Positions 1-64,000 of a stretch of DNA of 64,000 nucleotides are shown piece after piece (the first letter of the stretch is position 1; every line of letters begins with the position of its first letter). This stretch comes from Minisyncoccota bacterium (lineage in GTDB: Bacteria; Patescibacteriota; Minisyncoccia; Phycocordibacterales; Phycocordibacteraceae). The stretch is from NCBI GenBank assembly GCA_017991635.1, contig JAGOQE010000001.1, forward strand, positions 131,965-195,964, given 5' to 3'. The translations under genes were made by a program, and so were the position numbers. Below the pieces are notes generated by a model. The model was not told the origin of the DNA, ran no database searches, and worked only from the letters and a program-made list of their open reading frames with translations.

Positions 1-1042
1 CAAAAGGATTCCTTGCTCCACGCACCTCAAAATGCAAGTGATTTCCGGTTGAACGTCCTGTTGAGCCTACATAGCCAATAAGTTGACCCTTATCAACTCC
101 GCCAAGAGAAGCGGCGACGCTCGACATGTGGGCATAGAGTGTCTGTGTTCCGTTGCCATGATCAATTACCACGTAGCTTCCGTACCCGCCGTTATATCCT
201 GAACTCTTTGCAATGATAACGGTTCCGCCTGCAGCAGCATAGATAGGAGTTCCGGATGGAGCACCAATATCTACACCATTGTAACCATGGAGACCTTGTG
301 TGAGTCGTCCTCCAGGAAGAGGATTCCCGAAGAATCCTGAAATTGCAGGGAGGACCTTAGAAGCGACTGCTTTCTTGGCCGTCTTCTTAGTTGAGGCCAC
401 TGCGGTTTTTGGTACTTCACCGCCGGGGATAATAAGTGTCTCGCCCTGAGTAAGTCCAGCTCCAGCATCGATGCCATTGTAAATAGCAATATCTTCCGCA
501 TCACCGCCGTACTTCTTGGCTACTGAAGCCAACGTTTCACCTTTCTGAATCTTGTGTTGTACGCCAGAAACAGGGAGGATGAGGAGCGTCATGCCTGGCT
601 TTATGGTCTTTGCGTCCTTAATATCATTTGCCCACAAAATAGTGTTTGTAGAAACACCGAAGGTGGAAGCAATTTCTGATAGGGAGTCACCCTCCTCAAC
701 CGTGTAGGTAGTAATAGTTCCCTTGGCTGGTCGGCTTTCTATATCAGCAAGGGTACCTTCAGGACCACCGTTTGCGATAAGAGCACTGCCCTCAGTAATA
801 GCGATAGCAATAGTTCCTTTATTTGGGTTTGGGTCAGAGTGAAGTGCTGGCTCCAATAGGTCAATGCTTGGGTCGTGCACCACAGCGGTCTGAGGTTCTT
901 CAGCAGCAAAGGCGAATGTGAACGGCCAAAAACCCTTTACTTTTTCCGGAGAAAGTAAGAAAAATACGCCCAGGGTAAGCGTAGCGGTACACGTAATCGT
1001 GGTAAGTGTCTTGTATGTGCTCTTCTGGCGAGAAACTAACAT
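1..1042 (-). CDS. Secreted LysM (x2) + M23 family metallopeptidase, partial (C-terminus runs off window start)
   Basis: Hand translation of minus strand from ATG at 1042: N-terminal hydrophobic segment, two LysM-like blocks (YTVEEGDSLSEIASTFGVSTNTILWANDI; HKIQKGETLASVAKKYGG), then M23 signature (GVDIGAPSGTPIYAAAGG ... HGNGTQTLYAHMS ... GSTGRSTGNHLHFEV). Not in ORF track because no stop inside window. Confidence 0.75.
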   Translation of the reverse strand, partial: MLVSRQKSTYKTLTTITCTATLTLGVFFLLSPEKVKGFWPFTFAFAAEEPQTAVVHDPSIDLLEPALHSDPNPNKGTIAIAITEGSALIANGGPEGTLADIESRPAKGTITTYTVEEGDSLSEIASTFGVSTNTILWANDIKDAKTIKPGMTLLILPVSGVQHKIQKGETLASVAKKYGGDAEDIAIYNGIDAGAGLTQGETLIIPGGEVPKTAVASTKKTAKKAVASKVLPAISGFFGNPLPGGRLTQGLHGYNGVDIGAPSGTPIYAAAGGTVIIAKSSGYNGGYGSYVVIDHGNGTQTLYAHMSSVAASLGGVDKGQLIGYVGSTGRSTGNHLHFEVRGARNPF

Positions 1043-1196
1043 TCCAGAAGCGTTGTTTGGGTGGTCCAAAATAGTGTTGTAAAGGAAGGTCAGCGTGTCG
1101 GTCGTGTACAAAAATGGCTAAAATACGCCATTTCTTTCATTCATTCGTATCGAGGTAACAGAGAGAGTATACCTCTCGAAAAGAAGCGGTCAACGC

Positions 1197-3200
1197 TTGA
1201 CAAAGGCACCTGTTGAAAACCTAATATATGGGTTTTTTGATGTGCACATACCTTATATATATGGGGATAGTACCCAAAGCGGTATAGTAAGGGTCGTGCA
1301 TTACCTTGATGAACTCAACCCGGCCCAAAAAGAAGCGGTCCTTACAACACTCGGCCCAGTTTCTGTACTTGCGGGAGCAGGCTCGGGCAAGACCAAGGTG
1401 CTAACATCTCGTATCTACCACCTCATTCGTGAGGGTGTACTTCCCCAGAACATTCTGGCAGTTACCTTTACTAACAAGGCCGCACGAGAAATGCGGGAAC
1501 GCTTGCGGACACGTCTTGGAGACGAAGGACCGCTTCCTTTTGTAGCAACCTTTCATGGTCTTGGTCGTGAACTGCTTGAGGAACATGGTCGTGTACTTGA
1601 TGTGCCTCGCTATTTCACCATCTGGGACCGCGACGATAGCGAGCGCGCAGTTAAAGAAGCTTTGAAGACCTTGGATGTTGACCCGAAGGAAGTTCCGCCT
1701 CGAGGTATTCTTTCCCAAATCAGTAAGGCCAAAGGTGCTGGCATGACTCGAGGAGAGTACAAGCAACAGCACGCACATAAAAGTTTTAGAAACAGAATTA
1801 CGAGCGAAGCGTGGGGACACTACGAGAATTTACTTAAGAAGGAAAAGTCACTTGATTTTGATGACTTGATTATGTTGCCGGTGAAAATGCTTCGTGAACA
1901 TGCCGACATTAGAAATGCAGTACAAGAACGTTTTCACTACATTCATATTGACGAGTTTCAAGACACGAACGAACTACAAGGAGAACTTGCATCACTACTT
2001 TCTGGAAGCAAGAGAAACCTTTTTGTAGTGGGGGATATAGATCAAACTATTTATACCTGGCGTGGAGCAACTATTGATAACTTGCTCTCTTTTGAAAAAA
2101 CCTACCCTGATGCAAAGACTATTGTGCTCGGACACAACTACCGCTCAACTAAAACTATCGTCACCGCTTCAAACCAAATTATTGAGAAGAACAGCAACCG
2201 AAAAGAAAAGGTGGCAACAACAGACAATGCTGATGGGGAAGAGATTCTTGTGTTAATGGCACAGAATGCTGAAGGCGAGGCACGTCTTATTGCGAAAGAA
2301 ATAAAACAAGCACTACGGGGTGGAACTTCACCGGAAGAAATTGCAGTGCTCTTTCGTACAAACTTTCAATCACGTGTTTTAGAGGAGGCGTTCTTGCACG
2401 CAGGTGTGCCTTACAAACTCTTAGGTACTCGATTCTTTGACCGCAAGGAAGTGAAAGATGTTCTCGCATGGATTCGTCTTGCCCTTGATCCCACCCGCGA
2501 AGTTGACCGCGTGCGTGCGGTGCAGGCGCCACCCCGAGGCATCGGAAAAGTTACTCTAGGAAAACTTACGGCAGGGAAGCGGGAAGACCTTCGTCCGGGA
2601 GAAGTGAAGAAAGTACAGGCTTTTGAAGACACGGTGCATGCACTTAATGCCTTTCTTCCAGGCTGTTTACCGTCAGTGTTTGTTCAGAAAGTAGTGAAGG
2701 AAAGCGGACTTGAGACCACCCTCATGAAGGGTGGGGAAGACGACCACGAACGCTTGGAAAACATTAAGGAGCTTGCAACACTAGCGACACGCTACGACCA
2801 CTTGACTGGTGAAGAAGGTATATCACTCTTGCTTGCTGACGCATCTCTTGCAAGTGATCAGGACGAACTTGATCGTGGACAACAAGGCGTAACGTTGATG
2901 ACGGTGCACGCATCAAAAGGACTTGAGTTTGACATGGTGTGCATCACCGGACTTGAAGAAGGACTATTCCCACATGAGGGTATGGGTGGGGAAGAACGAG
3001 ACGAAGAAGAGGAGCGTCGTCTATTTTATGTTGCAGTCACACGAGCGAAGAAGAAGTTAGTTCTTTCTCTTGCGCGCGTGCGTAGAATTTTTGGTACTGA
3101 CTATCTACAAGAACCTTCGTCATTTCTACAAGACATTGATGCGAGTCTTCTTACCTATGCCGAGCATGATCCGTACGCAGGATTCATAATTGAAGCATGA
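1197..3200 (+). CDS. UvrD/PcrA-family ATP-dependent DNA helicase
   Basis: Walker A AGAGSGKTKVLTSRI, motifs FTNKAAREM, DEFQDTN, VGDIDQTIY, C-terminal VAVTRAKKKL. True start may be downstream of 1197 (extended N-terminus atypical). Confidence 0.85.
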   Translation: MTKAPVENLIYGFFDVHIPYIYGDSTQSGIVRVVHYLDELNPAQKEAVLTTLGPVSVLAGAGSGKTKVLTSRIYHLIREGVLPQNILAVTFTNKAAREMRERLRTRLGDEGPLPFVATFHGLGRELLEEHGRVLDVPRYFTIWDRDDSERAVKEALKTLDVDPKEVPPRGILSQISKAKGAGMTRGEYKQQHAHKSFRNRITSEAWGHYENLLKKEKSLDFDDLIMLPVKMLREHADIRNAVQERFHYIHIDEFQDTNELQGELASLLSGSKRNLFVVGDIDQTIYTWRGATIDNLLSFEKTYPDAKTIVLGHNYRSTKTIVTASNQIIEKNSNRKEKVATTDNADGEEILVLMAQNAEGEARLIAKEIKQALRGGTSPEEIAVLFRTNFQSRVLEEAFLHAGVPYKLLGTRFFDRKEVKDVLAWIRLALDPTREVDRVRAVQAPPRGIGKVTLGKLTAGKREDLRPGEVKKVQAFEDTVHALNAFLPGCLPSVFVQKVVKESGLETTLMKGGEDDHERLENIKELATLATRYDHLTGEEGISLLLADASLASDQDELDRGQQGVTLMTVHASKGLEFDMVCITGLEEGLFPHEGMGGEERDEEEERRLFYVAVTRAKKKLVLSLARVRRIFGTDYLQEPSSFLQDIDASLLTYAEHDPYAGFIIEA

Positions 3201-3221
3201 TACTCGACCCGTTAGAGAACC

Positions 3222-4061
3222 GTGTGTTCTACAAATTACTCTAAAATGCAAAGTAAAAAATATTTACAGAATATGTTCTCTAACGGGTTGAAGCCAAAGA
3301 AATCATTGGGTCAAAACTTTTTAATGCACGCACAGACGGCGTCTCGTATTGTTCATGTTGCAGAAATTTCAAGTGAGACAACGGTACTAGAAATTGGTCC
3401 AGGGACAGGAATGCTTACTCGCGAACTTTTAAAGTCTGCCGGGAAAGTAATAGCTGTTGAGGCTGATTTTTCTCTACGCGAAAAACTTGAAGAAACTTTC
3501 GCTGAAGATATTACCTCTGAAAGACTTTCCCTTTTCTTTCAAGACATACGTTCATTTGATACGGAGACTCTCCCAAAAGAGTATGTCTTGGTCGCAAATA
3601 TTCCATATTACATAACTGGCGAAATTATTCGCATGTTTCTAACCGCTCCAAACCCACCCAAAAGCATGACTCTGCTCGTGCAGAAGGAGGTAGCTGTCCG
3701 TATTGCTCGAAGTGAAAAGGAGAGCCTGCTTTCACTTTCCGTAAAAATATTTGGAACTCCACACTATCGCTTTACCGTTCCTTCAGGTGCCTTTATTCCA
3801 CGCCCTAAGGTTGATTCAGCAGTACTGTCTATTACAGATATCAGCAATCCATTTGAAAATAGGGAAGAGGAAGCGCTCTTCTTTGAGCTTCTCCGTGCTG
3901 GATTTGCGCATAAGCGAAAAATGCTTCGTTCTAACCTGGAAAGCCTGTATAAACGAGAGCTGATTCTTGATGCATTTACTTCAGAAAATCTCTCACCGCA
4001 AGTTCGACCAGAGGAACTGAGTCTTTCAGATTGGGTGAAACTCTTTAAGAAACTTTCCTAG
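3222..4061 (+). CDS. rsmA: 16S rRNA (adenine1518/1519-N6)-dimethyltransferase RsmA/KsgA
   Basis: LGQNFL motif, SAM site VLEIGPGTGMLT, VIAVEAD, ANIPYYITGEII. Confidence 0.85.
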   Translation: MCSTNYSKMQSKKYLQNMFSNGLKPKKSLGQNFLMHAQTASRIVHVAEISSETTVLEIGPGTGMLTRELLKSAGKVIAVEADFSLREKLEETFAEDITSERLSLFFQDIRSFDTETLPKEYVLVANIPYYITGEIIRMFLTAPNPPKSMTLLVQKEVAVRIARSEKESLLSLSVKIFGTPHYRFTVPSGAFIPRPKVDSAVLSITDISNPFENREEEALFFELLRAGFAHKRKMLRSNLESLYKRELILDAFTSENLSPQVRPEELSLSDWVKLFKKLS

Positions 4062-4086
4062 GTTTTTACTGTGTGTATGAGAGTAG

Positions 4087-5121
4087 TTGCGCATTTTTGC
4101 GTGCTACTATCATCTATATATGATGGCTATTGTCCCTCCGTCTATGCGCTCTCTAAGTATTATTGGCTCAACGTTTCTTGCATTGGTGCTTATAGGAAGT
4201 GCGTATGTGCTTTCTGGTCCAAATCCCTTCAAACTTTTCACCGCAAATGCTGGGGGCACTGAAGAGCTCCTTACCTCACTCGCTAAGAAAGATGCGGACG
4301 GCGACGGCCTGCCTGACTGGCAAGAATCTCTTTACGGTACAGACCCGCAAAACCCAAACTCTGTGAAGGCCGGAATGACTGATCTTCAGGCAGTTTCAGA
4401 AGGTCTCGTGAAGCCTCGCTTTGAATCAGAGGTTACTGTTGGTGAGAGCACGGTACCCGGAACTACTGCAGGACCAAAAACTATTACTGACGAATTTGCT
4501 CGTGCACTCTTTGGCACCTATCTTAAGAACCGTGGTGCTACACAGCCCACCCCTGAAGAAATCGCCACCTTTACGCAAAACGCGGTGACGGCTCTTGCAG
4601 AACGTGAGGCAAAAATGACCGCGTACACCGAAAAAGACCTAGTAACAGGGACTTCTGGATATGAAGGTTTTAGAGCATATGCTTCTGGAGTAGATATCGC
4701 GATGGCTAAAAATGCCGTAAAGATTGAGAAGAGTAACATCGAGTATTTTGCAGATGGCGCAAATAAAGATGATGCAACAGCTCTCAAAAAGGTGAGCGAA
4801 ATTGCTGTTGGATACACCAACACTGCAAAAGCACTTACAAAGGTTGCAGTTCCGCCTGAGGGGAAGGCAGCTCACCTGCGCCTAGTAAACGCCCTTCACC
4901 GCATGGGCCTCGTGTCTGAACACCTTGCCTCTCTTCAAACCGACCCTCTTCGCGCAATGCTTGGTGTTGCTGAGCACGAAGACGCATCGCGTGAAATTGT
5001 CTCGGCAATGGCCGGTCTTAACAGCTTATTTGTTGCGCAAGGCATTTCTTTTGCGCCTGAAGAATCTGGCTACTATATAGTTCGCGCGGCTGATTCAGCC
5101 TCTAAGGTAGAGCTTCGATAA
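4087..5121 (+). CDS. Hypothetical membrane-anchored protein (first gene of T4SS-like operon); thrombospondin type-3-like Ca-binding motif
   Basis: N-terminal TM (IIGSTFLALVLIGSAYVL). DADGDGLPDWQE motif. Tightly packed with downstream + strand genes. Likely start at internal M near 4120. Confidence 0.4.
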   Translation: MRIFACYYHLYMMAIVPPSMRSLSIIGSTFLALVLIGSAYVLSGPNPFKLFTANAGGTEELLTSLAKKDADGDGLPDWQESLYGTDPQNPNSVKAGMTDLQAVSEGLVKPRFESEVTVGESTVPGTTAGPKTITDEFARALFGTYLKNRGATQPTPEEIATFTQNAVTALAEREAKMTAYTEKDLVTGTSGYEGFRAYASGVDIAMAKNAVKIEKSNIEYFADGANKDDATALKKVSEIAVGYTNTAKALTKVAVPPEGKAAHLRLVNALHRMGLVSEHLASLQTDPLRAMLGVAEHEDASREIVSAMAGLNSLFVAQGISFAPEESGYYIVRAADSASKVELR

Positions 5122-5125
5122 CACT

Positions 5126-6661
5126 ATGCCTATGACTACAAAAAAAATCCTTGCCTCACTCGTCTTTGGAGCAATGCTCGTTGTGTCTGCAGGAACTCCA
5201 CAGAAAGCAGAGGCATTTCTTGGATTTGGTGACATCGTACTCGACCCTGCAAACCTAGTTCAGACAATTATCAATGTATATCAAGAAGGGGAGGGTATAT
5301 ACAAAGAGTTTGTCCTCGATCCACTTGCGTGGGTGGTTGGAAAACAGGCCGCACAATCAGTCGTCAAAAGTGTTATTACGTGGGCTGGAAATGGTTTTGA
5401 TGGAGAACCTTCATTCGTCACCGATCTCAATTCAAATATGCTTCGTGTCGGAGACACTGTAGCTGAAGATTTTCTAAAGCAGTACATGGAGAATAATGCT
5501 GTAAATTCCCCATACCGCGACAGTATTGCAAGCTCAATTAGAAGTGATTACTACCGCTCAACTGGACCAGGTGCGTTTTTTAACTCAAACAAATATGACT
5601 TGGACCAATACTCAGAAGATCCTGCAGCTTTCACAAGTGGAGATTTTACGAAGGGTGGATGGACAGCATGGTGGGCTATTAACTCTAACCCTCAAAACAA
5701 TCCGAGAGGAGCGTATATAACGGCGCAAGGTGCCCTTGATTCTTCAGTACAGAACGCTCAAAACAATCGCTCTGAAGAGCTTGATTGGGGAAGTGGCTTT
5801 CTTGCATATCGAGGAAACTGTAACTCGTCAGGCACAGGTGGCACAGCTTCAGCACCTGAAAAGAAGACCTTTGCTGACTTCTACGCAGCACTTGGGGACC
5901 AGTACCCAAATGAAGAAGCTGCACGAAATGCTTTTGAAAACCTTGCTGCATTAGGACCGTCGGATTCTTCTGGTAGTGGCAATGCGGTTTCTCTTTCCGG
6001 AAATTATGACTGTCTCTTGAACAGCACCATTCAAACTCAAGGAGCCACCATTAAGGCAAGTGTCGACAAGGCACTTGGAAGCGGGATTGACCAGCTCGTA
6101 AGTGCTGACGAGTTTAATGAAATTGTCGGTTCGCTCTTTTCTTCTCTCATTAGTAGCGTTATGGATGAGGGTCTTTCAAATGTAAGCAAGCCTTCTTCAA
6201 GTGGTAGAAGTACGCTTGGAGACGCAACTGACCCAGGCCAGCTATCAGGTTCAAGTCTTGGCACTAGTTTTGCTAAAACAATTGATAATCAGAAGAAGCA
6301 AGTTGAAGGATACAAGGAAGACTGGGAAGCAATTAATAAAGCAGCACTTGAAACAAAGGCGGCTTGCGGTAGCAGAAATACTGATGCTGATGCGATTATC
6401 CAACAGTCTACACAAGAAATTGCACGTGCAGTTGAAGCGCTCGCCGAGCTCGATAAACTTAAAGCCAAGACGAGCTCAACGTCATCATCTGATCTTACCA
6501 GTCTGGCAGGAGAGTTTGATGCTCTTCAGAAATCAGGAACACTTCCTTCTCCAGAGGAAATCGCTGAAGCACGCCTAAACGCAATGGATAATAGTGGTGG
6601 AGATTCTATGGTGTCACAAATGAAAGAAGCGAAAAATTCTTGCCTCGTGAGAGGTTTTTAG
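5126..6661 (+). CDS. Hypothetical secreted protein with C-terminal coiled-coil (T4SS-like operon member)
   Basis: Sec-type signal peptide (MPMTTKKILASLVFGAMLVVSAGTPQKAEA). Ser/Gly/Asn-rich middle. C-terminal heptad-like region. No recognisable catalytic motif. Confidence 0.4.
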   Translation: MPMTTKKILASLVFGAMLVVSAGTPQKAEAFLGFGDIVLDPANLVQTIINVYQEGEGIYKEFVLDPLAWVVGKQAAQSVVKSVITWAGNGFDGEPSFVTDLNSNMLRVGDTVAEDFLKQYMENNAVNSPYRDSIASSIRSDYYRSTGPGAFFNSNKYDLDQYSEDPAAFTSGDFTKGGWTAWWAINSNPQNNPRGAYITAQGALDSSVQNAQNNRSEELDWGSGFLAYRGNCNSSGTGGTASAPEKKTFADFYAALGDQYPNEEAARNAFENLAALGPSDSSGSGNAVSLSGNYDCLLNSTIQTQGATIKASVDKALGSGIDQLVSADEFNEIVGSLFSSLISSVMDEGLSNVSKPSSSGRSTLGDATDPGQLSGSSLGTSFAKTIDNQKKQVEGYKEDWEAINKAALETKAACGSRNTDADAIIQQSTQEIARAVEALAELDKLKAKTSSTSSSDLTSLAGEFDALQKSGTLPSPEEIAEARLNAMDNSGGDSMVSQMKEAKNSCLVRGF

Positions 6662-6664
6662 CGC

Positions 6665-8812
6665 ATGAGTCTATTCTTTAAAAGAGTTTTCAACAGCACT
6701 CAGGGGCAAGCTTCGCTTGTTTCCCGAGTTGCTATACGCAGTGCTTCCTTTGCCCCGACCCTGCTTTTACTCTTTGTTCTTTTTGGTCTAGCAGTTCCTC
6801 ATGAGGTTCATGCTGCTGCGACATGGAATCCTCTGACCTGGCCTGGCGCCATTTTGTCAGGAGTCGCTAAGGAGTTTGCTGAGGGGGCAGGGAAGCTGTT
6901 TGCGTCCTTTTTGTTTGTGCTTGTTCAACTTATGGCCGGACTCCTTTTTGTCGTTGGCATGGGACTTAACTGGGTGGTTTTAGTAACTGTTTTTCAGTTT
7001 TCAACGTACTTTGGAAATTCTTCAGGCATGCTTCTGGCATGGACAACGCTTCGTGACCTCGCAAACATTATTCTTCTTTTTGGTTTTGTATGGATTGGTT
7101 TGCAAACGATACTCAATGTCGGACACCACTTTAGTGTAGGAAAGGCGCTTCCTCGACTTCTTATCTTTGCAATTCTTATCAACTTTAGTCTTTTTATATC
7201 TGAAGCAATTGTTGATGTTGCGAATGTATTCACGGCGGTCATGTATGAACAGGCTGGAAGCATCGACTGCAAGCAGGCAGTTAATCAGGTTGATTGCGTA
7301 AATATAGGTATTTCTGGAAACGTTATTGGCGCAATTGGATTTGGAAGTCTCTTTGAGCCTGGCGCTTTTGACGCATATAAAGAGATCTGGAACAGCAGCA
7401 CTGACCCAGGACAGGCAATCTTGGCAGGGTTCCTCTCTCTAATATTCATGATTGTACTGGTAACTGTTTTTCTTGCGGCCTCCATTATGTTACTTATTCG
7501 TTCCATTGTGCTCATTTTTGTACTAGTGCTTTCGCCTTTAGGTTTTGTTGGGATGGCAGTGCCGCAGTTTGAAGAACAGGCACAAAAGTGGTGGAAGATG
7601 CTTATATCTAACGCTTTCTTTGCTCCAGTACTATTTCTTCTTTTGTTTATTTCACTAAAAATAATGGAGGGCGCTAAGGCTACTTTTGGACAAGGGGTTT
7701 CATTTGCTGCCGCAGTAATGTCACCCGGAGTAAATATGGGTGGAATTTTAATTCTTTTTGGATTAATGATTGGCTTTATTATCTTTTCACTTATTGCCGC
7801 GAAGAGTATGGGCGCGTTCGGAGCTGATTTTGCAACAAACACAGCAGGAAAAATGACTGGAGCAATGACTCTTGGAGCTGGCGGATTTGTGGCGAGGAGA
7901 ACTGTTGGTAGAGCTGCGAATTGGGCCGAACGTAAGGTTCGAGACTCACAATTCTCAGATACAGAGTGGGGTAGAAGAACAGCGAGTGTCCTTAACAAAG
8001 GAGCTACAGCAAGCTTCGATTTACGCGGTTCTAATATGGTCAAATCAGCAGCCAAGGCAGGGAACCTTGATTTTGGTGCCGTAAGCAAGGGCGGTTCTCA
8101 TGGGTATCACGGTATAGAAGAGGCTGGAGTTAAGGTGAGAACCGATTACGCAAAAACTCTAAAAGGAAGGACTGAGACTCAAGAAGAGTTTGAAACTCGC
8201 AAGAACAGCTTGAAGGAAACCGCTGACAAAGCAGAGGAGGCGCTCATTCCCGCTCAGGAGTTTGCCGCTAATGCTGAGCGTGATGTTGAAACAAAGCAGC
8301 AAGAACTTGCTGACCTTAGATCTCAAGTTGCACGAACACCCAATAATCCAGTTCTTCAGAATAAACTTATTCAAGTGGAGCAAGAACTGACTCAAAGACA
8401 AGCTGAGAATGTTAAAGCACAAAAGGGACTTTCTGACGCAACAACCGCTCTCACTGAGGCAAGGAAGGCCGAAACTGAGGCAACAAAAGGAAGGATCACA
8501 GCAAAGCAACAACAGGAAAAGTACGCGGACATGCTTCACGACAAAGCAACAGGGGCTCTTCCTGGTGGTGTCGTTCGCTACCCAGGAGGCAGACCAAGCA
8601 CAGGGAGAGGTGTTGGTGTCACGCTCGGGGAGCATGTTTTCCACAATGCGTCAGAAGCCATTAAAAAGGAGGCTAACAAGAGCGACAATGACCGCCTAAA
8701 GGACACGATTGACGCGCTCGCAAAGAAGACGGAAAAACTCGACACCTCAGTTAAGAGTGCGGGTTCTGGTGGTGGTGATTCACATGGTGGTGGCGGCGGT
8801 GACCATCATTAG
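6665..8812 (+). CDS. VirB6/TrbL-like polytopic inner-membrane protein with long C-terminal coiled-coil and Gly/His-rich tail
   Basis: At least 6 hydrophobic helices in residues 1-400, typical of VirB6/TrbL channel proteins. Located beside VirB3/VirB4 homologues. C-terminal 250 aa Lys/Glu/Gln-rich coiled-coil ending GSGGGDSHGGGGGDHH. Confidence 0.45.
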   Translation: MSLFFKRVFNSTQGQASLVSRVAIRSASFAPTLLLLFVLFGLAVPHEVHAAATWNPLTWPGAILSGVAKEFAEGAGKLFASFLFVLVQLMAGLLFVVGMGLNWVVLVTVFQFSTYFGNSSGMLLAWTTLRDLANIILLFGFVWIGLQTILNVGHHFSVGKALPRLLIFAILINFSLFISEAIVDVANVFTAVMYEQAGSIDCKQAVNQVDCVNIGISGNVIGAIGFGSLFEPGAFDAYKEIWNSSTDPGQAILAGFLSLIFMIVLVTVFLAASIMLLIRSIVLIFVLVLSPLGFVGMAVPQFEEQAQKWWKMLISNAFFAPVLFLLLFISLKIMEGAKATFGQGVSFAAAVMSPGVNMGGILILFGLMIGFIIFSLIAAKSMGAFGADFATNTAGKMTGAMTLGAGGFVARRTVGRAANWAERKVRDSQFSDTEWGRRTASVLNKGATASFDLRGSNMVKSAAKAGNLDFGAVSKGGSHGYHGIEEAGVKVRTDYAKTLKGRTETQEEFETRKNSLKETADKAEEALIPAQEFAANAERDVETKQQELADLRSQVARTPNNPVLQNKLIQVEQELTQRQAENVKAQKGLSDATTALTEARKAETEATKGRITAKQQQEKYADMLHDKATGALPGGVVRYPGGRPSTGRGVGVTLGEHVFHNASEAIKKEANKSDNDRLKDTIDALAKKTEKLDTSVKSAGSGGGDSHGGGGGDHH

Positions 8813-8827
8813 TAGTACACTGTATTC

Positions 8828-9643
8828 ATGGATGATGAGACTGAGCAAATGCCCTTAGAGGATGCTGTTGAAGTGCTCATGGAGAGACTTCCTGTCCCTG
8901 TACAGAACTTTCTCACAAGCGAGCGCAGGAATCAGGTTATATATGAAATAAGCCAGAAGTACCGTCTACACACAGACCAGGCAGGGGACTTTGAGCGCGC
9001 TGCGCTCTTTATGCTCCTTGGTATTTATTCTCCTGAAGAGTTCCTTACAAATCTTAAGGCAGCGGGCATTCCAGAGCAGGTGGCGCAAGGGCTTACCCGC
9101 GAAGTTAACGAGAAAATATTTATACCTCTTCGCGAAGAAGAGCGCGCACTCACCGATACGGAGTCCGCACCAAAACTCAAAGAAGAGACAACTCCTGCCT
9201 ACACAGCACCGGTGATCGCGACACCACCACAACCAGATAGGGCAACCACTTTAATGCCAGAACAGACGCCAGCATGGAGCCCTCAGCAATATCCAACATC
9301 TCCTCAGTTTCAACAGCCGTTCTACGGTGGACAGGCACAGACATACTGGATTCCTGTCTCCATTTCACCTATTCAACACCCCATGAGTCCATTTCCTCAG
9401 TATGGCGGGACTCCTTATACGCAAGCACCGCAGGCACCCGCTCAAGAGATGCAAGCACCACCTCCTCTATTTCCCGCAACACCTCAACCAGAGGCAATGC
9501 GATATACTGAACCTAGCCAACCTCAAACATTAGAACCTATGCAAGACGCTTCCTCTCGCCCCGAGTCTCCAGTCACCCAAACACCTCCGCCACCCATCAA
9601 GAGGGAATACAACGGCGACCCATATAGAGAAGTTCCGTTATAG
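8828..9643 (+). CDS. Hypothetical cytoplasmic protein with Pro/Gln-rich low-complexity C-terminal half
   Basis: No TM segment. C-terminal PQ-rich segment. In T4SS-like operon. Confidence 0.35.
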   Translation: MDDETEQMPLEDAVEVLMERLPVPVQNFLTSERRNQVIYEISQKYRLHTDQAGDFERAALFMLLGIYSPEEFLTNLKAAGIPEQVAQGLTREVNEKIFIPLREEERALTDTESAPKLKEETTPAYTAPVIATPPQPDRATTLMPEQTPAWSPQQYPTSPQFQQPFYGGQAQTYWIPVSISPIQHPMSPFPQYGGTPYTQAPQAPAQEMQAPPPLFPATPQPEAMRYTEPSQPQTLEPMQDASSRPESPVTQTPPPPIKREYNGDPYREVPL

Positions 9644-9698
9644 CTTTTAAACGTTTTTTGTACTCGTTTATTGTTGTTCGTTGCTATACTACTAAGTA

Positions 9699-10106
9699 AT
9701 GGAGTATCAAGTTCCTCAATTTATAGAAGTTGAAGACAAGGTCTTTGGACCGCTTTCAATTAAACAGTTCATTTACTTGGCTGGAGGAGCAGGCCTTTGT
9801 GTTGTGCTCGCGCTGTACGTACCTAAGGTTGGAATTATCTTAGCCATACCTGTCGGCTTATTTGCTGCAGGTCTAGCGTTTTACAGAATCAATAACAAGC
9901 CTTTGGTTGATATACTTGAGTCTGCATTTACATTCTTTCTAGGCGGAAGACTCTATTTGTGGAAAAAAGAAGACCATATAGCAAGTCCTGAGAAACCTAA
10001 GGCTGTTGCACCTACTCCAACTGAACGTGAGCAAATGGGTCTTACGCGAGGCAAATTACATGACTTGGCGTGGTCACTCGACATAAAGGACACTTCTTCG
10101 AAATAA
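9699..10106 (+). CDS. PrgI-family (VirB3-like) small membrane protein
   Basis: N-terminus MEYQVPQFIEVEDKVFGPLSIKQFIYLAGGAG matches characteristic PrgI family start (xxYxVPxxIxxEDKIxGxLTxRQFxYL). Two TM segments. Sits immediately upstream of VirB4 as in Gram-positive T4SS loci. Confidence 0.6.
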   Translation: MEYQVPQFIEVEDKVFGPLSIKQFIYLAGGAGLCVVLALYVPKVGIILAIPVGLFAAGLAFYRINNKPLVDILESAFTFFLGGRLYLWKKEDHIASPEKPKAVAPTPTEREQMGLTRGKLHDLAWSLDIKDTSSK

Positions 10107-10109
10107 CAT

Positions 10110-10751
10110 ATGGCGATACCTAAGGCGACACAATCGTTTGTACCAGTAAAAGAAATCCGAAACGGGGTAATTATCCTTAAAGATGGTGGCTATCGTGGAA
10201 TACTTATGTGTTCTTCGGTAAATTTCTCACTTAAGTCAGAGGATGAACAGCGGGGAATCATTGGAGGATTTCAGAATTTTCTCAATACACTTGATTTCTC
10301 TGTAGAGATTGTCATCCAGTCACGAAAGATGGATATTCGACCCTACCTAGCGCTCCTTGAAGAGCGTATGCAGGCACAGACAAGCGAGCTGATGCGAATT
10401 CAGTTGCGTGAATACATTGGCTTCATTAAAAGTTTTGTTGAGGGAACGGATATTATGACAAAGACATTCTATGTCGTGGTGCCGTTTGCACCAGCTCCTG
10501 TAAGCACTGTTTCCGGCGCCCTACCGTTCCTTCAGAAAAAAGACACGACCATCGCTGAAGCAGGGGAGTCCGATGAGGACAAATTGTTTACAGAGTTTCG
10601 AATTCAACTTGAGCAACGCATGGCCCTTGTTGGTTCGTCACTCGCTTCTTCTGGAGTGCGGGCGGTGCCTCTTGGAACTGAAGAGATTATTGAACTTTTG
10701 TATCGTTCATTTAATCCAGGAGAGAACGAGAACCCTATCCGACTTTCATAA
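10110..10751 (+). CDS. VirB4/TraE-family ATPase, N-terminal domain (separated from the ATPase domain by an in-frame TAA)
   Basis: VPVKEIRNGVIILKDGGYRGILMCSSVNFSLKSEDEQ ... FLNTLDFSVEIVIQSRKMDIRPYL resembles the conserved N-terminus of Gram-positive VirB4 homologues. Same reading frame as 10758-12572. Confidence 0.6.
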   Translation: MAIPKATQSFVPVKEIRNGVIILKDGGYRGILMCSSVNFSLKSEDEQRGIIGGFQNFLNTLDFSVEIVIQSRKMDIRPYLALLEERMQAQTSELMRIQLREYIGFIKSFVEGTDIMTKTFYVVVPFAPAPVSTVSGALPFLQKKDTTIAEAGESDEDKLFTEFRIQLEQRMALVGSSLASSGVRAVPLGTEEIIELLYRSFNPGENENPIRLS

Positions 10752-10757
10752 TTTACT

Positions 10758-12572
10758 ATGGCACTACTCGACTTTTTCGGAAAAAAGAATGACGCTCCTG
10801 AGGTGACTCCTGTCTTACCTAAAGACATTTACGCAGCTGGTGAACTTGATCTTGCAGATACTATTGCACCTGCTGCACTCAAGGTTAATTCAAAAGACAT
10901 TGAAATTGGTGAGCGCTTTGCTCGTACGCTCTACACAATTTCATATCCTCGCTTCCTTGTTGATAGTTGGTTCTCTCCGATTATTAATTTGGATAAACAG
11001 TTTGATATCGGCCTTTTCATCCACCCGCTTGAAACAGGGGCGGCTCTTAAAGGTTTTCAGAAAAAGGTTGCTGAAGTACAAAGCCAAATTGCTGAGCGAG
11101 AAGAGAAGGGGTTTGTCCGTGACCCAATGCTTGATACGGCATACCGTGACCTTGAGGACCTCCGTGATCAATTACAACAGGCGCAAGAACATCTTTTTGA
11201 AGTTGGACTATACACGACTATTTATGGAAACACTAAGGACGAACTCGATAAGGCTGAATCAAAGATACGTGGCATTCTTGATGCAAAGCTTGTGTATTCA
11301 AAACCAGCGCTTTACCGACAGGAGCAAGGTTTTCGCTCTACACTACCGCTCGCCCTTGATGAATTGAATGACCACACTAAACTAAATTCTTCTCCTCTCT
11401 CTTCACTCTTTCCGTTTGTCTCTTTCGACCTCACCAGTGATAGAGGGATTCTGTATGGCATCAATCGTCACAACGCCTCACTCATTCTTTTTGATAGATT
11501 CTCTCTAGAAAACTACAACTCTGTAGTATTCGCAAAATCAGGCTCCGGAAAATCATATGCGATTAAACTCGAGATTCTACGCTCATTGATGTTTGATACT
11601 GACGTCATTGTTATTGACCCTGAACGGGAGTACGAATACCTTGCTCAAGCAACTGGGGGTAGACTCTTTAACATCTCACTTTCTTCTGAGCACCACATTA
11701 ACCCCTTTGATTTGCCAGTAGTCAAAGATGACGAGGACCCTTCAGACATTCTTCGAAATAACATCATTACACTTGTTGGTCTCTTCCGTATCATGCTCGG
11801 AGGGCTTACGCCTGAAGAGGACGCAATTGTTGATCGCGCAATTACCGAGACTTACGCCCTCAAGGACATCACTGGCGACCGGGACTTTACCGGAATGGAA
11901 CCGCCTCTTCTTTCTGATTTTGAGAGTGTACTTTCTGGTATGGAGGGAAGTGAGTCGCTCGTACAACGTCTTTCCAAGTACACGCACGGCACCTGGTCAG
12001 GATTCATCAATCAGCCAACCAATATCGATATTAATAAACAGTTCATTGTGTTTTCAGTGCGAGACATGGAGGACGAGCTTAAACCTGTTGCTATGTACAT
12101 CGTCACGCATTACATATGGAATGCGGTTCGAAAAGAGCTCCGTAAGCGTCTTCTTATTATTGATGAGGCGTGGTGGATGATGAAGTCTGAAGATACTGCT
12201 TCATTCCTCTACTCTCTCGCAAAGCGTGGACGTAAATACTACTTAGGCGTCTCCACCATTACGCAGGACGTGGAAGATTTCTTGCGCTCTCCGTATGGCC
12301 GTCCAATTCTCACAAACTCATCAATGCAACTGCTTCTTAAACAGTCGCCAACAACTATCGACACACTGCAACAAACGTTCAACCTCACTGATGAGGAAAA
12401 ATATCTCTTGCTTGAGTCTGGAGTAGGGGAGGGGCTCTTTTTCGCGGGCCTAAAGCACGTAGCAATTAAAATTGTGGCCTCCTACACTGAGGATCAAATT
12501 ATTACCTCTGACCCTTCTCAACTTCTTGCCATTCAACAAGAGCGCTTGCGCCTCAATAGCGAAGGCGCGTAG
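10758..12572 (+). CDS. VirB4/TraC/TrbE-family T4SS ATPase, central + C-terminal ATPase domain
   Basis: Walker A VVFAKSGSGKSYAIK, Walker B LLIIDEAWWMM. Upstream VirB4 middle-domain similarity (FARTLYTISYPRF...). Combined with 10110-10751 gives an ~817 aa VirB4. Confidence 0.85.
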   Translation: MALLDFFGKKNDAPEVTPVLPKDIYAAGELDLADTIAPAALKVNSKDIEIGERFARTLYTISYPRFLVDSWFSPIINLDKQFDIGLFIHPLETGAALKGFQKKVAEVQSQIAEREEKGFVRDPMLDTAYRDLEDLRDQLQQAQEHLFEVGLYTTIYGNTKDELDKAESKIRGILDAKLVYSKPALYRQEQGFRSTLPLALDELNDHTKLNSSPLSSLFPFVSFDLTSDRGILYGINRHNASLILFDRFSLENYNSVVFAKSGSGKSYAIKLEILRSLMFDTDVIVIDPEREYEYLAQATGGRLFNISLSSEHHINPFDLPVVKDDEDPSDILRNNIITLVGLFRIMLGGLTPEEDAIVDRAITETYALKDITGDRDFTGMEPPLLSDFESVLSGMEGSESLVQRLSKYTHGTWSGFINQPTNIDINKQFIVFSVRDMEDELKPVAMYIVTHYIWNAVRKELRKRLLIIDEAWWMMKSEDTASFLYSLAKRGRKYYLGVSTITQDVEDFLRSPYGRPILTNSSMQLLLKQSPTTIDTLQQTFNLTDEEKYLLLESGVGEGLFFAGLKHVAIKIVASYTEDQIITSDPSQLLAIQQERLRLNSEGA

Positions 12573-12595
12573 AAGAATGAGGTACTATAGTACCA

Positions 12596-13261
12596 ATGCC
12601 TCCTCAAGAGACACCTGAAAAGAAACCACGTATAGGGTTATTGACTGCACTTGCTCTTGTGCTTGTAGCTTTAATTTTTGATGGCGGACAATTTCTTGTT
12701 GGTCTAATACCATTTCTTGATATTGTGCTTCTTCCTATTGTGGGAATAACGGCATCAATCGTTTTTTGGATTTGGTTTATGTTGATTGACCCAAGCCTTA
12801 TGTCTGGAGCAAAGGCATTTAAAAATCAGCTTGCTATGGCAGGGATGTCGATTGCGACAGTTATCCCTTTCCTTGATATGTTGCCTGAAATTACAGCGGG
12901 CGTGGTTGCGGTTATTCTCATATCTCGTGCCGAGGACATGGGTCTTTCGGTCAGTGACCTGATTAAAACCGGTTTAAATATCGCAAAGAATCCAGTACTT
13001 GGTACTGCTGAGGCAGTGGTGAGCGCCAAATCTAAAGAAAGAGAGAAAAAGGGTGGTGGAGGTGTTGGAAGTTTTATGGCAAACAGAGTAGGAGGAGACC
13101 GAAAGGCCGTTGGGAAACCTCTACCACAAGATGGAGTAAGAAGAGCCAAAGGATATGCCGGTCCAACTATTAATAAGGAGCCCACAACCTCAAAACAGAC
13201 TCCTTTGGTAAGTGGTGGAAAACCCTCACCGCTAGTATCAGAGGCTAATCGCTGGCGATAA
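12596..13261 (+). CDS. Hypothetical polytopic membrane protein with Gly-rich disordered C-terminal tail (T4SS-like operon)
   Basis: 3-4 hydrophobic helices in first 120 aa, then KEREKKGGGGVGS tail. Confidence 0.35.
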   Translation: MPPQETPEKKPRIGLLTALALVLVALIFDGGQFLVGLIPFLDIVLLPIVGITASIVFWIWFMLIDPSLMSGAKAFKNQLAMAGMSIATVIPFLDMLPEITAGVVAVILISRAEDMGLSVSDLIKTGLNIAKNPVLGTAEAVVSAKSKEREKKGGGGVGSFMANRVGGDRKAVGKPLPQDGVRRAKGYAGPTINKEPTTSKQTPLVSGGKPSPLVSEANRWR

Positions 13262-13287
13262 GTTAACCTCTGGATTTCAATAAAAAT

Positions 13288-14298
13288 GTGGCGAGAAGGG
13301 CGTATACTAAATGCATGATACGAGGTTTTTATACGTTGTTTTTTGTCGCATTGTTTTTCGTTCCGCTGACTACTTTTGCGCAGGGCTATAACCCTCAGGA
13401 TTCTCTTTCGGTAAGTATTGTTCCGGAACACCCAAAACCTTATGAGACTGTTTCTGTTACCCCAAGGAGTTCACTCCTTGACCTTATATCAAGTACGATA
13501 ACGATTTCAGCAAACGGGCAAAAGGTTGAGCAGGGGAGCGGTTTGGTTACTGGGTATGTTCGAGCAGGCGCTCCAGGAGAAAAAACCACCATTACTGTTT
13601 CAGTTGTATCGGGAGGAACTACGTACACAAAAACGGTAGTAATTCGGCCAGCAAGTGTGGCGCTCGTCGTAGAACCAACATCAACAACACATCCCTTTTA
13701 CCTTGGTGGAAGCCTGGTGGCATCTGAAGGGCCGGTTCGTCTTGTTGCTATTCCCGATTTCCAAAGTACGCCTGGTGTTTCCATAAAGAACGAGCAGCTC
13801 ACCTATACGTGGAGATTAGGCCAACAGGTCTTACAAACTGTTTCTGGAATTGGAAAGAGTTCAGTCACAGCAACAGCTCCAGTTCGTTACAGAGATGCAA
13901 CACTGTCAGTTACGGTGACAAATTCAGAAAACACCATGGTGGCCTATGCTTCAACAAGCATCGCTCCTACCGATCCATTAATAAAGGTGTACGCGAATGA
14001 TCCTCTCCTAGGCCCTCTTTTTGATCATGCACTTCCAAACTCACTCACCATGGAAACGACTGAGCAAACCTTCAGAATGGTTCCGTATTTCTTTGCCACG
14101 ACACCAAGCATGTCATGGAACGTGAACGGGAGTACAGGAGGAGTAGAGAGAGATGTCACAGTGCGAGCAACAGGGAATGGAAAAGGGTCTGCGGTTATAG
14201 AAGCTTCTGCCAAGCTCGCCGAAACATTCCAAAACGCGAAGACTTCATTGAGCGTATCATTTGGTGAACAGTCTGGTCTTGGTATATTTGGACTATAG
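13288..14298 (+). CDS. Hypothetical secreted beta-rich protein (T4SS-like operon)
   Basis: Signal peptide ...FFVPLTTFAQG. Thr/Ser/Val-rich repeats suggest Ig-like beta-sandwich domains. Confidence 0.35.
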   Translation: MARRAYTKCMIRGFYTLFFVALFFVPLTTFAQGYNPQDSLSVSIVPEHPKPYETVSVTPRSSLLDLISSTITISANGQKVEQGSGLVTGYVRAGAPGEKTTITVSVVSGGTTYTKTVVIRPASVALVVEPTSTTHPFYLGGSLVASEGPVRLVAIPDFQSTPGVSIKNEQLTYTWRLGQQVLQTVSGIGKSSVTATAPVRYRDATLSVTVTNSENTMVAYASTSIAPTDPLIKVYANDPLLGPLFDHALPNSLTMETTEQTFRMVPYFFATTPSMSWNVNGSTGGVERDVTVRATGNGKGSAVIEASAKLAETFQNAKTSLSVSFGEQSGLGIFGL

Positions 14299-14300
14299 CT

Positions 14301-15218
14301 ATGAAACGAACACTTTTCTTTATTGGAAGTCTCGCACTACTAACTCCGGCACTGGTCTTTGCACAAGACACCACCTTTGTTCCATTAACTAACCTTCCTG
14401 GAATTAGTGGTGTTTCCGGGTCTCCCGACCTGACCTCAATCCTTAACAATATCTACCGCATATGTATTGGTGCTGCTGCGGTTATCGCAGTCTTTCAAAT
14501 TATGCGTGCGGGTGTGCTGTTCATGTTCAACAAGGGCAGTATTTCTGAGAATCAAGAAGCTAAGCAGTTAGTACAGATGTCGATTTTAGGGCTTATTTTG
14601 GTACTTTCGCCAGTAATCATTTTTAGTATCATTAATCCTAAGATTCTTGAGTTGAATTTTGGTGTTGATCAACTTAAGACAAACTTTACTGGTGGTGTTT
14701 CTGGAACAGGGACAGCGCCAACCGCTCCTGGCACAGGCACTAATGATGGGGCAGTGGTTCCACCCCCTTCAATCATTCCAGCGACAGGAGCCACAAACAC
14801 AGGCTGCCCTGTAATTGCAGACAATCAAATTTTGACAGAGCCTGACCTGTACCAGAAACAGCAATGCTGCGCGAATCAGACAAATGACATGGTTACCTGT
14901 AGTGCGCAAGCTCAAACTCGCCAAGGTAATACGGTGGACTATTGCGGGTGTGCGATAAACGAAAAGACAATTACGTTCCATGATGCGTACGAGAATACAA
15001 ACGGCGCACGTAATAGAATTGGTTCTGTCCCCCCTGAGAAGGCAACTGTAGATGCATTTGTAGGGAAGTGTACTCAATATGGCGGGAGGATGGATTACAA
15101 GGATGTGTGGGAAGGATTTGGAGACAAATTTAGGGTCTGCCCCTCAACAATTGTTGTACCTGAAGGAAAAAATTATGACTGCGTTCTTGTAGAGGCAACC
15201 TGTAAGGATGACGACTAA
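14301..15218 (+). CDS. Candidate T4SS pilin-like (VirB2/TrbC-like topology) protein fused to a Cys-rich C-terminal domain
   Basis: Sec signal (ALVFA|QD), then two hydrophobic helices separated by a short polar loop (IYRICIGAAAVIAVFQIMRAGVLFMF / LVQMSILGLILVLSPVIIFSIINP), as in VirB2/TrbC pilins. Followed by ~170 aa with about 10 Cys. Confidence 0.3.
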   Translation: MKRTLFFIGSLALLTPALVFAQDTTFVPLTNLPGISGVSGSPDLTSILNNIYRICIGAAAVIAVFQIMRAGVLFMFNKGSISENQEAKQLVQMSILGLILVLSPVIIFSIINPKILELNFGVDQLKTNFTGGVSGTGTAPTAPGTGTNDGAVVPPPSIIPATGATNTGCPVIADNQILTEPDLYQKQQCCANQTNDMVTCSAQAQTRQGNTVDYCGCAINEKTITFHDAYENTNGARNRIGSVPPEKATVDAFVGKCTQYGGRMDYKDVWEGFGDKFRVCPSTIVVPEGKNYDCVLVEATCKDDD

Positions 15219-15221
15219 CCT

Positions 15222-16433
15222 ATGCAAAGAATATTCCTTATCGTAGCAAGTATTATTTTCGTCGCCGGTATTGGTATTGGTGTGTACTTCTTTTTTTTCC
15301 AAGACAAAGCAACACTCTCTGTTGATACAGGAAATACGTTCGGAACTTCTGGAGACACCACCACAACGACTGAAGAAGACGATACTGGACCTCTATTGGT
15401 TGGAGCTGGTGAAGAGGTGTTACCTCAACTTTTCAAGATTACTGATAAACCTATATCATCTGGCATTGTTGCTCTTTCCATCCCTCCAACGCTCACCGCA
15501 TCAAGTACCGGCGTAAATCGAGGAGATGTTGAGGTTCGCTACGTTGACAGAACAAGTGGAAATATCTATGCATATAGAGCGTACGAGCGAACTTTAACGC
15601 GCACCTCAAATAGGACCGTTCCAGGAATACAGGAGGTATCATGGCTTCCAAATGGCGAGACCGCTCTTGTTCGCTTTCTTTCAACAGATAGTTCCACGAA
15701 TACCGAAGCAGTCGAAACGTATGTACTACCTGCAACAGGGGAGGGTGGCTTCTTCCTTGAGCGAGGGCTTTCGCAAGTGCTTGGCGTTGGTTCTTCAACA
15801 CTCTTTACTCTCAAGACAAGCTCATTTGGCTCAACAGGCACTGTAGCGAATAGTAAAGGCGAAGTGGTGAGAACTGCGTTTACTTCAACACTCTCTTCAC
15901 TTCGTGTTTTTGCTACCTCAAAGGGGTATACAGCACAGACGAAAGCGTCGTCATCGCTTGATGGGTACGCGTTTTCTATTAGCACAACAGGAGCGCTCTC
16001 AAGAATACTTGGCCCACATAAAGGCTTGTCCATCCTACCGAACGCTGATGGTACGCTTGTGCTGTATTCATACCAGTCGGAAGGGTCCATGCGTATGGCG
16101 TTACTCAACCGAAATTCAGGCGATGTGACCGCCCTTCCGCTTTCTACACTTGCTGAGAAGTGCACATGGTCTGGAGACGAGAAATCAATCTATTGCGGAG
16201 TTCCTCAAAGCGCGAAAGGGAATCTTCCCGACGAATGGTATCAAGGTGCGCGTTTCTTTACCGATAGGATTTGGAAAATTGACCTCTCTGATCGTGTCGC
16301 GACACTACTCCTAGACCCTTCAAAAGCAGAGGGTGTGGCTATTGATATGGTAAGTGTGTCTATTGATAAGTCTTCTGACTTCCTCTTCTTCAAAAACAAG
16401 CAGGACGGCTCCCTCTGGGCGTACGATATTTAA
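15222..16433 (+). CDS. Hypothetical membrane-anchored beta-rich (possibly beta-propeller/TolB-like) protein; last gene of T4SS-like operon
   Basis: N-terminal TM (IFLIVASIIFVAGIGIGVYFFFF). Ser/Thr-rich beta strands. Motifs such as SLWAYDI, WSGDEKSIYCG. Confidence 0.3.
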   Translation: MQRIFLIVASIIFVAGIGIGVYFFFFQDKATLSVDTGNTFGTSGDTTTTTEEDDTGPLLVGAGEEVLPQLFKITDKPISSGIVALSIPPTLTASSTGVNRGDVEVRYVDRTSGNIYAYRAYERTLTRTSNRTVPGIQEVSWLPNGETALVRFLSTDSSTNTEAVETYVLPATGEGGFFLERGLSQVLGVGSSTLFTLKTSSFGSTGTVANSKGEVVRTAFTSTLSSLRVFATSKGYTAQTKASSSLDGYAFSISTTGALSRILGPHKGLSILPNADGTLVLYSYQSEGSMRMALLNRNSGDVTALPLSTLAEKCTWSGDEKSIYCGVPQSAKGNLPDEWYQGARFFTDRIWKIDLSDRVATLLLDPSKAEGVAIDMVSVSIDKSSDFLFFKNKQDGSLWAYDI

Positions 16434-17173
16434 ACTTTTACTGGCGTTCCGCGCAGGTTCTTTTTTCTAACGATAAATTCTTGAAGGATACCAACAAGGT
16501 TGCTGGTTATAAGATAAAGAGCAATTGCGCCTGAAGCATAAGCGACAACAGCAATCACAACAGGGAGGATGTACCGAGCCTGAATTGCGAGCGCTCTACC
16601 AAACTCTGCCTGCATTGATTCTGGTGTACTTGCGGTCTTTTCACTTTTAGGAGGAACGGGAATGGCGTAATGAGCCTGTATAAGTTGCGTTACGCCCGCA
16701 AGTAAGGCAAGTACTAGATGATGCCCTGAAATTAAAAATATACCGAACAATAGTGGTGAAAACGTGCCCGGGTCCTGAATAAATGAATACAAAATCTCTG
16801 GGTTTACCTTATCGAGGGGTTCCTTTTGAAATACAAGGAAGAGGGAGATGACAATAGGAATTTGTATGAACATCATTAAAATGCTCGAAAACGGCTTAAT
16901 TCCGTACTCTTTATATAGAGCGAACATTTCCTTGGCTTGTTTTTCCTTATCATCTTTGTACTTCTCCTTCAACTCTTTGAGGAGAGGTTCTATTTCCTTC
17001 ATCGCGCGCTGTGTTTTGAGTGCAGAAAATGAAAGAGGCATAGTTACTACCTTTACCACAAGGGTAACCATAATAACTGCAAGACCTACATCAGCGCCCG
17101 GAAGTACGCCCACTAAATAAATGAGAAAATTGTAAATCGGAACGTATAGATATTCGTGAAAGAAGGCGAGCAT
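16430..17173 (-). CDS. yidC: Membrane protein insertase YidC (short, Gram-positive/Oxa1-like form)
   Basis: Multi-TM. Conserved loop KTQRAMKEIEPLLKELKEKYKDDKEKQAKEMFALYKEYGIKPF. Classic position downstream of rnpA. Confidence 0.85.
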   Translation of the reverse strand: MLAFFHEYLYVPIYNFLIYLVGVLPGADVGLAVIMVTLVVKVVTMPLSFSALKTQRAMKEIEPLLKELKEKYKDDKEKQAKEMFALYKEYGIKPFSSILMMFIQIPIVISLFLVFQKEPLDKVNPEILYSFIQDPGTFSPLLFGIFLISGHHLVLALLAGVTQLIQAHYAIPVPPKSEKTASTPESMQAEFGRALAIQARYILPVVIAVVAYASGAIALYLITSNLVGILQEFIVRKKNLRGTPVKV

Positions 17174-17176
17174 GTC

Positions 17177-17518
17177 TTATACCTTACCAGAGAAAAGGCC
17201 TGTTTGGGTAATAAGTGATTTTAATTCCATAGATAATTCTTCATAAGAAAGAGTGGGGGAGTGTTGTCCTGCATACACAATGAGTGTTTTGTCCTCGGCG
17301 CAAAACTCTTTAAGCACGGTACGGACTCTTCGTTTGAGAAGATGTCTGCCTACTGAACTTTTTTCCACTTTCTTAGAAACTACGACGGCACACCCGCCAG
17401 AGCCTGGTGTTTGACCGAAGGTAAGAGAAAAATGCGGACTTGAAATCCGCTTTAAGTTTCTCTTGTCCGCCAAGTTCTCAAAATCGCTTCTAGAGAGCCT
17501 GAGGTGACGGGGAATCAT
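17177..17518 (-). CDS. rnpA: Ribonuclease P protein component
   Basis: 113 aa basic protein, LKRRVRTVLKE motif, between rpmH and yidC. Confidence 0.8.
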   Translation of the reverse strand: MIPRHLRLSRSDFENLADKRNLKRISSPHFSLTFGQTPGSGGCAVVVSKKVEKSSVGRHLLKRRVRTVLKEFCAEDKTLIVYAGQHSPTLSYEELSMELKSLITQTGLFSGKV

Positions 17519-17521
17519 GGC

Positions 17522-17665
17522 TTACACCGAGGTTGAAAGCTTTGCACGCCCTTTTCGTCTACGACGAGCAAGGACTCTCTTTCCTGAAGAGGTCGCGGTA
17601 CGAGCACGAAAACCGTGAGTCTTCGCGCGCTTTCGCTTTTTTGGTTGGTAGGTGCGCTTAGGCAT
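17522..17665 (-). CDS. rpmH: 50S ribosomal protein L34
   Basis: [50 protein letters not shown] track entry 17522-17758 is an artificial N-terminal extension; true ATG at 17665. Confidence 0.9.
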
Positions 17666-17756
17666 TTGTAGAGAGGATAGTATCAGGGTAGGGGACAAAA
17701 GGCAAGGAAATCCAAGGGTTTCCCTAAATGCCTTCTGGCGTATAAAATAGCGAGAC

Positions 17757-19106
17757 ATGAATCGCTTAGATCCGCATGAACTTTGGGAGTACGTGCTAAC
17801 GCAGGTCGAGCTTTCTATTTCTCCCGCAAACTTTAATACGTGGTTTAGGGATAGTCAGATAGTCAAAATTGAAGACGGTATCGTATACATTGGTGTGCCG
17901 AGCCAATTCTTCCGAGATTGGTACCTGAAGAAATTCCACACTCTTCTCCTTAAGATAATCCGAGGTGTTTCGTATGAGTATAGAAACATTGAGTACCAAA
18001 TAGTTAAAGATATTGCGCGTAAACCAAAAGATACCCGCCACAAGGTTCAGCCAACCGTGGAGATGCCCCTTGATGATTTCTATGTAAATAAGAGTGATGG
18101 CTTGAATCCTCGCTATACGTTCGATACCTTTGTGGTTGGTTCCTTTAATGAACTTGCCCACACCGCAGCTCAAGCAGCGCTCAAGAGGCCGGGAATTATG
18201 TACAATCCTCTCTTTATCTACGGAGACACAGGAAGAGGGAAGACACACCTTATCCAAGCTATTGGAAATCACTTTAAGAAACTCTATCCAACCAGAAAGG
18301 TGTATTACCTAACTGCTGAAACATTTGCTCAGGACTACACAAATTCTATTCAAAATGGCTCTACAAACCGTTTTAAGGAGAAATACCGTCAATACGATCT
18401 TGTAATCATGGATGATATTCAGTTTTTCTCTAAAAAGGAGAAAACTCAGGAAGAACTATTCCATCTTTTTAACGCGCTGTACGACAATAATAAGCAAATT
18501 ATCTTCTCATCTGATCGTTCTCCAAGCTCAATACCTGACATTGCTGATAGGTTGCGGGGTAGATTTGCGAGCGGTATGACTATTGATATCGGAGAACCTG
18601 ATACCGAATCCCGTATAGCAATTGTACGCAAAAAGGCTGCAAGTCATGGAGTAACACTCTCCGATGATGTTGCTGAATTCGTGGCGACGAATGTCACTGG
18701 CTCAATTAGAGAACTTGAGGGCGTTATCAACTCAATTGTGTGCCATACACAAGTAAAAGGGGTTCCGCCAGACATTGCTGAGGTGCGCCAATCTCTTCGT
18801 TCCTTCTCTAGACCAACAAAAACTGTGTCTGTTAAACACGTGGTGAGTAAAATCGCTGAATACTACGGAATTGATGAGGAAAGCATCTATGAAAAGACTC
18901 GTAGGAGGGAGGTGGTGCGCCCGCGTCAGGTCATTATGTATATTCTTCGAGAAGACTTTAGTGTTTCGTACCCAACAATAGGCACAAAACTAGGAGGGAG
19001 AGACCATACCACAGTAATTCACTCTTGTGAGAAGGTTAAACGAGAGGTTCAAACCGATACTGAACTCTCCAAAGAAATCCAAGAGATTCGCTCATTGTTG
19101 GTATAG
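17757..19106 (+). CDS. dnaA: Chromosomal replication initiator DnaA
   Basis: AAA+ Walker [17 protein letters not shown], Walker [11 protein letters not shown]-terminal DNA-binding helix ([36 protein letters not shown]). Confidence 0.9.
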
Positions 19107-19331
19107 GTGTGGATAAGTTGGGGAATAGTGTGGGTAAACTGCTGTATAACTTGAGAAAATTTACTTAGTTTATACACAGGTTATTAATGTGGTGATCTTT
19201 TTCTCTCTCCCATCCTCCTTATCCACATTGTTTCTTAGACTCCTGCGCACCGAGCAATTATCAAAAAACGGCGTATACTTAGGGTGTGAAAGGTTTTCCA
19301 CACAATACACAGGGGTAATAGGGCTAGGTAT
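19107..19331. other. Probable oriC: dnaA-dnaN intergenic region with clustered DnaA boxes
   Basis: Perfect TTATCCACA at 19219-19227 and its reverse complement TGTGGATAA at 19108-19116. One-mismatch boxes at 19129-19137, 19170-19178, 19294-19302. Two-mismatch box at 19188-19196. AT-rich. Confidence 0.65.
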
Positions 19332-20432
19332 ATGATTTTTACTGTAGATAAACAAGAATTTAAAGAAGGAGTTCACAATGCTTCTCGCTTCTCTCAGAAA
19401 TCCGCGGGCTCTCTTCCTGCGTTGTCTGGTGTAGCACTTATTGCAACAGACAGCACTATTGCTCTACGCGCCACAAACCTCGAAACAGGGGTAGATATAC
19501 GAGTTACGGGTGAAGTGAAGGCTCCTGGTATTGCCGTCGTGCCAGCGTCCGTTTTACGCGAAATAACCGCATCTCAGATTGGAACAGGACTCCTTACTAT
19601 CGAACATTCTGGAGATATTCTCACGCTAACTTCTTCGGCAGGAAAAAGCACTATCAAGACATTGTCCGCTGATGATTTTCCTTCTGTTCCAGTGCCAGAA
19701 GGGAAGGTCGCAACAATCACCCTTCCGGGCGCTATTATTTCAAATCTTATTTCAACAGTTGTCTCTTGTGCGTCTCCTTCAACCGTTCGTCCCGAACTTG
19801 GCAGTGTATTACTTACTTCAAAGGGAAGTGAATTAGTTTCCGTCGCCACAGATTCCTTTAGGTTGGCAGAAAAGAGGGTGGCACTCTCAGAATCACTTCC
19901 TGAGTTTTCTATACTAATTCCAGCCAAAAACGCAGTTGAAATAGTGCAGACTATACCTGATACAGAGATTGAGATACGTGTTGATGAACACCAGTGTGCT
20001 TTTTCTTGGGCACAAGGCGTGCTTTCAACCCGTCTTGTAACACTTCCATACCCAGACTACGCACAGATAATTCCAAAGAGTTTTATTGCGGAAGCGACGC
20101 TTCTTAAAAAAGACTTGGACGCTAGTTTAAAACGCTCTTCAATATTTTCTGACTCATTTCAAAAGATAAAACTTACCATTCAACCCAATGAAAGTGTTGT
20201 GAGGCTATCAGCAAAAAATAACGATGTGGGTGAGTCAGTTGAAACCATACCAAGCGCTGTTACTGGAGAGACAGTGGAACTTTCATTTAATCATCGGTAC
20301 GTAAGTGCTCCACTTTCTATGGTTTCTGGTGAGAATATCGTGCTACAAGCAAGTGGTATTGGGCGCCCAATGCTTATTCGAGGACAAGGTGATGCTTCAT
20401 TTCTATATTTAGTAATGCCGATGAATCAATAA
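19332..20432 (+). CDS. dnaN: DNA polymerase III beta sliding clamp
   Basis: 366 aa, position after dnaA, three-domain clamp-like periodicity, N-terminus MIFTVDKQEFKEGV. Confidence 0.8.
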   Translation: MIFTVDKQEFKEGVHNASRFSQKSAGSLPALSGVALIATDSTIALRATNLETGVDIRVTGEVKAPGIAVVPASVLREITASQIGTGLLTIEHSGDILTLTSSAGKSTIKTLSADDFPSVPVPEGKVATITLPGAIISNLISTVVSCASPSTVRPELGSVLLTSKGSELVSVATDSFRLAEKRVALSESLPEFSILIPAKNAVEIVQTIPDTEIEIRVDEHQCAFSWAQGVLSTRLVTLPYPDYAQIIPKSFIAEATLLKKDLDASLKRSSIFSDSFQKIKLTIQPNESVVRLSAKNNDVGESVETIPSAVTGETVELSFNHRYVSAPLSMVSGENIVLQASGIGRPMLIRGQGDASFLYLVMPMNQ

Positions 20433-20437
20433 GGTTC

Positions 20438-20689
20438 ATGAAATCAATTGCTGAACTCCTCCTTAATCACCCTATCCCCGGTTTAAAAGAGGCGTATGTT
20501 AGAGAAGAGATAGCGTTTGTGGTAAGTGAGACTCTTGGTATTTCGTGTGTACCGAAACAAATTCAAGTCAAACACAGCGCTATATATATAGCTCTTCCGC
20601 CAGTTGCAAAGTCTGCCCTGCTGTTAAAACACACACAATTTACAAGTGCACTTATTAAAAAAGGTATAGACGTGGCACGTGTCGTATAA
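20438..20689 (+). CDS. Small protein, possibly DUF721/DciA-like, downstream of dnaN
   Basis: 83 aa. Position immediately after dnaN where DUF721 genes often sit. Weak pattern match (PKQIQVKHSAIYIALPPVAKSALLLK). Not verifiable without HMM search. Confidence 0.3.
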   Translation: MKSIAELLLNHPIPGLKEAYVREEIAFVVSETLGISCVPKQIQVKHSAIYIALPPVAKSALLLKHTQFTSALIKKGIDVARVV

Positions 20690-22897
20690 CTACTCCTCAG
20701 TACCTCCTGTGTTTTCAAAACCAGGAAGCGTGCGCAATATCTCAGGAGGGATTATCTCGTTAAGTATCTCGTGCTGATCGGGAGTCACACCTCCGCCACC
20801 CCAAGAGGAAAGAGGGTATTCCCAATATGTTGACTGAGCGTCTCCTCTTGAGGATCCGCCGCCAAGCGGATTGTCCTTTTGTACCCAGTACAAAATGTCG
20901 TGCACGCCATCGTTGCCCTGATACACACCACGAAGAGCGGCAGGAGCTGTGTCAGGGATCGCTCTTGGTGCCTCAAACAATTCTTTGGGATACTTCTGGA
21001 GAGCCTCCTTCATGAAGGCGCCCCACATTGGTGCAATGACGTATCCAGCGGTCTTGTGAAGCATGGGGGTGTTGTCATTGTTTCCGGCCCAAACCCCAAC
21101 AGCGATGGTTGGTGTGTATCCGATAGTCCACACGTCTCGATATTCGTTTGTGGTACCTGTCTTTGCCGCAACATCAAATCCAGGGAAGTAGAATGGGTTA
21201 TTTGGATTCTCCCGCGCCTCGTTATTAGAGAGCATGTATGAAACATCGTGGGTTACACCAGGGTCAATCGCGTCTTTTGGTTCAGCTTTAAATTCCTCAA
21301 GAGTCTTACCGCTTTTGTCCTTAATTGAAAGGATGCCCACTGGTTTGTTGTACACGCCGTTGTTTGCAAACGTTGCGTATGCATTAGTGATTTCCAAGAG
21401 TTTTACCTCTCCTGCACCAAGAGCAAGAGAAAGTCCGTAGTCTTTTGCCTTGCCTAGTGTAGTGATACCCGCACGACTAGCCAAATCAATCACACGGTCA
21501 ATTCCTGCAAGGTACATAGTCTTAACTGCAGGAACGTTAATAGACTGTGCGAGTGCCGTAGTAAAGGTCATAGGACCTCTAAACTTATCGTCATAGTTTC
21601 CCGGAGCATAGCAAGGATATGTGCTGTTGTAGTTGTCGCTTGGTGAACAGGAGGTTGAAAACTGTGTAGGCAAATCAAAAATAATGGTTTGTGGAGTGTA
21701 CCCTTTCTCCAAAGCTGCCGCGTATACAAACGGTTTGAAAGAAGAACCAGGCTGACGAGATGCAAGAGCAATATTGTAGTTTCCGTCTATGGTTGTATCA
21801 AAATAGTCTCGAGAACCAACCATGGCGAGAATTTGCCCTGTCTTCGGGTCAATGGCCACAAGTGATGCATTAGACGCGTTATACGCTGCTTGATTCCTGA
21901 GGGCGTACTCTTTAACCAGGTTTTCAGCAGTGTTTTGAAGGTCTGCATCTAGTGTCGTGGTGATAGAAAGTCCCTGTGTTGCGACATCAGCGCCGTACGT
22001 GTCTTCAAGGTACTGTCTAATATAAAAGACAAAGTGGGGGGCAATAATAGAGCTGTTTTGTTGAGCATTAAATACTACCTTCTCATTCTTTGCGTCCTCA
22101 TACTGTTCCTTTGTGATGTATCCAAGCTCAAGCATGCGCCCAAGTACTCGATTTTTGCGGGCATCTAACTCCTCTCTATTGTTACCGTATGGGGAATAGA
22201 ATGTTGGTGCTTGCGGAAGACCTGCAAGGTAGGCTGCTTCAGCAAGCGAGACATCCTTTGCGCTTACTCCAAAAAAGGCACGCGCTGCCGCCTCAACACC
22301 GTACAAACTACCTCCATACGGCGCATCGTTCAGATACATTTCCAAAATCTCATCCTTTGAATAGGCACTTTCAAGTTTCCACGCAAGAAACCACTCATGA
22401 ATTTTACGGGGAATACTCTTTTCCCCTGTGAGCACCGTAAGTTTTACCACTTGTTGCGTAATTGTGGACCCTCCCTGGCTGTAAGATCCAGATTGTATGT
22501 TGGCTATAAGGGCACGCAAAAACGATATTGGACGCACACCACTGTGTGAGTAAAACTGGTCATCTTCAATTGCAATTGCAGCTTTTTGTACGTAAGGAGA
22601 AATGGATTCTAGTGGCACTTCAAGCCTACGAACGTCAGTATTTAAATCATAGAGCACTGTCTCTCCAGTACGATCATAGATCTTCGTTGAAACAGCAATT
22701 TTCCTGTTTAGAAATGATTGAAAGTCAGGGGCGGGGGAAAGAGCAATCCATAAAAGGGTGAGGCCTGCAAAGACAAGAGCACCGCCACCCATGATATACA
22801 CAAGCTTAAGCAGAGGATGAGGGTCCTTGAGCGTTGACTTAATAGCGCCTTTTTTATGTTTACGGCTCATGGAGATGTATGTAGAAAATCCTAACAC
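20690..22897 (-). CDS. Bifunctional penicillin-binding protein 1A (GT51 transglycosylase + transpeptidase)
   Basis: N-terminal TM. GT51 motifs AAIAIEDDQFYSHSGV, GGSTITQQVVK. TPase motifs SSFKPF (SxxK), SIN, KTGT. Confidence 0.9.
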   Translation of the reverse strand: MLGFSTYISMSRKHKKGAIKSTLKDPHPLLKLVYIMGGGALVFAGLTLLWIALSPAPDFQSFLNRKIAVSTKIYDRTGETVLYDLNTDVRRLEVPLESISPYVQKAAIAIEDDQFYSHSGVRPISFLRALIANIQSGSYSQGGSTITQQVVKLTVLTGEKSIPRKIHEWFLAWKLESAYSKDEILEMYLNDAPYGGSLYGVEAAARAFFGVSAKDVSLAEAAYLAGLPQAPTFYSPYGNNREELDARKNRVLGRMLELGYITKEQYEDAKNEKVVFNAQQNSSIIAPHFVFYIRQYLEDTYGADVATQGLSITTTLDADLQNTAENLVKEYALRNQAAYNASNASLVAIDPKTGQILAMVGSRDYFDTTIDGNYNIALASRQPGSSFKPFVYAAALEKGYTPQTIIFDLPTQFSTSCSPSDNYNSTYPCYAPGNYDDKFRGPMTFTTALAQSINVPAVKTMYLAGIDRVIDLASRAGITTLGKAKDYGLSLALGAGEVKLLEITNAYATFANNGVYNKPVGILSIKDKSGKTLEEFKAEPKDAIDPGVTHDVSYMLSNNEARENPNNPFYFPGFDVAAKTGTTNEYRDVWTIGYTPTIAVGVWAGNNDNTPMLHKTAGYVIAPMWGAFMKEALQKYPKELFEAPRAIPDTAPAALRGVYQGNDGVHDILYWVQKDNPLGGGSSRGDAQSTYWEYPLSSWGGGGVTPDQHEILNEIIPPEILRTLPGFENTGGTEE

Positions 22898-22898
22898 A

Positions 22899-22925
22899 AG
22901 AAAGGCCCCGTAGGGCCTTTCTTAA
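22899..22925. terminator. Stem-loop (AAAGGCCCCGTAGGGCCTTT) between ruvC-side and PBP1A genes; possible intrinsic terminator
   Basis: Perfect 8 bp GC-rich inverted repeat with 4 nt loop seen directly. Flanking T/A runs weak. Confidence 0.4.
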
Positions 22926-23132
22926 CTACATTGCTTCCTCGTCTGCGGACTCTTCTTCCTCTTCTTCCATGTCCTCGTCCATCTCTTCTTCGTCGAGTTC
23001 ATCATCTCCCATTGCACCGCCCATCATTTCATCGTCCATGATCATGGCTACGAAAACTAGGTTAATCATGCATACGGCAAAAACCGTAAGCCCCTCTATT
23101 TCATCAGACTTTGAAAGTATTACAAGTCTAGA

Positions 23133-23612
23133 CTACACACTCTGTGGATAGCGGTCAGCAAGTCCGCAAATACCAACAGCGATGGCATCCATCTCGTCAT
23201 CAAGACGCTTTTTAGTGGGGAGGGCAAGGAGCCGAGGAATCATGGCGATAACTGCATTCTTGTCAGCGCCACCATATCCTGTAACGGCGAGTTTCACCTG
23301 TTGTGGTGAATATTCCTTAACAGGAAGTGCATGAGCGCCTGCTTCAGCAAGTATGGCTCCTCGTGCCTCAGCGACTCCAAGAGCGGTTTTCTTATTTACA
23401 CTAAAGAACAGCGACTCAATAGACATTTTCTCTGGGGCGTATGTTTCAATCGCGTCTCTTACTGCCTTTTGGATTGTGTGTAGTCGAACAGAAGGTGCGC
23501 CTTTTTGGGGCTGTATACACTCACTCCACACTAACACTGGTTTACTAGGGTCGCCTTCAAGTACGGCAAGACCCATACGATCAAATCCCGGATCAATCGC
23601 CAGTATTCTCAT
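23133..23612 (-). CDS. ruvC: Crossover junction endodeoxyribonuclease RuvC
   Basis: MRILAIDPGFDRMGLAVLEG... catalytic D in IDPG, ...DAIAVGICGL. ORF-track N-terminal extension to 23705 overlaps yebC and is unlikely; alternative start 23624. Confidence 0.8.
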   Translation of the reverse strand: MRILAIDPGFDRMGLAVLEGDPSKPVLVWSECIQPQKGAPSVRLHTIQKAVRDAIETYAPEKMSIESLFFSVNKKTALGVAEARGAILAEAGAHALPVKEYSPQQVKLAVTGYGGADKNAVIAMIPRLLALPTKKRLDDEMDAIAVGICGLADRYPQSV

Positions 23613-24150
23613 AACCTCTCGCATTTGTGAACACCTCCTGCACATCATCATGCTCATCAAAAATATCAAGGAGTGTGTTAAGAGAGGTTTCGTCTTCTTC
23701 AGCAATATCCATCAAAGGTTCGTTTGGAGAGAATCGACCATCAGGAAATTTAGTGAAGGCCCATGAGGCAGAACCAGGGGTTCCAAGCTCGTAACCGTTC
23801 TTCGAGATGAGGTGCTTAATTTCAGCAGTGGTTCTGTTTTTGCTATCAGTGAGTGCAAGAACGATGAGGGCAACACCACCTGGACCATAAAATTCATACG
23901 CTACCTGCTCTAGCTCACCAGCTTCTTTTGAAGTGCCCTTTTGAACAGCGCGTTCAATATTATCTTTCGGCATATTCACTGCCTTTGCGCGTTCGATAAC
24001 ACTCATAAGTCCTGGAGAGGAGAGGTTACCTTGTGCCTTTTTCGATTCAATTGTAATGAGACGTGCAAATTTTGAGAAGGTACGACTCCGCGCCCCATCA
24101 GTTACCGCCTTTGCTCGTTTAATTTGTGCCCACTTACTATGTCCTGCCAT
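23593..24150 (-). CDS. yebC: YebC/PmpR-family probable transcriptional regulator (short form)
   Basis: MAGHSKWAQIKRAKAVTDGARSRTFSKFARLITI... conserved YebC N-terminus. Sits between ruvC and ruvB as in many bacteria. Confidence 0.8.
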   Translation of the reverse strand: MAGHSKWAQIKRAKAVTDGARSRTFSKFARLITIESKKAQGNLSSPGLMSVIERAKAVNMPKDNIERAVQKGTSKEAGELEQVAYEFYGPGGVALIVLALTDSKNRTTAEIKHLISKNGYELGTPGSASWAFTKFPDGRFSPNEPLMDIAEEDETSLNTLLDIFDEHDDVQEVFTNARGYENTGD

Positions 24151-24153
24151 ATG

Positions 24154-25131
24154 TTATGCAATATACTCTCTTCCTTTTTGTGTAAGCAAGCGACCGCGAG
24201 GAGAGCGTTCTATAAATCCAAGGCGAAGCAGGTAAGGTTCATATATATCTTCAACCGTATCTGGATCCTCGTGTAGTGCTGAGGCGAGCGCACGAATACC
24301 CGCAGGCCCTCCCTTAAATCCATCTCGGAGTGTCGTCAGATACCGCATGTCGTCCTTAGTGAGTCCAAGTTCATCAATACCAAAAAGTTTACATGCCTCG
24401 TCACACACCGCACCAGACAAAGGCTTCTCATGTACCTCAGAATAATCACGAACACGTTTGAGAAGGGCATTGGCAACGCGAGGTGTGGCACGGCTACGAG
24501 AGGCAACCTTTTCTATTACCTCGCTATCGGGTGAAAGCGAAAGAAGCTCTGCTGAACGCGCGATAATACGACGCAGGTCTTCGTCATTATAAAAATCAAG
24601 CTGGTACACACCACCACCAAAACGGGAACGTAGCGGACTTGAAAGCTGGGATACTTTTGTGGTGGCTCCTACAAGAACAAACGGAGGAAGAGCAAGCTCA
24701 ACTGTGCGTGCTGAAGGTCCCTTCCCGAGAATGATGTCGAGGGTGCCTGATTCAAGGGCGGGGTAGAGGAGCTCCTCAATCTTGCTTGAGAGTTGGTGTA
24801 TCTCATCAATGAACAATACTGAGCCTGGTTCAAGATTCGTAAGAATCGCTGCCAAATCTCCAGCCCGCTCAATGGCAACTCCCGATGTTGATTTGAAGGG
24901 AGCGTCTAGTGATTTTGCAATTAGGTGGGCGAGCGTAGTCTTACCGACACCAGGCGGGCCGTAAAAAAGAATGTGCTCAGGCATCGCGCCACGCTTTTTT
25001 GCGGCCTCCAAAACCACTTCAATATTTGCTTTAACGTGTCCTTGGCCCACATAGTGCTCCCACACAGAAGGACGCAGGGTTGCGTCAAGCATGCGCTCGC
25101 CATCATAGAGTGTCTTGGGGGTACTTGACAT
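24154..25131 (-). CDS. ruvB: Holliday junction branch-migration ATPase RuvB
   Basis: Walker A GPPGVGKTTLAHLIA, Walker B LFIDEIHQL, sensor/arginine finger region, C-terminal winged helix. Confidence 0.9.
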   Translation of the reverse strand: MSSTPKTLYDGERMLDATLRPSVWEHYVGQGHVKANIEVVLEAAKKRGAMPEHILFYGPPGVGKTTLAHLIAKSLDAPFKSTSGVAIERAGDLAAILTNLEPGSVLFIDEIHQLSSKIEELLYPALESGTLDIILGKGPSARTVELALPPFVLVGATTKVSQLSSPLRSRFGGGVYQLDFYNDEDLRRIIARSAELLSLSPDSEVIEKVASRSRATPRVANALLKRVRDYSEVHEKPLSGAVCDEACKLFGIDELGLTKDDMRYLTTLRDGFKGGPAGIRALASALHEDPDTVEDIYEPYLLRLGFIERSPRGRLLTQKGREYIA

Positions 25132-25375
25132 AAAATCAGGGTGTGCTAGGATTATATCATACCTGGAACGGCCAGGTGAGGACCTTCAGAAGGCCCTTTT
25201 TCTTTTACATAATTCCCGCATAGAACCCTCTAGGCAAGGCTTGACGGCTTAGGGCGTCTCCCCAAGGATTCATCTGGTACCACGCTTTGACGTGGAGCGC
25301 TGGAAGTACTCCTCAGGCGTTTCGTTCACCCATCATATTTCTGATGGGAGTGCCTGGAGGGTTTTGTGCAGGAAC

Positions 25376-25409
25376 CGTAAAAACACCCGAGACTGAGTCT
25401 CGGGTGTTT
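25376..25409 (-). terminator. Intrinsic terminator downstream of pilB/gspE
   Basis: AAAAACACCCGAGACTGAGTCTCGGGTGTTTTTA: 11 bp stem, 4 nt loop, T-run on minus strand immediately after stop at 25410. Confidence 0.7.
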
Positions 25410-27086
25410 TTACGTTAGAGGAACATCAACGACACTAAACACTTCTTCGAGCGAGGTGAGTCCGGCAAGCGCTTTGATGATACCGTCTTGCGCCATGGTG
25501 AGTTGTCCTTGTCGTCGTGTATCTTTCTCAATCTCTGCAGAGGAAGGTCCCATGCGAAGAAGGTCAGCAAGTTGCTGGTCCATGAAAATGGCTTCGTACA
25601 AACCTACTCGACCCTTGTACCCATCTTCCTCATTGCCTGGCACCCAAACCTCATCAAACGACACAGGACGAAGGGAGGAGTCAGTAAGTGTTTCAAATGC
25701 CTTCTCCATCATGCGTTTTTCGTCTGGTGTTGATGGTCTCTTAATTTTTGTCTCAGGATTAAGCGTGCGCACAAGTCGCTGTGCCATAGCAACCGTTACC
25801 GCGGAAGGAATGGTTTTAGGGTCAATACCAAGATCCATAAGGCGAGGGAAGGCCCCGGCAGCGTTGTTGGTGTGTAGTGTAGAAAATACGAAGTGTCCCG
25901 TGAGCGCGGCCTGAATTGCAGTCTCGGCAACTTCCATATCTCGAATCTCACCCACCATGATGACGTCAGGGTCTTGGCGAAGTACTGAACGGAGGCCAGA
26001 GGCAAATGTATATTCGTGACCATCAATTTGTGTCTGCACAATTCCTGGAAGATGATATTCGACCGGGTCTTCAATTGTCACAATCTTAATGTCTGGTGTG
26101 TGAATCTCTCGAAGGAAGGCGTAGAGCGTAGTGGTCTTACCAGAACCAGTAGGTCCTGTCGTGAGTAGAAGGCCGTTAGGGCGACGAATCTCCAAAAGCA
26201 AACGTTCAAGAAGCTTAGGGTGAATTCCCATTTCAGAGAGTCCACGTTCGATACCTGACGGGTCAAGAATACGGAGCACTGCAGACTCACCATAGTTTCC
26301 TGGAATAATGGATGTTCTTATTTCAATTTCCTTACCTGAAAGTTGTACGCTAAAGCGCCCATCTTGCGCTCTGTTGGCTACGTTTAACTTCAATCCCGAT
26401 AGAAGCTTTATGCGGGAGTTAATGAGTTGGTGTGAGTGTGGGTCAAGAAAGAAAATGTCAGTCAAGACTCCATCAAGACGTAGGCGAAGGCGCACGTTCT
26501 CCTCCTCTGGCTCAAAGTGAATATCAGATGCCCGCAAGGCAAAGGCACTCGCGAGAATTCCCTCAAGGACGAGTGAAATTTGAGCACGCTCCTTTCCTTG
26601 TAGTCTAGTGACTAAAAATTCTCTCAACGAGGAGACTGTTCCAAGGTCTTGGGTGAGTGTTTTAAAACGTTCAGGATCAATTGCAAACACACCTTCGGAA
26701 GATTTGCTCGCAAAAGAAAGTTCCTTGTATTGAGCTAGACCTTTGGCAAGGGAACGGTGTGACATGAGGTATTGCTCAATCAAGAACCCTTGTGTCTCAA
26801 GATCGTGAAGTACACGAGTCACATTTTCGTTAACTGGGTTTCTAAGTGCTAGAGAAAGGTGCTTTCCATTCTTTTCAAAGGCAATTGCCTCACTTTGTTC
26901 GGCATCTGTTTCAGTAATAAGACGCAGAGCCTCCATATCAATAGGCACAACCGTGAGATCGGTGTAGTGAATACCATATTTTTCGGAAAGGATTCGTGTA
27001 ACGTCTTCTTCTTCTCGCTCGTGTATATCAGCAAGCTTCTTATCTTCAGCGTCAGTATCAAAACCGTGTTGCATGTTCTCTATCAT
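25410..27086 (-). CDS. pilB: Type II/IV secretion system ATPase (GspE/PilB family), probable type IV pilus assembly ATPase
   Basis: Walker A LLTTGPTGSGKTTTLYA, Asp box, Walker B IMVGEIRD, His box. N-terminal T2SSE_N-like domain. Start chosen at MIENMQHG (27086); ORF-track extension to 27341 is Cys/His-rich junk. Confidence 0.85.
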   Translation of the reverse strand: MIENMQHGFDTDAEDKKLADIHEREEEDVTRILSEKYGIHYTDLTVVPIDMEALRLITETDAEQSEAIAFEKNGKHLSLALRNPVNENVTRVLHDLETQGFLIEQYLMSHRSLAKGLAQYKELSFASKSSEGVFAIDPERFKTLTQDLGTVSSLREFLVTRLQGKERAQISLVLEGILASAFALRASDIHFEPEEENVRLRLRLDGVLTDIFFLDPHSHQLINSRIKLLSGLKLNVANRAQDGRFSVQLSGKEIEIRTSIIPGNYGESAVLRILDPSGIERGLSEMGIHPKLLERLLLEIRRPNGLLLTTGPTGSGKTTTLYAFLREIHTPDIKIVTIEDPVEYHLPGIVQTQIDGHEYTFASGLRSVLRQDPDVIMVGEIRDMEVAETAIQAALTGHFVFSTLHTNNAAGAFPRLMDLGIDPKTIPSAVTVAMAQRLVRTLNPETKIKRPSTPDEKRMMEKAFETLTDSSLRPVSFDEVWVPGNEEDGYKGRVGLYEAIFMDQQLADLLRMGPSSAEIEKDTRRQGQLTMAQDGIIKALAGLTSLEEVFSVVDVPLT

Positions 27087-27140
27087 AACGCATGAAAACG
27101 CTAATCGCAGGGGCAAAGGAACCTTGGTACAATGAGGTAA

Positions 27141-27578
27141 ATGGAATATACAGCGCACACTCGCGACGAACTCTTTGTGGTGGCAGGAACTATTTTGAAA
27201 GAACTTACTCCTGTACAGAAACGAGCAACACTTGTGACGCTTTCTGGCGAACTTGGTGCAGGTAAAACTGCCCTTACCCAAGAAATTGCAAAACAACTTG
27301 GTGTATACACAGCAGTGCAAAGCCCAACTTTTGTAATCCAAAAGTCATATCGAGTTGATGATGATCACTTTAAAACCCTCGTGCATATTGACGCGTACCG
27401 ACTGACTTCGTTTAAGGATCTTGAAGACATCCATATAAAGGAGACACTCAGTGAACCGACCAACCTCGTAATCATCGAGTGGCCGGAATGTGTTCCGGGC
27501 TTACCTCAGGCAGATGTAGCCCTTCGCGTTACTCCACAAGAGGACGGAGAACGTACTATTTCCTATGAAGCAGAATAA
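27141..27578 (+). CDS. tsaE: tRNA threonylcarbamoyladenosine biosynthesis protein TsaE (YjeE)
   Basis: P-loop LSGELGAGKTALTQEIAKQLGV, 145 aa, typical TsaE size. Confidence 0.75.
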   Translation: MEYTAHTRDELFVVAGTILKELTPVQKRATLVTLSGELGAGKTALTQEIAKQLGVYTAVQSPTFVIQKSYRVDDDHFKTLVHIDAYRLTSFKDLEDIHIKETLSEPTNLVIIEWPECVPGLPQADVALRVTPQEDGERTISYEAE

Positions 27579-29949
27579 ACATCAAAAGCGAATAGTGCTT
27601 CTTGATGCTCATGCCATCATCCATCGCGCATATCACGCCCTCCCTGACTTCACTGGTCCAGAGGGACAGCCCACCGGAGCTTTGTACGGGCTCACCTCAA
27701 TGTTGATGCGCATCATTACTGACCTTAAGCCAGACTATATTGCTGCGTGCTATGACCTTCCTAAACCGACCGTGCGTCATGAGGCTTATGAAAACTATAA
27801 AGGGACTCGCAGCAAAACTGACGACGCCTTGAAGACACAGCTACAGTCGTCTCGTGATGTCTTTGAAGCGTTTTCAATTCCTATTTACGAACGTGAGGGA
27901 TTTGAAGCGGACGACTTGCTTGGCACCATTGTTGAGATGACGAAAGATATGCCTGAGCTAGAAGTGGTGATTGCTTCAGGCGATATGGACACCCTTCAAC
28001 TTGTTGAAGGGGAGCGAGTTAAGGTATACACCCTCAAGAAGGGAATTAATGACACTATTTTATATAGTGAAAAGGACGTTAAAGAGCGTTTTGGTTTTGA
28101 TCCGGAGCTCATTCCTGATTTTAAGGGGCTTCGCGGAGACCCGTCAGACAATATCATCGGTGTTCCTGGCATCGGTGAGAAAACTGCAACTGAACTCATC
28201 GTTAATTTTGGTTCGTTGGAGAAGCTATTCAAAACGCTCCACAAGGACGAAAACCTACTTCTTGAAAAGGGAATAAAACCTCGCATCGTTAATCTCCTTA
28301 AGGAACACGAAGAAGACGCGCTGTTTTCAAAGATGATTGCGACAATTCGACTCGATGCGCCAATAGCATTTCGAGTGCCTGAAACAACGTACCTTGAACA
28401 CGTACGTGCTGACACGGTTGTTGCCTTGTGCGACACGCTCGGATTCCGTTCTCTTCGTCCGCGCGTAAGACAGGTTCTTGGTGGAGTGGAAGTTGATGAA
28501 GAGCAGCTCGATGCTGAACCTGATGTTGTAGAAGATATTAGTAAGGAACGTATGTCTGAAGCGCAAGCCATGCTGTGGTTGCTCTCTTCTGAGTTCACTA
28601 ATCCAAAACTTGAGGACATCATGGCCTACACAAAAGCAAAAACGTTTAGTGAGGCGCACGACACTCTTTACAAGAGCATTACTTCTACCGGATCACTTAA
28701 ACGGGTCTACGAAGAAATCGAAGCACCGTTGATTCCTGTCGTACTAAAGATGGAACAACATGGCGTGCTCGTTGACACTAAGACACTCGAAGGACTCAAG
28801 GAGAAGTATCGAGCAGAATTGGAAGGGGTTGAGAAGACTATCTACAGGGCGGCAGGGCACGAGTTCAATATCAGCTCACCCAAACAGCTCGGCACCGTTC
28901 TGTTTGAAGAACTCGGCCTTATGGCCAAGGGTCAAAAAAAGACAGCGGGAGGACAACTTTCCACTCGAGAAAGCGAGCTTGAAAAGATACGCGACTTACA
29001 CCCAGTGATAGAAGCTATTTTGGAGTACCGACAGATTCAGAAACTTCTTTCTACCTATATCGAAAGCATGCCACCACTACTGGATGAGCACTCAAGGCTT
29101 CATGCAGATTTTCTTGCAACAGGAACGACTACGGGAAGAATGGCCAGCCAAAACCCAAACCTGCAGAATATTCCGATACGTACTGAGCGGGGTAGAGCCA
29201 TTCGTCATGCCTTTGTGGCCCCCAAAGGGTACACGCTCCTCGGTCTTGATTACTCGCAGGTTGAACTTCGCATCGCTGCCATTTTGTCTGGAGACGAAAA
29301 ACTCAAGGAAATATTTATGAGTGGCCGAGATGTACACCAGGAAGTTGCCGCAGCGGTGTTTAATGTGCCGTCGGATGCTGTTGATAGGGAGATGAGAAGG
29401 CGGGCAAAAATAATAAACTTCGGCATCTTGTACGGTATGGGAGTTAATGCTCTTAAGACACAGCTTGGAACAACGACAGCAGAAGCTCACGCTTTCTACG
29501 ATGACTACTTTAGAACGTTTAATACACTCGCTGAGTATCTGGAAACTACTAAGGGGTTTGCACGGAAGCACGGTTACACCGAAACACTGTACGGGCGTCA
29601 GCGTCAATTTCCGGAAATGAAATCAAGTTTGCCCTATGTGAGGGCTCAGGCAGAACGCATGGCAATAAACGCGCCAATTCAAGGCACTCAAGCGGACATT
29701 ATCAAAAAGGCCATGGTTGCTATTGATGCGTACCTTGAGGAGAAGAATCTTGCTGAAGAAGTACATCTTATTCTTCAGGTTCATGACGAACTAGTGTTTG
29801 AGGTGAACGATCGAATTCTCGCTGTAGTTGCTCACGAAATACAGCGCTGTATGGAAACTGTCCTTACAGAAGAAGAGTCAAACGGAGTACCTATCCGTGC
29901 TGAAGCAAAGATAGGTAAAGACTGGGGAAGTATGGAGTCATACGTATGA
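27565..29949 (+). CDS. polA: DNA polymerase I (5'-3' exonuclease + family A polymerase; reduced/absent 3'-5' exo domain)
   Basis: N-terminal 5' nuclease (RIVLLDAHAIIHRAYHA..., GIGEKTA). Pol motif A LLGLDYSQVELRIAA, motif B RRRAKIINFGILYGMG, motif C LQVHDELVFE. 794 aa. Confidence 0.9.
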   Translation: MKQNKHQKRIVLLDAHAIIHRAYHALPDFTGPEGQPTGALYGLTSMLMRIITDLKPDYIAACYDLPKPTVRHEAYENYKGTRSKTDDALKTQLQSSRDVFEAFSIPIYEREGFEADDLLGTIVEMTKDMPELEVVIASGDMDTLQLVEGERVKVYTLKKGINDTILYSEKDVKERFGFDPELIPDFKGLRGDPSDNIIGVPGIGEKTATELIVNFGSLEKLFKTLHKDENLLLEKGIKPRIVNLLKEHEEDALFSKMIATIRLDAPIAFRVPETTYLEHVRADTVVALCDTLGFRSLRPRVRQVLGGVEVDEEQLDAEPDVVEDISKERMSEAQAMLWLLSSEFTNPKLEDIMAYTKAKTFSEAHDTLYKSITSTGSLKRVYEEIEAPLIPVVLKMEQHGVLVDTKTLEGLKEKYRAELEGVEKTIYRAAGHEFNISSPKQLGTVLFEELGLMAKGQKKTAGGQLSTRESELEKIRDLHPVIEAILEYRQIQKLLSTYIESMPPLLDEHSRLHADFLATGTTTGRMASQNPNLQNIPIRTERGRAIRHAFVAPKGYTLLGLDYSQVELRIAAILSGDEKLKEIFMSGRDVHQEVAAAVFNVPSDAVDREMRRRAKIINFGILYGMGVNALKTQLGTTTAEAHAFYDDYFRTFNTLAEYLETTKGFARKHGYTETLYGRQRQFPEMKSSLPYVRAQAERMAINAPIQGTQADIIKKAMVAIDAYLEEKNLAEEVHLILQVHDELVFEVNDRILAVVAHEIQRCMETVLTEEESNGVPIRAEAKIGKDWGSMESYV

Positions 29950-30602
29950 TGTACCTTTTTACAGGAACTGATAGTGACAAGGTGCGTAAGCAAGCATTTG
30001 CACTCGTTGATGCTTCACGAAAGAAAGCGCCTATGGCGCCGTATATTCGTTTGGCTCCAGAAGAGGTGTCACCAGAGTCGCTTGAAGGAGCACTGCACAC
30101 ACAAGGATTATTTTATGACCGTTCACTCGTTGTCCTCGATGACCCATTTCAAATTACAGAATCATCAGATGTTCTACTTGAGCACTTGGACTTACTCCAG
30201 AAATCAGAAAATCCAGTATTTATTATTGCGCCAAAGTTACTTCCCGCACGAAGAAAGAAAATTGAATCAAAGGCCACCAAGGTGTTTGTATACGACGTAA
30301 AGGAAAAGGCCGAAGCGCGAGGATTTAATAGTGGGCTTGTTAATGCGCTAGGTGCAAAGGACGGAAAAGCATTGTGGTTGGAACTTATGAAGGCCTCGAG
30401 TGCCGGAGACCCTGCTGAGCTCGTGCACGGACTTCTTCATTGGAAGGCGCGAGATCTTATGGAGAAGGGGAGTCGGGTATGGAGTGCCCGAGATGCGCGC
30501 GCACTTTCAATCTCACTCATACTTCTTGTAAGTGAAGCGGGGAGAAGCGAACTGCCGCTTCAGGATGCGCTTGAGCGTTTTGCGCTCTCACTTACAAAAT
30601 AG
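29946..30602 (+). CDS. Possible DNA polymerase III delta subunit (HolA)-like protein
   Basis: Translationally coupled to polA (ATGA overlap). Weak resemblance to HolA N-terminal domain. Low confidence. Confidence 0.3.
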   Translation: MMYLFTGTDSDKVRKQAFALVDASRKKAPMAPYIRLAPEEVSPESLEGALHTQGLFYDRSLVVLDDPFQITESSDVLLEHLDLLQKSENPVFIIAPKLLPARRKKIESKATKVFVYDVKEKAEARGFNSGLVNALGAKDGKALWLELMKASSAGDPAELVHGLLHWKARDLMEKGSRVWSARDARALSISLILLVSEAGRSELPLQDALERFALSLTK

Positions 30603-30675
30603 TCCGCCCACTTGGATTCGAACCAAGGACCGTCTCCTTAAAAGGGAGCTGCTCTACCGACTGAGCTATGGGCGG
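30603..30675 (-). tRNA. tRNA-Lys (anticodon TTT)
   Basis: Hand-folded cloverleaf: acceptor CCGCCCA/TGGGCGG, D-arm GCTCAGTCGGTAGAGC, anticodon loop CTTTTAA, T-arm CTTGGTTCGAATCCAAG. Confidence 0.8.
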
Positions 30676-30719
30676 TGTGTCGCACGTGTTCCTAAACTAC
30701 CACTTGAGACGAGGTTTTT

Positions 30720-31736
30720 CTAGTAGGTGTAGACATCTACTGTTTTGCCCTCAGCATCAAGAAGTTTAAGTGTGTCATTTTCTCCTTCCCACAAGTCCTG
30801 TGGTTCGTTCTTATTTTTCTCATAATGTCCGAGGTAGATTCTCCAGGTCTTACCCCAGAAATTCCTATCGTTTGCATGTGTTGCTACACAGCCATTGTAG
30901 TTTAGGTAGGTGTCCACAAAGGCGTAACACGCGCTCGGGAGGTTGCTTGGAGTGTCAGGAATTTCACAACGAGAAATGTTCTCAACAAGGTCCTTGCAGG
31001 TAAATTCACTCTTCTCATTTCCTTTATAAAAGCGCTCATAATCATCAAGTGCGCGTGGGCAAGAAGAACTTAGACTCGGTACAAAATTCTGATATGACGC
31101 CAGATATCCAGAACACGCATTTTCTCTAAAGGAGACGCCAACAGGGGAGCGACCCGAAGCTATGATTGCCCGCTCACCAGGTTGTAGAGTTATGGGTGCC
31201 GTTTCGTTTACACGCCCTGATTTCATAATTGCCGTGCCTTCAGGAATATAACCGTATGCATTTGTGCGCACGCTCACAATGCGCCACCCAGAAATAGTCA
31301 CCGGTTCAGATCCTGAAGAGAGTGCAATAGTTACATACTCAGTGTCTACCGTGTCACCCCGTAGTCCTGAGGTTCCGTGCTGGATAGTCACTTTCCCAGA
31401 ATAGGGAGAAGGGTCTCCATATAGTTTAGTTTGGCGTGCGTCTCGCTGTAGTTTTGCAAGCGTGCTCCCTAGACTCCAGAGTTCTCTACTGGTGCTCTGC
31501 GAAGATTGGTAGGACTTCTCTGTCGTACCGTTGTCGTTGTATGAAGGAGCGCCGACATCAAGTACACTTCCAAAATTTATAAAGGAACCATAACCCTCTT
31601 GCTCGTCGCCCACAGTCTTCACTGGAGTGATAAACGGTCCAGCCCAGGAAATGGGTCGCTCAGGTCCCCCCGTCGCAGTCCATGCGATAAAAATGAAAAC
31701 AAAAACTGCGATTACAAAAAAGACATCTGCGCGCAT
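30720..31736 (-). CDS. Secreted protein with probable lamin-tail-like (LTD) beta domain and Cys-containing C-terminal domain
   Basis: N-terminal TM/signal (VFFVIAVFVFIFIAWTA). Segment EYVTIALSSGSEPVTISGWRIVS resembles the LTD motif (EyVel.N.s...vdLsGW.l). Confidence 0.35.
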   Translation of the reverse strand: MRADVFFVIAVFVFIFIAWTATGGPERPISWAGPFITPVKTVGDEQEGYGSFINFGSVLDVGAPSYNDNGTTEKSYQSSQSTSRELWSLGSTLAKLQRDARQTKLYGDPSPYSGKVTIQHGTSGLRGDTVDTEYVTIALSSGSEPVTISGWRIVSVRTNAYGYIPEGTAIMKSGRVNETAPITLQPGERAIIASGRSPVGVSFRENACSGYLASYQNFVPSLSSSCPRALDDYERFYKGNEKSEFTCKDLVENISRCEIPDTPSNLPSACYAFVDTYLNYNGCVATHANDRNFWGKTWRIYLGHYEKNKNEPQDLWEGENDTLKLLDAEGKTVDVYTY

Positions 31737-31755
31737 ACAGACATTCTACCAGTCT

Positions 31756-33003
31756 CTATTGCATTTCTTTGAGTAATTCCCGCACCACTTCTGAATCGCT
31801 CCACACCTCTTTCTCGCCATTCGCTCTCATGATGTAGGGGTCAGTCCCTTTTCCGGTGATAAGCACCGTGTCTCCAGGGTGTGCGCGAAGGAGCGCTTCT
31901 TTAATAGCTTCTTTTCTTTCCATGATTATTGTCGGTGTTCTTTTCATGTCAGTGGTCATGCTCTCCACGATACTCAAAGGATCTTCGTCGTACGGATCTT
32001 CGTCCGTGAGGATAACGTCACTACAATATTCGTCAGCAAGTGCACCCATTAATGGACGCTTCCACGTATCTCGTCCGCCACCGGTGTTTCCAAGCACACA
32101 AATCTTTCGACCAGGGTACGCTTCATAGAGTGCCTTGAGTGAGTCGGGCGTGTGTGCGTAGTCAACGATTGCAGTAAACGGCTGTTGTTCATCTATTTTT
32201 TCGGCTCTTCCTGGAATACGTGCGAGGGAGGCAAGAGCGTCGCGAGATGTTTCAAGTGGAATGCCAAGGAACCGCGCAGTCTTAATTACTGCAAGCGCAT
32301 TCATGATAGAAAAATTACCAGGGTGGGGAAGAGTAAAGCGAATATGCTCAAACGTAAACATAGACGTGCCGTCTTGAAAGACAATGTCTGAAGCGTCTTC
32401 AATAGAGAACGCAATACGCTCCTCAACAGGAAGGGCGAGGTAGGGTGCGCTTAGTGGATTGTCTCTATTTGCAATAATTGCGCGCGGCCGTTTGTTTGAG
32501 TGTGCGAGAACCTTTCCGATTTTAAATTTTGCGCGAATATACGCCTCCATCGAACCGTGTGATTCGATGTGTTCCTTTTCTTGATTGGTAAAAATTAGTG
32601 CGTTTAGAGCGAGGAATCGATGGCGGTGCTGTACCGCACCTTCCGAAGTAAGTTCAAGGACTGCGTACTTCGCACCTTTTGAAACCGCTTCCTTTAGAAA
32701 TTCATGGAGAAAGCCATGGCCGGGCATAGTCATCTTAAATTTATTCGGCTTCACCTCGTCATTAATAGCAAAGCGAATAGTTCCGGAGACGGCTGCACTT
32801 TTTTCTGCAACACGAAGTACGTGAAAGAGCATTTCGGAAACAGAAGATTTACCTTTGGTGCCGGTCACACCGATGACGGTAAGTTTTCTTCCAGGGAAAC
32901 CAGACAAAAATGCAACAACAAAATTGAAAGCAAGATGGTATGGAGACAGCAACTTCACATAGAGTGGCCGAGGGAGAAGTGTTGTGAGTACGTGTTTCAA
33001 CAT
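31756..33003 (-). CDS. Mur ligase family protein (MurE/MurF/MurT-like)
   Basis: P-loop VIGVTGTKGKSSVSEM, Mur ligase central and C-terminal domain layout. 415 aa is short for canonical MurE. Confidence 0.6.
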   Translation of the reverse strand: MLKHVLTTLLPRPLYVKLLSPYHLAFNFVVAFLSGFPGRKLTVIGVTGTKGKSSVSEMLFHVLRVAEKSAAVSGTIRFAINDEVKPNKFKMTMPGHGFLHEFLKEAVSKGAKYAVLELTSEGAVQHRHRFLALNALIFTNQEKEHIESHGSMEAYIRAKFKIGKVLAHSNKRPRAIIANRDNPLSAPYLALPVEERIAFSIEDASDIVFQDGTSMFTFEHIRFTLPHPGNFSIMNALAVIKTARFLGIPLETSRDALASLARIPGRAEKIDEQQPFTAIVDYAHTPDSLKALYEAYPGRKICVLGNTGGGRDTWKRPLMGALADEYCSDVILTDEDPYDEDPLSIVESMTTDMKRTPTIIMERKEAIKEALLRAHPGDTVLITGKGTDPYIMRANGEKEVWSDSEVVRELLKEMQ

Positions 33004-33008
33004 AGTGA

Positions 33009-33557
33009 TTATTTTGCACCAAGAGCAGCTTTAAGTCGGGCGTCGCGGCCCTCAATACTTAGCGGAATGTTCGCAAGTGCTTTGCGTGCCTCACGTTCAG
33101 TGTAGCCAAGGGCAACTAATGTATCGAACACTTCAGCATCGTCACCCTTTGGAGAGTCAGTGCTCGGTGTAACTTTCTCAGAAAGCTCAACAAGTATTTT
33201 CTCCGCAGACTTCTTTCCAAGACCGACAACGCGAGTGAGGTAGGAAAGATCGCGAATAGATATAGCCCGTTCAAGACTCTCTCTGCTTGCTTTTTGGAGT
33301 AGGGAGAGGGCAGTCTTAGGTCCAATGCCTGGAACGAGAAGGATTAACTCAAAAAAAGCGCGGTCTTCCTTGCTCTCAAAACCATAGAGATCGAATCCGT
33401 CTTGTTTAACAACGAGGTAGGTAAAAATAGTGACTTTCTGACCAAGCACGAAAGTGGCAGGAGTGCTCATGCGCACCAGGGCACCCCAACCAGAGACATC
33501 AACAAGTACACCACCTGCTTCCTCGCCAAGAAATACTCCCGAAATCTGCCGAATCAT
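33009..33557 (-). CDS. ruvA: Holliday junction DNA helicase RuvA
   Basis: MIRQISGVFL... OB fold, two HhH motifs (LLVPGIGPKTALSLL; VGLGKKSAEKIL), C-terminal domain III. Confidence 0.85.
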   Translation of the reverse strand: MIRQISGVFLGEEAGGVLVDVSGWGALVRMSTPATFVLGQKVTIFTYLVVKQDGFDLYGFESKEDRAFFELILLVPGIGPKTALSLLQKASRESLERAISIRDLSYLTRVVGLGKKSAEKILVELSEKVTPSTDSPKGDDAEVFDTLVALGYTEREARKALANIPLSIEGRDARLKAALGAK

Positions 33558-33645
33558 GGCTTCATAGTAGCATTGTGGTGACGAAGTAGGCTGAAAATCC
33601 TTGGCCTACTTGTGTTTTATCCTATTAAAAGGTAGGATTTCGCAC

Positions 33646-33912
33646 ATGGCCATTACGAAGTCTGCAAAAAAGGCGCACCGAGCTTCTCTCAAGAAACACG
33701 TATTTAACGTGCGTAGGAAGCGTGCCCTTACAAAAACCACGAAAGAGGTGAATAAGCTCGTCCTTGAAAAGGATCTCAAGGGGGCAGAAACCTCACTTTC
33801 AGCTGCATACAAGGCAATTGATAAGGCGGCAAAGAAGGGTGTTATTAAGAAAAACACAGCTTCCCGCAAGAAATCACGCCTAGCAGCATCAATCGCTCGA
33901 GCAGCAAAATAG
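33646..33912 (+). CDS. rpsT: 30S ribosomal protein S20
   Basis: MAITKSAKKAHRASLKKHVFNVRRKRALTKT... Lys/Ala-rich 88 aa. ORF-track start 33601 is an upstream extension. Confidence 0.85.
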   Translation: MAITKSAKKAHRASLKKHVFNVRRKRALTKTTKEVNKLVLEKDLKGAETSLSAAYKAIDKAAKKGVIKKNTASRKKSRLAASIARAAK

Positions 33913-33915
33913 CAA

Positions 33916-33945
33916 AAACCGCCTGAGAGGGCGGTTTTTTGTTTG
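33916..33945 (+). terminator. Intrinsic terminator after rpsT
   Basis: AAAAACCGCCTGAGAGGGCGGTTTTTTGTTTG: GC stem + T-run. Confidence 0.75.
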
Positions 33946-33946
33946 A

Positions 33947-34144
33947 CGCGTTTCGGGTAGGAACCGTGATTACACGTTCGGTCACGGTTCACTAGTTCGC
34001 TTCGCTCTCAAGTGTCCGCGACCCCGCCTCACTGTCCTCGAGGACTCAGACATGTTCCGGCTTTCGATTCCTAACGAGAAGCGCGAAGGCGCTTCTCTCC
34101 GAGAGCACCATATGAAAAAACGCCCGTGTGGGCGTTTTTTCATA
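33947..34144 (-). repeat. tRNA-linked structured repeat, copy A (minus orientation, downstream of tRNA-Arg-GCG); includes 70 nt perfect palindrome 34088-34157
   Basis: Reverse complement of 34006-34061 equals core GGAATCGAAAGCCGGAACATGTCTGAGTCCTCGAGGACAGTGAGGCGGGGTCGCG shared with copies at 38493 and 43987. Preceded by CTTC-loop hairpin. The palindrome CCGAGAGCACCATATGAAAAAACGCCC/GGGCGTTTTTTCATATGGTGCTCTCGG embeds an inverted copy of the tRNA 3' end. Confidence 0.7.
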
Positions 34145-34219
34145 TGGTGCTCTCGGTAGGAATCGAACCTACATTACCAGCTCCGCAAGCTAGCGTCCTA
34201 TCCATTGAACGACGAGAGC
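34145..34219 (-). tRNA. tRNA-Arg (anticodon GCG), CCA encoded
   Basis: Hand fold: acceptor GCTCTCG/CGAGAGC, D-arm GTTCAATGGATAGGAC, anticodon loop TTGCGGA, T-arm GTAGGTTCGATTCCTAC, 3' ACCA. Confidence 0.7.
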
Positions 34220-34265
34220 AATAAAAATGACTCTACCGTTTAAGAGGCACTTTCGCAAGAGAAGA

Positions 34266-34757
34266 CTAAATCTTCATTAAGGCAACAATTCTATCAATCA
34301 CTGAATTCTCGTGTTCTCCTTCAGGTACGTGTTCAAGCACATACTCATAGAGCTCCATGGGGTCATGCTCAGTGAGAGGAATGAGGAGGTGTGGCGCAAG
34401 AAAATATCGAGTCTTGATTGAGAGGGCAGGGGGAAGGGTCGGGTCAATGTATTCAAGAATGGAGAAGTGGAGCATCTTTTCGTAGTCGTAGTATGTGTTG
34501 TCTACATAGAGTCCTTCGGGTCGAAGCACAAATCGATGCACGCGAGGATGCTTGGCCGCGTAGAGTGCTATAGAAATTGCCGCTGCAATAATTACAAAGC
34601 CAAGAAGAATATTTCCAAACAACACGCAGGCAACAACGCCAGCGATGGAAAGAATACCAAGAGCCCAGTACCAGTCGGCACCTTTTTGTTCAAAAGAATA
34701 TTCCTTCCCGTGCCACACATAATCGGCACTTTGTTCCATATGTGCACATGATAGCAC
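34266..34757 (-). CDS. Hypothetical membrane protein
   Basis: Two adjacent hydrophobic helices (WYWALGILSIAGVVACVLFGNILLGFVIIAAAISIALYAA), otherwise no recognisable motif. Confidence 0.4.
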   Translation of the reverse strand: MLSCAHMEQSADYVWHGKEYSFEQKGADWYWALGILSIAGVVACVLFGNILLGFVIIAAAISIALYAAKHPRVHRFVLRPEGLYVDNTYYDYEKMLHFSILEYIDPTLPPALSIKTRYFLAPHLLIPLTEHDPMELYEYVLEHVPEGEHENSVIDRIVALMKI

Positions 34758-34848
34758 TGTGTATAGTGAAAAAAGTATTCATGCACAAATAATAAAACCC
34801 GCGGTGCGGGTTTTAACTTAACATCGTTTCCGTTTTCCCCGGTACACT

Positions 34849-34939
34849 GCGGAGGAGGTGAGATTCGAACTCACGGTCCCGTTTCCGAGACTCCTGTTTT
34901 CAAGACAGGTGCAATCGACCACTCTGCCACTCCTCCGCA
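34849..34939 (-). tRNA. tRNA-Ser (anticodon TGA), long variable arm
   Basis: Hand fold: acceptor GCGGAGG/CCTCCGC, anticodon stem-loop CCTGTCTTGAAAACAGG, long variable arm, T-arm GTGAGTTCGAATCTCAC. Confidence 0.7.
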
Positions 34940-35081
34940 CTATACCCGGGATTAGTTCAACATCGTCGCGGTGCTCCGTGTTTCACTTAACAATACAAGC
35001 GCAACCACAACTCTGCCACTCCTCCGTATCATAGAGTGATACACGAAAAACGGAATTTACACAATCTGGTACCATGGGGGT

Positions 35082-35492
35082 ATGCGGTATCTCGCCATAG
35101 ATTTTGGAACGAAAAAGCTCGGACTCGCCCTTTCTGACGAGGCAGGTGTTATGGGTTTCCCTCATAGTATTATCCCCAACACTGGTCATCTGGTGGAAGA
35201 GCTCTCAGCACTTATTGCGAAGGAAGGGGTAGAAGAAGTGGTAATTGGCGAATCAAAAATGCTCTCAGGAGCAGAGAATCCAATAGCACAAAAGGCTAGG
35301 GATTTAGCAAAGGAACTTACACAGTTTTCCGGAGTCCCTGTTTCTTTTGAGCCAGAGATGTTTACGACACAGGAGGCTCGCCGTGATATGGAAGGTCTCC
35401 GAACTATTAAGGGTGATGTGGATGCAAGCGCAGCCGCCCTCATCCTCACCAGTTTTCTTGATAAGAAAAATTCAGCAAAACACCATGATTGA
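35082..35492 (+). CDS. ruvX: Putative pre-16S rRNA nuclease / Holliday junction resolvase-like YqgF (RuvX)
   Basis: MRYLAIDFGTKKLGLALSD... RNase H-fold YqgF signature, 136 aa. Confidence 0.8.
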   Translation: MRYLAIDFGTKKLGLALSDEAGVMGFPHSIIPNTGHLVEELSALIAKEGVEEVVIGESKMLSGAENPIAQKARDLAKELTQFSGVPVSFEPEMFTTQEARRDMEGLRTIKGDVDASAAALILTSFLDKKNSAKHHD

Positions 35493-35811
35493 TATAGAAG
35501 ATTTCGCAAAAGTAGAAGTGAGTATCGGTACGGTAGTTCTTGCCGAACGAGTTCCAGAGACGGATAAACTTCTTCGGTTACTTATTGATGTTGGGGAAGA
35601 AGAGCCGCGACAGATTGTCTCGGGTATTGCCGCGTATGTAGAGAACCCAGAACAGCTAGTCGGGAAACAGCTTGCCTTCGTGACTAATTTAAAACCACGA
35701 CGCCTTAAAGGACTTGAGAGTAACGGCATGCTTTTTGCAGTTGGAGAAGGAGATACATTTGCTTTTGTGACTCCAGATAGGCCTGTGCCACCCGGAACAA
35801 AAGCGCACTAG
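35485..35811 (+). CDS. tRNA-binding domain protein (CsaA/Trbp111/MetG C-terminal-like OB fold)
   Basis: MIDIEDFAKVEVSIGTVVLAERVPETDKLLRLLIDVGEE-PRQIVSGIAAYV...KQLAFVTNLKPRRLKGLESNGMLFA is a typical tRNA_bind domain. True start is the internal ATG at 35485 of the 35347 ORF. Confidence 0.7.
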   Translation: MIDIEDFAKVEVSIGTVVLAERVPETDKLLRLLIDVGEEEPRQIVSGIAAYVENPEQLVGKQLAFVTNLKPRRLKGLESNGMLFAVGEGDTFAFVTPDRPVPPGTKAH

Positions 35812-35855
35812 GAAAACATTCCGTAATGGAATTGTGAGCACGGTATACTACGTGT

Positions 35856-36941
35856 ATGCGCAAAGGTTCCTTTTCTCAATTTTTACGAGCAGAGCTTCCG
35901 CCTCCTCGATACCTTGCTCTTCCGACTGCTGGTATCGATATCTCCTCAAGCGGTATTAAAATCGCCATGCTTACCGAAAGTGTGCAAGGATTGAAGCTTA
36001 CTGAATTTACTGAAGAGCGTCTCCCACAGGGAATTGTTAACGGTGGTGAAATAGCTGACAAGGAGATGGTCGTTGAGCGTTTGCAGGCACTTAAGAAGAA
36101 GCATCGATTTGAGTGTGCAAACATCGCTCTCTCAGAATCGAGAGGCTACCTCTTTGACGCTACGGTGTCTGGAACATCCATGGATCAGCTTCGTGTGAGC
36201 ACGGAACAGCACATTGATGAGTACATACCTTTGCCCCCGCAAGAAGTTATGTTTGACGTAGCTCCGCTCTCTACTCTTGGTGAAGCCACACATGTGGTTG
36301 GTGTGGGGTACGCGCGTAGAGTAGTGGAAGAGACCATTGAGCTTATCGATGCTGCAGGAATCACCGTACGTGCTCTTGAAGGGGAAACGTTTGCTCTTGC
36401 GCGCGCCCTCCTTCCTCATGGAGACACAAGTACTGTTCTCATCATTGATATAGGACGTACCACCACAAAGCTAATGGTGGTGAGTCATCGTATGCCTCGC
36501 TTCACCACGACGCTTGATATTGGTGGCCACGCACTCACCCTTGCTGTGCAAAAACACTTTGGTGTTACCGAAGAGGAAGCAAAAAAAGTAAAAGCAGAGA
36601 AGGGTCTTGTTGGGGGAGAGGGCAATGAAGAATACATTGCTGCACTTATCTCAACTATCTCAGCAGTGCGCGAGGAAATTGCACACCGACTAGAGTACTG
36701 GCAGTCACACGCTAAGGACGAGGGACATGAGCCCGTCTCTCAGGCAATTCTTGTGGGCGGTAATGCAACCATACGTGGTCTTCCTGAATATCTTGAAGCA
36801 ACACTAAAGATCCCTGTTGGTCTTGGAGATGTCTTTACTAATCTCGCCTCAAGAGACGAGTGGCTTCCACCGCTTGATTACATGGAGTCACTTGCCTACG
36901 GTACCGCCATTGGGCTAGCACTTCGTGAATACGTACCATGA
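35856..36941 (+). CDS. pilM: Type IV pilus assembly protein PilM (actin-like ATPase fold)
   Basis: N-terminus ...GIDISSSGIKIAMLT. Actin/HSP70-like subdomain pattern. Followed by pilN/pilO-like genes with overlapping stop/starts. Confidence 0.75.
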   Translation: MRKGSFSQFLRAELPPPRYLALPTAGIDISSSGIKIAMLTESVQGLKLTEFTEERLPQGIVNGGEIADKEMVVERLQALKKKHRFECANIALSESRGYLFDATVSGTSMDQLRVSTEQHIDEYIPLPPQEVMFDVAPLSTLGEATHVVGVGYARRVVEETIELIDAAGITVRALEGETFALARALLPHGDTSTVLIIDIGRTTTKLMVVSHRMPRFTTTLDIGGHALTLAVQKHFGVTEEEAKKVKAEKGLVGGEGNEEYIAALISTISAVREEIAHRLEYWQSHAKDEGHEPVSQAILVGGNATIRGLPEYLEATLKIPVGLGDVFTNLASRDEWLPPLDYMESLAYGTAIGLALREYVP

Positions 36942-37501
36942 AGCACGAACTTACCAATCTACTTCCACGAGAACGAACGCGCGCCTTTAGACAGGTGTAC
37001 TTCATGCGTCTCCTCACTCTTGCTGCCGTTCTTGCCACGGTATTGGTCGTCGTTCACGGATTACTGCTCATGCCTACCTATCTCCTTCTTTCGGCAGAGG
37101 CATCCGAGGCCAAGAAGACACTTGATACGCTCACGCAATCACAAGCTCAAAACGGACCCAAGGATGAGGCAGGACAAAAACTTGAAGCGCTTAATTCAGA
37201 CGCGCTACGACTACAAGAAGTGGGTGGCTACATAAGTGCGACTGAGACTATTTCTTCAGTCCTAGAGACTTTGCGTACCGGGATCGCTATTACTCGATTC
37301 ACCTATGCTCCTCCAAGTGCGAGTGGGGAAGGGAGACTTTCGCTAACTGGAAGAGCAGAGTCCCGGACAGCGCTTGATTCATTTGTTAAAGAATTAAGAA
37401 AAAATACACGGTTTAGTGTTATTGATTTGCCGATAAGTGCATATGCAAAGGAGACAAATCTCGAGTTCACCATTTCTATCTCAGGAGACTTTACGCCATG
37501 A
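36938..37501 (+). CDS. pilN: Type IV pilus assembly protein PilN-like
   Basis: NLLPRERTRAFRQVYFMRLLTLAAVLATVLVVVHG: conserved PilN N-terminus + single TM. ATGA overlap with pilM. Confidence 0.7.
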   Translation: MKHELTNLLPRERTRAFRQVYFMRLLTLAAVLATVLVVVHGLLLMPTYLLLSAEASEAKKTLDTLTQSQAQNGPKDEAGQKLEALNSDALRLQEVGGYISATETISSVLETLRTGIAITRFTYAPPSASGEGRLSLTGRAESRTALDSFVKELRKNTRFSVIDLPISAYAKETNLEFTISISGDFTP

Positions 37502-38025
37502 ACAAGAACAGCATTCCATTACTTACGGCACTCGTCATACTCATACTCACACTCGTGTTGTATGTGGCGTGGCTCTATAGCGTAAGTCAGGTAAGTGCAT
37601 CAATACGAATGACGCAAGAAGAGATCGCAACAGCGCGTCAGGAATCTCTGCAGAATACAAAAACAAAGGAAGCGCTTCTTGCCCTCAGTTCAAATGCAGA
37701 GGTCATTAGAGGTTTCTTTGTGGAGAAAGAAAGCCTTGTTTCATTTCTCGAGACATTAAGCAAAACAGGAACAGCGCTAGGTTCCACCCTTGAAATCATG
37801 TCAGTGTCTGACTCTAAAGACGCGCAAGGCAATCCACGAATTCTGGTCGCTCTCAAAATTCAAGGTTCCTTTGACACTGTTGTGCGAACCGTGGGGGCGC
37901 TTGAGCAAGGACCTTACGATAGTAAGGTGGAAAACCTTCACCTAGAAGCAAGACAGCTTGATACTGTTGGTGCGCCTTGGACAGCTTCAGTTACATTGTC
38001 AGTAGGAGCACATGCTACCGAATAA
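37498..38025 (+). CDS. pilO: Type IV pilus assembly protein PilO-like
   Basis: Single N-terminal TM, coiled-coil, then periplasmic domain. Operon position after pilN. Confidence 0.55.
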   Translation: MNKNSIPLLTALVILILTLVLYVAWLYSVSQVSASIRMTQEEIATARQESLQNTKTKEALLALSSNAEVIRGFFVEKESLVSFLETLSKTGTALGSTLEIMSVSDSKDAQGNPRILVALKIQGSFDTVVRTVGALEQGPYDSKVENLHLEARQLDTVGAPWTASVTLSVGAHATE

Positions 38026-38335
38026 TCGTATGAAACTTCCAACACTCAATATTGCAGGAATACAAAGTCACTTCTCGTACGGTAAACGAGTGATGCCCGT
38101 GCGCGACTGGTTTGTGTTGATTGGTCTTGTCTGTGTCCTGCTTGTCGTGAGCGCACTGTGGAATGGATTCATTTTTTACAAAACAGCACAAGGAGAGCCG
38201 CTCACGCTTTCAACCACTCCTGTTGAAAAGGTGGATGTGCACGAAACTGCACCAGTGACCTCTATTATTGAGAAGAGAGAGCAGAAGCGACGCATATACG
38301 AAGCTGGACCTCTCTTCGTTGACCCGGGCATATAA
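38012..38335 (+). CDS. Small single-TM protein, possible PilP-like pilus assembly component
   Basis: TM VLIGLVCVLLVVSALW. Operon position after pilMNO. No motif verification possible. Confidence 0.35.
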   Translation: MLPNNRMKLPTLNIAGIQSHFSYGKRVMPVRDWFVLIGLVCVLLVVSALWNGFIFYKTAQGEPLTLSTTPVEKVDVHETAPVTSIIEKREQKRRIYEAGPLFVDPGI

Positions 38336-38361
38336 GACGCGCTAGTGTAAGGGAATCCAAA

Positions 38362-38433
38362 GCCCCCATAGCTTAATGGATAAAGCAGGAGACTTCTAAG
38401 CTCTTGATCTTGGTTCGATTCCAGGTGGGGGCA
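38362..38433 (+). tRNA. tRNA-Arg (anticodon TCT)
   Basis: Hand fold: acceptor GCCCCCA/TGGGGGC, D-arm GCTTAATGGATAAAGC, anticodon loop CTTCTAA, T-arm CTTGGTTCGATTCCAGG. Confidence 0.7.
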
Positions 38434-38690
38434 CAGCGTGAACGAAGTGAATAGCGTGCTCCCACAGAACTGTGCCTTCGCACAGTTCGTCTGGAATCGA
38501 AAGCCGGAACATGTCTGAGTCCTCGAGGACAGTGAGGCGGGGTCGCGTACCTTGGTCTTCTGCGAATACTTGGAGCAGAATACCTAGCGATACGTGACCG
38601 ATGCGAGAGCGCGACCACAATTTCTTGAGCGCAGCGATTAGAAATTTGAAGTACCCTTGTGGTGAAGCGAACTTCCAGGTGGGGGCACAA
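38434..38690 (+). repeat. tRNA-linked structured repeat, copy B (downstream of tRNA-Arg-TCT), flanked by 17 nt direct repeat of the tRNA 3' end
   Basis: CTTC-loop hairpin 38464-38492, then core GGAATCGAAAGCCGGAACATGTCTGAGTCCTCGAGGACAGTGAGGCGGGGTCGCGTACCTTGGTCTTCTGCGAATACTTGGAGCAGAATACCTAGCGATACGTGACCGATGCG (38493-38605). TTCCAGGTGGGGGCACA occurs at 38419-38435 (in tRNA) and 38673-38689. Confidence 0.75.
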
Positions 38691-38725
38691 ATACAAAAAG
38701 AGCGCCTTGGCGCTCTTTTTGTGTA
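38691..38725. terminator. Bidirectional intrinsic terminator between repeat copy B and tRNA-Val
   Basis: AAAAAGAGCGCCTTGGCGCTCTTTTT perfect palindrome with A/T runs on both sides. Confidence 0.7.
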
Positions 38726-38801
38726 TGTGGTGGGCGATAGAGGACTCGAACCTCTGACCATCCCGGTGTAAACGGGGTGCTCTACCAACTGAGCTAATCG
38801 C
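38726..38801 (-). tRNA. tRNA-Val (anticodon TAC), CCA encoded
   Basis: Hand fold: acceptor GGGCGAT/ATCGCCC, D-arm GCTCAGTTGGTAGAGC, anticodon loop TTTACAC, T-arm AGAGGTTCGAGTCCTCT, 3' ACCA. Confidence 0.7.
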
Positions 38802-38857
38802 CCTACAGGTGATACCTTAGCGCATTTCATATTTTTTTCCAAGCAACCTGAAGGGCT

Positions 38858-39154
38858 GTGATAGTGTTTACAGATTATATGGAACGGCTTGAGGCAATTG
38901 TGTATGGAAGGGTACAGATGGTGATGTATAGAGATTTTGCTACCAGAAAGGCAAAAGGTCTTTCTTTGGTTGGAGAAGTAAGGAATCTACCTGACGGTAC
39001 GGTACATGTCATTGCTGAAGGGTCACGAGAGGTTCTCAACGAATATGTGGGGAAGTTGAAGAAGGGCTCACTACTCTCAGAAGTAGAGCGAGTTGAACCT
39101 GTGTTTACACCGGCTACCCATACCTACTCCTCATTTTCAATCACGTATGCCTAA
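38858..39154 (+). CDS. Acylphosphatase
   Basis: VYGRVQMVMYRDFATRKAKGLSLVGEVRNLPDGTVHVIAEG: acylphosphatase signatures (V.G.VQGV.FR; G.V.N..DG.V). Probable start at internal ATG 38879. Confidence 0.7.
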   Translation: MIVFTDYMERLEAIVYGRVQMVMYRDFATRKAKGLSLVGEVRNLPDGTVHVIAEGSREVLNEYVGKLKKGSLLSEVERVEPVFTPATHTYSSFSITYA

Positions 39155-39818
39155 AGCAATAGGCATCATTATGGATGGGAATAGGCGGTGGGCACGAAGT
39201 CGCAACCTGCCACTTCTTGAAGGGCACAGACAGGGTGCTGAGAAACTTAAAGACGTTGCGCGTTGGTCGCGTGACGCAGGGGTACAAGAGCTCACCGTCT
39301 ATGCATTCTCTACAGAGAACTGGAAGAGAAGTGAGGAAGAGGTTTCGTACCTTATGAAGCTTCTCGGACAGATGCTGTCTAAGGATTTACAAGAACTGCA
39401 CAAAGAACACATACAGCTTCGTTTTGTTGGTGAGAGAGACCGGTTTCAACCGACGCTCATTGAGAAGATGAATGAACTTGAACGAGTAGTTCCTCTTGAA
39501 ACAAAACTCACACTCGTCATCGCACTTTCATATGGAGGAAGAGCAGAACTTACCTCAGCGGTAAACACGCTCATAGAGCGTGGGGTGGAGAATGTTTCGG
39601 AAGAAGATATTAATCGTGCGCTGTGGACCAATGGCCTCATGGATCCTGACATGGTTATTCGTACTGGAGGAGAGAAGCGACTATCAAACTTCTTGCCGTG
39701 GCAGAGCGTGTACAGCGAACTATTCTTTAGTGAAACCATGTGGCCTGAATTTTCGTTTGAAGAATTTCTTTCTTGTATAGAGGCGTTTCGTTCACGCGAA
39801 CGAAGACGGGGTGCATAG
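39147..39818 (+). CDS. uppS: Undecaprenyl diphosphate synthase (cis-prenyltransferase)
   Basis: MPKAIGIIMDGNRRWARSRNLPLLEGHRQGAEKL..., ...YAFSTENWKR..., ...RTGGEKRLSNFLPWQSVYSELFF. ORF-track start 39093 is an extension. Confidence 0.9.
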   Translation: MPKAIGIIMDGNRRWARSRNLPLLEGHRQGAEKLKDVARWSRDAGVQELTVYAFSTENWKRSEEEVSYLMKLLGQMLSKDLQELHKEHIQLRFVGERDRFQPTLIEKMNELERVVPLETKLTLVIALSYGGRAELTSAVNTLIERGVENVSEEDINRALWTNGLMDPDMVIRTGGEKRLSNFLPWQSVYSELFFSETMWPEFSFEEFLSCIEAFRSRERRRGA

Positions 39819-39844
39819 CTCTTATGGGGATTTTAGGCTAAGGT

Positions 39845-40594
39845 GTGCTTATGAAACTCTCCATACTCTACGAAGACAATGATATTGTCGCCGTGTTCAA
39901 GCCTGCCGGCATACTCACGCACCCTGATGGTGTCTTAGAAGAAGAGACCGTCAGTGACTGGTTTGCTAAGACGTATCCAAATTCTAAGAACGTCGGAGAG
40001 GAGCAGGTACTCAAAGACGGGACCAGTATTCTTCGCTCTGGCATTATGCATCGCTTGGATAGAGATACGAGTGGCGTTCTTGTCCTTGCCAAAACACCCG
40101 AAGCTCACGCCTTTCTTAAAAAGGCATTTCAAGAGCATGAGGTGCAGAAGACGTACATTGCTCTTACATATGGTGTTCCACCAAAGAAGGAAGGTGTTAT
40201 AGATTTTCCTATTGGAAGAAGTCGAAAAGATTTCAGACTTCGTTCGGCACAGCCAAAGGCAAAAGGACTTTTGCGTCCTGCCATCACGAAATACAAAGTA
40301 CTTGGCGTATTTGGAGAATATGGGCTTATTGAACTTCAACCAAAGACTGGAAGAACACATCAAATCCGAGTACACCTTAAGGCAGTCCACCATCCTATCG
40401 TGTGTGACCCCTACTATGCACCAAGTTATAAGCCAGGGCTCGGCATGGAGCGTCTCGCTCTTCATGCCTTCCAAATTACTATTCCACTCCCTCAAGGTGG
40501 GACGACAACCATAATCTCTCCACTTCCTGAAGATATGAGGACAGCGGTTGCTCATTTTCCCGAAGGAGCGTATCTTCTCGAAGGAACAACATAA
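39845..40594 (+). CDS. RluA-family 23S rRNA/tRNA pseudouridine synthase
   Basis: Catalytic motif HRLDRDTSGVLVLAKT, 249 aa, no N-terminal S4 domain. Confidence 0.8.
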   Translation: MLMKLSILYEDNDIVAVFKPAGILTHPDGVLEEETVSDWFAKTYPNSKNVGEEQVLKDGTSILRSGIMHRLDRDTSGVLVLAKTPEAHAFLKKAFQEHEVQKTYIALTYGVPPKKEGVIDFPIGRSRKDFRLRSAQPKAKGLLRPAITKYKVLGVFGEYGLIELQPKTGRTHQIRVHLKAVHHPIVCDPYYAPSYKPGLGMERLALHAFQITIPLPQGGTTTIISPLPEDMRTAVAHFPEGAYLLEGTT

Positions 40595-40608
40595 AACAGG
40601 AGGTCGCC

Positions 40609-41187
40609 GTGAAGGGTAATCTAATACTCGCCCGCGTCTCGCATACATGGAATTTCGGGGAAGATTCGTATCCTGCCCTTGAAACGCTTCAAGATGAGCA
40701 GGCGTTAGTCTTCTCGCTCACCCATATACTCAAACATCAATCAAAAGGTGCTTCGTGGTGTACTGCGGTGCGCAAGGGGCGCATTCTGCCGCAACTCACC
40801 GAAATTCGTGAACGACTGTTGAAGATGATGGTGAACGCTCTTCGTTTCCACACTCTCATTCAAGGGGGTGAGGAGAAGGTGAACGCCGTCTTTGACTGGT
40901 GGGGCTGTGCTCTTCCGTCTGTGTGTGATGCAGAAACGCTGAGTAAAATTAGGTTTGGTGCGGGCTTCAAGGCCGCACTCTCTAGTTTTGTGGAGACAAC
41001 GCTCTACGCCAACGGACTATTGGAAAAGCCTGATCATGGAGCTCCGCTCCCGTACTCGGCACTACGTGAAGCATCAGAAGAGCTCCTTACAGAAACTGCA
41101 CACATGCTCCATATGTTCGGTGTTACCCGAAAAGCCTTTGAAGACTGGCTTTCAAGTCCGGGAACGCTTGTCCGACTCGCTCACTAA
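40609..41187 (+). CDS. Hypothetical protein (GTG start)
   Basis: 192 aa, no recognisable motif. Slightly higher GC than neighbours. Confidence 0.35.
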   Translation: MKGNLILARVSHTWNFGEDSYPALETLQDEQALVFSLTHILKHQSKGASWCTAVRKGRILPQLTEIRERLLKMMVNALRFHTLIQGGEEKVNAVFDWWGCALPSVCDAETLSKIRFGAGFKAALSSFVETTLYANGLLEKPDHGAPLPYSALREASEELLTETAHMLHMFGVTRKAFEDWLSSPGTLVRLAH

Positions 41188-41278
41188 GTGAGGCGGGGAC
41201 TCAAATAGCGGTATCGCGCCTCAGGCACGGTACCGCTATTTTGCTTTTACCAAGCTGTCATGGTAGAGTTTCGCCACT

Positions 41279-41797
41279 ATGCAGAACGTTATTACTCCGG
41301 TTAAAACCGAAGAGCGCACCAAGCTTGGGATTCGCCCAGGTGATACGGTTCGCGTACACCAGAAGATTGTAGAAAAGGGAAAGACCCGAATCCAGATGTT
41401 TGAAGGATTGGTTATCGCTACCAAGCACGGAAGCGAGCCGGGTGCTTCATTTACTGTACGTGCAACACTCTCAGGCGTGGGTGTAGAGAAGATTTTCCCC
41501 CTTTTCGCTCCTTTTATCGATAAGATTGAAATCGTACGTCGCTCTAAGGTTCGTCGTGCCAAGCTCTACTTCATCCGTGAGAAGGTTGCTCGTGAGGTAC
41601 GTCGCCAGCTTCGCAATATGCGCATGGTAAACCTTTCAACAGAAGACTTTAAGGAAGAGGAAGCTCCTGAAGTTGTTGCTGAGGAAACTACAGAGGGAGT
41701 AACGGAAACAGCACCAGAAGTAGCAGAAGCTTCTGAGAGCACCGAAGAGGAGACAACAGAAGCTGAATCAGAAGAGGACAAGAAGGAGACGGCCTAA
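41279..41797 (+). CDS. rplS: 50S ribosomal protein L19 with ~55 aa acidic C-terminal extension
   Basis: [39 protein letters not shown]... L19 core to about residue 117, then [47 protein letters not shown]. Confidence 0.85.
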
Positions 41798-41849
41798 GCC
41801 GTCTTTTTCATTTGTCTAAATGGAAGAGAGTCGGTATAGTAGCCATCAC

Positions 41850-41931
41850 AGGCCCAGGTGGTGAAATTGGTATACACGCATCCTTGAGGTGGATGTCCTT
41901 TCGGGGGTGGAGGTTCAAGTCCTCTCCTGGG
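41850..41931 (+). tRNA. tRNA-Leu (anticodon GAG), long variable arm
   Basis: Hand fold: acceptor GCCCAGG/CCTGGGC, anticodon stem-loop CATCCTTGAGGTGGATG, variable arm CCTTTCGGGGGTGG, T-arm GAGGTTCAAGTCCTC. Confidence 0.7.
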
Positions 41932-42167
41932 CACAAAGACGAAGGAGTCCTATGCGTAAGCATGGGACTCCTGTCGTTTTGTAGCTCAGGAGAGGACTTG
42001 GATGACGGAGGTCGCGAAGCCGCGCGAAGCGCGTGACCGAGTCGGGGTCGCGTCACTTATGAGTCTGTCAGCAGACGAATTAGTGAAACGTGACCAAAAG
42101 TGTAATCACGTGTCCTCTCCTGGGCACATATGAAAGAACGCCTTCGGGCGTTTTTTCATATGTGCCC
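41932..42167 (+). repeat. tRNA-linked repeat, degenerate copy D (downstream of tRNA-Leu) ending in direct repeat of tRNA 3' end and a 55 nt perfect palindrome/terminator
   Basis: Hairpin 41936-41975. Segment 42030-42106 similar to the 3' part of copy A (TCGGGGTCGCG..CACTT...TAGTGAA.CGTGACC...GTGTAATCACG). GTCCTCTCCTGGGCACA repeated at 41917-41933 and 42107-42123. Palindrome TCCTGGGCACATATGAAAGAACGCC-TTCG-GGCGTTTTTTCATATGTGCCCAGGA 42113-42167. Confidence 0.6.
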
Positions 42168-42268
42168 AGGAATCAATGTGTCGGTACACATTGCGTGAGG
42201 GTTTGAATGACGGAAGTTACAAGGCAGCGCAGTAAGTTGGCAGTGACAGAAATTTGTTATGCTAAATA

Positions 42269-42760
42269 ATGCGTATGAAGTACAACAAGGGTTTTACACT
42301 AGTGGAACTACTTATCGTAATTGCGATTATCGGTATCTTGTCGAGTGTTGTACTGTCGAGCCTAAATACAGCGAGGCTAAAAGCTAGAGACGCAAGGAGA
42401 GTCGCTGACTTTAAGAGTGTCAGTTTGGCCATGGAGCTTTATAAGGATTCATTTGGAGCTTATCCTGGAAGTAATGCGTTGTATCCAGATTCAAAAGCTC
42501 AATTTGACCAAATGGCCCAGCAACTTGTTACGGCTGGTTTTCTGAGTAGTGTACCGAAGGATCCAGTCGATAATTCAACATACAAGTATCAATTTTATTA
42601 CTATGGCCCCGGTGGGGCTCCCGGTGCCATCATTGTTTCCTATCTTGAGTCGGTAAGCGCAACAACAGTTGGACCTCTAAACTCTTGTAGACCCTTTACC
42701 ACTAACTGGTGTAGCTACACACAGCCAAGTAGTGCCTATTGTTTATGTCATCCGTATTGA
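42269..42760 (+). CDS. Type IV pilin (prepilin-type N-terminal cleavage/methylation domain)
   Basis: KGFTLVELLIVIAIIGILSSVVLSSL: class III signal peptide with G|FTLVE and conserved Glu+5. C-terminal Cys pair (CSYTQPSSAYCLC). Confidence 0.85.
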   Translation: MRMKYNKGFTLVELLIVIAIIGILSSVVLSSLNTARLKARDARRVADFKSVSLAMELYKDSFGAYPGSNALYPDSKAQFDQMAQQLVTAGFLSSVPKDPVDNSTYKYQFYYYGPGGAPGAIIVSYLESVSATTVGPLNSCRPFTTNWCSYTQPSSAYCLCHPY

Positions 42761-42841
42761 GTAAGTGCAGTGTGTAGTTTCGGGCATTATACAGAGCACT
42801 CGTGTTGATGTGATTCTATGCCTTATTGATATACTCGTCTC

Positions 42842-43252
42842 ATGGAGCTCGTAATTGACTACTCAAACATACTAATTGCCACCGTAGGTATGGCTCTTGT
42901 TGGACTCTTGTGGCGATTCGGTCTTTTTGGAAAGGAGTGGATGAAAGAAACAGGATATTCTTTGAGCGTGCTTAAGGAGCATAAGGTTGAGGTAGTACGT
43001 ACACTTTTATTTCATGTACTCCTCATCTTCATTATGGCCCTCGTTATTGCACTTCTTATTGGGCTTACGCATCCTCAAGGACTGTCAGGGGTCTTCGTGC
43101 TCGTGCTCATGATTGTGGGTGGGTTTGTTATCCTTCCACAGCTCGAGCGAGTGTTGTTTGAGAAGCGTTCATGGAAGAACTGCATAATCTCTCTTGGTGA
43201 ATACGCTCTCATGATTATTACAGGCGCATATGTCATAACGTACTTAGGATAG
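42842..43252 (+). CDS. Hypothetical small polytopic membrane protein
   Basis: Four hydrophobic helices in 136 aa. Confidence 0.4.
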   Translation: MELVIDYSNILIATVGMALVGLLWRFGLFGKEWMKETGYSLSVLKEHKVEVVRTLLFHVLLIFIMALVIALLIGLTHPQGLSGVFVLVLMIVGGFVILPQLERVLFEKRSWKNCIISLGEYALMIITGAYVITYLG

Positions 43253-43254
43253 CT

Positions 43255-43824
43255 ATGTTGTATACCGGAAAGGGGGATGGAGGAACCACAAAAACATTTG
43301 GACCAAATCAAGAACGAATTTCAAAGGCGTCAGAGCTTCCTGAGGCGCTTGGAACTCTGGACGAATTGAATTCATTTATAGGACTTTCAAAAGTGTGGGC
43401 GAGGAGTGTGCAGGATACTGGAGTACTTGTTGGTAAGAAACGCTACGCAACGTCGGCTATTTTGAGAGACATTCAAGAAAATTTGTTCATTGTGCAGGCT
43501 GAAGTTGCTGGGGCTCCAAAAAAGATAGGGAAGCGCAAGGTTACTCAGGCAGAGACAATTATTAATACTATTGAGTCAGAGCTTCCTCCTATTACTTCTT
43601 TCTCAATTGCAGGCGGAACGGAATTGTCAGCCGTACTTGATGTTGCGCGTACGCTTTCTCGTAGGGCGGAAAGAAGAGTAGTTGGCGTGCATGAACAAGG
43701 GCTGCGAAAAATATCTCCATTCACGCTTGCCTATCTCAACCGACTCTCCTCGCTTTTGTTTGCCCTTGCTCGTCTTACGAATAAGCAATCAGGGGTCCTA
43801 GAAGAGGCACCAACCTACCGCTAG
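43255..43824 (+). CDS. ATP:cob(I)alamin adenosyltransferase, PduO/MMAB type
   Basis: MLYTGKGDGGTTKTFGPNQERISKASELPEALGTLDELNSFIGL: diagnostic PduO-type N-terminus (KGDxGxT motif), 189 aa. Confidence 0.8.
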   Translation: MLYTGKGDGGTTKTFGPNQERISKASELPEALGTLDELNSFIGLSKVWARSVQDTGVLVGKKRYATSAILRDIQENLFIVQAEVAGAPKKIGKRKVTQAETIINTIESELPPITSFSIAGGTELSAVLDVARTLSRRAERRVVGVHEQGLRKISPFTLAYLNRLSSLLFALARLTNKQSGVLEEAPTYR

Positions 43825-43847
43825 AGCCGTTCGCGTGGTATAAGAAC

Positions 43848-43920
43848 TAAACCACATGGCGGCTATGGTGTAACGGTTAACACTACAGGTTGTGGCTCTG
43901 TCGATCCGGGTTCGATTCCC
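43848..43920 (+). tRNA. tRNA-His (anticodon GTG) with G-1
   Basis: Hand fold: G-1 paired to discriminator C, acceptor GCGGCTA/TAGTCGC, anticodon stem-loop ACAGGTTGTGGCTCTGT, T-arm ATCCGGGTTCGATTCCCGG. Confidence 0.7.
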
Positions 43921-44127
43921 GGTAGTCGCCCAAAAAGCACAAGACTAACGTGTATACGTTAGTCTTGTTGCGTTTGCAGGCTACCAGGAATCGAAAGCCG
44001 GAACATGTCTGAGTCTTCGAAGATAGTGAGGCGGGGTCGCGTATCTTAGTATTCTGCGAATACTTGAAGCAGAATACTTAGCAATACGTGACCGATGCGC
44101 GAAGCTTCCCGGTAGTCGCCCCAAAAG
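43921..44127 (+). repeat. tRNA-linked structured repeat, copy C (downstream of tRNA-His), flanked by ~21 nt direct repeat of tRNA 3' end
   Basis: Hairpin/terminator 43928-43962, then core 43987-44099 (GGAATCGAAAGCCGGAACATGTCTGAGTCTTCGAAGATAGTGAGGCGGGGTCGCGTATCTTAGTATTCTGCGAATACTTGAAGCAGAATACTTAGCAATACGTGACCGATGCG), about 90% identical to copy B. TTCCCGGTAGTCGCC at 43908-43922 and 44106-44120. Confidence 0.75.
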
Positions 44128-44182
44128 TAGCTTGTTTATGAATGCTACAATAAAAACTTAGAACAGCTCCTAGGAGGTCCTT

Positions 44183-44434
44183 ATGGACAGCTTCGCCTCG
44201 CTTGGTCTTACGATACGCGCTGCAAAGGGCAGTACGCCCGAAGAGAAACGAATTGAAGTTCGCTTCACCGAAGGCGACTCATTCATCGCTTGGTTTCAGA
44301 AGACCTCGCGCAAGAGTAACGGTGAAGATATCACCAGTATCTCTACACAGTTCGTGCGTCGTAGAGAACTCACAAAAGCTCAAATTGGTGCGATTGAGGC
44401 ATGGCTTCTCGAGCGTACTCGTGAACACATATAA
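44183..44434 (+). CDS. Hypothetical small protein
   Basis: 83 aa ORF with ordinary composition, immediately after repeat copy C and before mscL in a different frame from the spurious 44202 ORF. No motif recognised. Confidence 0.3.
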   Translation: MDSFASLGLTIRAAKGSTPEEKRIEVRFTEGDSFIAWFQKTSRKSNGEDITSISTQFVRRRELTKAQIGAIEAWLLERTREHI

Positions 44435-44513
44435 GGTGAGAGGCGATCCTTCGGGGTCGTCTCATCATTTCTCCAGAGTTGTCCTCTCACTTCCTCTATT
44501 GCATACTTCTCCT

Positions 44514-44951
44514 ATGAAATCCTTTTTTGAAGAATTTAAGAAGTTTGCCCTTCGCGGAAATGCTATTGATTTGGCAGTGGGTGTGGTGATTGGAGCTGCG
44601 TTTAATAGCGTCACTAACTCACTCGTCACTAACATTCTCACTCCACCTATTGGACTTATGATGGGTGGTATTGATTTTGCGAGCCTGTCGATTGTACTCA
44701 TGGATAACGCAGTACTCCACTACGGCCTCTTCCTTCAGGCGCTGGTGAACTTCATCATTACAGCGTTCGCGCTCTTCCTCCTCGTTCGTTTCATCAATAA
44801 ACTTGTTCGCCTTGCTCGTGAAGACGCTCAGAAGGAAGGACAGCCTGTTGAAAACAAAACTCCCGAGCTTATGGTGCTTGAAGAAATTCGGGACTCGCTT
44901 CGTGGCGTTGAAGCTAAACCTGCTCCAGTTAGTGAGACTATTTCTGCCTAA
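44514..44951 (+). CDS. mscL: Large-conductance mechanosensitive channel MscL
   Basis: MKSFFEEFKKFALRGNAIDLAVGVVIGAAFNSVTNSLVTNILTPPIG...: conserved MscL TM1 and following region. 145 aa. 5' part of ORF 44202 is a spurious extension. Confidence 0.85.
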   Translation: MKSFFEEFKKFALRGNAIDLAVGVVIGAAFNSVTNSLVTNILTPPIGLMMGGIDFASLSIVLMDNAVLHYGLFLQALVNFIITAFALFLLVRFINKLVRLAREDAQKEGQPVENKTPELMVLEEIRDSLRGVEAKPAPVSETISA

Positions 44952-44954
44952 CGT

Positions 44955-45620
44955 ATGAAAGAACTAATTGCAGGAGTTGTCCTTATCCTCGTCGTTGGTA
45001 TCGCGGGATTTTTCTACAGGAACATTTTAGAACAGCCAGCACGAAAGCCAGTACAAACTGCGTGTACCGAAGAAGCGAGAGTGTGTCCAAATGGGCAGAC
45101 GGTGATGCGTGCAGGAGAGGCGTGTGCCTTTGCTCCATGTCCTGCCCCAAATATTGAGTTTTCAAACGTGGGACTTGCTCTAGTGCCTCCAGTAGGGTAT
45201 GTCGCAAACCCAAACGCACCTGGACCTGACACGACACTTCTTTTGGCTCTTGAGAAGCCGTCACACTCAGAAAGCGTTGCCCATGCTTTGGTGGTGCGCA
45301 CGCTTCCTATTCCTGAAGGTAAAACCGCTGAGTCAGTGATTATAGAAAATTCAATGAAGGAACCCTCAGGCATGCTTCCTGAGTCTATGGATGAGTTCTC
45401 ATCCCGTATTGCAGGCAACACGACATTTCGTTTTATAGTGCTCGAACGCTTTGAAGGCATTGTTCATAGTGCCTACTACGTAGTGCATAAGAATGCCGTG
45501 CTTAAGTTTGAAGTGCTTGAACATGATGTGGCTAACTGGACCGATCCAAGTCTTGTGGTTGAGTCTCTGCCAGAACACCAGGCACTCCTTGAAATGCTCT
45601 CTACGCTTTCTCTGTATTAG
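44955..45620 (+). CDS. Hypothetical membrane-anchored protein with Cys-rich segment
   Basis: N-terminal TM (LIAGVVLILVVGIAGFF). CTEEARVCPNGQTVMRAGEACAFAPCP. No known motif. Confidence 0.35.
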   Translation: MKELIAGVVLILVVGIAGFFYRNILEQPARKPVQTACTEEARVCPNGQTVMRAGEACAFAPCPAPNIEFSNVGLALVPPVGYVANPNAPGPDTTLLLALEKPSHSESVAHALVVRTLPIPEGKTAESVIIENSMKEPSGMLPESMDEFSSRIAGNTTFRFIVLERFEGIVHSAYYVVHKNAVLKFEVLEHDVANWTDPSLVVESLPEHQALLEMLSTLSLY

Positions 45621-46224
45621 TTTCCTTAAGGACCTGCACCATACGGTCGGTGAGCGCATCAAAAAGTTCCATCACCTCTGGAAGGTCTTTTGCGTACGTG
45701 GCCTTAAGTGTCTCTGATTGTTTTCGCTTGAATGGCTCAAAGGTAGAGGAGTCCGCGAAAGATGCGCCTCCATTCAAAATGTGCGCAATCGTAGGCATAC
45801 ACTTATCAAGTGCCTTAACGAACCGTGCTTCAGCACAGGATAAACTTTCGTATTCATGAATCATACGCGGAATGTACGGGAGCTCTTCACCAAGCTCGCG
45901 TTCTATTTGAAGAAGTGCCTCTTTTTCGCGTCGCGCCTTGTCTTCAAGAAGGGAATCACCTGCATGAAGACCAAACGTAGGAGTGTCTCCAGCATATGCT
46001 TCTACAAGGTCATGAATTAGAGCAAACTCGGCAACCTTGCCAACATCAAGGTGTGGGGCCATGCGTGACGCGTACGCAGTTGCTACAAGTCCAAGCATGA
46101 CAGTGTGGTCAGTGTCTGTCTCAACGGTTTTCTTGTCTGGGTAGAGAATAGCGCGCTCTACTTTTCCAAATAGGAATGAAAGTTTTCCGAGAGAAACTAC
46201 CGTATCAATAAGCTTCGGATTCAT
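45601..46224 (-). CDS. HD-domain phosphohydrolase (YfbR-like 5'-deoxynucleotidase family)
   Basis: HD motif region TDTDHTVMLGLVA...LIHDLVEAYAGDTP. About 200 aa, typical of YfbR-like HD hydrolases. Confidence 0.65.
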   Translation of the reverse strand: MNPKLIDTVVSLGKLSFLFGKVERAILYPDKKTVETDTDHTVMLGLVATAYASRMAPHLDVGKVAEFALIHDLVEAYAGDTPTFGLHAGDSLLEDKARREKEALLQIERELGEELPYIPRMIHEYESLSCAEARFVKALDKCMPTIAHILNGGASFADSSTFEPFKRKQSETLKATYAKDLPEVMELFDALTDRMVQVLKETNTEKA

Positions 46225-46262
46225 ACCCGAAGCTTAAGTCTATTAGTACTGGGCGTCTAGAC

Positions 46263-47075
46263 CTATCCTTCTTCGTGTAGATGGGTCTCAGCTTCGTGGG
46301 CACCCTCATCGTCATGATGTTCTCCTTCAATAAGAAGAAGTGAAGCCATGGCAAGAAGACCTACAAGGACAGAAACAATCTGAATGATGCTGTTCCGTAC
46401 CGCTTTCTGCTTGTGGAGTTCTGGTATGAGGTCAGTCATTGCGATGTAGATGAATCCACCCGCAGCAAAGGGAAGAAGAAATTCACTGATACTCTCGCTT
46501 TGTGATCCAAGCATAAGGGCAAGGCCCGCACCCACAAATGCTGCAAGAGCAGAGATGAAGTTGTAAAAGAGCGCTTTAGCCTTTGTGTAGCCGGCATGAA
46601 TAAGTACACCGTAGTCACCAATTTCTTGGGGAATCTCATGGAGAATGACAGCAAGTGTAGTGGCCACACCAATTTCAGGTGAAACCAAGAAGCTGGCACC
46701 GATAATAAGTCCGTCAATGAAATTGTGTACACCGTCTGAAATGAGTACCATTTTACCGACCGGGTGTGTCTCAGGTTCTATTCCTTCAAGACCGTGATGG
46801 TGGTGCCAGTGGAGAAACTTCTCAATAATAAGGAAGAGAAGAATTCCTACAATAATAAACGCTGAAGTCTGAAGAGGGTTTACGGATGTTTCATACGCCT
46901 CGGGAATAAGGTGCAGGAACGCATCACCAATGAGCGCACCCACAGCAAGTGAGACGAGGGCAAAGACAGAGACCTTTACCAAGGAGTCCTTCAAAGAGAG
47001 TGTCATGATACCCACGAGAGAGACTGCGCTTACAGCAAGAATACTCAAAAAGACAAATATATACGTCGAAATCAT
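46263..47075 (-). CDS. ZIP-family divalent metal (zinc) transporter
   Basis: Multi-TM. ZIP signature HEIPQEIGDYGVLIHAG, His-rich loop HWHHHHGLEGIEPETH. Start taken at internal Met (MISTYIF...). Confidence 0.75.
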   Translation of the reverse strand: MISTYIFVFLSILAVSAVSLVGIMTLSLKDSLVKVSVFALVSLAVGALIGDAFLHLIPEAYETSVNPLQTSAFIIVGILLFLIIEKFLHWHHHHGLEGIEPETHPVGKMVLISDGVHNFIDGLIIGASFLVSPEIGVATTLAVILHEIPQEIGDYGVLIHAGYTKAKALFYNFISALAAFVGAGLALMLGSQSESISEFLLPFAAGGFIYIAMTDLIPELHKQKAVRNSIIQIVSVLVGLLAMASLLLIEGEHHDDEGAHEAETHLHEEG

Positions 47076-47122
47076 AATTGGGTTGTTAGTGTTCACACAG
47101 CATACACCTAAATGCAAATTAT

Positions 47123-48289
47123 TTGCAAATGCATTTTGCGGGGTGCCTTGCGAGAGGGTATAGTGCTGTAATGATTCGCGGGCTTACTCTATCCCTTTTA
47201 TGTCTCTTGTGGATGCCGTCGGTAACGCATGGAGCGTTTGATGAATTACCTTTTTCAGAGACTGTGTTTAAAGCAAAAGTTCTTGCTGTGGGACAGGAAG
47301 GTACTCGAGAGATTCCACAAACAGGACTTACAGAGTCATATCAAGAATTAACGGTAGTCATCATTGAGGGGGATAGGGCAGGCGAAACAATTACCCTGGA
47401 AAATGATTCCCCAGTATCTCTCAAAGAAGGGTCACGGTTCTATCTTCACAGACTGCCCCCGATTGAAGACTCTCCAGAACTGTGGTCAGTGGGAGAACCA
47501 GATCGTTCAGGTGTGCTCACCATCTTGTTAGCACTGTTTGTGTTCACTGCTCTGGTGACTGCGGGTAGGGCAGGAGTGCGCGCCCTACTTGCGCTTGCTG
47601 TTAGTTTCGCGGGAATTATTTGGGGCCTTCTTCCGCTTCTGTACGCTGGGTGGTCTCCTGCAATTACAGCGCTCTTGATTGGAACACTAATTTTGGCGGT
47701 GAGTATGTTTATCACTCACGGCATAAATAAGGGTACCGTGGTTGCTCTTGTGGGGAGTGTGGCGGCGCTTATGGTTTCAGCACTCATAGCTCACCTTGCC
47801 GTATTGGCCGCAAATCTGTCTGGCTTTGTTTCTGATGAGACTGTGTTTTTGAACTTCGCAACTGATGGAGCCCTTAATCTACAGGGACTTCTACTTGGTG
47901 GAATTCTCGTGGGTATTATCGGTGTACTAAATGATGTAAGTGTCTCGCAGGTGCACACGGTCATTCAGCTACGGGAAGCAAATCCTTCAATATCAAGAAC
48001 GCAACTTTGGCAGACTTCTATGAAGGTCGGTCAAGAACACTTGGGCGCAGTTATTAATACGCTTCCACTTGCGTATGCGGGTGCTTCGCTTCCGCTCTTG
48101 CTTCTCTTTTCTACAAGTCCGGCCCCGTTCTCTTTCATAGTTAACCGAGAGATTTTTTCCGCTGAGGTGATACGGGCGCTTGCAGGAAGTATTGGTCTCA
48201 TGCTTTCCGGTGTAATTGCGACTGGGATTGCTGTCTTGGTGCTGTCAGAAAAGGGTCGTGGTACGATTACAAGACCAGTAAATAATTAG
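47123..48289 (+). CDS. YibE/F-family membrane protein
   Basis: N-terminal extracytoplasmic domain followed by 6+ TM helices with Gly-rich packing motifs, typical YibE/F architecture. Start may be the internal M at 47171. Confidence 0.5.
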   Translation: MQMHFAGCLARGYSAVMIRGLTLSLLCLLWMPSVTHGAFDELPFSETVFKAKVLAVGQEGTREIPQTGLTESYQELTVVIIEGDRAGETITLENDSPVSLKEGSRFYLHRLPPIEDSPELWSVGEPDRSGVLTILLALFVFTALVTAGRAGVRALLALAVSFAGIIWGLLPLLYAGWSPAITALLIGTLILAVSMFITHGINKGTVVALVGSVAALMVSALIAHLAVLAANLSGFVSDETVFLNFATDGALNLQGLLLGGILVGIIGVLNDVSVSQVHTVIQLREANPSISRTQLWQTSMKVGQEHLGAVINTLPLAYAGASLPLLLLFSTSPAPFSFIVNREIFSAEVIRALAGSIGLMLSGVIATGIAVLVLSEKGRGTITRPVNN

Positions 48290-48294
48290 AATGT

Positions 48295-49089
48295 ATGAAT
48301 GATTCCTTTGTAGATAAACTTATACAGGCAACAAAGCCCATGCGCTTTGCTGCGACCGGTGCCCTTATGGTTTTGGCACTCTTTCTCGCAGTTAAGGCCA
48401 TAGACGCCTTCGGCGAAATCGGCCGTCCTGACACTCCTGCGATGAATACCATCACTGTTTCTGGAGAAGGGAAGTCAACTGCAACACCTGATATTGCTAA
48501 GTTCACCTTCACTGTATTCGAGACCGCGCCTGTGATTAGTGATGCGCAGGCGAAAGCAACTGAGAAGACTAACGGAGCCCTTTCAGCGCTTACAGAGCTT
48601 GGAGTTAAGGAAGAAGACGTAAAGACCACTTCATCAAGTATCTCTCCTCAGTATGACTATGGTCAGCCTTGTTACCCAGGCATGGCGTGTCCAAACCAAA
48701 CACCAAAGATTTCTGGATACCAAGTTTCACACACGGTAGAAGTGACTGTGCGTGACATTACTAAGGCCGGCGAGGTGCTTTCAAAGCTCGGAGCTCTTGG
48801 AGTACAGAATGTGTACGGACCAGAGTTTACTCTTGATGACCCTGAAAAGGTTAAGGCTGAGGCACGTGCTGAGGCAATTGAGAAAGCACAGGCTCAGGCA
48901 AAGACCCTCGCCAAGGACCTCGGTGTTCGTCTTGGAAAGGTGGTGAGCTATTACGACAACTCAGCATACGGTCCTTACTACGGTATGGGTGGTATGGAGT
49001 ATGACAGCGTAAAGGCGAGTGCGCCTCAGCTTCCTCCTGGTGTGAGTGAATATAGTGCAAATATCTCAATTACGTACGAGATTCGTTAA
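48295..49089 (+). CDS. SIMPL-domain (DUF541) periplasmic protein
   Basis: N-terminal TM/signal. ITVSGEGKSTATPDIAKFTFTV... typical SIMPL/26 kDa periplasmic immunogenic protein start. C-terminal ...ANISITYEI. Confidence 0.6.
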   Translation: MNDSFVDKLIQATKPMRFAATGALMVLALFLAVKAIDAFGEIGRPDTPAMNTITVSGEGKSTATPDIAKFTFTVFETAPVISDAQAKATEKTNGALSALTELGVKEEDVKTTSSSISPQYDYGQPCYPGMACPNQTPKISGYQVSHTVEVTVRDITKAGEVLSKLGALGVQNVYGPEFTLDDPEKVKAEARAEAIEKAQAQAKTLAKDLGVRLGKVVSYYDNSAYGPYYGMGGMEYDSVKASAPQLPPGVSEYSANISITYEIR

Positions 49090-49108
49090 ATCACCAACAG
49101 ACAACGAA

Positions 49109-49200
49109 AAACCACAGCTCTCAGGCTGTGGTTTTTCGTTTGACAGTGTCTAGGCTGGGTAGTACAATACACAGGTACTAAAGGCCCGTAGGGCTTTTTT
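49109..49200 (+). terminator. Two tandem intrinsic terminators after SIMPL gene
   Basis: AAAAACCACAGCTCTCAGGCTGTGGTTTTTCGTTT (49109-49140) and AAAGGCCCGTAGGGCTTTTTTATTT (49175-49200). Confidence 0.75.
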
Positions 49201-49215
49201 ATTTAAACAAGCACT

Positions 49216-49401
49216 ATGCGAAACTTCATTTCCTATCTCAAGAATGTGCGCCAAGAGCTCAAGCACGTAGTATGGCCAAACAACAAGCAGGCACTGATGC
49301 ATGTGGCAATGATCGTACTCATTTCAGCATTTACGGCGCTCTTTATTGCCTTTCTTGATTACGGTCTTACGCAGGGTGTGAACTACCTCATTACTCGTTA
49401 A
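49216..49401 (+). CDS. secE: Preprotein translocase subunit SecE
   Basis: 61 aa. VRQELKHVVWPNNKQALMHVAMIVLISAFTALFIAFLDYGL: SecE signature + single TM. Followed by nusG. Confidence 0.85.
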   Translation: MRNFISYLKNVRQELKHVVWPNNKQALMHVAMIVLISAFTALFIAFLDYGLTQGVNYLITR

Positions 49402-49413
49402 CGAGCACTCTTT

Positions 49414-49983
49414 ATGGAAATGCGACAAGCACCAGAATTTTCACCAGATGCGGCTAATCAGGAACCACGCTGGTACACCATTCACACCTATGCAGGATAC
49501 GAGAATGCTGTTGAGCGTAACCTCAAACAGCGTATTGAGTCTCTTGGTATGGAGCACAAGATTTTCAGTGTCATCGTGCCAACCGAAAAGAAGATTCGCG
49601 TGAAAGGAGGTAAGCGTGTCGTAGAAGAAGAGAAAATCTACCCAGGATACATTCTTGTGAAGATGATTGTAGATGAGGATTCGTGGTTTGTGGTGCGTAA
49701 CACGCCCCGTGTTACCGGCTTTGTAGGTTCAGGAACTACACCTGTACCCATGGAAGAAAATGAGGTTGCAACCTTGATGAAGCGCATGGACCAGGAGGCT
49801 CCTAAGCACCGCATTGACCTTATGAAGGACGACCCTGTGGTGATCGCAGACGGCCCATTTAAGGACCTTGAGGGTAAAGTAGGGGATATTGATGAGGAAC
49901 GCGGCAAGGTAAAGGTCATGGTCGCCATGTTCGGCCGAGAGACTCCGGTGGAGCTCGACTTCTTGCAGGTAAGGAAACTCTAG
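49414..49983 (+). CDS. nusG: Transcription termination/antitermination factor NusG
   Basis: NGN domain (WYTIHTYAGYENAV...). KOW motif GPFKDLEGKVGDIDEERGKVKVMVAMFGRETPVELDF. Confidence 0.9.
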   Translation: MEMRQAPEFSPDAANQEPRWYTIHTYAGYENAVERNLKQRIESLGMEHKIFSVIVPTEKKIRVKGGKRVVEEEKIYPGYILVKMIVDEDSWFVVRNTPRVTGFVGSGTTPVPMEENEVATLMKRMDQEAPKHRIDLMKDDPVVIADGPFKDLEGKVGDIDEERGKVKVMVAMFGRETPVELDFLQVRKL

Positions 49984-50006
49984 CGTAGAGTCTTAAATAC
50001 ATTCAT

Positions 50007-50429
50007 ATGGCAAAGGCAGTAAAGAAAATTAAACTTCAGATTCCAGCAGGAAAGGCAACTCCGGCACCTCCAGTAGGTACCGTGCTTGGTCCTGCCGGCG
50101 TCAACATTGGTGATTTTGTTAATAAGTTCAACGAGGCAACCAAGGACCGTATGGGACAGATCGTTCCTGTAGACATGACTGTCTACGACGATCGTACCTT
50201 CACCTTCGTTCTTAAGGTTTCTCCTATGTCACGCCTTATTCTTAAGGAGGCAGGGGTAGAGAAGGGTTCAGGAAAGGCTCCGCTTAAGAAAGCTGGAACT
50301 CTTACTGATGCTCAGGTAGCAACCATTGCAGAAACTAAGATGCCTGACCTAAACGCAGGAAGCTTAGAAGCAGCAAAGCAGATGGTTCGCGGAACAGCTC
50401 GTTCCATGGGTATCGAGATTCGCGGATAG
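50007..50429 (+). CDS. rplK: 50S ribosomal protein L11
   Basis: [42 protein letters not shown]...: canonical L11. Confidence 0.9.
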
Positions 50430-50439
50430 TATCCAAACA

Positions 50440-50478
50440 AACGAAAAACCTCCCAAAATGGATTTTGGGAGGTTTTTC
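50440..50478 (+). terminator. Intrinsic terminator after rplK (no rplA follows)
   Basis: AAAAACCTCCCAAAATGGATTTTGGGAGGTTTTTCGTTT: 11 bp stem + T-run. Confidence 0.75.
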
Positions 50479-50493
50479 GTTTAGAGTCATCAG

Positions 50494-51249
50494 ATGCGCG
50501 TGACCCCCATAAAGGTTGAGGTACGTAAGGCGCCCAAAGATTCACTCTTTGAGGCAATGCGTACCTCATCACTCAAACTTAAAGACGGAGATATAGTATG
50601 CGTTTCTTCAAAGGTTGTTTCTATTGATGAGGGGGCTTCTATTCCGTTTACACGGTCTGATAGAAACCGTCTTATAGAAGAAGAGAGTGATTGGTACTAC
50701 CAGGCACCAAAGACGTCTCGTTGGCGCACACTGTTTACCATCTCACGAGGCGTTATGGTCGGAGGAGCTGGTATAGATGAAAGTAATGGTAATGGACACT
50801 ATATCGTGTACCCGAAGCATCCTTTTAAGAGTGCCAAGCGGATTCGTCAGTGGTGTATGAAAGAGTACGGACTTACGACGCTTGCAGTTATTATCACAGA
50901 CTCTACTTCGACTCTACTTCGGCGTGGTGCCGTGGGGTTTGCGCTTGCGTGGGATGGAATGGATCCACTCCGTGACTATCGCGGAACACAAGATTTATTT
51001 GGAAGAAATTTTGTGATTGAACTTGCAAATCTCGTCGATGCCCTCGCTGCTTCAGCAGTGTTTGTTATGGGGGAGGGGAAGGAGCAGACGCCCATCGCAG
51101 TAATTGAAGGCGCGAAGGGTGTTGTGTTTAAAAATCGGTCACATAGAGTTGACCAACTTATGGTCGCTCCAGAAGACGATATTTTTGCGCCTTTATTCTG
51201 GAACAAAAAATGGAAACGAGGTGGCCGTTCTACGGGCGCTCAACAGTAA
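50494..51249 (+). CDS. CofE-family (F420-0:gamma-glutamyl ligase-like) protein
   Basis: Pattern ...GGAGIDESNGNG..., ...AVIITDSTSTLLRRGAVGFALAWDG..., ...RDYRGTQDLFGRNF...ALAASAVFVMGEGKEQTPIAVIEG matches the CofE/FbiB N-terminal domain family. Confidence 0.55.
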   Translation: MRVTPIKVEVRKAPKDSLFEAMRTSSLKLKDGDIVCVSSKVVSIDEGASIPFTRSDRNRLIEEESDWYYQAPKTSRWRTLFTISRGVMVGGAGIDESNGNGHYIVYPKHPFKSAKRIRQWCMKEYGLTTLAVIITDSTSTLLRRGAVGFALAWDGMDPLRDYRGTQDLFGRNFVIELANLVDALAASAVFVMGEGKEQTPIAVIEGAKGVVFKNRSHRVDQLMVAPEDDIFAPLFWNKKWKRGGRSTGAQQ

Positions 51250-51745
51250 TCCACCGATACGTGAGATCTTCAAACGAGTGGTGTTCATCTGATACTACGT
51301 GGGTGAACTCTTCTTCATACGCTGGGAAATACGCGTCACCGTCCTTCTCGTCATCAATCAAGGTGAGGTAGAGACGAGACACAAACGGCAGGGAGGCTTG
51401 ATAGAGTTCGGTACCTCCTCCAATAAATATTTCCTCAGAACCAGGAGCGTTCTTGGCATATGAAAGCGCTTCAGGAAATGAGTGAGCGATTTGCGCACCA
51501 GGTGCCTCGTATGTGGAGTCTCGTGTCACTACAATGTTTGTTCTTCCTGGAAGGGGACGGACTTTCTCCGGGAGGGACTCCCACGTCTTTCGTCCCATAA
51601 TAATTGGGTGACCTAGGGTGATTGCTTTGAAACGTTTAAGGTCTTCGGGTATGTGCCAGAGTAGCTCATTTTTACACCCAATAACGCGATTGTGTTGGTG
51701 ATCGCGCCCAATCGCTACGACAATACTAATTCTTGATTCCTTCAT
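51230..51745 (-). CDS. folA: Dihydrofolate reductase
   Basis: ISIVVAIGRDHQHNRVIGCKNELLWHIPEDLKRFKAITLGHPIIMGRKTWESLP...RPLPGRTNIVVTRD: canonical DHFR. Confidence 0.85.
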   Translation of the reverse strand: MKESRISIVVAIGRDHQHNRVIGCKNELLWHIPEDLKRFKAITLGHPIIMGRKTWESLPEKVRPLPGRTNIVVTRDSTYEAPGAQIAHSFPEALSYAKNAPGSEEIFIGGGTELYQASLPFVSRLYLTLIDDEKDGDAYFPAYEEEFTHVVSDEHHSFEDLTYRWITVERP

Positions 51746-51747
51746 TC

Positions 51748-52203
51748 CTATAGCTTACCAGAGCGAGCGTTCGTTACGTAAAATTCAAATTCTTTGTGTT
51801 CTTGGATATACACCCCAACAATATCTACAGGTTGGTCGTGAGGTAGGCGCGTTAAGGCTTCTGTGGAAAAGCGCTCACTGGTGCAGAGTCCGACACGAAG
51901 CCAATTAGAGGGAACTCTTGCAAGGTAGCGATCATACCAACCACCACCCTGACCGTGTCGCGTCCCTAAGGCGTCAAATTTTCGTCCAGGTAAGAATATG
52001 ACCACCTTCGATTCCTTCATGACTGTTAGAGAGCGTAGCGCCTCTTCTACAGGAGAGAGGGAAGGTCTGGGCGGGATGGTGTGCGTCTTTTTAAAAACGG
52101 CAGGAAAGAGGAGTGTCGGGTCAACTTCCGTACGCAGAGGGACGTACGTAATCAAGCCGTCATAGTGACGAAGAACACTTCCTATTTCTTTTTGCCGTGC
52201 CAC
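51748..52203 (-). CDS. 5-formyltetrahydrofolate cyclo-ligase family protein (short)
   Basis: VVIFLPGRKFDALGTRHGQGGGWYDRYLA...HDQPVDIVGVYIQ: MTHFS family signature (G.GGGYYDR.L; hD..vD.ivte). Confidence 0.65.
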   Translation of the reverse strand: MARQKEIGSVLRHYDGLITYVPLRTEVDPTLLFPAVFKKTHTIPPRPSLSPVEEALRSLTVMKESKVVIFLPGRKFDALGTRHGQGGGWYDRYLARVPSNWLRVGLCTSERFSTEALTRLPHDQPVDIVGVYIQEHKEFEFYVTNARSGKL

Positions 52204-52883
52204 GGCTGTACTTTCTTAATGTCTTTGTCTGCCCATAGGCGGGGAAGCATCATTTCAGGTTTCCAATCTTTCTTGAGATCCTTAAGGTTCGTTGAGGTTT
52301 GATATTTGCCTGTTGATGCGTAGTCAGTTGCGCGAATTGGTCCTGTCTCAAAAAAGACAATCTGGGCAATGCGACGACCGACAACGAGGGGAATAATGTA
52401 GTTCTTTGAGTTGTTGGTGATTTCCATCGTCCAACGATTAATGTAGCCAACATCACCCCAGCCAGCACACTTACACACTTCAATAAAATTGCGACCCATA
52501 GAGGAGCGTGCCTTCATCATGGTGGTGATGTGATCCTTGCCTCCAATAAATTCTTGTGTGTGTGCGAGAATTGTCTCGCCAGGTCGAAGCACAATTACCT
52601 TATCGTCAGGGTGAATACCGTTCCACTCAAAATTGTATTTTGAAAAAGCCTCTTTTGCTTTTACTGCGCGCTCTACTTTATCAGCGCCCCAGACGTGCTC
52701 CATGTGGTCTTTGTCCCAGATGTTGTAGAGACTGTGGTTTGCCTTTGTTGGCTGTTCCCTGAAAAACCATTCACCCAAGGTCACGTCGTAGCTGCTTGTT
52801 GCGAGCTGCTCTTCGCTAAATGGGTAAATAACCACAGAGCCCGCCTTCATCTCTTCAAGAATTCGTTTGTCAGATAGTGCCAT
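52182..52883 (-). CDS. dCTP deaminase-family protein (dUTPase superfamily)
   Basis: MALSDKRILEEMKAGSVVIYPFSEEQLATSSYDVTLG; ...KARSSMGRNF...; ...GWGDVGYINRWTMEITNNS: Dcd-like motifs. Adjacent to thyA. Confidence 0.65.
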   Translation of the reverse strand: MALSDKRILEEMKAGSVVIYPFSEEQLATSSYDVTLGEWFFREQPTKANHSLYNIWDKDHMEHVWGADKVERAVKAKEAFSKYNFEWNGIHPDDKVIVLRPGETILAHTQEFIGGKDHITTMMKARSSMGRNFIEVCKCAGWGDVGYINRWTMEITNNSKNYIIPLVVGRRIAQIVFFETGPIRATDYASTGKYQTSTNLKDLKKDWKPEMMLPRLWADKDIKKVQPWHGKKK

Positions 52884-52893
52884 AGTCCCCGGA

Positions 52894-53724
52894 TTATACC
52901 CCCATTGGTGCCTTTATTGCAGGGTGCGACTCATACGCTTCAAGCTTGATGTCATTCATGGTGAATGAATCTATATCTTTCACTTCTGGATTCAACCAAA
53001 GTTTAGCGAGAGGAAGGGGAGTGCGTGCTAATTGCTCGTTTACAGCATCAACGTGGTCGTCACAAATGTGTGCGTCATTGAGGGTAAGGATGAGTTCTTT
53101 CGGTTTCTTACCAGTAACTTGAGCTACCATCGATAGCAAGAGCGCATATGAGGCAATGTTGAATGGAACGCCGAGGAACATATCAGCACTACGCTGGACC
53201 ATGTGAAGTGAGAGGTTGTCACCCGCAACAAAGAATTGAAATAGCATGTGACATGGAGGGAGTGCCATCTGGTCTAGTTCGCCTGGATTCCAGGCTGTCA
53301 CAATGAGACGACGATCAGCAGGGTCGTTCTTGATTTTATCAATCACACGAGCGATTTGGTCCACAACAAGTCCGTCGGGTCCTTGCCACTTCCTCCACTG
53401 CACGCCATATATGCGTCCGAGGTCGCCAGGAAACTTTGCCTTTGGAAGCCAGTAGTCAGCCTCTGAGTTCGCGGTCCAGATAGTCTTGTCTGTTCCGTTA
53501 AGTTCCTTCAGACGGTTGTTATCACTTGAGCCTTCAAGAAACCAAAGGAGCTCACTTTTGACCGCCTTGAAAGCAAGTTTCTTTGTAGTGAGGGCAGGGA
53601 AGCCATCGTTAAGATCGCAACGCAATTGAACGGCAAATAGTGCCCGAGTGCCACCGTATCGTCCTTGTCTGTGGTCACCATGTTCCATAATGTTTTTAAG
53701 GGCGTCGAGGTAGGCTTGTTCCAT
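52894..53724 (-). CDS. thyA: Thymidylate synthase (ThyA, folate-dependent)
   Basis: MEQAYLDALKNIMEHGDHRQ...YGVQWRKW..., ...PPCHMLFQFFV (catalytic Cys). ORF-track start 53829 is an upstream extension overlapping tmk. Confidence 0.9.
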   Translation of the reverse strand: MEQAYLDALKNIMEHGDHRQGRYGGTRALFAVQLRCDLNDGFPALTTKKLAFKAVKSELLWFLEGSSDNNRLKELNGTDKTIWTANSEADYWLPKAKFPGDLGRIYGVQWRKWQGPDGLVVDQIARVIDKIKNDPADRRLIVTAWNPGELDQMALPPCHMLFQFFVAGDNLSLHMVQRSADMFLGVPFNIASYALLLSMVAQVTGKKPKELILTLNDAHICDDHVDAVNEQLARTPLPLAKLWLNPEVKDIDSFTMNDIKLEAYESHPAIKAPMGV

Positions 53725-53813
53725 AAGGTGAAGTATACCAAGGGCTAAAATCTCCGTCCCCAGGTAGATTTTCGGCCTAAGGGCTAAGTGGGGTAGAGTC
53801 AGAAAGGAAATAC

Positions 53814-54467
53814 ATGGAGCAAAAAACAATGACAGGGCATAAAGGCGTGTTCATAACTCTTGATGGGGGTGAAGGTGTCGGGAAAACTCGACAAAAGAAC
53901 CTCCTTATGGAGAAACTGCCCGCATTATATCCGGGCAGAGAGTTTGTTTTCTCTCGTGAGCCGGGGGGAACTCCGTACGCAGAAGAAATTCGAAATGTCA
54001 TTTTTTCCGAGAGTGCCAGAACGGCTGACGGAAAAACCATGTTTGGACTTTTTACTGCTGCCCGCATGGATCACGTGCGCAATCTCATCAAACCTTCTCT
54101 TGATGCGGGTAAAGTTGTGGTGTGTGATCGTTTCATGGCAGCGACCTATGCGTACCAAGTCTACGCGATGGAAAATCCGGCAACTGTCGCCGCGTTTCAG
54201 GTGCACGTTGCGGAACTTGCTGTTCGTCCGGATCTCACGCTCATTCTCAATATGGATCCTGAAGAAGCACTGCTTCGAGTGAAGCGTCGCGCAGGTGAGA
54301 TCACCCATTTCGATGAGCGTGAACTTGTCTTCCATCAGGGGCTTTGCAAAGGTTACGGTGCCTACGCAAAACTCTTTCCTGATACGACTGCGCTTGTTGA
54401 TGCGAGCCGTTCTGTCGAAGAAGTGGAGGCGGATATACACGCCCACATTAAGAAACTTTTGGGTTAA
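53814..54467 (+). CDS. tmk: Thymidylate kinase
   Basis: P-loop VFITLDGGEGVGKT, ...SREPGGTPYAEEIR..., DRF/LID region. 217 aa. Confidence 0.85.
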   Translation: MEQKTMTGHKGVFITLDGGEGVGKTRQKNLLMEKLPALYPGREFVFSREPGGTPYAEEIRNVIFSESARTADGKTMFGLFTAARMDHVRNLIKPSLDAGKVVVCDRFMAATYAYQVYAMENPATVAAFQVHVAELAVRPDLTLILNMDPEEALLRVKRRAGEITHFDERELVFHQGLCKGYGAYAKLFPDTTALVDASRSVEEVEADIHAHIKKLLG

Positions 54468-54610
54468 TTACCCAAAAACCCCAAGCGTTCTACAGCTACG
54501 CTTGGGGTTTTTGTCATATGAGAGGGAAGCGGTACTATAGAGATACTAAGGTACTACCATGAGACGCTGACCAACATCGCCCCCTATTTTATTTCGTAAG
54601 CAATTTCTCC

Positions 54611-55870
54611 ATGTACGACCACATCAAAAAAGAAGACGACGCAGTATACAAAGCCATTGTTGGTGAAGACCATCGCCAGGTAGAAGGACTGGAACTCATT
54701 CCGTCAGAGAACTATGTTTCCATGGCTGTGCGTGAAGCAATGTCTTCAACACTCACGAACAAATACTCAGAAGGGTACCCGGGTAAGCGCTACTACGGAG
54801 GACAAGAGTTTACTGATCAGGTTGAACGTATCGCCATTGAACGAGCTAAAAAACTTTTTGGCGCGAGCTATGCAAACGTACAGCCTCTTGGGGGTGCGAA
54901 CGCGAACATTGCCATGTACATGGCCCTACTTGAACCAGGAGACACTATTTTGGGCATGGATCTTTCTCATGGTGGACACCTTACGCACGGTCACCCCGTG
55001 ACGTATCTTTCAAAAATCTTTCGCTTTATTCGATACAAGATGAAGGATGTTGAGACAGGTGAAATTGATTACGTCGCCCTTCGCGAAACAGCACTTACCG
55101 AAAAGCCAAAGATGATTCTTGCCGGATTCTCCGCATATCCCCGTGAACTTGAGTGGCAGAAAATTTCAGATATTGCAAAAGAGGTGGGCGCCTATGCTGT
55201 CGCTGACGTTGCGCACATTGCAGGCCTTATTGCAGGAGGTGCCCAAAAGAATCCATTTGACTATGGATTTGACGTTATGACGACAACGACACATAAAACA
55301 CTTCGTGGGCCACGAGGAGGAATGATTTTGACTCGTGAGAGTGAAGACATCGCAAAGAAGATTGATAAGTCAGTCTTCCCAGGTCTTCAAGGTGGACCGC
55401 ATATGCACCAAATTGCAGCTAAGGCGATTTCATTTAACGAAGCCCTACATCCTTCCTTTAGTACGTATGCATACCAGGTAGTAAAAAATGCGAGCGCTAT
55501 GGCACGTGTTTTTAAGGAGAGTGGCGCGCGCATGATTACAGGAGGTACGTCAAATCACCTCATTCTTCTTGATGCAGAGACCTCATTTGGACTTTCTGGC
55601 GGGGAAGCAGAGACGCTTCTGGATAGAGCAGGCATGACCCTCAACAAGAACTCAATCCCAGACGACACGCGCAAGCCACTTGATCCTTCAGGTATTCGCT
55701 TCGGCACGCCTGCGATGACGACTCGTGGACTAGGAGAAGAAGAGTCACAGGATATTGCGCACCTAATGGTAGAAGTACTGACTCAAAAAGATGACGTAAC
55801 GGTTGAGAGCGCTCGTCTTCGTGTCGTCGAGATAGCAACCTCGCATCCTGTACCTGAGTCGTTTATATAA
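54611..55870 (+). CDS. glyA: Serine hydroxymethyltransferase
   Basis: IPSENYVSMAVREAMSS..., PLP-lysine region TTTTHKTLRGPRGGMIL. 419 aa. Confidence 0.9.
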   Translation: MYDHIKKEDDAVYKAIVGEDHRQVEGLELIPSENYVSMAVREAMSSTLTNKYSEGYPGKRYYGGQEFTDQVERIAIERAKKLFGASYANVQPLGGANANIAMYMALLEPGDTILGMDLSHGGHLTHGHPVTYLSKIFRFIRYKMKDVETGEIDYVALRETALTEKPKMILAGFSAYPRELEWQKISDIAKEVGAYAVADVAHIAGLIAGGAQKNPFDYGFDVMTTTTHKTLRGPRGGMILTRESEDIAKKIDKSVFPGLQGGPHMHQIAAKAISFNEALHPSFSTYAYQVVKNASAMARVFKESGARMITGGTSNHLILLDAETSFGLSGGEAETLLDRAGMTLNKNSIPDDTRKPLDPSGIRFGTPAMTTRGLGEEESQDIAHLMVEVLTQKDDVTVESARLRVVEIATSHPVPESFI

Positions 55871-55897
55871 GGCCTCGCCTCTGCTATAGTCGGAGGT

Positions 55898-57583
55898 ATG
55901 GAAGAGCGCATTAGAAGCGTTATACAGGAGACACTCACTTCGCTTACCGCGGAGCCTATCTCTTTTGTCGTTGAGTGGCCTGCAGAGCTTTCTCATGGTG
56001 ACATCTCTACCAATGTCGCCTTGGCTTCCGCTAAAGCAATCGGTAAATCACCTCGTGATATTGCTGAGTTAATGCGAGAGGCACTCACAACATCGCTTCG
56101 AGATGATGTGAGTGATATCTCTGTTGCGGGTCCTGGTTTCGTAAACATACGACTCTCAAAGAAGACGATTGATACAGAGGTCGCTCAAGCACGTATACAG
56201 CCAAGCGAGTGGGGCAAGGGAAGTGCACGGAGAGGACAAAAAATAATCTTTGAATATTCTTGCCCAAATCCGTTTAAGGAAATGCATATCGGGCATCTTA
56301 TGAGTACGGTGATTGGTGAAGCAAGCAGTCGACTTATTGAATCCCAAGGCGCACACGTTATCCGTGATTCATATGGGGGTGATGTTGGTCCACATGTGGC
56401 CAAGGCGCTGTGGGCAATACGTAAAAAGGGAGAGGGGATGCCTTCTTCAGCTCGAGAAGTTGGCGAAGCGTACGCATTTGGTTCTCGTCAGTACGACGAG
56501 CATGAAGATGCGAAAGCGGAGATTGATGCGCTCAATACAAAACTCTATGAAGTTGTAGGTAAGGCAGAGGGTGAGCGAGACGAAGAAGAGCGCGAGCTCT
56601 TTACCTTGTGGCGAGAGGGACGGGATTTATCTTTTGATTCTCACAAGGCTGTGTGGAGCGCACTTGGTACACACTTTGACTACCTCATTCACGAAAGCGA
56701 GACCACACCTATTGGTATGGAGGTGGTTAAGGACGCTCTGTCCAAGGGTGTGTTCGAAGAAAGTCAGGGTGCAGTAATTTATTCGGGGGAAAAGAAGGGA
56801 CTCCACACTCTTGTATTTATTACGAGTAGAGGGACACCTACCTATGAGACCAAGGACGTTGGGCTCGCCTTTCTTAAAGAGGAACGTCTCGCCCCATTTG
56901 ATTTCTCATACATCATGACGGCTAATGAGCAGTCAGGGCACTTTGCCGTGTTTCTTGGGGCTCTCGAAGATATTGCACCCATGCTCGCCAAGAAGACCTC
57001 ACACGTGCCGCATGGTTTTCTCCGACTTACTGAAGGGAAGATGGGTTCACGCACAGGAAATGTAATTACGGCAGTCAGTCTACTTGAGGACATTGAGGTA
57101 AAAGCAAGTGAAAAAAACGAAGACCCACTTATCGCGCACCAGGTCGCAGTTGGTGCGGTGAAGTACATGATTCTTCGTTCTGCTCCCGGAAGCGACATCA
57201 TTTTTGACCCAGAGAAATCGCTTTCTCTTGAGGGTGACTCAGGTCCCTACCTTCAATACGCGCTCGTGCGTGCCCGCTCAATCATTAAGGATAAAGACAT
57301 CTCAACAGAGGCACCATCTGAAGGGCCTAGAGAAGCGTTCACGCTCGCCCGTCTCATCCGCCGTTTCCCTAGAGTTGTTGAGGAAGCTGAAAGCAATCTT
57401 GCTCCGCACACGCTCACGCATTACCTCACCGAACTTGCCTCAGAATGGAATTCATTTTATGCACAAGAGAGAATTATTGGAGGAGAGCACGAGGCATACA
57501 AGCTTTGGCTTGCGAGTTCATTTGTACACACACTTGAAAACGGACTGACACTCCTTGGAATTCCTGCTCCAGAGAAGATGTAG
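55898..57583 (+). CDS. argS: Arginyl-tRNA synthetase
   Basis: Class I HIGH (PNPFKEMHIGHLMSTVIGE), catalytic core, C-terminal DALR anticodon-binding domain. 561 aa. Confidence 0.85.
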   Translation: MEERIRSVIQETLTSLTAEPISFVVEWPAELSHGDISTNVALASAKAIGKSPRDIAELMREALTTSLRDDVSDISVAGPGFVNIRLSKKTIDTEVAQARIQPSEWGKGSARRGQKIIFEYSCPNPFKEMHIGHLMSTVIGEASSRLIESQGAHVIRDSYGGDVGPHVAKALWAIRKKGEGMPSSAREVGEAYAFGSRQYDEHEDAKAEIDALNTKLYEVVGKAEGERDEEERELFTLWREGRDLSFDSHKAVWSALGTHFDYLIHESETTPIGMEVVKDALSKGVFEESQGAVIYSGEKKGLHTLVFITSRGTPTYETKDVGLAFLKEERLAPFDFSYIMTANEQSGHFAVFLGALEDIAPMLAKKTSHVPHGFLRLTEGKMGSRTGNVITAVSLLEDIEVKASEKNEDPLIAHQVAVGAVKYMILRSAPGSDIIFDPEKSLSLEGDSGPYLQYALVRARSIIKDKDISTEAPSEGPREAFTLARLIRRFPRVVEEAESNLAPHTLTHYLTELASEWNSFYAQERIIGGEHEAYKLWLASSFVHTLENGLTLLGIPAPEKM

Positions 57584-57669
57584 ATAACGTCTTGCGCATC
57601 TCAGTCAATAGCGCTAAGGTACCAAACGACTCTCTATTCGGGGGAGTTTGAATCTTTCGGGAGGAAAGC

Positions 57670-57903
57670 TTGAAAAAGCGTAAGTCTGGTTGGAAGAAAC
57701 ATCGGGACGCCGTCGTCCACGCGTGCCACGAGTTCGGCATGCGACCGAAACAACTGTTCTGCCTGGCCTACAGTGCCTGGCGCAGGAAGTTCGACGGGAG
57801 GGTGGTCTCCCATGCTTTCAACACCTGGCTGAAGAAGCAGCGTGTCCCGTACTGGGTTCGCGACTTCATCCGGATGCGCCGCCGTGAGCTGGCGTTCGCC
57901 TAA
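57670..57903 (+). CDS. Small basic protein encoded in a high-GC (about 62%), high-GC3 island; probable foreign-derived gene or gene fragment (TTG start; internal ATG possible)
   Basis: From about 57700 the frame shows about 85% G/C at codon third positions (GAC GCC GTC GTC CAC GCG TGC CAC GAG TTC GGC ...), unlike every other gene in the window. Ends TAA at 57901-57903, followed by a strong terminator. Confidence 0.45.
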   Translation: MKKRKSGWKKHRDAVVHACHEFGMRPKQLFCLAYSAWRRKFDGRVVSHAFNTWLKKQRVPYWVRDFIRMRRRELAFA

Positions 57904-57920
57904 GTACTAGGCGACTTACG

Positions 57921-57966
57921 AATTCAGCCGGGAGAAGAATTTCTTCTCCCGGCTGTTTCCTTTTTT
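57921..57966 (+). terminator. Intrinsic terminator after GC-rich ORF, upstream of ileS
   Basis: AGCCGGGAGAAGAATTTCTTCTCCCGGCT + TTTCCTTTTTTAT. Confidence 0.75.
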
Positions 57967-57994
57967 ATCCAGTAAACGCTAGGATAGGACTATT

Positions 57995-60900
57995 ATGGAA
58001 GGCAAAGAACCATCAGAGGTCGAGCGTAGTGAAGAGGCAATACTCTCATTTTGGGAAGCGCACGACATATTTCACAAGACTCTCGCCAAGCCTTCACCAA
58101 AGGGAACCTTTGTGTTTTATGAAGGACCTCCAACAGCAAACGGTCGCCCTGGAGTGCATCACCTTGAATCACGTTCATTTAAAGATGCGGTTCCACGTTA
58201 CAAGACGATGCGGGGATACCATGTGCCTCGCCGCGCAGGCTGGGATACACACGGATTGCCGGTCGAGCTTGAAGTAGAGAAGGAGCTCGGCTTCAAGGGA
58301 AAAAAGGATATCGAAGTTTACGGTGTCGCCGAATTTAATAAGAAGTGCCGAGAGAGTGTGATGAAGTACATACATGAGTGGGAAAAGTTTTCTCGTCGTA
58401 TGGCGTATGGTGTGGATCAAGAAAAGGCGTACTTCACCTTCAACGCTCCCTTCATGGAGACTGCGTGGTGGGTCCTGAAGCAAACCGCAGAGCAGGGAAG
58501 ACTCTACAAGGACTACAAGGTGGTGCCATGGTGCGCACGATGCGGTACCGGACTTTCTTCCCATGAACTTGCTCAAGGATATGCTGATGTTAAAGACCTT
58601 TCTATCACAGCGAAGTTTGAGTTAGTCGATGAACCCGGAACCTTCGTTCTTGCCTGGACTACCACACCATGGACCCTGCCCGGAAACGTTGCGCTTGCCG
58701 TGGGGAAGGATATTGCATACGGGCTCTATGAAAAAGACGGCGAAAAGGTAATCGTGGCCGTTGCTCGCGCAGAGAAGGTTCTACCCGACTGGTCTCTTTT
58801 GAAAGAGATGCAGGGACACGAACTTATTGGGAAGACGTACAAACCGCTTTATCCATTTGCTAAAGATATTGCAAAGGGTGAGGAGCTTACGAAATTTGAA
58901 AAGGCATACCAGATTTATCATGCAGATTTTGTAACGACTGAAGATGGTACGGGGGTCGTTCACACTGCCGTTATGTATGGTCAGGATGACTTTGTTCTCG
59001 GCTCGTCCCTTGGTTTGCCCAAGGTGCATCTCGTTGGGGCTGATGGCCGATTCGTTCCTGGTACTGATTTTCTTGAAGGTAGGTTTGTAAAAGAGGAAGA
59101 TGAAAACGGAAAGCCAACGCTTGCCGTTGATATTGTGGATGATTTAACTCGTCGCGGACTTTTCTTTGCGAAGGAGAATTACGCTCACTCGTATCCGTTT
59201 TGTTGGCGTTGTAAAACTCCACTTATCTACTACGCGCGCGATTCATGGTACGTCCGCATGCAAGATTTGCAGGATGCGATGGTTGCTGAGAATAAACGGG
59301 TTAATTGGGAGCCTTCTCATATCAAAGACGGTCGTATGGGCGAGTGGCTTAAGGGCGCAAAAGACTGGGCAATTTCTCGCGAACGGTATTGGGGTACACC
59401 ACTTCCTGTGTGGGAGAGCATTGATGGGGAAGAGCGTGTGGTGATTGGTTCTATCGAGGAGCTTAAAAGTAAGGTCAAGAAAAGTGGCAACACCTACATC
59501 ATGATGCGTCATGGTGAGGCAACTCATAACCTAGAAAAGCGACTCGACTCTTCACTCGCAGGCTCTCATCTTACTGAGAAGGGAAGGCAAGAGGTACTTG
59601 CACGTATCCCTGAACTTAAGGCTAAGAAGATTTCTCGAGTATATGTATCGCCCCTTGCGCGTGCGAGGGAGACCGCAGACTTACTTACAAAGGAGCTTGG
59701 CCTTGCCGAAGAAGTCATAATCGTTGATGAGAGACTTCGCGAATTTACCTTTGGTGAGTTAGAAGGAAAGACAAGTGCTGATTTTGCAGAAGTTCGTGAG
59801 AATCTTCCGTACGATGGTGTCATTACTGAAGGAGAGAGTTATCAGGACGCAAAGAACCGTTTCGGAGATTTTCTCTATGAGGTAGAGCGCACACATAAGA
59901 ACGAAACAATACTTATAGTCACGCACGGTATTGGTTTTGAAGCGTTGGGTGCGGTAGCACAAGCTTCAGACAAAGAGACTTCAAAGAAGCTCATCAATGA
60001 ACTATTTGCACGACCAGCCGAAGTGCGTGCTCTTAACTTCATCCCACTTCCACACAACGAAGACTTTGAGCTTGATTTGCATCGTCCTTACATAGACGAG
60101 ATTGTCTTGATTGGTGCGGGCGGACAAGAACTTACACGCGTGAAAGATGTTATGGACGTGTGGTTTGATTCGGGTGTCGTGCCGTTTGCACAAGACCACT
60201 ATCCGTTTGAAAACAAGAAAGCGTTTGATAAGCAGGCATATCCAGCAGACTATATTTCAGAAGCAATAGACCAGACGAGAGGTTGGTTTTACACCTTGAT
60301 GGCTGTTGGCACACTCTTGAAGCGCGGACGACCATATAAGAATGTAATTTGTCTCGGGCACCTTCTTGATGGGGAGGGACAGAAAATGAGTAAGTCAAAG
60401 GGAAACATTATTAATCCGTGGGAGGCAATGGATGAGTGGGGTGCCGACACGCTTCGCTTGTGGATGTATAGCGTAAATCAGCCGGGAGATTCAAAGAGCT
60501 TTTCAGAAAAGACCGTAAAGGAAACTGCACGTAGTTTGTCTTGGTTTGAGAACAGCCTCAAGTTCTATGAACTCTTTAAAGATGTGCCTCATACCGGGGG
60601 AACGCTCCAGGCAGTAGATGTGTGGATGTCAGCGCGTACCAGACAGACCGTCTGTCGTATGACTGAATACATGGACGACTACAAACTCTATGACGCCACA
60701 CGAGAGCTGCAGGGATATTTTGAGGACGTATCTCAATGGTATGTGCGCCGTATACGCGACCGTGCACGAGCGGGGGATAGGGCAGCGCTCCAGACATTGC
60801 GTCACGTACTTCATACAGGGGCTCGATTGCTCGCGCCGTTTTCACCATTCTTGGCTGAGCGCGTGTATCAAGTAGTGAAGTATCACCATGACCCTGAGAG

Positions 60901-61456
60901 CGTTCACTTAAGCGAGTGGCCAGAGCACTTCTCATCAATCTTGAGTCGCTTGCTTGGAGACGATGCTAAGGACAAAAACGTTATTGCCTCAATGGCGCGT
61001 GTGCGTGCTATTGCTTCACAAGGGCTCATGGAGCGCCAAAAGGTAGGCATAAAGGTACGTCAGCCTCTTGAACGACTTACGGTTTCTGGAGTGCCGCTGG
61101 CTCAGGCATATGTCGCACTCATTCGCGAAGAAGTGAATGTCGAAGAGGTGGAATTTGATGAGAAGCTCGAGGAAGGTACCATCATTCTCGACAGCACACT
61201 CACGCCCGCTTTGATTAAGAAAGGTGACGTGCGTGAATTTCTTCGAGCACTCGCTGATGCGCGAAAGCAGATGGAGCTTGAGCCAACAGACATGGTGTTG
61301 GTGTCTGTAGATGGAACACTGGAGGCACTACTCCTTGGAGAGGAGATACCTGGTGTAGAGCGTCTTTCATCACAAGAGGTGCGCGGCACACATACAGTAC
61401 TGTTATCAACGGGAGAGGCGACATTTAGTGTCTCTGTACGTACACATGCGACATAA
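57995..61456 (+). CDS. ileS: Isoleucyl-tRNA synthetase carrying an inserted histidine-phosphatase (phosphoglycerate-mutase-like) domain
   Basis: HIGH region PPTANGRPGVHHL, editing-domain signature TTPWTLPGN, WAISRERYWGTPLPVW, KMSKS (GQKMSKSKGN). Between PVW and DLHRPYID lies about 180 aa with RHG-phosphatase motifs (MMRHGEATHN; SPLARARETA; ILIVTHGIG). Confidence 0.85.
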   Translation: MEGKEPSEVERSEEAILSFWEAHDIFHKTLAKPSPKGTFVFYEGPPTANGRPGVHHLESRSFKDAVPRYKTMRGYHVPRRAGWDTHGLPVELEVEKELGFKGKKDIEVYGVAEFNKKCRESVMKYIHEWEKFSRRMAYGVDQEKAYFTFNAPFMETAWWVLKQTAEQGRLYKDYKVVPWCARCGTGLSSHELAQGYADVKDLSITAKFELVDEPGTFVLAWTTTPWTLPGNVALAVGKDIAYGLYEKDGEKVIVAVARAEKVLPDWSLLKEMQGHELIGKTYKPLYPFAKDIAKGEELTKFEKAYQIYHADFVTTEDGTGVVHTAVMYGQDDFVLGSSLGLPKVHLVGADGRFVPGTDFLEGRFVKEEDENGKPTLAVDIVDDLTRRGLFFAKENYAHSYPFCWRCKTPLIYYARDSWYVRMQDLQDAMVAENKRVNWEPSHIKDGRMGEWLKGAKDWAISRERYWGTPLPVWESIDGEERVVIGSIEELKSKVKKSGNTYIMMRHGEATHNLEKRLDSSLAGSHLTEKGRQEVLARIPELKAKKISRVYVSPLARARETADLLTKELGLAEEVIIVDERLREFTFGELEGKTSADFAEVRENLPYDGVITEGESYQDAKNRFGDFLYEVERTHKNETILIVTHGIGFEALGAVAQASDKETSKKLINELFARPAEVRALNFIPLPHNEDFELDLHRPYIDEIVLIGAGGQELTRVKDVMDVWFDSGVVPFAQDHYPFENKKAFDKQAYPADYISEAIDQTRGWFYTLMAVGTLLKRGRPYKNVICLGHLLDGEGQKMSKSKGNIINPWEAMDEWGADTLRLWMYSVNQPGDSKSFSEKTVKETARSLSWFENSLKFYELFKDVPHTGGTLQAVDVWMSARTRQTVCRMTEYMDDYKLYDATRELQGYFEDVSQWYVRRIRDRARAGDRAALQTLRHVLHTGARLLAPFSPFLAERVYQVVKYHHDPESVHLSEWPEHFSSILSRLLGDDAKDKNVIASMARVRAIASQGLMERQKVGIKVRQPLERLTVSGVPLAQAYVALIREEVNVEEVEFDEKLEEGTIILDSTLTPALIKKGDVREFLRALADARKQMELEPTDMVLVSVDGTLEALLLGEEIPGVERLSSQEVRGTHTVLLSTGEATFSVSVRTHAT

Positions 61457-62012
61457 GTATCAAACGCTCGGTGTTATCTTGTCGCGCAAAGATCATGGAG
61501 AGGCAAATGTCCTAGTTAGTATTTTGACGCCTGAGCTCGGGCTTGTGCGTGCACGGGTGCAGGGTGTTAGAAAATCCGGAGCCAAATTAGCCACAGGAAT
61601 TACCACGCTTGCTATTTCGTCGTGTACGCTCGTGCGCGGGAAAGAAGGGTGGCGCCTTGTAGGTGCTCTTAATGAGCGAAACGATGTAAGAGCACTTTCT
61701 TTTGAAGGTCGAGAAGTCCTCGGGAGAGTGGCATTTTTGATTGATCGCTTGGTTAAGGGTGAGTCACGCGATGCTCGATTGTTTACGGTTTTCTATACGC
61801 TTCTCAATACGTTGTGTGCGTACACTGGAAGCGAATACGAGCCGTACGAGTACCTTGCGGTCCTCTATATTCTTTCACTTCAAGGTGTTGAAGGTGGGGA
61901 AGGGCTTGGAAATACCTACGCGTTTACTGAAGATGATTTGAAATATGTCAGGGAGCACTCAAGGGAGGTGATTTCCCGGATAAATACTGGTATACACGCC
62001 TCGGGTCTCTAA
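61428..62012 (+). CDS. DNA repair protein RecO-like (short)
   Basis: N-terminal OB-fold pattern (YQTLGVILSRKDHGEANVLVSILTPELGLVRARVQGVRKSGAKL) then helical domain. 194 aa, shorter than canonical RecO. Confidence 0.45.
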   Translation: MSLYVHMRHKYQTLGVILSRKDHGEANVLVSILTPELGLVRARVQGVRKSGAKLATGITTLAISSCTLVRGKEGWRLVGALNERNDVRALSFEGREVLGRVAFLIDRLVKGESRDARLFTVFYTLLNTLCAYTGSEYEPYEYLAVLYILSLQGVEGGEGLGNTYAFTEDDLKYVREHSREVISRINTGIHASGL

Positions 62013-62033
62013 CTGCGCGGTATACTAAAACGC

Positions 62034-63914
62034 ATGCAAGAACCTGAAGATAGTCCACTTAAGGATCTCCAAGACAAGCTATACAGCACCACTCCGACGC
62101 CCCGAATGAGTGCTCCCGAGCTTCCTCGCACGCATGTCGTCCACGAAGACACGACATGGGCTCCCGAAGCGCCCGTGCCTCACAAACAACGGATGTCTCT
62201 TGCAACGTGGTTTCTTATTGGCGCCGTCGCTTTTTTTGTAGTTGCGCTTGGAACGGCACTCGGTTTTTTATATTTTGGAACACGTACGGTATCAGTTGAA
62301 AATGTTGACGTGTACGTGACCGCGTCCTCACCATCAATAGCGAGCGGTGACACGATGGAGCTCACCATCACTGTCGAAAATAGAAATCCAGCAAGTATTT
62401 CAGATACTACTCTTAAGGTAGATTTTCCAGAAGGCACACGCTCATCAGAAGGGGATGGCGAACCATTTCCACGATATACCGATACGTTAGGTACTGTGCC
62501 TCCAGGTGAAAAAGTAACTCGTACGGTCCGTGCTGTTATCTCTGGTGAGGCAAATACAAAAGTGGAACTGCCAGTTACATTCACCTACAAAACAGAAGGC
62601 TCAAATGCGGAATTTGAGGTACAGGAGACAGAAGTGATTACTATAACGAGCTCTCCAGTCTCAGTCTCAGTGAGTGCTCTTTCAGAAACGGCCTCAGGGC
62701 AACCTCTTTCATTCTCTATTCGTGTTCGTGCAAATGGCACAGAAGCCGTACCAAACGTTTCCTTGGTCGCTGAGTATCCTTTCGGATTTTCGTTAACGGA
62801 GGCAAACCCAAAACCTTCGACAGGTAACTTGTTTGTTCTCGGCACAATTAATCCAGGTGAGACTAAAACAATCACACTCTCTGGAACACTCACTGGCCAG
62901 CAGGGAGATGAGCGGGTGTTTAAATTTAGTGCGGGGACACAGGCAGGAACTACGCAGGCATTAGGTGTGAAGTACACCACTCAAGAGACTCGACTTCGGG
63001 TTACAAGACCATTCCTTTCAGTTGGTCTTTCTCTAAACCGCGACGAGAACGATCCTGTGATAATTCGTTCAGGAGCTTCAATTGACGGTGTCGTCTCGTG
63101 GACAAACACACTTGCGACGTCTATTACTGACGGCGTTGTCTCTATTGCGCTTTCAGGTGAAGGCTTAGATGCCTCTCAGGTGCGAAGCGGTAGCGGATAT
63201 TACCGTTCTTCAGACAGAACGATTGTATTCAATCGAGACACCTCATCCTCTCTCCAACTCCTTGGGCCTCAAGACACAGGAAATGGCTCGTTCTCAATTG
63301 GTACTAAAAAAGGCACTGCGCTTGAAGCGCTTCGTAATCCAACAGTAAACCTTACCGTGTCAGTTTCAGGAAAGCGTATTGGTGAATCGGGCGTGCTTGA
63401 AAACGTGTCTTCGACACTTACCAAGACCGTCAAAATTGCGACCGACCTCTCCGTGTCTACTCGAGCTGTTCGTTCGGTAGGCCCATTCACTAACTCAGGC
63501 GCATGGCCTTTGAAGGTCGACCAGGCAACGACCTTTACCATCATGATGACTGCCAAAAATACTGTGAACCCTGTTGCAGGCGCTAAGACAGTCATGGTCC
63601 TTCCTCAGAACGTAACGTTTACTGGAAGCGTAAGTCCAAGTGATGGTAGCTTGGTATACAATGCGTCAACCCGAGAAGTGACGTGGACGGTAGGGGACAT
63701 GGGTGCAGGAAGCCAAAAGCAGATGAACTTCCAGGTCTCGCTCTTGCCAAGCCTTTCTGAAAAGGGTACAAGTCCTCTACTTGTTGGCGAGCAAAGCATT
63801 ACGGGAACTGATAGATTTATAGAGGCTCAAGTCAAAATGATTAACCCAGGCGTCACCACAAGAATTGACTCTGATCCTTCGTATGTTTCCTCGTACAGCG
63901 TAGTTTCCCAATAA
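62034..63914 (+). CDS. Large membrane-anchored surface protein with repeated DUF11/CARDB-like beta-sandwich domains
   Basis: Cytoplasmic N-tail, one TM (LATWFLIGAVAFFVVALGTALGFLYF), then at least 4 repeats of pattern ...G(D/E)T..LT(I/L)T(V/L).N.G... Confidence 0.45.
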   Translation: MQEPEDSPLKDLQDKLYSTTPTPRMSAPELPRTHVVHEDTTWAPEAPVPHKQRMSLATWFLIGAVAFFVVALGTALGFLYFGTRTVSVENVDVYVTASSPSIASGDTMELTITVENRNPASISDTTLKVDFPEGTRSSEGDGEPFPRYTDTLGTVPPGEKVTRTVRAVISGEANTKVELPVTFTYKTEGSNAEFEVQETEVITITSSPVSVSVSALSETASGQPLSFSIRVRANGTEAVPNVSLVAEYPFGFSLTEANPKPSTGNLFVLGTINPGETKTITLSGTLTGQQGDERVFKFSAGTQAGTTQALGVKYTTQETRLRVTRPFLSVGLSLNRDENDPVIIRSGASIDGVVSWTNTLATSITDGVVSIALSGEGLDASQVRSGSGYYRSSDRTIVFNRDTSSSLQLLGPQDTGNGSFSIGTKKGTALEALRNPTVNLTVSVSGKRIGESGVLENVSSTLTKTVKIATDLSVSTRAVRSVGPFTNSGAWPLKVDQATTFTIMMTAKNTVNPVAGAKTVMVLPQNVTFTGSVSPSDGSLVYNASTREVTWTVGDMGAGSQKQMNFQVSLLPSLSEKGTSPLLVGEQSITGTDRFIEAQVKMINPGVTTRIDSDPSYVSSYSVVSQ

Positions 63915-63920
63915 CCCTTT

Positions 63921-64000
63921 CATGAAAAAAGATCTCACTCTAGACACCATCGTTTCTCTCGCTAAGCGTAGAGGTTTTGTATTTCCTGGTTCTGAAATAT
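63921..64000 (+). CDS. Glycyl-tRNA synthetase (GlyQS dimeric type), N-terminal fragment (continues beyond window)
   Basis: MKKDLTLDTIVSLAKRRGFVFPGSEI: conserved GlyQS N-terminus (IVSLAKRRGF.F.SSEIYGG). Confidence 0.6.

Follow-up and report, generated by a model that had tools for sequence, protein, structure and literature searches.

A chromosomal gene block near dnaA that probably encodes a Patescibacteria-type T4SS unlinked from conjugation

The VirB4 proteins of Patescibacteria form a monophyletic clade within MPF-FATA, and TrsD, PrgI, VirB6 and VirB2 are encoded near virB4; a relaxase is found in only ~100 of 3035 genomes, T4CP genes usually lie at other sites of the genome, and the Paceibacteria loci lie near dnaA, dnaN, ksgA, rnpA and rpmH (Quinonero-Coronel et al. 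2025, PMC12102498). A cultured Saccharibacterium requires its T4SS, pilins included, to grow epibiotically (Wang et al. 2023, PMC10633639). A pilus conduit has been proposed (PMC12857230), and a 2026 preprint reported tubular structures extending into the host, together with host-RNA uptake.

We analyzed a 64-kb stretch of DNA (the window), in which the ORF list shows 11 co-directional ORFs on the + strand at positions 4087-16433. With a probability of about 0.8, this block is a vertically inherited chromosomal T4SS of Paceibacteria, belonging to the Patescibacteria-specific clade derived from monoderm MPF-FATA systems and unlinked from conjugation. The features considered are the following.

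2..1042, - strand: LysM-LysM-Peptidase_M23-like cell-wall hydrolase (372-codon open frame, C-terminus cut by the window start)
4087..5121, + strand: g1, extracytoplasmic protein anchored by its N-terminus; a Ca-binding TSP3-type repeat, then a helical domain
5126..6661, + strand: g2, all-helical protein exported by Sec; N-terminal domain conserved (WINSGFxGxPxFV), C-terminal part a helical bundle
6665..8812, + strand: g3, extended VirB6/TrbL-like polytopic membrane protein
8828..9643, + strand: g4, cytoplasmic protein, candidate adaptor or tether (N-domain, linker, DPYRE end)
9699..10106, + strand: g5, VirB3 analogue of the PrgI family; small membrane protein, bitopic or hairpin
10110..10751, + strand: g6, TrsD-like, free-standing homologue of the VirB4 N-terminal domain
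10758..12572, + strand: g7, VirB4 ATPase core of 604 aa, monoderm MPF-FATA type
12596..13261, + strand: g8, small membrane protein with three TM-like segments and a variable basic tail
13288..14298, + strand: g9, Sec-exported protein with about three Ig-like β-sandwich repeats
14301..15218, + strand: g10, VirB2-like T4SS pilin module with a variable C-terminal domain
15222..16433, + strand: g11, N-terminally membrane-anchored extracytoplasmic β-propeller, seven-blade type
19108..19351, no strand: DnaA-box cluster between dnaA and dnaN, probable oriC, ~2.7 kb from where the operon ends

The arrangement described for Paceibacteria in PMC12102498 shows zero substantive differences from this locus. 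Both have VirB6, an unannotated gene, VirB3/PrgI, TrsD and VirB4 in this order, a VirB2-like pilin follows downstream, relaxase and T4CP are not nearby in either case, a LysM-containing VirB1 analogue lies ~10 CDS upstream, and the neighbors ksgA, rnpA, rpmH, dnaA and dnaN are shared. An earlier note on this DNA had taken the block for a chromosomal, non-conjugative minimised T4SS of the CPR, which is borne out by this match to the Patescibacteria clade. Its further suggestion of an undescribed apparatus does not hold, as the same TrsD-VirB4-PrgI-VirB6-VirB2 set is already in PMC12102498 and a Saccharibacteria version in PMC10633639. Because this T4SS was described in 2023-2025, the locus is ordinary for the Paceibacteria lineage. 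The paper leaves g1, g2, g4, g8, g9 and g11 unannotated, and the present analysis adds to it fold or motif descriptions of g4, g9, g10 and g11.

That the 11-gene block is real, beyond chance, was confirmed. All ORFs are intact and share one strand as previously noted, and the spacers between them measure 2-55 nt rather than 3-55 nt. The true start of g1 is probably ATG 4123, since M13 is near-invariant among orthologues, and that of g9 is probably ATG 13315, where its signal peptide begins. Promoter and terminator scans of the locus gave scores no better than those of shuffled sequence.

Conservation was assessed in 40 full-flank loci from different Paceibacteria species, and in a wider set of 80 related loci. 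The gene order UvrD-KsgA-[g1..g11]-YidC(-)-RnpA(-)-DnaA-DnaN is kept in most of the former (~35/40), so that the synteny comparison supports the block as a recurrent unit. After profile iteration, g5, g6, g7, g9 and g11 were each recovered in 40/40 full-flank loci, g10 in 39, g3 and g4 each in 35, g2 in 34, g1 in 33 (with duplicates in some loci) and g8 in 27 (57/80 overall). Across the 80 loci, identity reaches 72-84% for VirB4 and 26-39% for the exposed parts.

Profile HMM searches placed PrgI and VirB4 above their cut-offs, and supported VirB6 and VirB2 through their orthologue families. As proposed before, g5 is a PrgI/VirB3 protein (36 bits against PF12666, cut-off 27), with TM-like segments at aa 19-50 and a median identity of 46% over 40/40 loci. 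The VirB4 identity assigned to positions 10110-12572 was likewise retained (conju_CD1110, 378 bits, NCBIfam cut-off 325). However, a single gene was ruled out, because an in-frame TAA at 10749-10751 divides the frame; the count of eleven ORFs is reached only with VirB4 divided into g6 and g7. The upstream part, g6, matches NCBIfam VirB4_plasma (E=7.3e-9, profile positions 103-233) and TrsD (E=0.0024), covers positions 2-119 of conju_CD1110 and is 55% identical over 40/40 loci. A TrsD-like VirB4 N-domain gene adjoins virB4 in 77 loci. The g6-g7 gap, mostly 1-6 nt, occurs in all three frames, which indicates two coupled genes rather than readthrough; the split is thus a conserved state and not a pseudogene. 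In g7, the Walker A (AKSGSGKS) and Walker B (LLIIDE) motifs, read directly, are both intact. Other matches are P-loop_TraG (E=4.5e-25), PDB 4AG5 (E=1.4e-43) and TrwK (E=3e-8), and its homologues number thousands (603-617 aa, 83-100% identity, named Paceibacterota/Parcubacteria). The VirB6/TrbL-like assignment of g3 is supported mainly via orthologues: g3 itself scores 16.8 bits against TrbL, under the 25.9 cut-off, and 6 of 36 orthologues match (best E=1.9e-7). It has ~7 TM-like segments from aa 26 to 379 and a hydrophilic, coiled-coil-like C-terminal tail of ~270 aa that matches coiled-coil proteins only. Its positional equivalent is named VirB6 in Table S3 of PMC12102498.

The pilin reading of g10 is also supported mainly through orthologues, 40/44 of which match T4SS_pilin (best 3e-11) and 11 TrbC; g10 itself stays below the Pfam cut-offs (23.1 and 18 bits, respectively). 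The pilin module (aa 1-115) comprises a signal peptide, an FVPL..PG motif and two TM helices, with a mean pairwise identity of 38%, versus 14% for the C-terminal part, which is a hypervariable 190-aa domain containing ten Cys. Pfam supports a Peptidase_M15/VanY domain as the C-terminal part of at least two orthologues, and LAS-type motifs were seen by eye in those of L053, L058, L071 and possibly L052. With a C-terminal domain of this size, canonical VirB2 filament packing may fail.

Five ORFs, starting at 4087, 5126, 12596, 13288 and 15222, had been listed as without a recognisable family. This stands for g1 and g8, but not for g9 (Ig-like) and g11 (β-propeller). The g1 protein, with a single TM-like segment at aa 23-41, scores 24.8 bits against TSP3_bac (cut-off 25), and its orthologues keep a DxDxxxxxDWxE consensus; neither a PDB nor a Pfam relative was found. 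A resemblance of g2 to VirB5/TrbJ is a weak lead only. The g9 profile matches the Ig-like domains of phage Hoc (3shs, E=2e-4), a W-containing motif recurs every ~100 aa in its consensus, and Ig_3, BiPBP_C, Cadherin-like, PKD and Big_2 are each matched by a few orthologues. The TM-like segments of g8 lie at aa 13-31, 33-51 and 92-110; alignment of 42 positional orthologues shows conserved D29, P91 and P97 (E.IP...LP.WT) before the variable basic tail. Its Pfam search gave noise only and no known family, and it is not related to the pilin g10 (hhalign probability 4.5%). Signal peptides or anchors were found on g1, g2, g9, g10 and g11, and two g11 orthologues carry a PG_binding_1 domain. These signals, together with the PG_binding_1 and M15/VanY domains of orthologues, speak for a role of the accessory proteins at the surface or wall.

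The earlier description of g4 as cytoplasmic and PQ-rich agrees with its lack of a TM segment and its content of 16% Pro and 10% Gln. It comprises a folded N-domain of ~105 aa and a P/Q-rich linker that is hypervariable, whereas its C-terminal peptide, DPYRE[PQ]xx-COOH, is invariant. Of the 54 occurrences of DPYRE across the related loci, nearly all belong to the g4 positional orthologue (one, in L055, may be unrelated), and all but three stand 2-4 residues before the stop. The N-domain retrieved 2022 representative clusters at E<=1e-3, and DPYRE ends 131 of the best 150. Pfam and PDB searches yielded zero relatives, and Table S3 of PMC12102498 leaves the gene in this position, between VirB6 and VirB3, without annotation.

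The LysM/M23 peptidase, correctly placed on the minus strand before, had been considered weakly linked to the operon; the linkage is somewhat stronger. The gene, in whose product LysM-like repeats and an HxxxD/HxH-type M23 C-terminus were read directly, is syntenic upstream of UvrD in L006, L048 and L063, where the flanks extend far enough, and directly adjoins PrgI in the rearranged locus L054. A LysM protein near virB4 is counted as VirB1 in a Paceibacteria genome in Table S3 of PMC12102498. The hydrolase is therefore a candidate VirB1 analogue, a conserved neighbor outside the operon.

Could the block instead be an integrative conjugative element or its decaying remnant? VirB4, PrgI, TrsD and VirB6 do descend from monoderm conjugation machinery, according to profile matches and PMC12102498. 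However, a search of all window ORFs of 150 aa or more detected no relaxase, T4CP, VirB11 or integrase, which confirms over 64 kb the previously noted lack of the first three, nor was a flanking tRNA or repeat signature found in the 64 kb. The G+C content is uniform along the window, the rest of which is housekeeping DNA, and dozens of species have the block in the identical place between ksgA and yidC/dnaA. Decay is disfavored by the intact ORFs and the very strong conservation of VirB4. This alternative is thus highly improbable, in line with the earlier view that the locus is not a conjugative element, and vertical inheritance on the chromosome is well supported by the shared position, the uniform G+C and the absence of mobility genes in the 64 kb. 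A T4CP homologue elsewhere in the genome could serve the g1-g11 system.

The locus was also compared with monoderm MPF-FATA T4SSs (pCF10 Prg/Pcf, pIP501 Tra, pGO1 Trs, CTn2 CD4xx). Both have a CD1110-type VirB4, PrgI/VirB3 and a polytopic protein like VirB6, along with a cell-wall hydrolase as accessory, and pGO1 has a TrsD-like split N-domain as here. In contrast to these conjugative systems, our locus is chromosomal and vertically inherited, lacks a relaxase, a T4CP, a recognisable VirB8-like protein (PrgL/TraM; a usual part of monoderm T4SSs) and a recognisable PrgB-type adhesin, and has a VirB2-like pilin, which they do not. The cluster of Southlakia epibionticum ML1 (SEML1_0005-0019, PMC10633639) shares the near-origin position, the absence of relaxase and T4CP, a ~610 aa VirB4 core, a TrsD-like gene standing separately upstream of it, a VirB6-like protein, PrgI, PF18895 pilins and an exported Ig-like (PEGA) protein. 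It differs by a longer PrgI (300 aa), two ~1100 aa proteins, six small pilins in array instead of one with a large variable C-domain, and a protein with three lysozyme-like domains within the cluster, where here the only hydrolase is the LysM/M23 peptidase outside the operon. A β-propeller and a DPYRE protein, both present here, are not reported there. Its T4SS genes are essential for epibiotic growth.

The block most likely provides a pilus or conduit, driven by VirB4, at the interface with the host. The data show gene content, order, conservation, motifs and folds; assembly, pilus formation and the direction and cargo of transport are inferred. PrgI/VirB3 (g5), the extended VirB6 (g3) and g8 would form a membrane platform on which the split motor, TrsD (g6) and the VirB4 core (g7), docks. 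This motor would pull the Sec-inserted pilin g10 from the membrane to polymerise a pilus or tube carrying the variable C-terminal domains on its exterior, while the exported g1, g2, g9 and g11 would supply wall-spanning and distal parts and the neighboring LysM/M23 peptidase would open the peptidoglycan. The tube may then touch or pierce the host cell of the episymbiont and act as a conduit. T-pilus biogenesis in Agrobacterium proceeds without VirD4.

Helicobacter ComB and Sulfolobales Ced import DNA by VirB4-type ATPases in the absence of a T4CP. Like Bordetella Ptl, they combine a VirB4-type ATPase with VirB2/3/6-like membrane parts and lack T4CP and relaxase (PMC12102498), as here; however, orthology to our locus was shown only for VirB4, ComB and Ptl come from diderms and have a VirB7-10 core complex, and Ced has no VirB2-family pilin and requires separate Ced pili. 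Because coupling protein and relaxase are unlinked and the gene set is similar to those of ComB and Ced, which lack a T4CP, uptake of host macromolecules may be favored, only slightly, over export of cytoplasmic effectors. A nucleic-acid import machine of this kind, whose channel and pilus draw DNA or RNA, from the host or the environment, up to the envelope or through it, is a tentative possibility; it is one particular form of the conduit model, which it overlaps and does not exclude. Such import could feed a cell unable to make nucleotides. Besides the parallel in gene content (VirB2/B3/B4/B6 and envelope proteins, no T4CP, VirB11 or relaxase), the ATPase weakly matches CedB (E=5e-9), a subclade (L009, L010, L011, L013, L014, L017) has ComEC 2-4 kb upstream of PrgI-TrsD-VirB4, RecJ lies upstream in L009, L010, L011, L014 and L015, both follow just downstream of g11 in L053, comF, recG and radA co-localise with ABY1-class loci (PMC12102498), and host-RNA uptake accompanied the tubular structures of the 2026 preprint. 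Nevertheless, ComEC and RecJ were not found in the 64-kb window, and none of the 11 proteins has a recognised DNA- or RNA-binding domain. In S. epibionticum, comEC deletion ends competence and leaves growth unaffected, while the T4SS is essential, so ComEC-dependent DNA uptake is not its essential function there; competence relies on type IV pili, whose genes are also encoded in our window.

Most characterised non-conjugative T4SSs are protein exporters. Delivery of Sec-exported or cytoplasmic effectors to or into the host, for breaching its wall, manipulating or killing it, appears unlikely here, with arguments on both sides. Ptl and Brucella VirB function without a T4CP (PMC12102498), Wang et al. 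suggested protein export (PMC10633639), pilin orthologues carry Peptidase_M15/VanY on a C-terminal domain as hypervariable as a polymorphic payload, and the exposed components evolve fast (26-39% identity versus 75% for VirB4). However, toxin-immunity pairs, effector signals and chaperones were not recognised in the locus, a T4CP for cytoplasmic substrates is not linked to it, and the accessory genes, single-copy and constant in order, look more like structural parts than like an effector arsenal. Candidate effectors would include the variable C-terminal domains of the pilin and possibly g1 or g2; export could run in two steps as in Ptl, or as in the bacteria-killing Xanthomonas T4SS.

Finally, the spacer between DnaA (17757-19106) and DnaN (19332-20432) contains six TTATCCACA-like boxes in 244 bp, two of them perfect, a cluster that is the probable oriC; the whole window holds 21 such boxes against 13.1 expected.

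The plus-strand block 4087-16433 contains eleven open reading frames, numbered g1 to g11, with spacers of 2 to 55 nucleotides. The earlier note had also read eleven co-directional frames, and this total holds only if 10110-12572 is counted as two genes. That stretch had been taken for a single VirB4 gene; VirB4 is indeed present there, but an in-frame TAA at 10749-10751 makes two genes of it. The features of the region are as follows, the fractions giving the presence of each gene among the 40 related loci with full flanks, counted after profile iteration:

about 2-1042, minus strand: LysM-LysM-M23 peptidase gene, interrupted by the window edge
1197-3200, plus strand, co-directional with the operon: UvrD/PcrA, upstream neighbour
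3222-4061, plus strand, co-directional with the operon: KsgA, upstream neighbour
4087-5121, plus strand: g1, accessory protein, 33/40
5126-6661, plus strand: g2, accessory protein, 34/40
6665-8812, plus strand: g3, VirB6-like, about seven TM-like segments and a hydrophilic tail, 35/40
8828-9643, plus strand: g4, accessory protein, 35/40
9699-10106, plus strand: g5, PrgI family, 40/40
10110-10751, plus strand: g6, 213 aa, TrsD-like free-standing VirB4 N-terminal domain, 40/40
10758-12572, plus strand: g7, 604 aa, VirB4 of the monoderm CD1110/MPF-FATA type, 40/40
12596-13261, plus strand: g8, accessory protein, 27/40
13288-14298, plus strand: g9, accessory protein, 40/40
14301-15218, plus strand: g10, VirB2-like pilin, 39/40
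15222-16433, plus strand: g11, accessory protein, 40/40
downstream of the operon, minus strand: YidC, RnpA and RpmH, neighbours
17757-19106: DnaA, beyond YidC, RnpA and RpmH and followed by DnaN
19108-19351: cluster of six DnaA boxes in the dnaA-dnaN spacer

The DnaA boxes mark a probable oriC some 2.7 kb beyond the end of the operon. If oriC lies around 19.2 kb, the operon is read in the direction of the origin and its transcription meets the leftward fork head-on, and the same orientation relative to the origin was observed in the related loci. The cumulative GC skew rises over the whole window (1-64000) and its sign is unchanged at the DnaA-box cluster. Several stop and start codon pairs of the operon are separated by only 2 to 6 nucleotides, and no obvious Shine-Dalgarno sequence was seen within 20 nucleotides upstream of any of the eleven genes. 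Promoter and terminator scans gave results no better than those obtained with shuffled sequence.

The two products of the divided VirB4 stretch were analyzed separately. The g7 protein matched the NCBIfam profile conju_CD1110 with 378 bits (cut-off 325) and P-loop_TraG with E=4.5e-25, and its comparison with the PDB retrieved 4AG5 (E=1.4e-43) and TrwK (E=3e-8). Both the Walker A (AKSGSGKS) and the Walker B (LLIIDE) motifs are intact. The g6 protein aligns to TrsD and to the N-terminal part of profiles for full-length VirB4. The best 120 VirB4 homologues, which are 83-100% identical to g7, measure 603 to 617 aa with one exception of 588 aa; their named sources are Paceibacterota, Parcubacteria or Patescibacteria, and a VirB4 with 100% identity was found on a 207-kb NCBI MAG contig. 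In 77 related loci the distance from the TrsD stop codon to the VirB4 start codon is mostly 1 to 6 nucleotides, with gaps in all three frames, which rules out recoding or readthrough of the TAA that splits VirB4. Readthrough is also contradicted by the length of the close VirB4 homologues, all of about 604-610 aa, and genetic code 25 is irrelevant to the split because the stop codon is TAA. The split is not a defect: as read from the sequences, TrsD and VirB4 are two translationally coupled genes, and their common frame in the window is a coincidence.

The other recognizable components were consistent with the assignments of the earlier note. The g5 protein, proposed there as a PrgI-family VirB3 analogue, matched PF12666 with 36 bits against a cut-off of 27. 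For g3, the match of the window protein to TrbL (16.8 bits) stays below the cut-off of 25.9; the VirB6/TrbL-like character is borne out at the family level, since TrbL is matched by 6 of 36 orthologues (best 1.9e-7) and the topology agrees with it. Similarly, the pilin candidate g10 scored 23.1 bits against T4SS_pilin (PF18895), just under the cut-off of 26.6, and 40 of 44 orthologues match this profile (best 3e-11). Profile searches of VirB6 and the pilin against PDB sequences returned only coiled-coil or low-complexity noise. No match to a VirB8-like (NTF2-fold) subunit was obtained in sequence searches of the operon proteins; by fold, g11 is a propeller and g9 is Ig-like.

We then considered whether the locus belongs to a mobile element. 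No relaxase domain, VirB11 or integrase was found in any of the window ORFs of 150 aa or more, and no VirD4/TcpA-type coupling protein (T4CP) is present in the 64 kb, in line with what had been noticed from the sequence. The other ORFs of this size are housekeeping or type IV pilus genes, and include PBP1, PilB, PolA, RuvABC, PilM, UppS, ThyA, DHFR and aminoacyl-tRNA synthetases; the G+C content is uniform over the window. The locus is not an ICE, and the earlier proposal of a chromosomal, non-conjugative minimised T4SS is supported by the site near dnaA, ksgA, rnpA and rpmH, known from Paceibacteria, together with the lack of relaxase and T4CP in the window. The accompanying suggestion of an undescribed apparatus did not survive because the system is already published (PMC12102498, PMC10633639). 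VirB4 occurs in 2417 of 3035 Patescibacteria genomes and is monophyletic there, its clade lying within MPF-FATA, with TrsD, PrgI/VirB3, VirB6 and VirB2-like pilins encoded near virB4; relaxases were found in only about 100 of these genomes, and the genes for T4CPs mostly lie at other places of the genome (PMC12102498). A T4CP may likewise be encoded outside the window in the present genome. In Paceibacteria the virB4 neighbourhood is rich in dnaA, dnaN, ksgA, rnpA and rpmH (PMC12102498). Furthermore, Table S3 of that study lists for one Paceibacteria genome the order VirB6, an unannotated gene, VirB3, TrsD and VirB4, and assigns the VirB1 role to a LysM protein located roughly 10 CDS upstream (PMC12102498); both the VirB6-to-VirB4 order and the upstream LysM protein match the window. 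The locus reads as an ordinary representative of the published Patescibacteria T4SS, and the details of its accessory proteins are new but incremental.

The conservation of the unit was evaluated by a scan with one genome per species, which returned 80 loci, all from CPR MAGs. Gene order and flanks are kept in most of the 40 full-flank loci (UvrD-KsgA-g1...g11-YidC(-)-RnpA(-)-DnaA-DnaN), and the chromosomal site is identical in about 35 of the 40 species. The LysM/M23 peptidase gene still adjoins PrgI in the rearranged locus L054. VirB4 has a median identity of 75% with its window counterpart, TrsD one of 55%, PrgI one of 46% and the others 26-39%, a gradient that would be expected for a conserved motor with fast-evolving exposed parts. 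In a subclade (L009, L010, L011, L013, L014, L015 and L017) the g1-g4 half is absent from the PrgI site. ComEC is encoded 2-4 kb upstream of PrgI-TrsD-VirB4 in L009, L010, L011, L013, L014 and L017, and RecJ within a few kb upstream in L009, L010, L011, L014 and L015; RNase H is likewise upstream of PrgI in L009. In L053 (16364-21123), RecJ and ComEC lie directly downstream of g11. In several of these loci ComEC is split over two ORFs (DUF4131 plus Competence).

The accessory proteins revealed several distinct architectures. In the AF2 model of g11 (pLDDT 90.2) a β-propeller comes after an N-terminal TM helix; its best structural matches are seven-bladed propellers of no specific family, and two orthologues carry a PG_binding_1 domain. 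This confident model predicts a membrane-anchored β-propeller. The g9 protein is predicted to be secreted, with about three Ig-like repeats. In g10 the mean pairwise identity is 38% for the pilin module and 14% for the fused, hypervariable C-terminal domain, which in the window comprises 190 aa with ten Cys. The pilin module of L053, L058, L071 and probably L052 is fused to a LAS-type Peptidase_M15/VanY domain; in the remaining species the C-terminal domain is unrelated to it and often Cys-rich. As suggested in the earlier note, g4 is cytoplasmic and rich in P and Q: a conserved N-domain of about 105 aa is followed by a hypervariable P/Q-rich linker, whose length varies, and the chain ends in an invariant DPYRE[PQ]xx-COOH. 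The DPYRE motif occurs 54 times in the 80 related loci, nearly always in the positional orthologue of g4 and usually 2-4 residues before the stop. In a library of 1.84 billion proteins the N-domain was found in 2022 representative clusters at E≤1e-3, and 131 of the top 150 terminate in DPYRE; nothing relevant to this peptide was found in the literature. In g4, the succession of folded domain, disordered linker and conserved tip suggests the architecture of a tethered docking peptide. The small membrane protein g8 shows three TM-like segments and conserved Asp and Pro positions, and an assignment as second pilin was ruled out (hhalign probability 4.5%). The g1 protein is anchored and contains a TSP3-type Ca-binding repeat and a helical domain; that g1 and g2 are paralogues was ruled out (probability 0.4%). 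Searches of g1, g2 and g4 profiles against PDB sequences gave only coiled-coil or low-complexity noise, Pfam searches of the orthologue sets of g2, g4 and g8 returned noise, and no paralogues of the accessory families were found elsewhere in the window.

From the gene content, motifs, topology, folds and conservation observed, we infer a mechanism in which the split TrsD-VirB4 motor would sit on a membrane platform made of PrgI, VirB6 and g8. This motor would extract the Sec-inserted pilin and then polymerise it. The distal structure and the part that spans the wall would consist of g1, g2, g9 and g11, and the peptidoglycan would be opened by the LysM/M23 peptidase encoded nearby. That no T4CP is linked to the locus agrees with a machine that makes a pilus and serves as a conduit. 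Importers without T4CP (ComB and Ced) and a two-step exporter (Ptl) exist, and by analogy the window locus would be consistent with these as well; like ComB and Ced, it has a VirB4-type ATPase with no T4CP linked to it, and g7 gave a weak partial match to CedB (35 bits, cut-off 700). Uptake through the T4SS is slightly favoured because ComEC and RecJ lie near PrgI-TrsD-VirB4 in the sister subclade and after g11 in L053, an adjacency that echoes the comF/recG/radA association reported for ABY1. The window itself, however, has neither ComEC nor RecJ, and in S. epibionticum comEC is dispensable but the T4SS is not. In published work on related systems, Tn-seq found the Saccharibacteria counterpart and its pilins to be essential for epibiotic growth (PMC10633639), and a 2025 review proposed a pilus conduit for signals or uptake (PMC12857230). 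A 2026 preprint describes tubular structures entering the host, plus host-RNA uptake. In Paceibacterales enrichment cultures, T4SS pilins rank with the most strongly expressed genes of unknown function.

A more specific reading, to which we give roughly one chance in seven, is that the unannotated half of the operon is a CPR-specific, T4CP-independent solution that joins g4, as adaptor or substrate, to a decorated pilus. The DPYRE peptide may then dock on TrsD, VirB4 or PrgI, g4 being either a substrate-recruiting adaptor or a translocated substrate. Concomitantly, the hypervariable pilin C-domains, M15 peptidases in some species, may coat a wall-breaching feeding tube held in the parasite wall by the g11 β-propeller and the g9 Ig-repeat protein. 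If true, the result would be a T4SS pilus both polymorphic and decorated with enzymes, for which no counterpart is described.

In Patescibacteria, a group that holds a large share of bacterial diversity, the T4SS is one of few machines that occur throughout the lineage and seem to be essential. The locus adds no new kind of system; the Paceibacteria machine appears as a fixed 11-gene unit, over half of it uncharacterised. Handles for experiments in the few cultured representatives are the g11 propeller, the g9 Ig-repeats, the g4 DPYRE tail, the variable and sometimes peptidase C-domain of g10, and the recurrent ComEC/RecJ adjacency of the sister clade.

Elsewhere in the window, the isoleucyl-tRNA synthetase (57995-61456, plus strand, 1153 aa) carries an unusual insertion of a His_Phos_1 (histidine phosphatase/PGM-like) domain at aa 502-655, which separates two parts of the tRNA-synt_1 catalytic domain. 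Type IV pilus genes are scattered at 25410-27341 (minus strand), 35856-38025 (plus strand) and 42269-42760 (plus strand); they encode a PilB-like T2SSE ATPase with MshEN domain, PilM and an N_methyl prepilin, and two small ORFs downstream of PilM are PilN/O-like by position. A 338-aa ORF (30720-31736, minus strand) gave a weak match to the Lamin Tail Domain (26.8 bits, below the cut-off) and to no other family. Finally, the 626-aa protein encoded at 62034-63914 (plus strand) contains repeated DUF11, NPCBM-associated and PKD-like β-sandwich domains and is probably a surface protein.

Follow-up and report, generated by a model that had tools for sequence, protein, structure and literature searches.

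In the conjugation systems of the Staphylococcus plasmids pGO1/pSK41 and of pIP501, the gene of a small protein (TrsD or TraD) lies immediately upstream of the gene of a VirB4-type ATPase (TrsE or TraE). A subclass of the Gram-positive conjugation systems is built with such a pair, and the pair is already known as the published standard architecture of the type IV secretion systems (T4SS) of Patescibacteria, in which no T4SS component is more abundant than the TrsD homologues adjoining virB4 (Quinonero-Coronel et al. 2025, PMC12102498). Of 2,272 TrsD homologues in Patescibacteria, 1,664 are found next to virB4, and TrsD has been described as remotely homologous to the VirB4 N-terminus (PMC12102498). 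The systems of pGO1/pSK41 and pIP501 are plasmid conjugation machines with relaxase and coupling protein. For the Patescibacteria systems, most of which have no relaxase, a repurposing has been suggested (PMC12102498). In Ca. Southlakia epibionticum, the T4SS genes have been reported to be essential (PMC12102498; PMC10633639), and the TrsD homologue is listed as essential as well (PMC12102498). Epibiotic growth requires T4SS of this kind. TrsD is not named in the main text of Guglielmini et al. 2014 (PMC4027160), and no papers were found under the expression 'split VirB4'.

The window, by which is meant the whole stretch of 64,000 nt that was analysed, comes from a Patescibacterium (Paceibacteria or 'Pacebacteria') and contains such a pair. 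As in Ca. S. epibionticum (SEML1_0006-0019; Wang et al. 2023, PMC10633639) and other Patescibacteria (PMC12102498), a TrsD-like gene (ORF A) is situated directly upstream of a virB4 that encodes about 600 aa (ORF B), and the cluster is likewise chromosomal and includes a gene of a PrgI/VirB3-like protein and probable genes of a VirB6-like protein and a VirB2-like pilin. Nothing of substance differs from the published systems (PMC12102498), the window holding another species' copy, and as a discovery the A/B split matters little; the frame relation, the spacer lengths, the exact breakpoint in the N-domain and the rare re-fused forms are small additions to that work. A and B are very probably real genes that are translated separately, belong to a monoderm-type (MPF-FATA-like) T4SS and together form a genuine two-subunit VirB4. 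The split is ancient, conserved, under purifying selection and independent of the reading frame.

Two further groups of systems are close to the locus. The Firmicute plasmids pGspE55-1 of Geobacillus, pCBG of C. botulinum and pJFP838A of C. perfringens have the same order of PrgI, A-like and DUF87 ATPase genes and the same split point, and their A-like proteins share 22-30% identity with ORF A across more than 90% of the length, but these are plasmid-borne and longer (257-318 aa), and in place of the 6-nt spacer there are overlaps of 14 nt and 11 nt or a gap of 130 nt. The single-chain VirB4 proteins (CD1110 family, NF045971; Mycoplasma ICE VirB4, NF045975; R388 TrwK) have the same domain order and a similar fold, but consist of one polypeptide instead of two.

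Gene layout and secretion operon

ORF A and ORF B share one frame, in which an 821-codon read-through is broken by a single stop, and ORF B starts with an ATG (Table 1). The PrgI gene immediately precedes ORF A with a 3-nt spacer, also in the same frame (TAA CAT ATG). Near strains, the fused relative L081 and the Firmicute plasmids likewise have a PrgI gene ahead of the A-like one. The matches of the putative VirB6-like and pilin genes are both under the cutoff and lie in the same tightly packed operon as PrgI, ORF A and ORF B. The operon position of the VirB6-like gene is conserved in near strains, and the pilin assignment fits the published finding of VirB2-like pilins in T4SS of Patescibacteria (PMC12102498).

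Table 1. Features of the locus, with positions in the window
Feature	Positions	Strand	Remarks
Probable VirB6-like polytopic membrane protein gene	6665..8812	+	Weak evidence: Pfam TrbL/VirB6, E 0.006, 16.8 bits, under the 25.9-bit cutoff
PrgI-family (VirB3-like) small membrane protein gene	9699..10106	+	Pfam PF12666 PrgI, E 1e-8, 36 bits (cutoff 27 bits)
ORF A, TrsD-like / 'TraC-like' protein, free-standing, 213 aa	10110..10751	+	First part of VirB4 N-terminal domain
Stop codon TAA of ORF A	10749..10751	+	Genuine gene end; stop here in 79/79 species; identical in 5 independent assemblies
Intergenic spacer TTTACT, 6 nt	10752..10757	+	Without Shine-Dalgarno motif
ORF B, VirB4-type T4SS ATPase, 604 aa	10758..12572	+	Second part of N-terminal domain and C-terminal P-loop ATPase domain
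Walker A, AKSGSGKS, ORF B residues 259-266	11532..11555	+	Read from sequence; aligns to the 4AG5 P-loop
Walker B, LLIIDE, ORF B residues 465-470	12150..12167	+	Read from sequence; aligns to 4AG5
Probable VirB2-like pilin gene	14301..15218	+	Weak evidence: Pfam T4SS_pilin, E 7.8e-5, 23.1 bits (cutoff 26.6); TrbC, E 0.0034

The two proteins and their relation to VirB4

By its sequence, ORF B is a VirB4-family T4SS ATPase of the CD1110 type, with a predicted ATPase activity. Residues 29-569 match positions 184-733 of the NCBIfam model NF045971 (conju_CD1110) with 377.9 bits, over the curated cutoff of 325 bits, Pfam finds P-loop_TraG (88.6 bits, cutoff 25.8), AAA_10 and DUF87, and residues 229-584 match the C-terminal domain of VirB4 in PDB 4AG5 (E 1.4e-43). 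Both Walker motifs are present, and the gene belongs to a T4SS cluster with VirB3-like and VirB6-like genes, the VirB6 match being below the cutoff.

The relation of ORF A to VirB4 is real but remote. Residues 8-124 match positions 2-119 of the same fused CD1110-type model, and as the matches of A and B are collinear on this model, A plus B equals VirB4. The Pfam family PF26593.2 ('TraC-like') is the precomputed assignment of protein P0001, which is identical to ORF A in 212 of 213 residues, and PF26593 is precomputed on all 120 best ORF A homologues; our own Pfam search gave no match for ORF A, the searched copy apparently lacking the PF26593 model. ORF A shares the fold of the N-terminal domain of VirB4 over the first part of that domain, with R388 TrwK (PDB 7O41/8RTB) as best structural match and VirB4 itself on top in both fold searches, but the likeness to TrwK is at the fold level only (18% identity). 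ORF A also resembles TrsD and TraD in being a small, free-standing protein of a monoderm T4SS with a remote homology to the VirB4 N-terminus, although the sequence relationship is remote here as well (TrsD/TraD model NF041427, E 0.0024, 17.7 bits, curated cutoff 200). A sequence search of the PDB with ORF A gave no VirB4 match, and the profile of a 90-sequence ORF A family matched neither VirB4 nor any other solved structure at the sequence level. With this and the low TrsD/TraD score, the homology of ORF A to TrsD and TrwK is remote or at the fold level only.

One might consider ORF A a separate accessory factor, perhaps similar to a secretion chaperone, which merely resembles the VirB4 N-terminus and is no VirB4 subunit. 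This is very improbable, as VirB4 is on top in both fold searches, ORF A aligns collinearly to fused VirB4 models, natural fusions exist at exactly this joint, and the ATPase gene is always its neighbour (79 of 79 species). As a free-standing small protein directly upstream of a VirB4 ATPase gene, an A-like protein is encountered in the window, in all these species, in near strains and on the Firmicute plasmids.

On the Pfam profile TraC_F_IV, which has 375 positions, the split falls near position 180, inside the VirB4/TraC N-terminal domain, so that ORF B still carries about 230 aa of the N-domain ahead of the ATPase domain. An earlier, sequence-only reading had correctly described two ORFs of the same frame with a TAA in between that together encode a complete VirB4, and the collinearity with fused VirB4 proteins and models bears this out. 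It had also placed the N-domain signature in the first ORF, which agrees with the remote match, and the Walker motifs in the second, where they are indeed found, but a clean division between N-domain and ATPase domain does not hold, because the break falls inside the N-terminal domain.

In the two-subunit VirB4, ORF A is the first module of the N-terminal domain, separated from the rest, and ORF B contains the remaining N-domain with the P-loop ATPase domain. A functional VirB4 may arise by non-covalent association of the two polypeptides. The anchor of VirB4 at the membrane is VirB3 (PMC12102498), and ORF A could form the portion next to the membrane and dock there onto the PrgI/VirB3-like protein, the gene of which lies directly before its own.

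Conservation of the split and integrity of the genes

The junction was surveyed in 79 GTDB species that have both genes and whose ORF A is 64-77% identical. In all 79, A adjoins the ATPase gene and ends in a stop (TAA in 64, TAG in 10, TGA in 5), and the ATG of B aligns to residue 1 with a conserved start (MALLDF...). The best 120 homologues of ORF A all have 203-231 aa and the best 120 of ORF B all have 588-617 aa, and 149 of the best 150 A representatives (50% identity clusters) are unfused. The homologues carry the labels Paceibacterota, Parcubacteria or Pacebacteria. A two-subunit VirB4, which the sequence-only reading had listed as the first of three explanations, with no preference for any of them, and had called unusual, is thus well supported, and unusual it is not in this lineage, where the split is the rule.

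That reading had also considered a recent nonsense mutation, in which case the TAA would have broken a once-fused VirB4 and left a pseudogene, for which a reinitiation at the ATG close by might compensate. Two ORFs in the same frame, 6 nt apart and with one stop between them, would look like this, and fused homologues do exist (P0206, CD1110 family). However, the same boundary is found in every one of the surveyed species, out of frame in 37 of them, the start of B is conserved, and the best 240 homologues (A and B together) are all unfused; relatives consistently carry the split with a conserved start context, which speaks against decay. Also the selection is not relaxed. In strains close to the window, ORF A has 10-11 synonymous codon differences against 1 non-synonymous one and ORF B has 66 against 1, so that strong purifying selection acts on both. 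A pseudogene is therefore extremely improbable.

A false stop by a sequencing or assembly error, the third explanation of the earlier reading, has in its favour only the general possibility of such errors in metagenome assemblies. Five independent Logan assemblies from five SRA runs have exactly the same 71 nt at the junction, although their DNA is 94.3-98.1% identical to the window and differs from it at 2-6% of the other positions, and an NCBI MAG protein (P0391, 604 aa) is identical to ORF B. With the same junction DNA in assemblies of different runs, such an error is next to impossible.

Translation, natural fusions and reading frame

The spacer between A and B has 1-3 nt in 60 of the 79 relatives, 3 nt being the commonest state (34/79). 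As it measures 1-6 nt in most species and has no Shine-Dalgarno motif, ORF B may be translated by coupling to ORF A, through termination-reinitiation or another initiation that is independent of a Shine-Dalgarno motif, and this would hold the two subunits at matched amounts. It is from the spacing alone that we infer this coupling: a Shine-Dalgarno-like 4-mer upstream of B was found in 0 of 68 relatives, but since such motifs are rare in the genome generally (12 of 58 gene proxies), their lack before B is weak evidence, and in the few relatives with spacers of 33-142 nt a tight coupling is unlikely.

Natural re-fusions appear to be rare. A search with the junction-spanning sequence gave mostly gene fragments and about five matches that cover at least 67% of the query, so that fused forms exist, at a frequency that cannot be read reliably from these numbers. 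The rare fused relative P0206 (797 aa), which is encoded in the same PrgI-led gene context, has its A-like part at residues 7-212 and its B-like part from residue 225, and Pfam TraC_F_IV spans the junction. Its AF2 model consists of two confident modules with a linker at residues 218-227 (pLDDT < 50) and aligns to full-length TrwK (E 2.6e-17), although the model is of low quality in its ATPase half (pLDDT mostly < 60), where the underlying alignment was not diverse enough. The breakpoint between A and B corresponds to a low-confidence, probably flexible linker in the natural fusion.

Relative to A, the frame of B is 0 in 42 of the 79 species, +1 in 18 and +2 in 19, so that 37 junctions are out of frame, and at least 22 frame changes are needed on a 69-taxon tree, compared with 28 +/- 1.8 for shuffled states. 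About 26 in-frame junctions would be expected, and the excess is explained by an ancestral 3-nt spacer, since the frame states show this phylogenetic signal. A selective over-representation of in-frame junctions is rejected, as phylogenetic inertia accounts for the excess. The frame shared by A and B does not go beyond the chance expectation: five of the nine junctions in the operon are in frame, and of the 46 same-strand neighbour pairs in the window 15 are spaced by -10 to +10 nt, five of these being in frame, including PrgI to ORF A.

These data also bear on a programmed readthrough or recoding, in which the stop would be read through in part and a fused VirB4 of about 819 aa be made alongside or instead of the two products. 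The in-frame excess and the common 3-nt spacer would fit such a mechanism, and as the breakpoint corresponds to a flexible linker in the natural fusion, the product could fold. It is nevertheless highly improbable, since with 37 species out of frame and frequent flips a fused product cannot be required; all three stops occur, and TAA, the least leaky one, dominates (64/79), the ATG of B is conserved, the Firmicute versions overlap out of frame, the in-frame excess is accounted for by the ancestral spacer, and unrelated neighbour genes in the window show the same in-frame pattern. For the 42 in-frame lineages, a low-level readthrough that yields a minor, covalently fused VirB4 beside the two subunits is to be regarded with equally strong doubt; if it took place, the motor would be of mixed stoichiometry, and fused forms such as P0206 would be a fixed end-point of this route.

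For the two separately translated genes of the preferred reading, the practical value lies in annotation, as neighbouring ORFs of the same frame with a single stop between them should be neither flagged as pseudogenes nor merged in these genomes. The breakpoint, the free frame relation, the mostly 1-3-nt spacers without Shine-Dalgarno motif and the rare re-fusions could aid construct design and structural work on these T4SS.

The standard genetic code is in use, the coding density with table 11 being 88%. All three stops occur among 57 gene proxies (TAG 28, TAA 24, TGA 5), and an alternative code, which had been thought unlikely already from the sequence, is rejected.

Conservation of the split between ORF A and ORF B

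In this Minisyncoccota genome, VirB4, the ATPase of a type IV secretion system (T4SS), is encoded by two conserved genes under selection, the products of which together correspond to one VirB4. ORF A, a TrsD/TraC-like protein, ends with a TAA, and the ATPase gene ORF B follows after six bases in the same frame, exactly as described by the sequence-only reading (table). That reading had considered a genuine but unusual two-subunit VirB4, a recent nonsense mutation resulting in a pseudogene, and a sequencing or assembly error, and had proposed to compare orthologues for fusion or splitting. In this comparison, each of the best 120 homologues of ORF A comes from Patescibacteria and stands alone, with a length of 203-231 aa (67-88% identity), and the best 120 homologues of ORF B all have 588-617 aa. 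Both genes were present in 79 of 80 fetched loci, all from different GTDB species, and in all 79 a stop codon ends A (TAA 64, TAG 10, TGA 5) and B starts with an ATG that aligns to residue 1 of ORF B, including the conserved beginning MALLDF. The relatives thus carry the split. The spacer has 1-3 nt in 60 species and reaches 142 nt in a few. A and B share one frame in 42 species (relative frame 0) and are offset by +1 in 18 and by +2 in 19, so that in 37 species read-through cannot join A and B.

Features of the A-B pair and its surroundings (window positions)
Feature	Position	Strand	Description
ORF A	10110-10751	+	213 aa; TAA stop at 10749-10751
A-B spacer	10752-10757	+	6 bases, TTTACT
ORF B	10758-12572	+	604 aa; ATG start at 10758; same frame as ORF A
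T4SS operon	5126-16433		tightly packed
Mechanical ORF	38396-38842	-	148 aa; overlaps two tRNA genes, 38362-38433 (+) and 38731-38803 (-)

An ORF A of 213 aa, identical to that of the window at 212 of 213 positions, occurs in five independent assemblies, each made from a different sequencing run, and in all five the 71-nt junction is identical although their DNA otherwise differs by 2-6% from the window; a sequencing or assembly error was therefore rejected. Codon differences between strains are 10-11 synonymous versus 1 non-synonymous in ORF A and 66 versus 1 in ORF B; both are under selection, and with the split found in 79 of 79 species, 37 of them out of frame, a recent nonsense mutation had to be dismissed. 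Also a recoding of the ORF A stop was rejected, as 37 of the 79 species are out of frame and all three stops are used.

When 69 complete A-B pairs are placed on a neighbour-joining tree, the frame state changes at least 22 times, compared to 28 +/- 1.8 changes with shuffled states. The frame is essentially unconstrained, and the slight in-frame excess is best read as an inherited ancestral 3-nt spacer.

Longer spacers of 55-142 nt take the place of the 1-6 nt in a few relatives (L038:4619-4760, L045:4634-4735, L049:4628-4719, L017:4643-4697), where the inserts start with a similar motif, T(A)TGAGTATG / TATGAAG, and fold as long hairpins (-33 kcal/mol for the 102 nt of L045); such inserts could be regulatory hairpins, or small repeat elements that were inserted between the genes. 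One of the loci, JBLNCF010000007.1, bears the label of a Bacillota MAG and contains an A/B pair typical of Paceibacteria (67% identical to ORF A), and 'uncultured Candidatus Saccharibacteria' is the title of many others that group with Paceibacterota sequences; in these public records, artefacts of labelling or binning are the probable cause.

Identity of the two products and position of the break

ORF B matches P-loop_TraG, AAA_10 and DUF87 in Pfam, contains Walker A (AKSGSGKS) and Walker B (LLIIDE), and corresponds with residues 229-584 to the solved VirB4 C-terminal domain 4AG5 (E 1.4e-43). Alone it reaches 377.9 bits with the NCBIfam single-chain VirB4-like family CD1110 (curated cutoff 325). 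As positions 2-119 of this fused model are matched by ORF A residues 8-124 and positions 184-733 by ORF B, the pair is collinear with a single-chain VirB4, and the earlier view that both ORFs together encode a complete VirB4 holds.

ORF A had no match in the local Pfam copy, and its family is known from precomputed assignments of homologues (PF26593, TraC-like); in NCBIfam it remotely matches TrsD/TraD, a family of free-standing proteins from conjugative plasmids of Gram-positive bacteria. Its AlphaFold2 model, calculated from a 90-sequence alignment, is confident (pLDDT 90.2, pTM 0.80), and the best 14 Foldseek matches in the PDB are R388 TrwK/VirB4 chains (probability 1.00, TMq <=0.58), followed by matches with E >0.1.

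Searched exhaustively, 1.84 billion representatives yielded 2,548 ORF A relatives at E <= 0.001. Among the best 150 of these, 98 have 180-260 aa, 16 do not reach 180 aa and are probably fragments, 35 are longer solely through low-complexity Pro/Gln/Thr-rich tails, and just a single one, P0206 (797 aa), is truly fused; a junction-spanning query added only about five fused fragments. In P0206, A-like residues 7-212 are followed by a short linker and a B-like part from residue 225, aligned from ORF B residue 27. The Pfam profile of the F-type TraC/VirB4 N-terminal domain, TraC_F_IV, crosses this junction (residues 169-394, profile 133-371), and a free-standing Clostridium homologue matches its positions 41-179, which places the break inside the VirB4 N-terminal domain and not at the boundary to the ATPase. 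The Walker motifs had been assigned correctly to the second ORF, but the N-domain is itself divided. The AlphaFold2 model of P0206 is confident for both N-terminal modules, has pLDDT <50 at the joint (218-227), and is poor in the ATPase half because of a shallow alignment; its alignment to full-length TrwK extends over 837 columns (E 2.6e-17), and no structures other than those of VirB4 reach significance. Judged by this model, the break falls at a low-confidence, probably flexible linker.

The P0206 gene (L081:544-2937; GCA_964615945.1, CAZTUR010000004.1), from another Patescibacterium, lies downstream of a PrgI gene and adjoins rnpA, yidC, dnaA and dnaN, in agreement with published T4SS clusters often near the replication origin. 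The tails, of 60-230 Pro/Gln/Thr/Ala-rich residues on about a quarter (35/150) of the most similar representatives (including P0152, P0154, P0161, P0165, P0178, P0188, P0224 and P0249), are chiefly C-terminal and at times N-terminal, and nothing further is attached to the chain; the free-standing TrsD-like protein therefore gains disordered extensions in some lineages.

Operon context and known systems

In the T4SS operon, spacers are at most 6 nt at 5 of 9 junctions (2-6 nt across the operon), Shine-Dalgarno (SD) motifs are nearly absent, and 5 of 9 junctions are in frame, including that from the VirB3-like PrgI to ORF A (TAA CAT ATG). Of the 46 pairs of neighbours on one strand in the whole window, 15 are separated by -10 to +10 nt, and 5 of these 15 are in frame. 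The common frame of ORF A and ORF B is nothing special. The pattern of one stop, 3 nt and an ATG in the same frame recurs at four further operon junctions (6661/6665, 10106/10110, 14298/14301, 15218/15222). Stop usage in the window (TAG 28, TAA 24, TGA 5) indicates the standard genetic code, as had been expected.

According to Quinonero-Coronel et al. 2025 (PMC12102498), TrsD is remotely homologous to the N-terminal part of VirB4, and a TrsD homologue is the commonest T4SS component in Patescibacteria (2,272 homologues, 1,664 of them VirB4-associated); among MPF-FATA systems, TrsD is found in the pGO1 subclass, it has no assigned function, and a homologue listed as essential is present in Ca. 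Southlakia epibionticum. The essential T4SS of that organism has been likened to Gram-positive conjugative systems plus pilins (Wang et al. 2023, PMC10633639). With such T4SS described in both studies, the A-B pair is a textbook case of a known architecture; the split is genuine, but it is normal rather than unusual. By tblastn, ORF A also finds 51 Firmicute plasmids (22-30% identity, coverage often >90%), of which three were inspected, each with PrgI as the first gene. On Geobacillus pGspE55-1, an A-like gene of 318 aa comes next and overlaps by 14 nt with the gene of a DUF87 ATPase; on C. botulinum pCBG, a 'TraC family protein' of 257 aa is followed by an ATP-binding protein (overlap 11 nt); and C. 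perfringens pJFP838A shares this gene order, with a gap of 130 nt.

The two products would assemble non-covalently, and ORF A would be the membrane-proximal module touching PrgI, encoded just upstream; VirB3 is known to anchor VirB4 to the membrane (PMC12102498). Translation of ORF B may be coupled to termination of ORF A, as an SD-like motif upstream of ORF B was found in 0 of 68 relatives and most spacers measure 1-3 nt, but this argument is weak because SD motifs are rare genome-wide (an SD-like 4-mer in 12 of 58 gene proxies of the window).

Five operon genes of 221-511 aa (5126-6661, 8828-9643, 12596-13261, 13288-14298, 15222-16433) have no Pfam or NCBIfam match at E <= 0.01; the VirB8-like, VirB1-like or additional pilin components that this T4SS still lacks are presumably among them. 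The mechanical ORF that overlaps the tRNA genes is almost certainly not a gene.

Follow-up and report, generated by a model that had tools for sequence, protein, structure and literature searches.

Why should one short repeat without an ORF stand directly behind four different tRNA genes in a 10-kb stretch? The window analysed here, a whole stretch of 64,000 nt from a Minisyncoccota bacterium, raises this question, and a sequence-only reading of it had proposed a miniature element mobilised in trans by a tyrosine integrase, or alternatively a tRNA-linked small RNA family. That related cores follow four tRNAs is confirmed: a covariance model built from relatives elsewhere matches the window exactly four times, always directly 3' of a same-strand tRNA gene (called with ARAGORN and Rfam). 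The four copies are made up of the following parts.

Copy A
34145-34219, minus: tRNA-Arg(GCG), target
from 34155-34162 (TTCCTACC), minus: proximal repeat (copy 1), the tRNA-Arg(GCG) 3' part from T-loop to end
34111..34144, minus: cap, palindrome TATGAAAAAACGCCC-ACAC-GGGCGTTTTTTCATA, like a bidirectional terminator
34063..34110, minus: whole guide region
34099-34110, minus: P1a, TGGTGCTCTCGG, antisense to the acceptor 3' strand and CCA
34074-34098, minus: H0 hairpin
34063-34073, minus: P1b, TAGGAATCGAA, antisense to the T-stem 3' strand, T-loop and 3 nt left of the junction
33972-34075, minus: covariance model match, 74 bits
33980..34062, minus: three-way-junction core, P2/H1 then P3/H2, ending ...CCGTGACC
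33964-33979, minus: linker mini-hairpin, GAACGTGTAATCACGG
33956-33963, minus: distal repeat, TTCCTACC, degenerate after 8 nt
Copy B
38362-38434 (feature 38362..38435), plus: tRNA-Arg(TCT), target
38416|38417, plus: T-loop junction TTC|GA
38457..38501, plus: whole guide region
38457-38465, plus: P1a, TGCTCCCAC
38466-38490, plus: H0 hairpin
38491-38501, plus: P1b, CTGGAATCGAA
38489-38607, plus: covariance model match, 51 bits
38502..38599, plus: three-way-junction core
38600-38672, plus: linker, 73 nt
38673-38689, plus: distal repeat, 17 nt
Copy D
41852-41934 (feature 41852..41935), plus: tRNA-Leu(GAG), target
41916|41917, plus: junction TTC|AA
41943-41972, plus: cap hairpin, terminator-like
41987-42002, plus: guide, CAGGAGAGGACTTGGA
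41990-42103, plus: covariance model match, 51 bits
42003..42095, plus: three-way-junction core, divergent subtype
42096-42111, plus: linker mini-hairpin, AAAAGTGTAATCACGT
42112-42128, plus: distal repeat, 17 nt
Copy C
43859-43931, plus: tRNA-His(GTG), target
43913|43914, plus: junction TTC|GA
43939-43968, plus: cap hairpin
43975-43995, plus: guide, TGCAGGCTACCAGGAATCGAA
43983-44101, plus: covariance model match, 50 bits
43996..44093, plus: three-way-junction core
44094-44105, plus: linker, GATGCGCGAAGC
44106-44121, plus: distal repeat, 16 nt

Several details of the first description change with this anatomy. Copies B (38493-38605) and C (43987-44099), described as about 90% identical over their full length, agree at 104 of 113 positions (92%), and the 29-mer GGAATCGAAAGCCGGAACATGTCTGAGTC occurs exactly three times versus none expected by chance. 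Copy A, taken for the first 55 nt of the core only, contains the entire core with a shorter second hairpin, and its architecture is reproduced by the minimum-free-energy fold; its end, said to be merely a degenerate T-arm-like match, is an exact 8-nt repeat (34155-34162 = 33956-33963). The distal repeats claimed for B, C and D are indeed exact (38419-38435 = 38673-38689, proximal copy TTCCAGGTGGGGGCACA; 43916-43931 = 44106-44121; 41919-41935 = 42112-42128), with that of D lying 5 nt away from the 42107-42123 originally given. The GC hairpin said to precede each full core, whose loop is CTTC(G), is present in A and B; other hairpins take its place in C and D. The cap module of copy A is found again at 42129-42160, and the distal repeat of copy B is followed by a terminator common to the convergent tRNA-Val. 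Finally, GGAATCGAA, which had been counted as the start of the core, is antisense to the T-loop and T-stem of the adjacent tRNA, and its counterpart in copy D, GGAGAGGACTTGGA, is complementary to tRNA-Leu including one G.T pair.

An antisense segment of this kind, termed the guide, recurs in the family. It pairs with 3 nt to the left of the junction and, on the right, with 5-8 nt or more (about 25 at most), the junction falls between C and a purine (C|R), and guide and target covary. P1b covariation is 0.602 vs 0.229. Over its 6 variable nt, the guide has 4.41 matching positions with the cognate T-stem 3' strand and 2.75 with non-cognate tRNAs (p = 1e-7). A left flank of TTC accompanies guide GAA in 33 cases and TCC accompanies GGA in 4, while at positions +1/+2 GA goes with TC (32 cases) and AA with TT (5). 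Insertions in tRNA genes fall into a T-loop and an acceptor-end class, and the same pairing rule is obeyed by the latter as well as by topA and rpsI. Within the distal copy, the part that pairs with the guide is conserved and the remainder decays. The guide would be what selects the target; however, its match to the target may in part be a consequence of copying, for instance of quasi-palindrome correction across the cap hairpin, and not what causes targeting.

The core itself folds into a three-way junction (P2/H1 and P3/H2). Aligning the copies for covariation, as had been suggested, gave a strong signal: pairing is 93.7% vs 76.1% in shuffles, and the covariation score is 0.424 vs 0.126, a value reached by 0/500 shuffles and far from the slid controls (at most 0.093). 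The P2 N:N' pair, for instance, is CG in 25 cases, GC in 19, AU in 6 and UA in 3, and is broken in none. Read on the gene-sense strand, the helices contain 84 G.T against 39 A.C oppositions (p = 6e-5), compared with 164 and 154 in the flanking DNA control, and the fold is therefore assigned to the sense strand of the gene.

What the elements do to their targets is to replace the 3' end. In rplL, the in-frame proximal copy ends KVELM* and the displaced distal copy encodes KVELK*. In topA, KTIPERCSN..C..H.P.K is kept in both copies despite 66-82% DNA identity, the copies differ at synonymous sites, and the distal copies are intact with C|R joining in frame. For tRNA-His, CCA is encoded in the distal copy and in empty sites and is absent from the window's proximal copy. 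In an empty site the native terminator comes after the tRNA; in a filled one it comes after the distal repeat.

Empty and filled states, whose comparison had also been proposed, both occur among close relatives. One syntenic relative (L131, 94% amino acid identity) has an empty Leu site and a filled His site, two (L132, L133) have both sites empty, and in L134/L135 both are filled; the terminator after the copy D distal repeat is found in L131 immediately behind the tRNA of the empty site. At a further locus (L125), the flanks agree with the window to 100% and the same tRNA carries a different element; the differences are confined between the tRNA end and ...ACGTGACC. The right-hand part of copy C (linker and distal repeat) is likewise unchanged between strains whose elements at the site differ. 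The view of a miniature ORF-less element located at tRNA 3' ends, with the tRNA 3' part duplicated, thus holds, and it is gained, lost and exchanged among relatives.

The family is a large one of folded, protein-less elements, 150-260 nt long, in bacteria with tiny genomes; about 170 members were found, and they belong to Patescibacteria (CPR) and Elusimicrobia. All loci were retrieved by one sequence pattern and are a biased sample; the invariance of GGTCGCG/CGTGACC was rejected as an artefact of this pattern. In genomes, 53 pattern matches follow a tRNA on the same strand at a distance of 65-260 nt; in about 25 of them, 12-23 nt of the tRNA 3' part are repeated next to the core or at most 16 nt from it. 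The covariance model gives 87 matches in 100 loci, and metagenomes add 82 family-like matches (52/82 behind tRNA or tmRNA). Adjacency to tRNAs, true of the four window copies, does not extend to the whole family: targets include tRNAs for all 20 amino acids, tmRNA, and the inside of the 3' ends of topA (eight loci), rplL and rpsI, and about 8-10 loci have no recognisable upstream target gene. The first reading had recognised no known repeat class, and the family indeed matches no known repeat or RNA class; Rfam, phages, plasmids and the searched literature gave no match, and it was apparently undescribed before.

On balance, we lean towards a new kind of nucleic-acid-guided integrative element, ORF-less and 150-260 nt long, that replaces the 3' end of a conserved gene. 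Its unit begins with the replacement gene 3' end and continues with a cap or terminator hairpin, which may be missing, the antisense guide (P1a, H0, P1b) and the core (P2/H1, P3/H2). The cap often resembles an intrinsic terminator, so that part of the core may escape transcription. In the free form, the guide would pair with the element's own target copy, forming a helix P1 stacked on P3. Upon insertion, it would re-pair with the homologous stretch in the resident gene plus 3 nt leftward, and one phosphodiester would be exchanged, always after C and before a purine, at a position equivalent to the P3 end in the element and to TTC|GA in the T-loop. The gene would become joined to the element-borne 3' end, and the resident 3' end would be pushed to the far side, where it would appear as the distal "direct repeat". 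As catalyst we tentatively prefer a trans-acting enzyme, probably encoded by the host, whose substrate would be the folded sense strand or duplex DNA.

Parts of this scheme recall known systems. Tyrosine-recombinase integrative elements and CIMEs, derivatives of them that lack the integrase, also insert at the T-loop or 3' end of tRNA/tmRNA or at the 3' end of a conserved protein gene, keep the gene intact with a replacement 3' end, leave the displaced end as a direct repeat and form tandem arrays; the present elements measure only 150-260 nt, use one core for dozens of targets, have no integrase nearby, contain an antisense guide and show a fold that covaries and is strand-specific. IS200/IS605 elements and their miniature derivatives, the PATEs, share folded single strands, end-adjacent hairpins, ORF-less non-autonomous copies and a short internal guide that pairs with a few nucleotides left of the insertion point. 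However, IS200/IS605 elements use a fixed target motif of 4-5 nt and make no duplication, whereas the present elements pair rightward over 5-8 nt or more (about 25 at most), carry a copy of the target 3' end, and lack nearby TnpA/TnpB and Rfam matches to IS605-associated RNAs. The bridge (seek) RNAs of IS110/IS1111 are structured non-coding RNAs of about 150-200 nt within the element that set the target by pairing, but they have two internal loops (target and donor) and an adjoining DEDD recombinase gene, whereas the present elements have one guide helix and a three-way junction, carry no gene for a recombinase and duplicate a long segment of the target. Group I introns occur in Patescibacteria tRNAs (bioRxiv 10.1101/2025.07.03.662931); like the present elements they have no ORF, are found in this phylum's tRNA genes and use a single guide (internal guide sequence, P1/P10) to align nucleotides on both sides of the junction. 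Unlike them, our elements lack the group I core, the terminal G and an Rfam Intron_gpI match, and sit at the T-loop or 3' end rather than in the anticodon loop, leaving the gene uninterrupted because a replacement end is supplied. In integron attC and CTX-phage attP (XerCD), a one-strand hairpin with covarying stems mimics a duplex recombination site and the recombinase is encoded elsewhere, but R/L boxes (GTTRRRY) and a dif-like target are absent here and target identity lies within the hairpin. HDV-like "theta" ribozymes by phage tRNAs are also structured RNAs directly 3' of tRNA genes; the present elements differ in lacking the nested double pseudoknot, an Rfam match and phage context, and in duplicating the tRNA 3' end.

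An RNA-level element, in which the three-way junction is a small ribozyme (a recombinase ribozyme or intron-like RNA), is unlikely. Here, reversible cleavage and ligation would occur at C|R at the gene/element and element/distal-copy junctions, with the guide akin to an internal guide sequence; the RNA would splice or circularise, reverse-insert into tRNA or mRNA, and become a permanent part of the DNA through reverse transcription and recombination. In its favour are the fold on the transcribed sense strand (G.T over A.C), a G.U wobble kept at the fifth pair from the junction while adjacent pairs covary, conserved purine-rich junction and internal-loop nucleotides with tandem G.A motifs (one variant, GA/GA, directly after the junction), and a guide spanning 3 nt of "5' exon" and at least 5-8 nt of "3' exon", which places the junctions about 3 bp apart in the fold. 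Repeats that often end at the transcript 3' end or a terminator, the intact, in-frame topA copies and the lack of a linked protein gene also agree with it. On the other hand, known ribozyme families give no match even at E < 10, the junction is fully Watson-Crick paired in most members, which is unusual for in-line cleavage, the cap that often separates gene and core resembles an intrinsic terminator, no reverse transcriptase is found nearby, and splicing is unneeded given the proximal copy. The small RNA family proposed earlier survives as far as RNA-level activity is possible, but it is not tRNA-specific since protein genes are also targeted.

It is improbable that these are CIME-like miniature elements served by tyrosine recombinases in trans, with guide complementarity and hairpins incidental. 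The repeats do start at the T-loop or acceptor end of a tRNA/tmRNA and reach its 3' end, or lie at 3' ends of conserved protein genes, sublocations that are reportedly the classic attachment places of tyrosine integrases, and 3'-end replacement and tandem accretion fit as well. Yet the single core, about 90% identical, serves four tRNAs in the window and at least 40 anticodons family-wide, viral contigs (pattern scan) and phages and plasmids (BLAST with member sequences) yielded no match, and strong covariation with strand-specific wobble is unexpected for double-stranded att arms. The integrase that had been predicted was sought without success: no protein family is common to more than 8 of the flanks of 82 loci, where the top clusters are housekeeping, and no recombinase, reverse transcriptase or transposase lies near the elements. 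Among 38 of the window's 61 large ORFs, picked mainly for size and position around the elements and searched against Pfam, 29 match housekeeping or secretion families, nine match none, and no integrase, transposase or reverse transcriptase is among them. That a tyrosine integrase specific for tRNAs mobilises the elements is therefore not supported: one core serves tRNAs for all 20 amino acids, tmRNA and three protein genes, no integrase was found in these flanks and ORFs, and classical att sites have neither a target-complementary guide nor a covarying fold.

We also consider it improbable that a resident RNA module acting in cis (in processing of the 3' end, in stability or insulation, or as a switch that sequesters the gene's 3' end) has spread mainly by gene-copy recombination and is no true mobile element. 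Cores are frequently exchanged between copies, and the conservation of the guide-pairing part of the distal copy while the rest decays would also fit, but presence/absence among close relatives, a replacement element in one strain, insertions within the coding sequence of three unrelated protein genes with replacement C-termini, tandem and nested copies, and near-identical cores in two distant phyla speak against it. A SINE-like retroelement inserted by target-primed reverse transcription is very improbable: 15-23 nt repeats are typical of staggered nicks, ORFs are lacking and the orientation is that of highly transcribed genes, but there is neither an A-rich tail nor a linked reverse transcriptase, and the repeats range from 3 to >60 nt and the topA copies differ synonymously, so an imported copy fits and an in-place duplication, as a target-site duplication would be, does not.

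Guided integration, as we favour it, may nevertheless not be the whole biology of the family, and the following features also count for the cis-acting reading. Between core and distal repeat, a linker mini-hairpin is conserved in many members, including all four window copies, and with its TAAT/TACT loop it covaries across genomes. Copy D of the window and L074 are orthologous copies whose structure has been kept over the long term across distant genomes. Together, these observations suggest that the element has a function in place, beyond mobility alone.

Seven tRNA genes are encoded in the window, four of them inside 10.2 kb, and each of these four is followed 3' and on the same strand by one copy of the element:

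34145-34219, minus strand, tRNA-Arg-GCG, target of copy A
38362-38434, plus strand, tRNA-Arg-TCT, target of copy B
41852-41934, plus strand, tRNA-Leu-GAG, target of copy D
43859-43931, plus strand, tRNA-His-GTG, target of copy C

A covariance model trained only on relatives from other genomes plus copy A gave exactly four matches in the 64 kb (50-74 bits), which bears out the sequence-only reading of structured repeats directly 3' of four tRNAs. The 29-mer that opens the core drawn in that reading occurs exactly three times where none is expected, and copies B and C, put at about 90% identity, are 92% identical across 113 nt. All four copies match the model and carry the modules that define the new family, namely a three-way-junction core, a preceding guide antisense to the target gene's 3' part and a following sense copy of that part; copy A, earlier read as only the first 55 nt of the core, is complete. 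Exact distal repeats of the tRNA 3' part measure 17 nt in B, 16 in C, 17 in D and 8 in A. Thus, the duplication proposed for B, C and D stands, with its position in D corrected to 42112-42128, and the CTTC-loop hairpin said to precede each core is restricted to A and B.

Read along the tRNA strand, the gene's 3' part (mid T-loop to 3' end, copy 1) is followed by a spacer, which is often a cap hairpin resembling an intrinsic terminator, and by a guide region in which a small hairpin, H0, separates two antisense stretches: P1a is complementary to the acceptor 3' strand together with the trailer, and P1b to the T-loop, the 3' strand of the T-stem and the 3 nt left of the junction (for example, CTGGAATCGAA vs. 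target TTCGATTCCAG). After P1b come one purine, P2 with hairpin H1, GG, the long hairpin P3/H2 ending in ...CGTGACC, a linker (present in the window copies) and the distal copy 2. The start of the core does resemble a T-arm, as suggested from the sequence, but it reads as a guide-like antisense segment that is re-written in copy D to pair with tRNA-Leu. Mini-hairpins of the linkers and orthologous copies are strongly conserved in place, and promoter-like sites adjoining the cores were not found. GCGAAGC-type mini-hairpin motifs are repeated in many loops across the family. The 73-nt linker of copy B (38600-38672) contains GAGCGCAGCGATTAG, and this motif recurs as GAGCGCAGCGAATAAG in the P1-capping loop of the tRNA-His element (3178-3202) of L131, a locus from a relative.

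The core is a covarying three-way junction on the gene-sense strand, as RNA or single-stranded DNA. Across 53 aligned cores, compensatory changes occur in 20 of the 29 predicted pairs, and 93.7% of cells are paired vs. 76.1% in shuffles. The covariation check proposed earlier gave a strong signal (score 0.424 vs. 0.126 shuffled, as high in 0 of 500 shuffles; slid controls at most 0.093). One P2 pair is intact in every core and occurs in each of the four Watson-Crick combinations. The base of P3 covaries too in copies retrieved independently of the search pattern, where the fifth pair counted from the junction remains G.U in most cases; the seeming invariance of GGTCGCG/CGTGACC is an artefact of that pattern. 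Within helices, G.T mismatches outnumber A.C mismatches on the gene-sense strand (84 vs. 39, p = 6e-5), compared to 164 vs. 154 in flanking DNA. This excess indicates that the functional fold is made by the sense strand, and it rules against an antisense-strand RNA consisting of a T-loop and acceptor end followed by a terminator.

The guide is matched to the gene at which each element resides. Among 41 T-loop-class copies, 4.41 of the six variable positions in the guide agree with the T-stem 3' strand of the cognate tRNA, vs. 2.75 of 6 with those of other tRNAs (p = 1e-7). To the left of the junction, 3 nt pair with the final trinucleotide of the guide (TTC-GAA 33 times, TCC-GGA 4 times), and positions +1/+2 face the next two guide nucleotides as GA-TC (32 times) or AA-TT (5 times); in a sub-class, a tandem GA/GA takes the place of the two pairs past the junction. 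Covariation extends to the pairing between guide and distal copy (0.602 vs. 0.229). The left-flank nucleotides lie outside the repeat, and ACC, the 3' end of the element itself, is unable to pair with them; the complementarity of the guide therefore refers to the intact target. The same rule is obeyed by a second tRNA class with insertion at the acceptor end (CGC|ACCA, guide ...GGTGCG, repeat of just 3-6 nt), by topA (CAC|CAAAACCAT, guide ATGGTTTTGGTG) and by rpsI (GGC|GAAGCGT). The 3 nt to the left vary (TTC, TCC, CGC, GAC, CAC, GGC), with only the C at -1 constant, and the next nucleotide is a purine. Each unit combines its fold and guide rule with a C|R junction at the boundary of P3 and P1.

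At its target, the element supplies a replacement 3' end to the gene. For example, the rplL reading frame enters the proximal copy and ends in KVELM*, while the displaced distal copy encodes KVELK*, which we take to be the usual L7/L12 ending. Both copies at topA keep the zinc-ribbon KTIPERCSN..C..H.P.K at just 66-82% DNA identity, and the C|R joining is in frame in 4 of 4 loci checked. CCA is encoded in empty tRNA-His sites and in distal copies, and the proximal copy has one C fewer (in the window and in L131). Similarly, the terminator lies directly 3' of tRNA-Leu in the empty site of L131 and beyond the distal repeat in the window.

Comparison of relatives that share the gene order L19 - tRNA-Leu - DUF1761 - adenosyltransferase - tRNA-His - MscL shows that elements are gained, lost and exchanged. 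The comparison covers the tRNA-Leu and tRNA-His sites (copies D and C), and both the empty and the filled states, whose contrast between strains had been proposed as a check, were found at each. The window and L134/L135 (78% protein identity) have an element at both sites, L131 (94%) at the His site only, and L132 and L133 (78%) at neither. A further locus, L125, has flanks identical to the window yet a different element at tRNA-His: its cap, guide and H1 differ, it shares an identical H2 with window copy D, and the differences are bounded exactly by the tRNA end and ...ACGTGACC. Tandem units occur in L047, L050, L079, L144 (three, identical) and L231 (two topA units with three intact gene-end copies). 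In L052 (1500-1770), two tandem minimal units lie at the rplL end, the second with a member nested in its own P3 hairpin. Contigs of the window's organism often end at element sites, and loci L121-L127, short-read contigs of the same organism that include the gene preceding tRNA-His, break off inside the element or 20-60 nt past that gene; the repeats thus appear to break assemblies of this organism.

Several other sequences lie near these tRNAs. A terminator-like palindrome, TATGAAA(A/G)AACGCC...GGCGTTTTTTCATA, is present at two of them (34111-34144 and 42129-42160), between tRNA and guide at site A and beyond the distal repeat at site D, and also directly 3' of the tRNA in the empty tRNA-Leu site of L131. 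Past the terminator behind copy D, positions 42160-42260 hold TGTGCCCAGG, which is antisense to the end of tRNA-Leu, together with a hairpin similar to H0 and GAGGGTTTGAATGACGGAAG. The stretch resembles the beginning of an older tandem element that has since decayed; despite these guide-like and H0-like pieces, the covariance model scored it at 3.4 bits, no support for family membership, and we did not retain it. Directly 3' of tRNA-Lys (30515-30600, minus strand), a 10-nt inverted repeat, TTGTAAGTGA ... TCACTTACAA, surrounds ~50 nt, and no member of the guide-bearing family was found in that region.

To estimate the size of the family, we scanned one genome per species with a pattern derived from the four window copies and recovered at least 119 loci. 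High-GC matches are due to chance and were unrecognised by the covariance model; true members number at least ~80 loci in Elusimicrobia and Patescibacteria (Kaiser-, Pacei-, Sacchari-, Nomura-, Yonath-, Taylor-, Lloyd- and Zambryskiibacteria). The window itself derives from a CPR bacterium of Paceibacteria type. The model gave 87 matches in 100 loci, frequently two or three per 8 kb. Metagenomes added at least 82 family-like copies, at least 52 of them behind tRNA or tmRNA. All of these loci derive from a single pattern and form a biased sample, and the counts are lower bounds. At least 53 pattern matches in genomes lie 65-260 nt behind a same-strand tRNA, with repeats of 12-23 nt in ~25 of the 53. 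The tRNA-adjacency foreseen for copies elsewhere therefore holds for many members, but tmRNA (at least 4 loci, confirmed by Rfam and an adjoining smpB gene), topA (at least 8 loci), rplL and rpsI are also targeted. Taking genomes and metagenomes together, the targets include tRNAs of all 20 amino acids and at least 40 anticodons.

About 8-10 loci (L105, L169, L201, L204, L233/L250, L254, L149/L253 and L142) are without a recognisable upstream gene, and their guide and distal copy specify a tRNA- or tmRNA-like 3' end. No tRNA, tmRNA or Rfam family was detectable upstream of them; their upstream sequences have in common the motif AAAWAGGTTCKARC and diverge immediately past GGTTC. These orphan loci would speak for splicing if they represent interrupted genes that have no spare end.

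A match to a known RNA family, which would have counted against a new element, was not found. Rfam release 15 detected only tRNAs in the window at gathering score, and permissive searches of 33800-44400 (E up to 5) and of L066, a canonical member (E up to 10), returned nothing credible over the core. A phage or plasmid origin was set aside after the same pattern found no matches in viral contigs and blastn of a member sequence found none in phage and plasmid collections. A full-text literature search returned no description of such elements.

Clustering of ORFs from 82 loci revealed no protein family common to more than 8, and the top clusters and commonest neighbours are housekeeping genes. 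We also searched Pfam with 38 of the 61 large window ORFs, picked mainly by size and position around the elements: 29 match housekeeping or secretion families, 9 match nothing, and none is an integrase, reverse transcriptase or transposase. A linked enzyme was thus rejected, as neither the ORF clusters of the 82 loci nor Pfam searches of the top clusters and the 38 window ORFs yielded an integrase, reverse transcriptase or transposase. Among other window genes, dnaA and dnaN (17757-20432) suggest that the window is probably at the replication origin; in a cluster upstream of them (4087-16433), a TraG/VirB4-like ATPase and a T4SS-pilin-like ORF are accompanied by several large ORFs that match nothing in Pfam. 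A 1153-aa class I tRNA synthetase (57995-61456; tRNA-synt_1 and Anticodon_1), presumably isoleucyl-tRNA synthetase, has a His_Phos_1 histidine-phosphatase domain inserted at residues 502-655.

Integrative elements mobilised by tyrosine integrases (including CIMEs) resemble the new elements in target choice, gene repair and direct repeats of the gene's 3' part, the footprint recognised in the sequence-only reading. However, such an integrase has one attachment specificity, whereas here a single type of core serves three protein genes, tmRNA and tRNAs with at least 40 anticodons, and no integrase was found in the flanks of the 82 loci or among the scanned window ORFs. The targeting logic is reminiscent of IS200/IS605, IS110 bridge RNAs and intron guide sequences. 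Miniature IS200/IS605 elements depend on TnpA/TnpB and insert on the 3' side of a constant 4-5 nt motif, duplicating nothing; by contrast, the left flank here is variable, the target 3' end is duplicated and no partner protein is seen in 82 loci. IS110 bridge RNAs have two guide-bearing internal loops beside a DEDD recombinase gene, unlike the three-way junction with one guide helix and no adjacent ORF found here. Group I introns have been described in patescibacterial tRNAs at anticodon loop position 35/36 (bioRxiv 10.1101/2025.07.03.662931). Introns of that group have a P3-P9 core with a G-binding site, a terminal G and an interrupted gene, whereas the new elements have no Intron_gpI match, end in ...ACC and lie behind a complete tRNA. 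Integron attC sites carry R''/R' boxes (RYYYAAC / GTTRRRY) with crossover at G|TT; here the junction is C|R and the GTT box is absent from the alignment. MITEs end in inverted repeats specific to the element and create target-site duplications of one fixed length, but the inverted repeats here are copies of the local target that differ at every site, and the direct repeats range from 3 to >60 nt.

Among small ribozymes, the hammerhead is similar in topology by eye (junction at the P3 end into P1), but its CUGANGA and GAAA strands are absent. Rfam gave no matches to hammerhead, hairpin, HDV-like, twister, twister-sister, pistol or hatchet ribozymes in the window or L066, and by-eye comparison with HDV-like and hammerhead folds showed misfits in helix order or core strands. 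An aminoacylatable tRNA mimic is unlikely, given that guide pairing extends to the discriminator base, CCA and trailer and that the targets include protein genes. A primer-binding site was dismissed as the guide matches genomic trailer nucleotides and not the mature CCA end, and a diversity-generating retroelement as there are no differences between the tRNA repeats and those in topA are synonymous and not adenine-specific. Since defining features of each known family are lacking, we rate these as a new kind of element.

Based on this architecture, we infer that in the free form the guide would pair with the element's own copy of the target. Upon meeting a resident gene, it would pair instead with the homologous stretch plus the 3 nt left of the junction, and a single strand exchange at C|R could then join the element-borne end to the gene and displace the resident end. 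Loss may also occur by plain deletion between repeats. As catalyst we favour a widespread, trans-acting enzyme that would act on the folded sense strand or on duplex, a candidate to which we give a little less than an even chance. Ranked next, and rather unlikely, is a self-catalytic RNA. In its most far-reaching form, to which we give slightly less credence still, the junction would be a new natural ribozyme class in which the guide directs a reversible exchange of strands at C|R, either RNA recombination or splicing, and the elements would be protein-independent mobile introns. They would then supply, and could swap, the 3' ends of tRNAs, tmRNA and mRNAs.

If the guide-directed exchange is correct, these would be mobile elements with a nucleic-acid target address that encode no protein and repair the gene they enter, a new principle of DNA or RNA mobility. 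Such elements would account for the breaks at tRNA genes in assemblies of these organisms and for the stray tRNA 3' fragments in their annotations, and their scaffold of ~100 nt, programmable by nature, could direct site-specific insertion to sequences of choice. The elements are abundant in the smallest known bacterial genomes, with four copies in a 10-kb stretch of the window, and their catalyst would be of wide interest whether it proves to be a host enzyme or the RNA.
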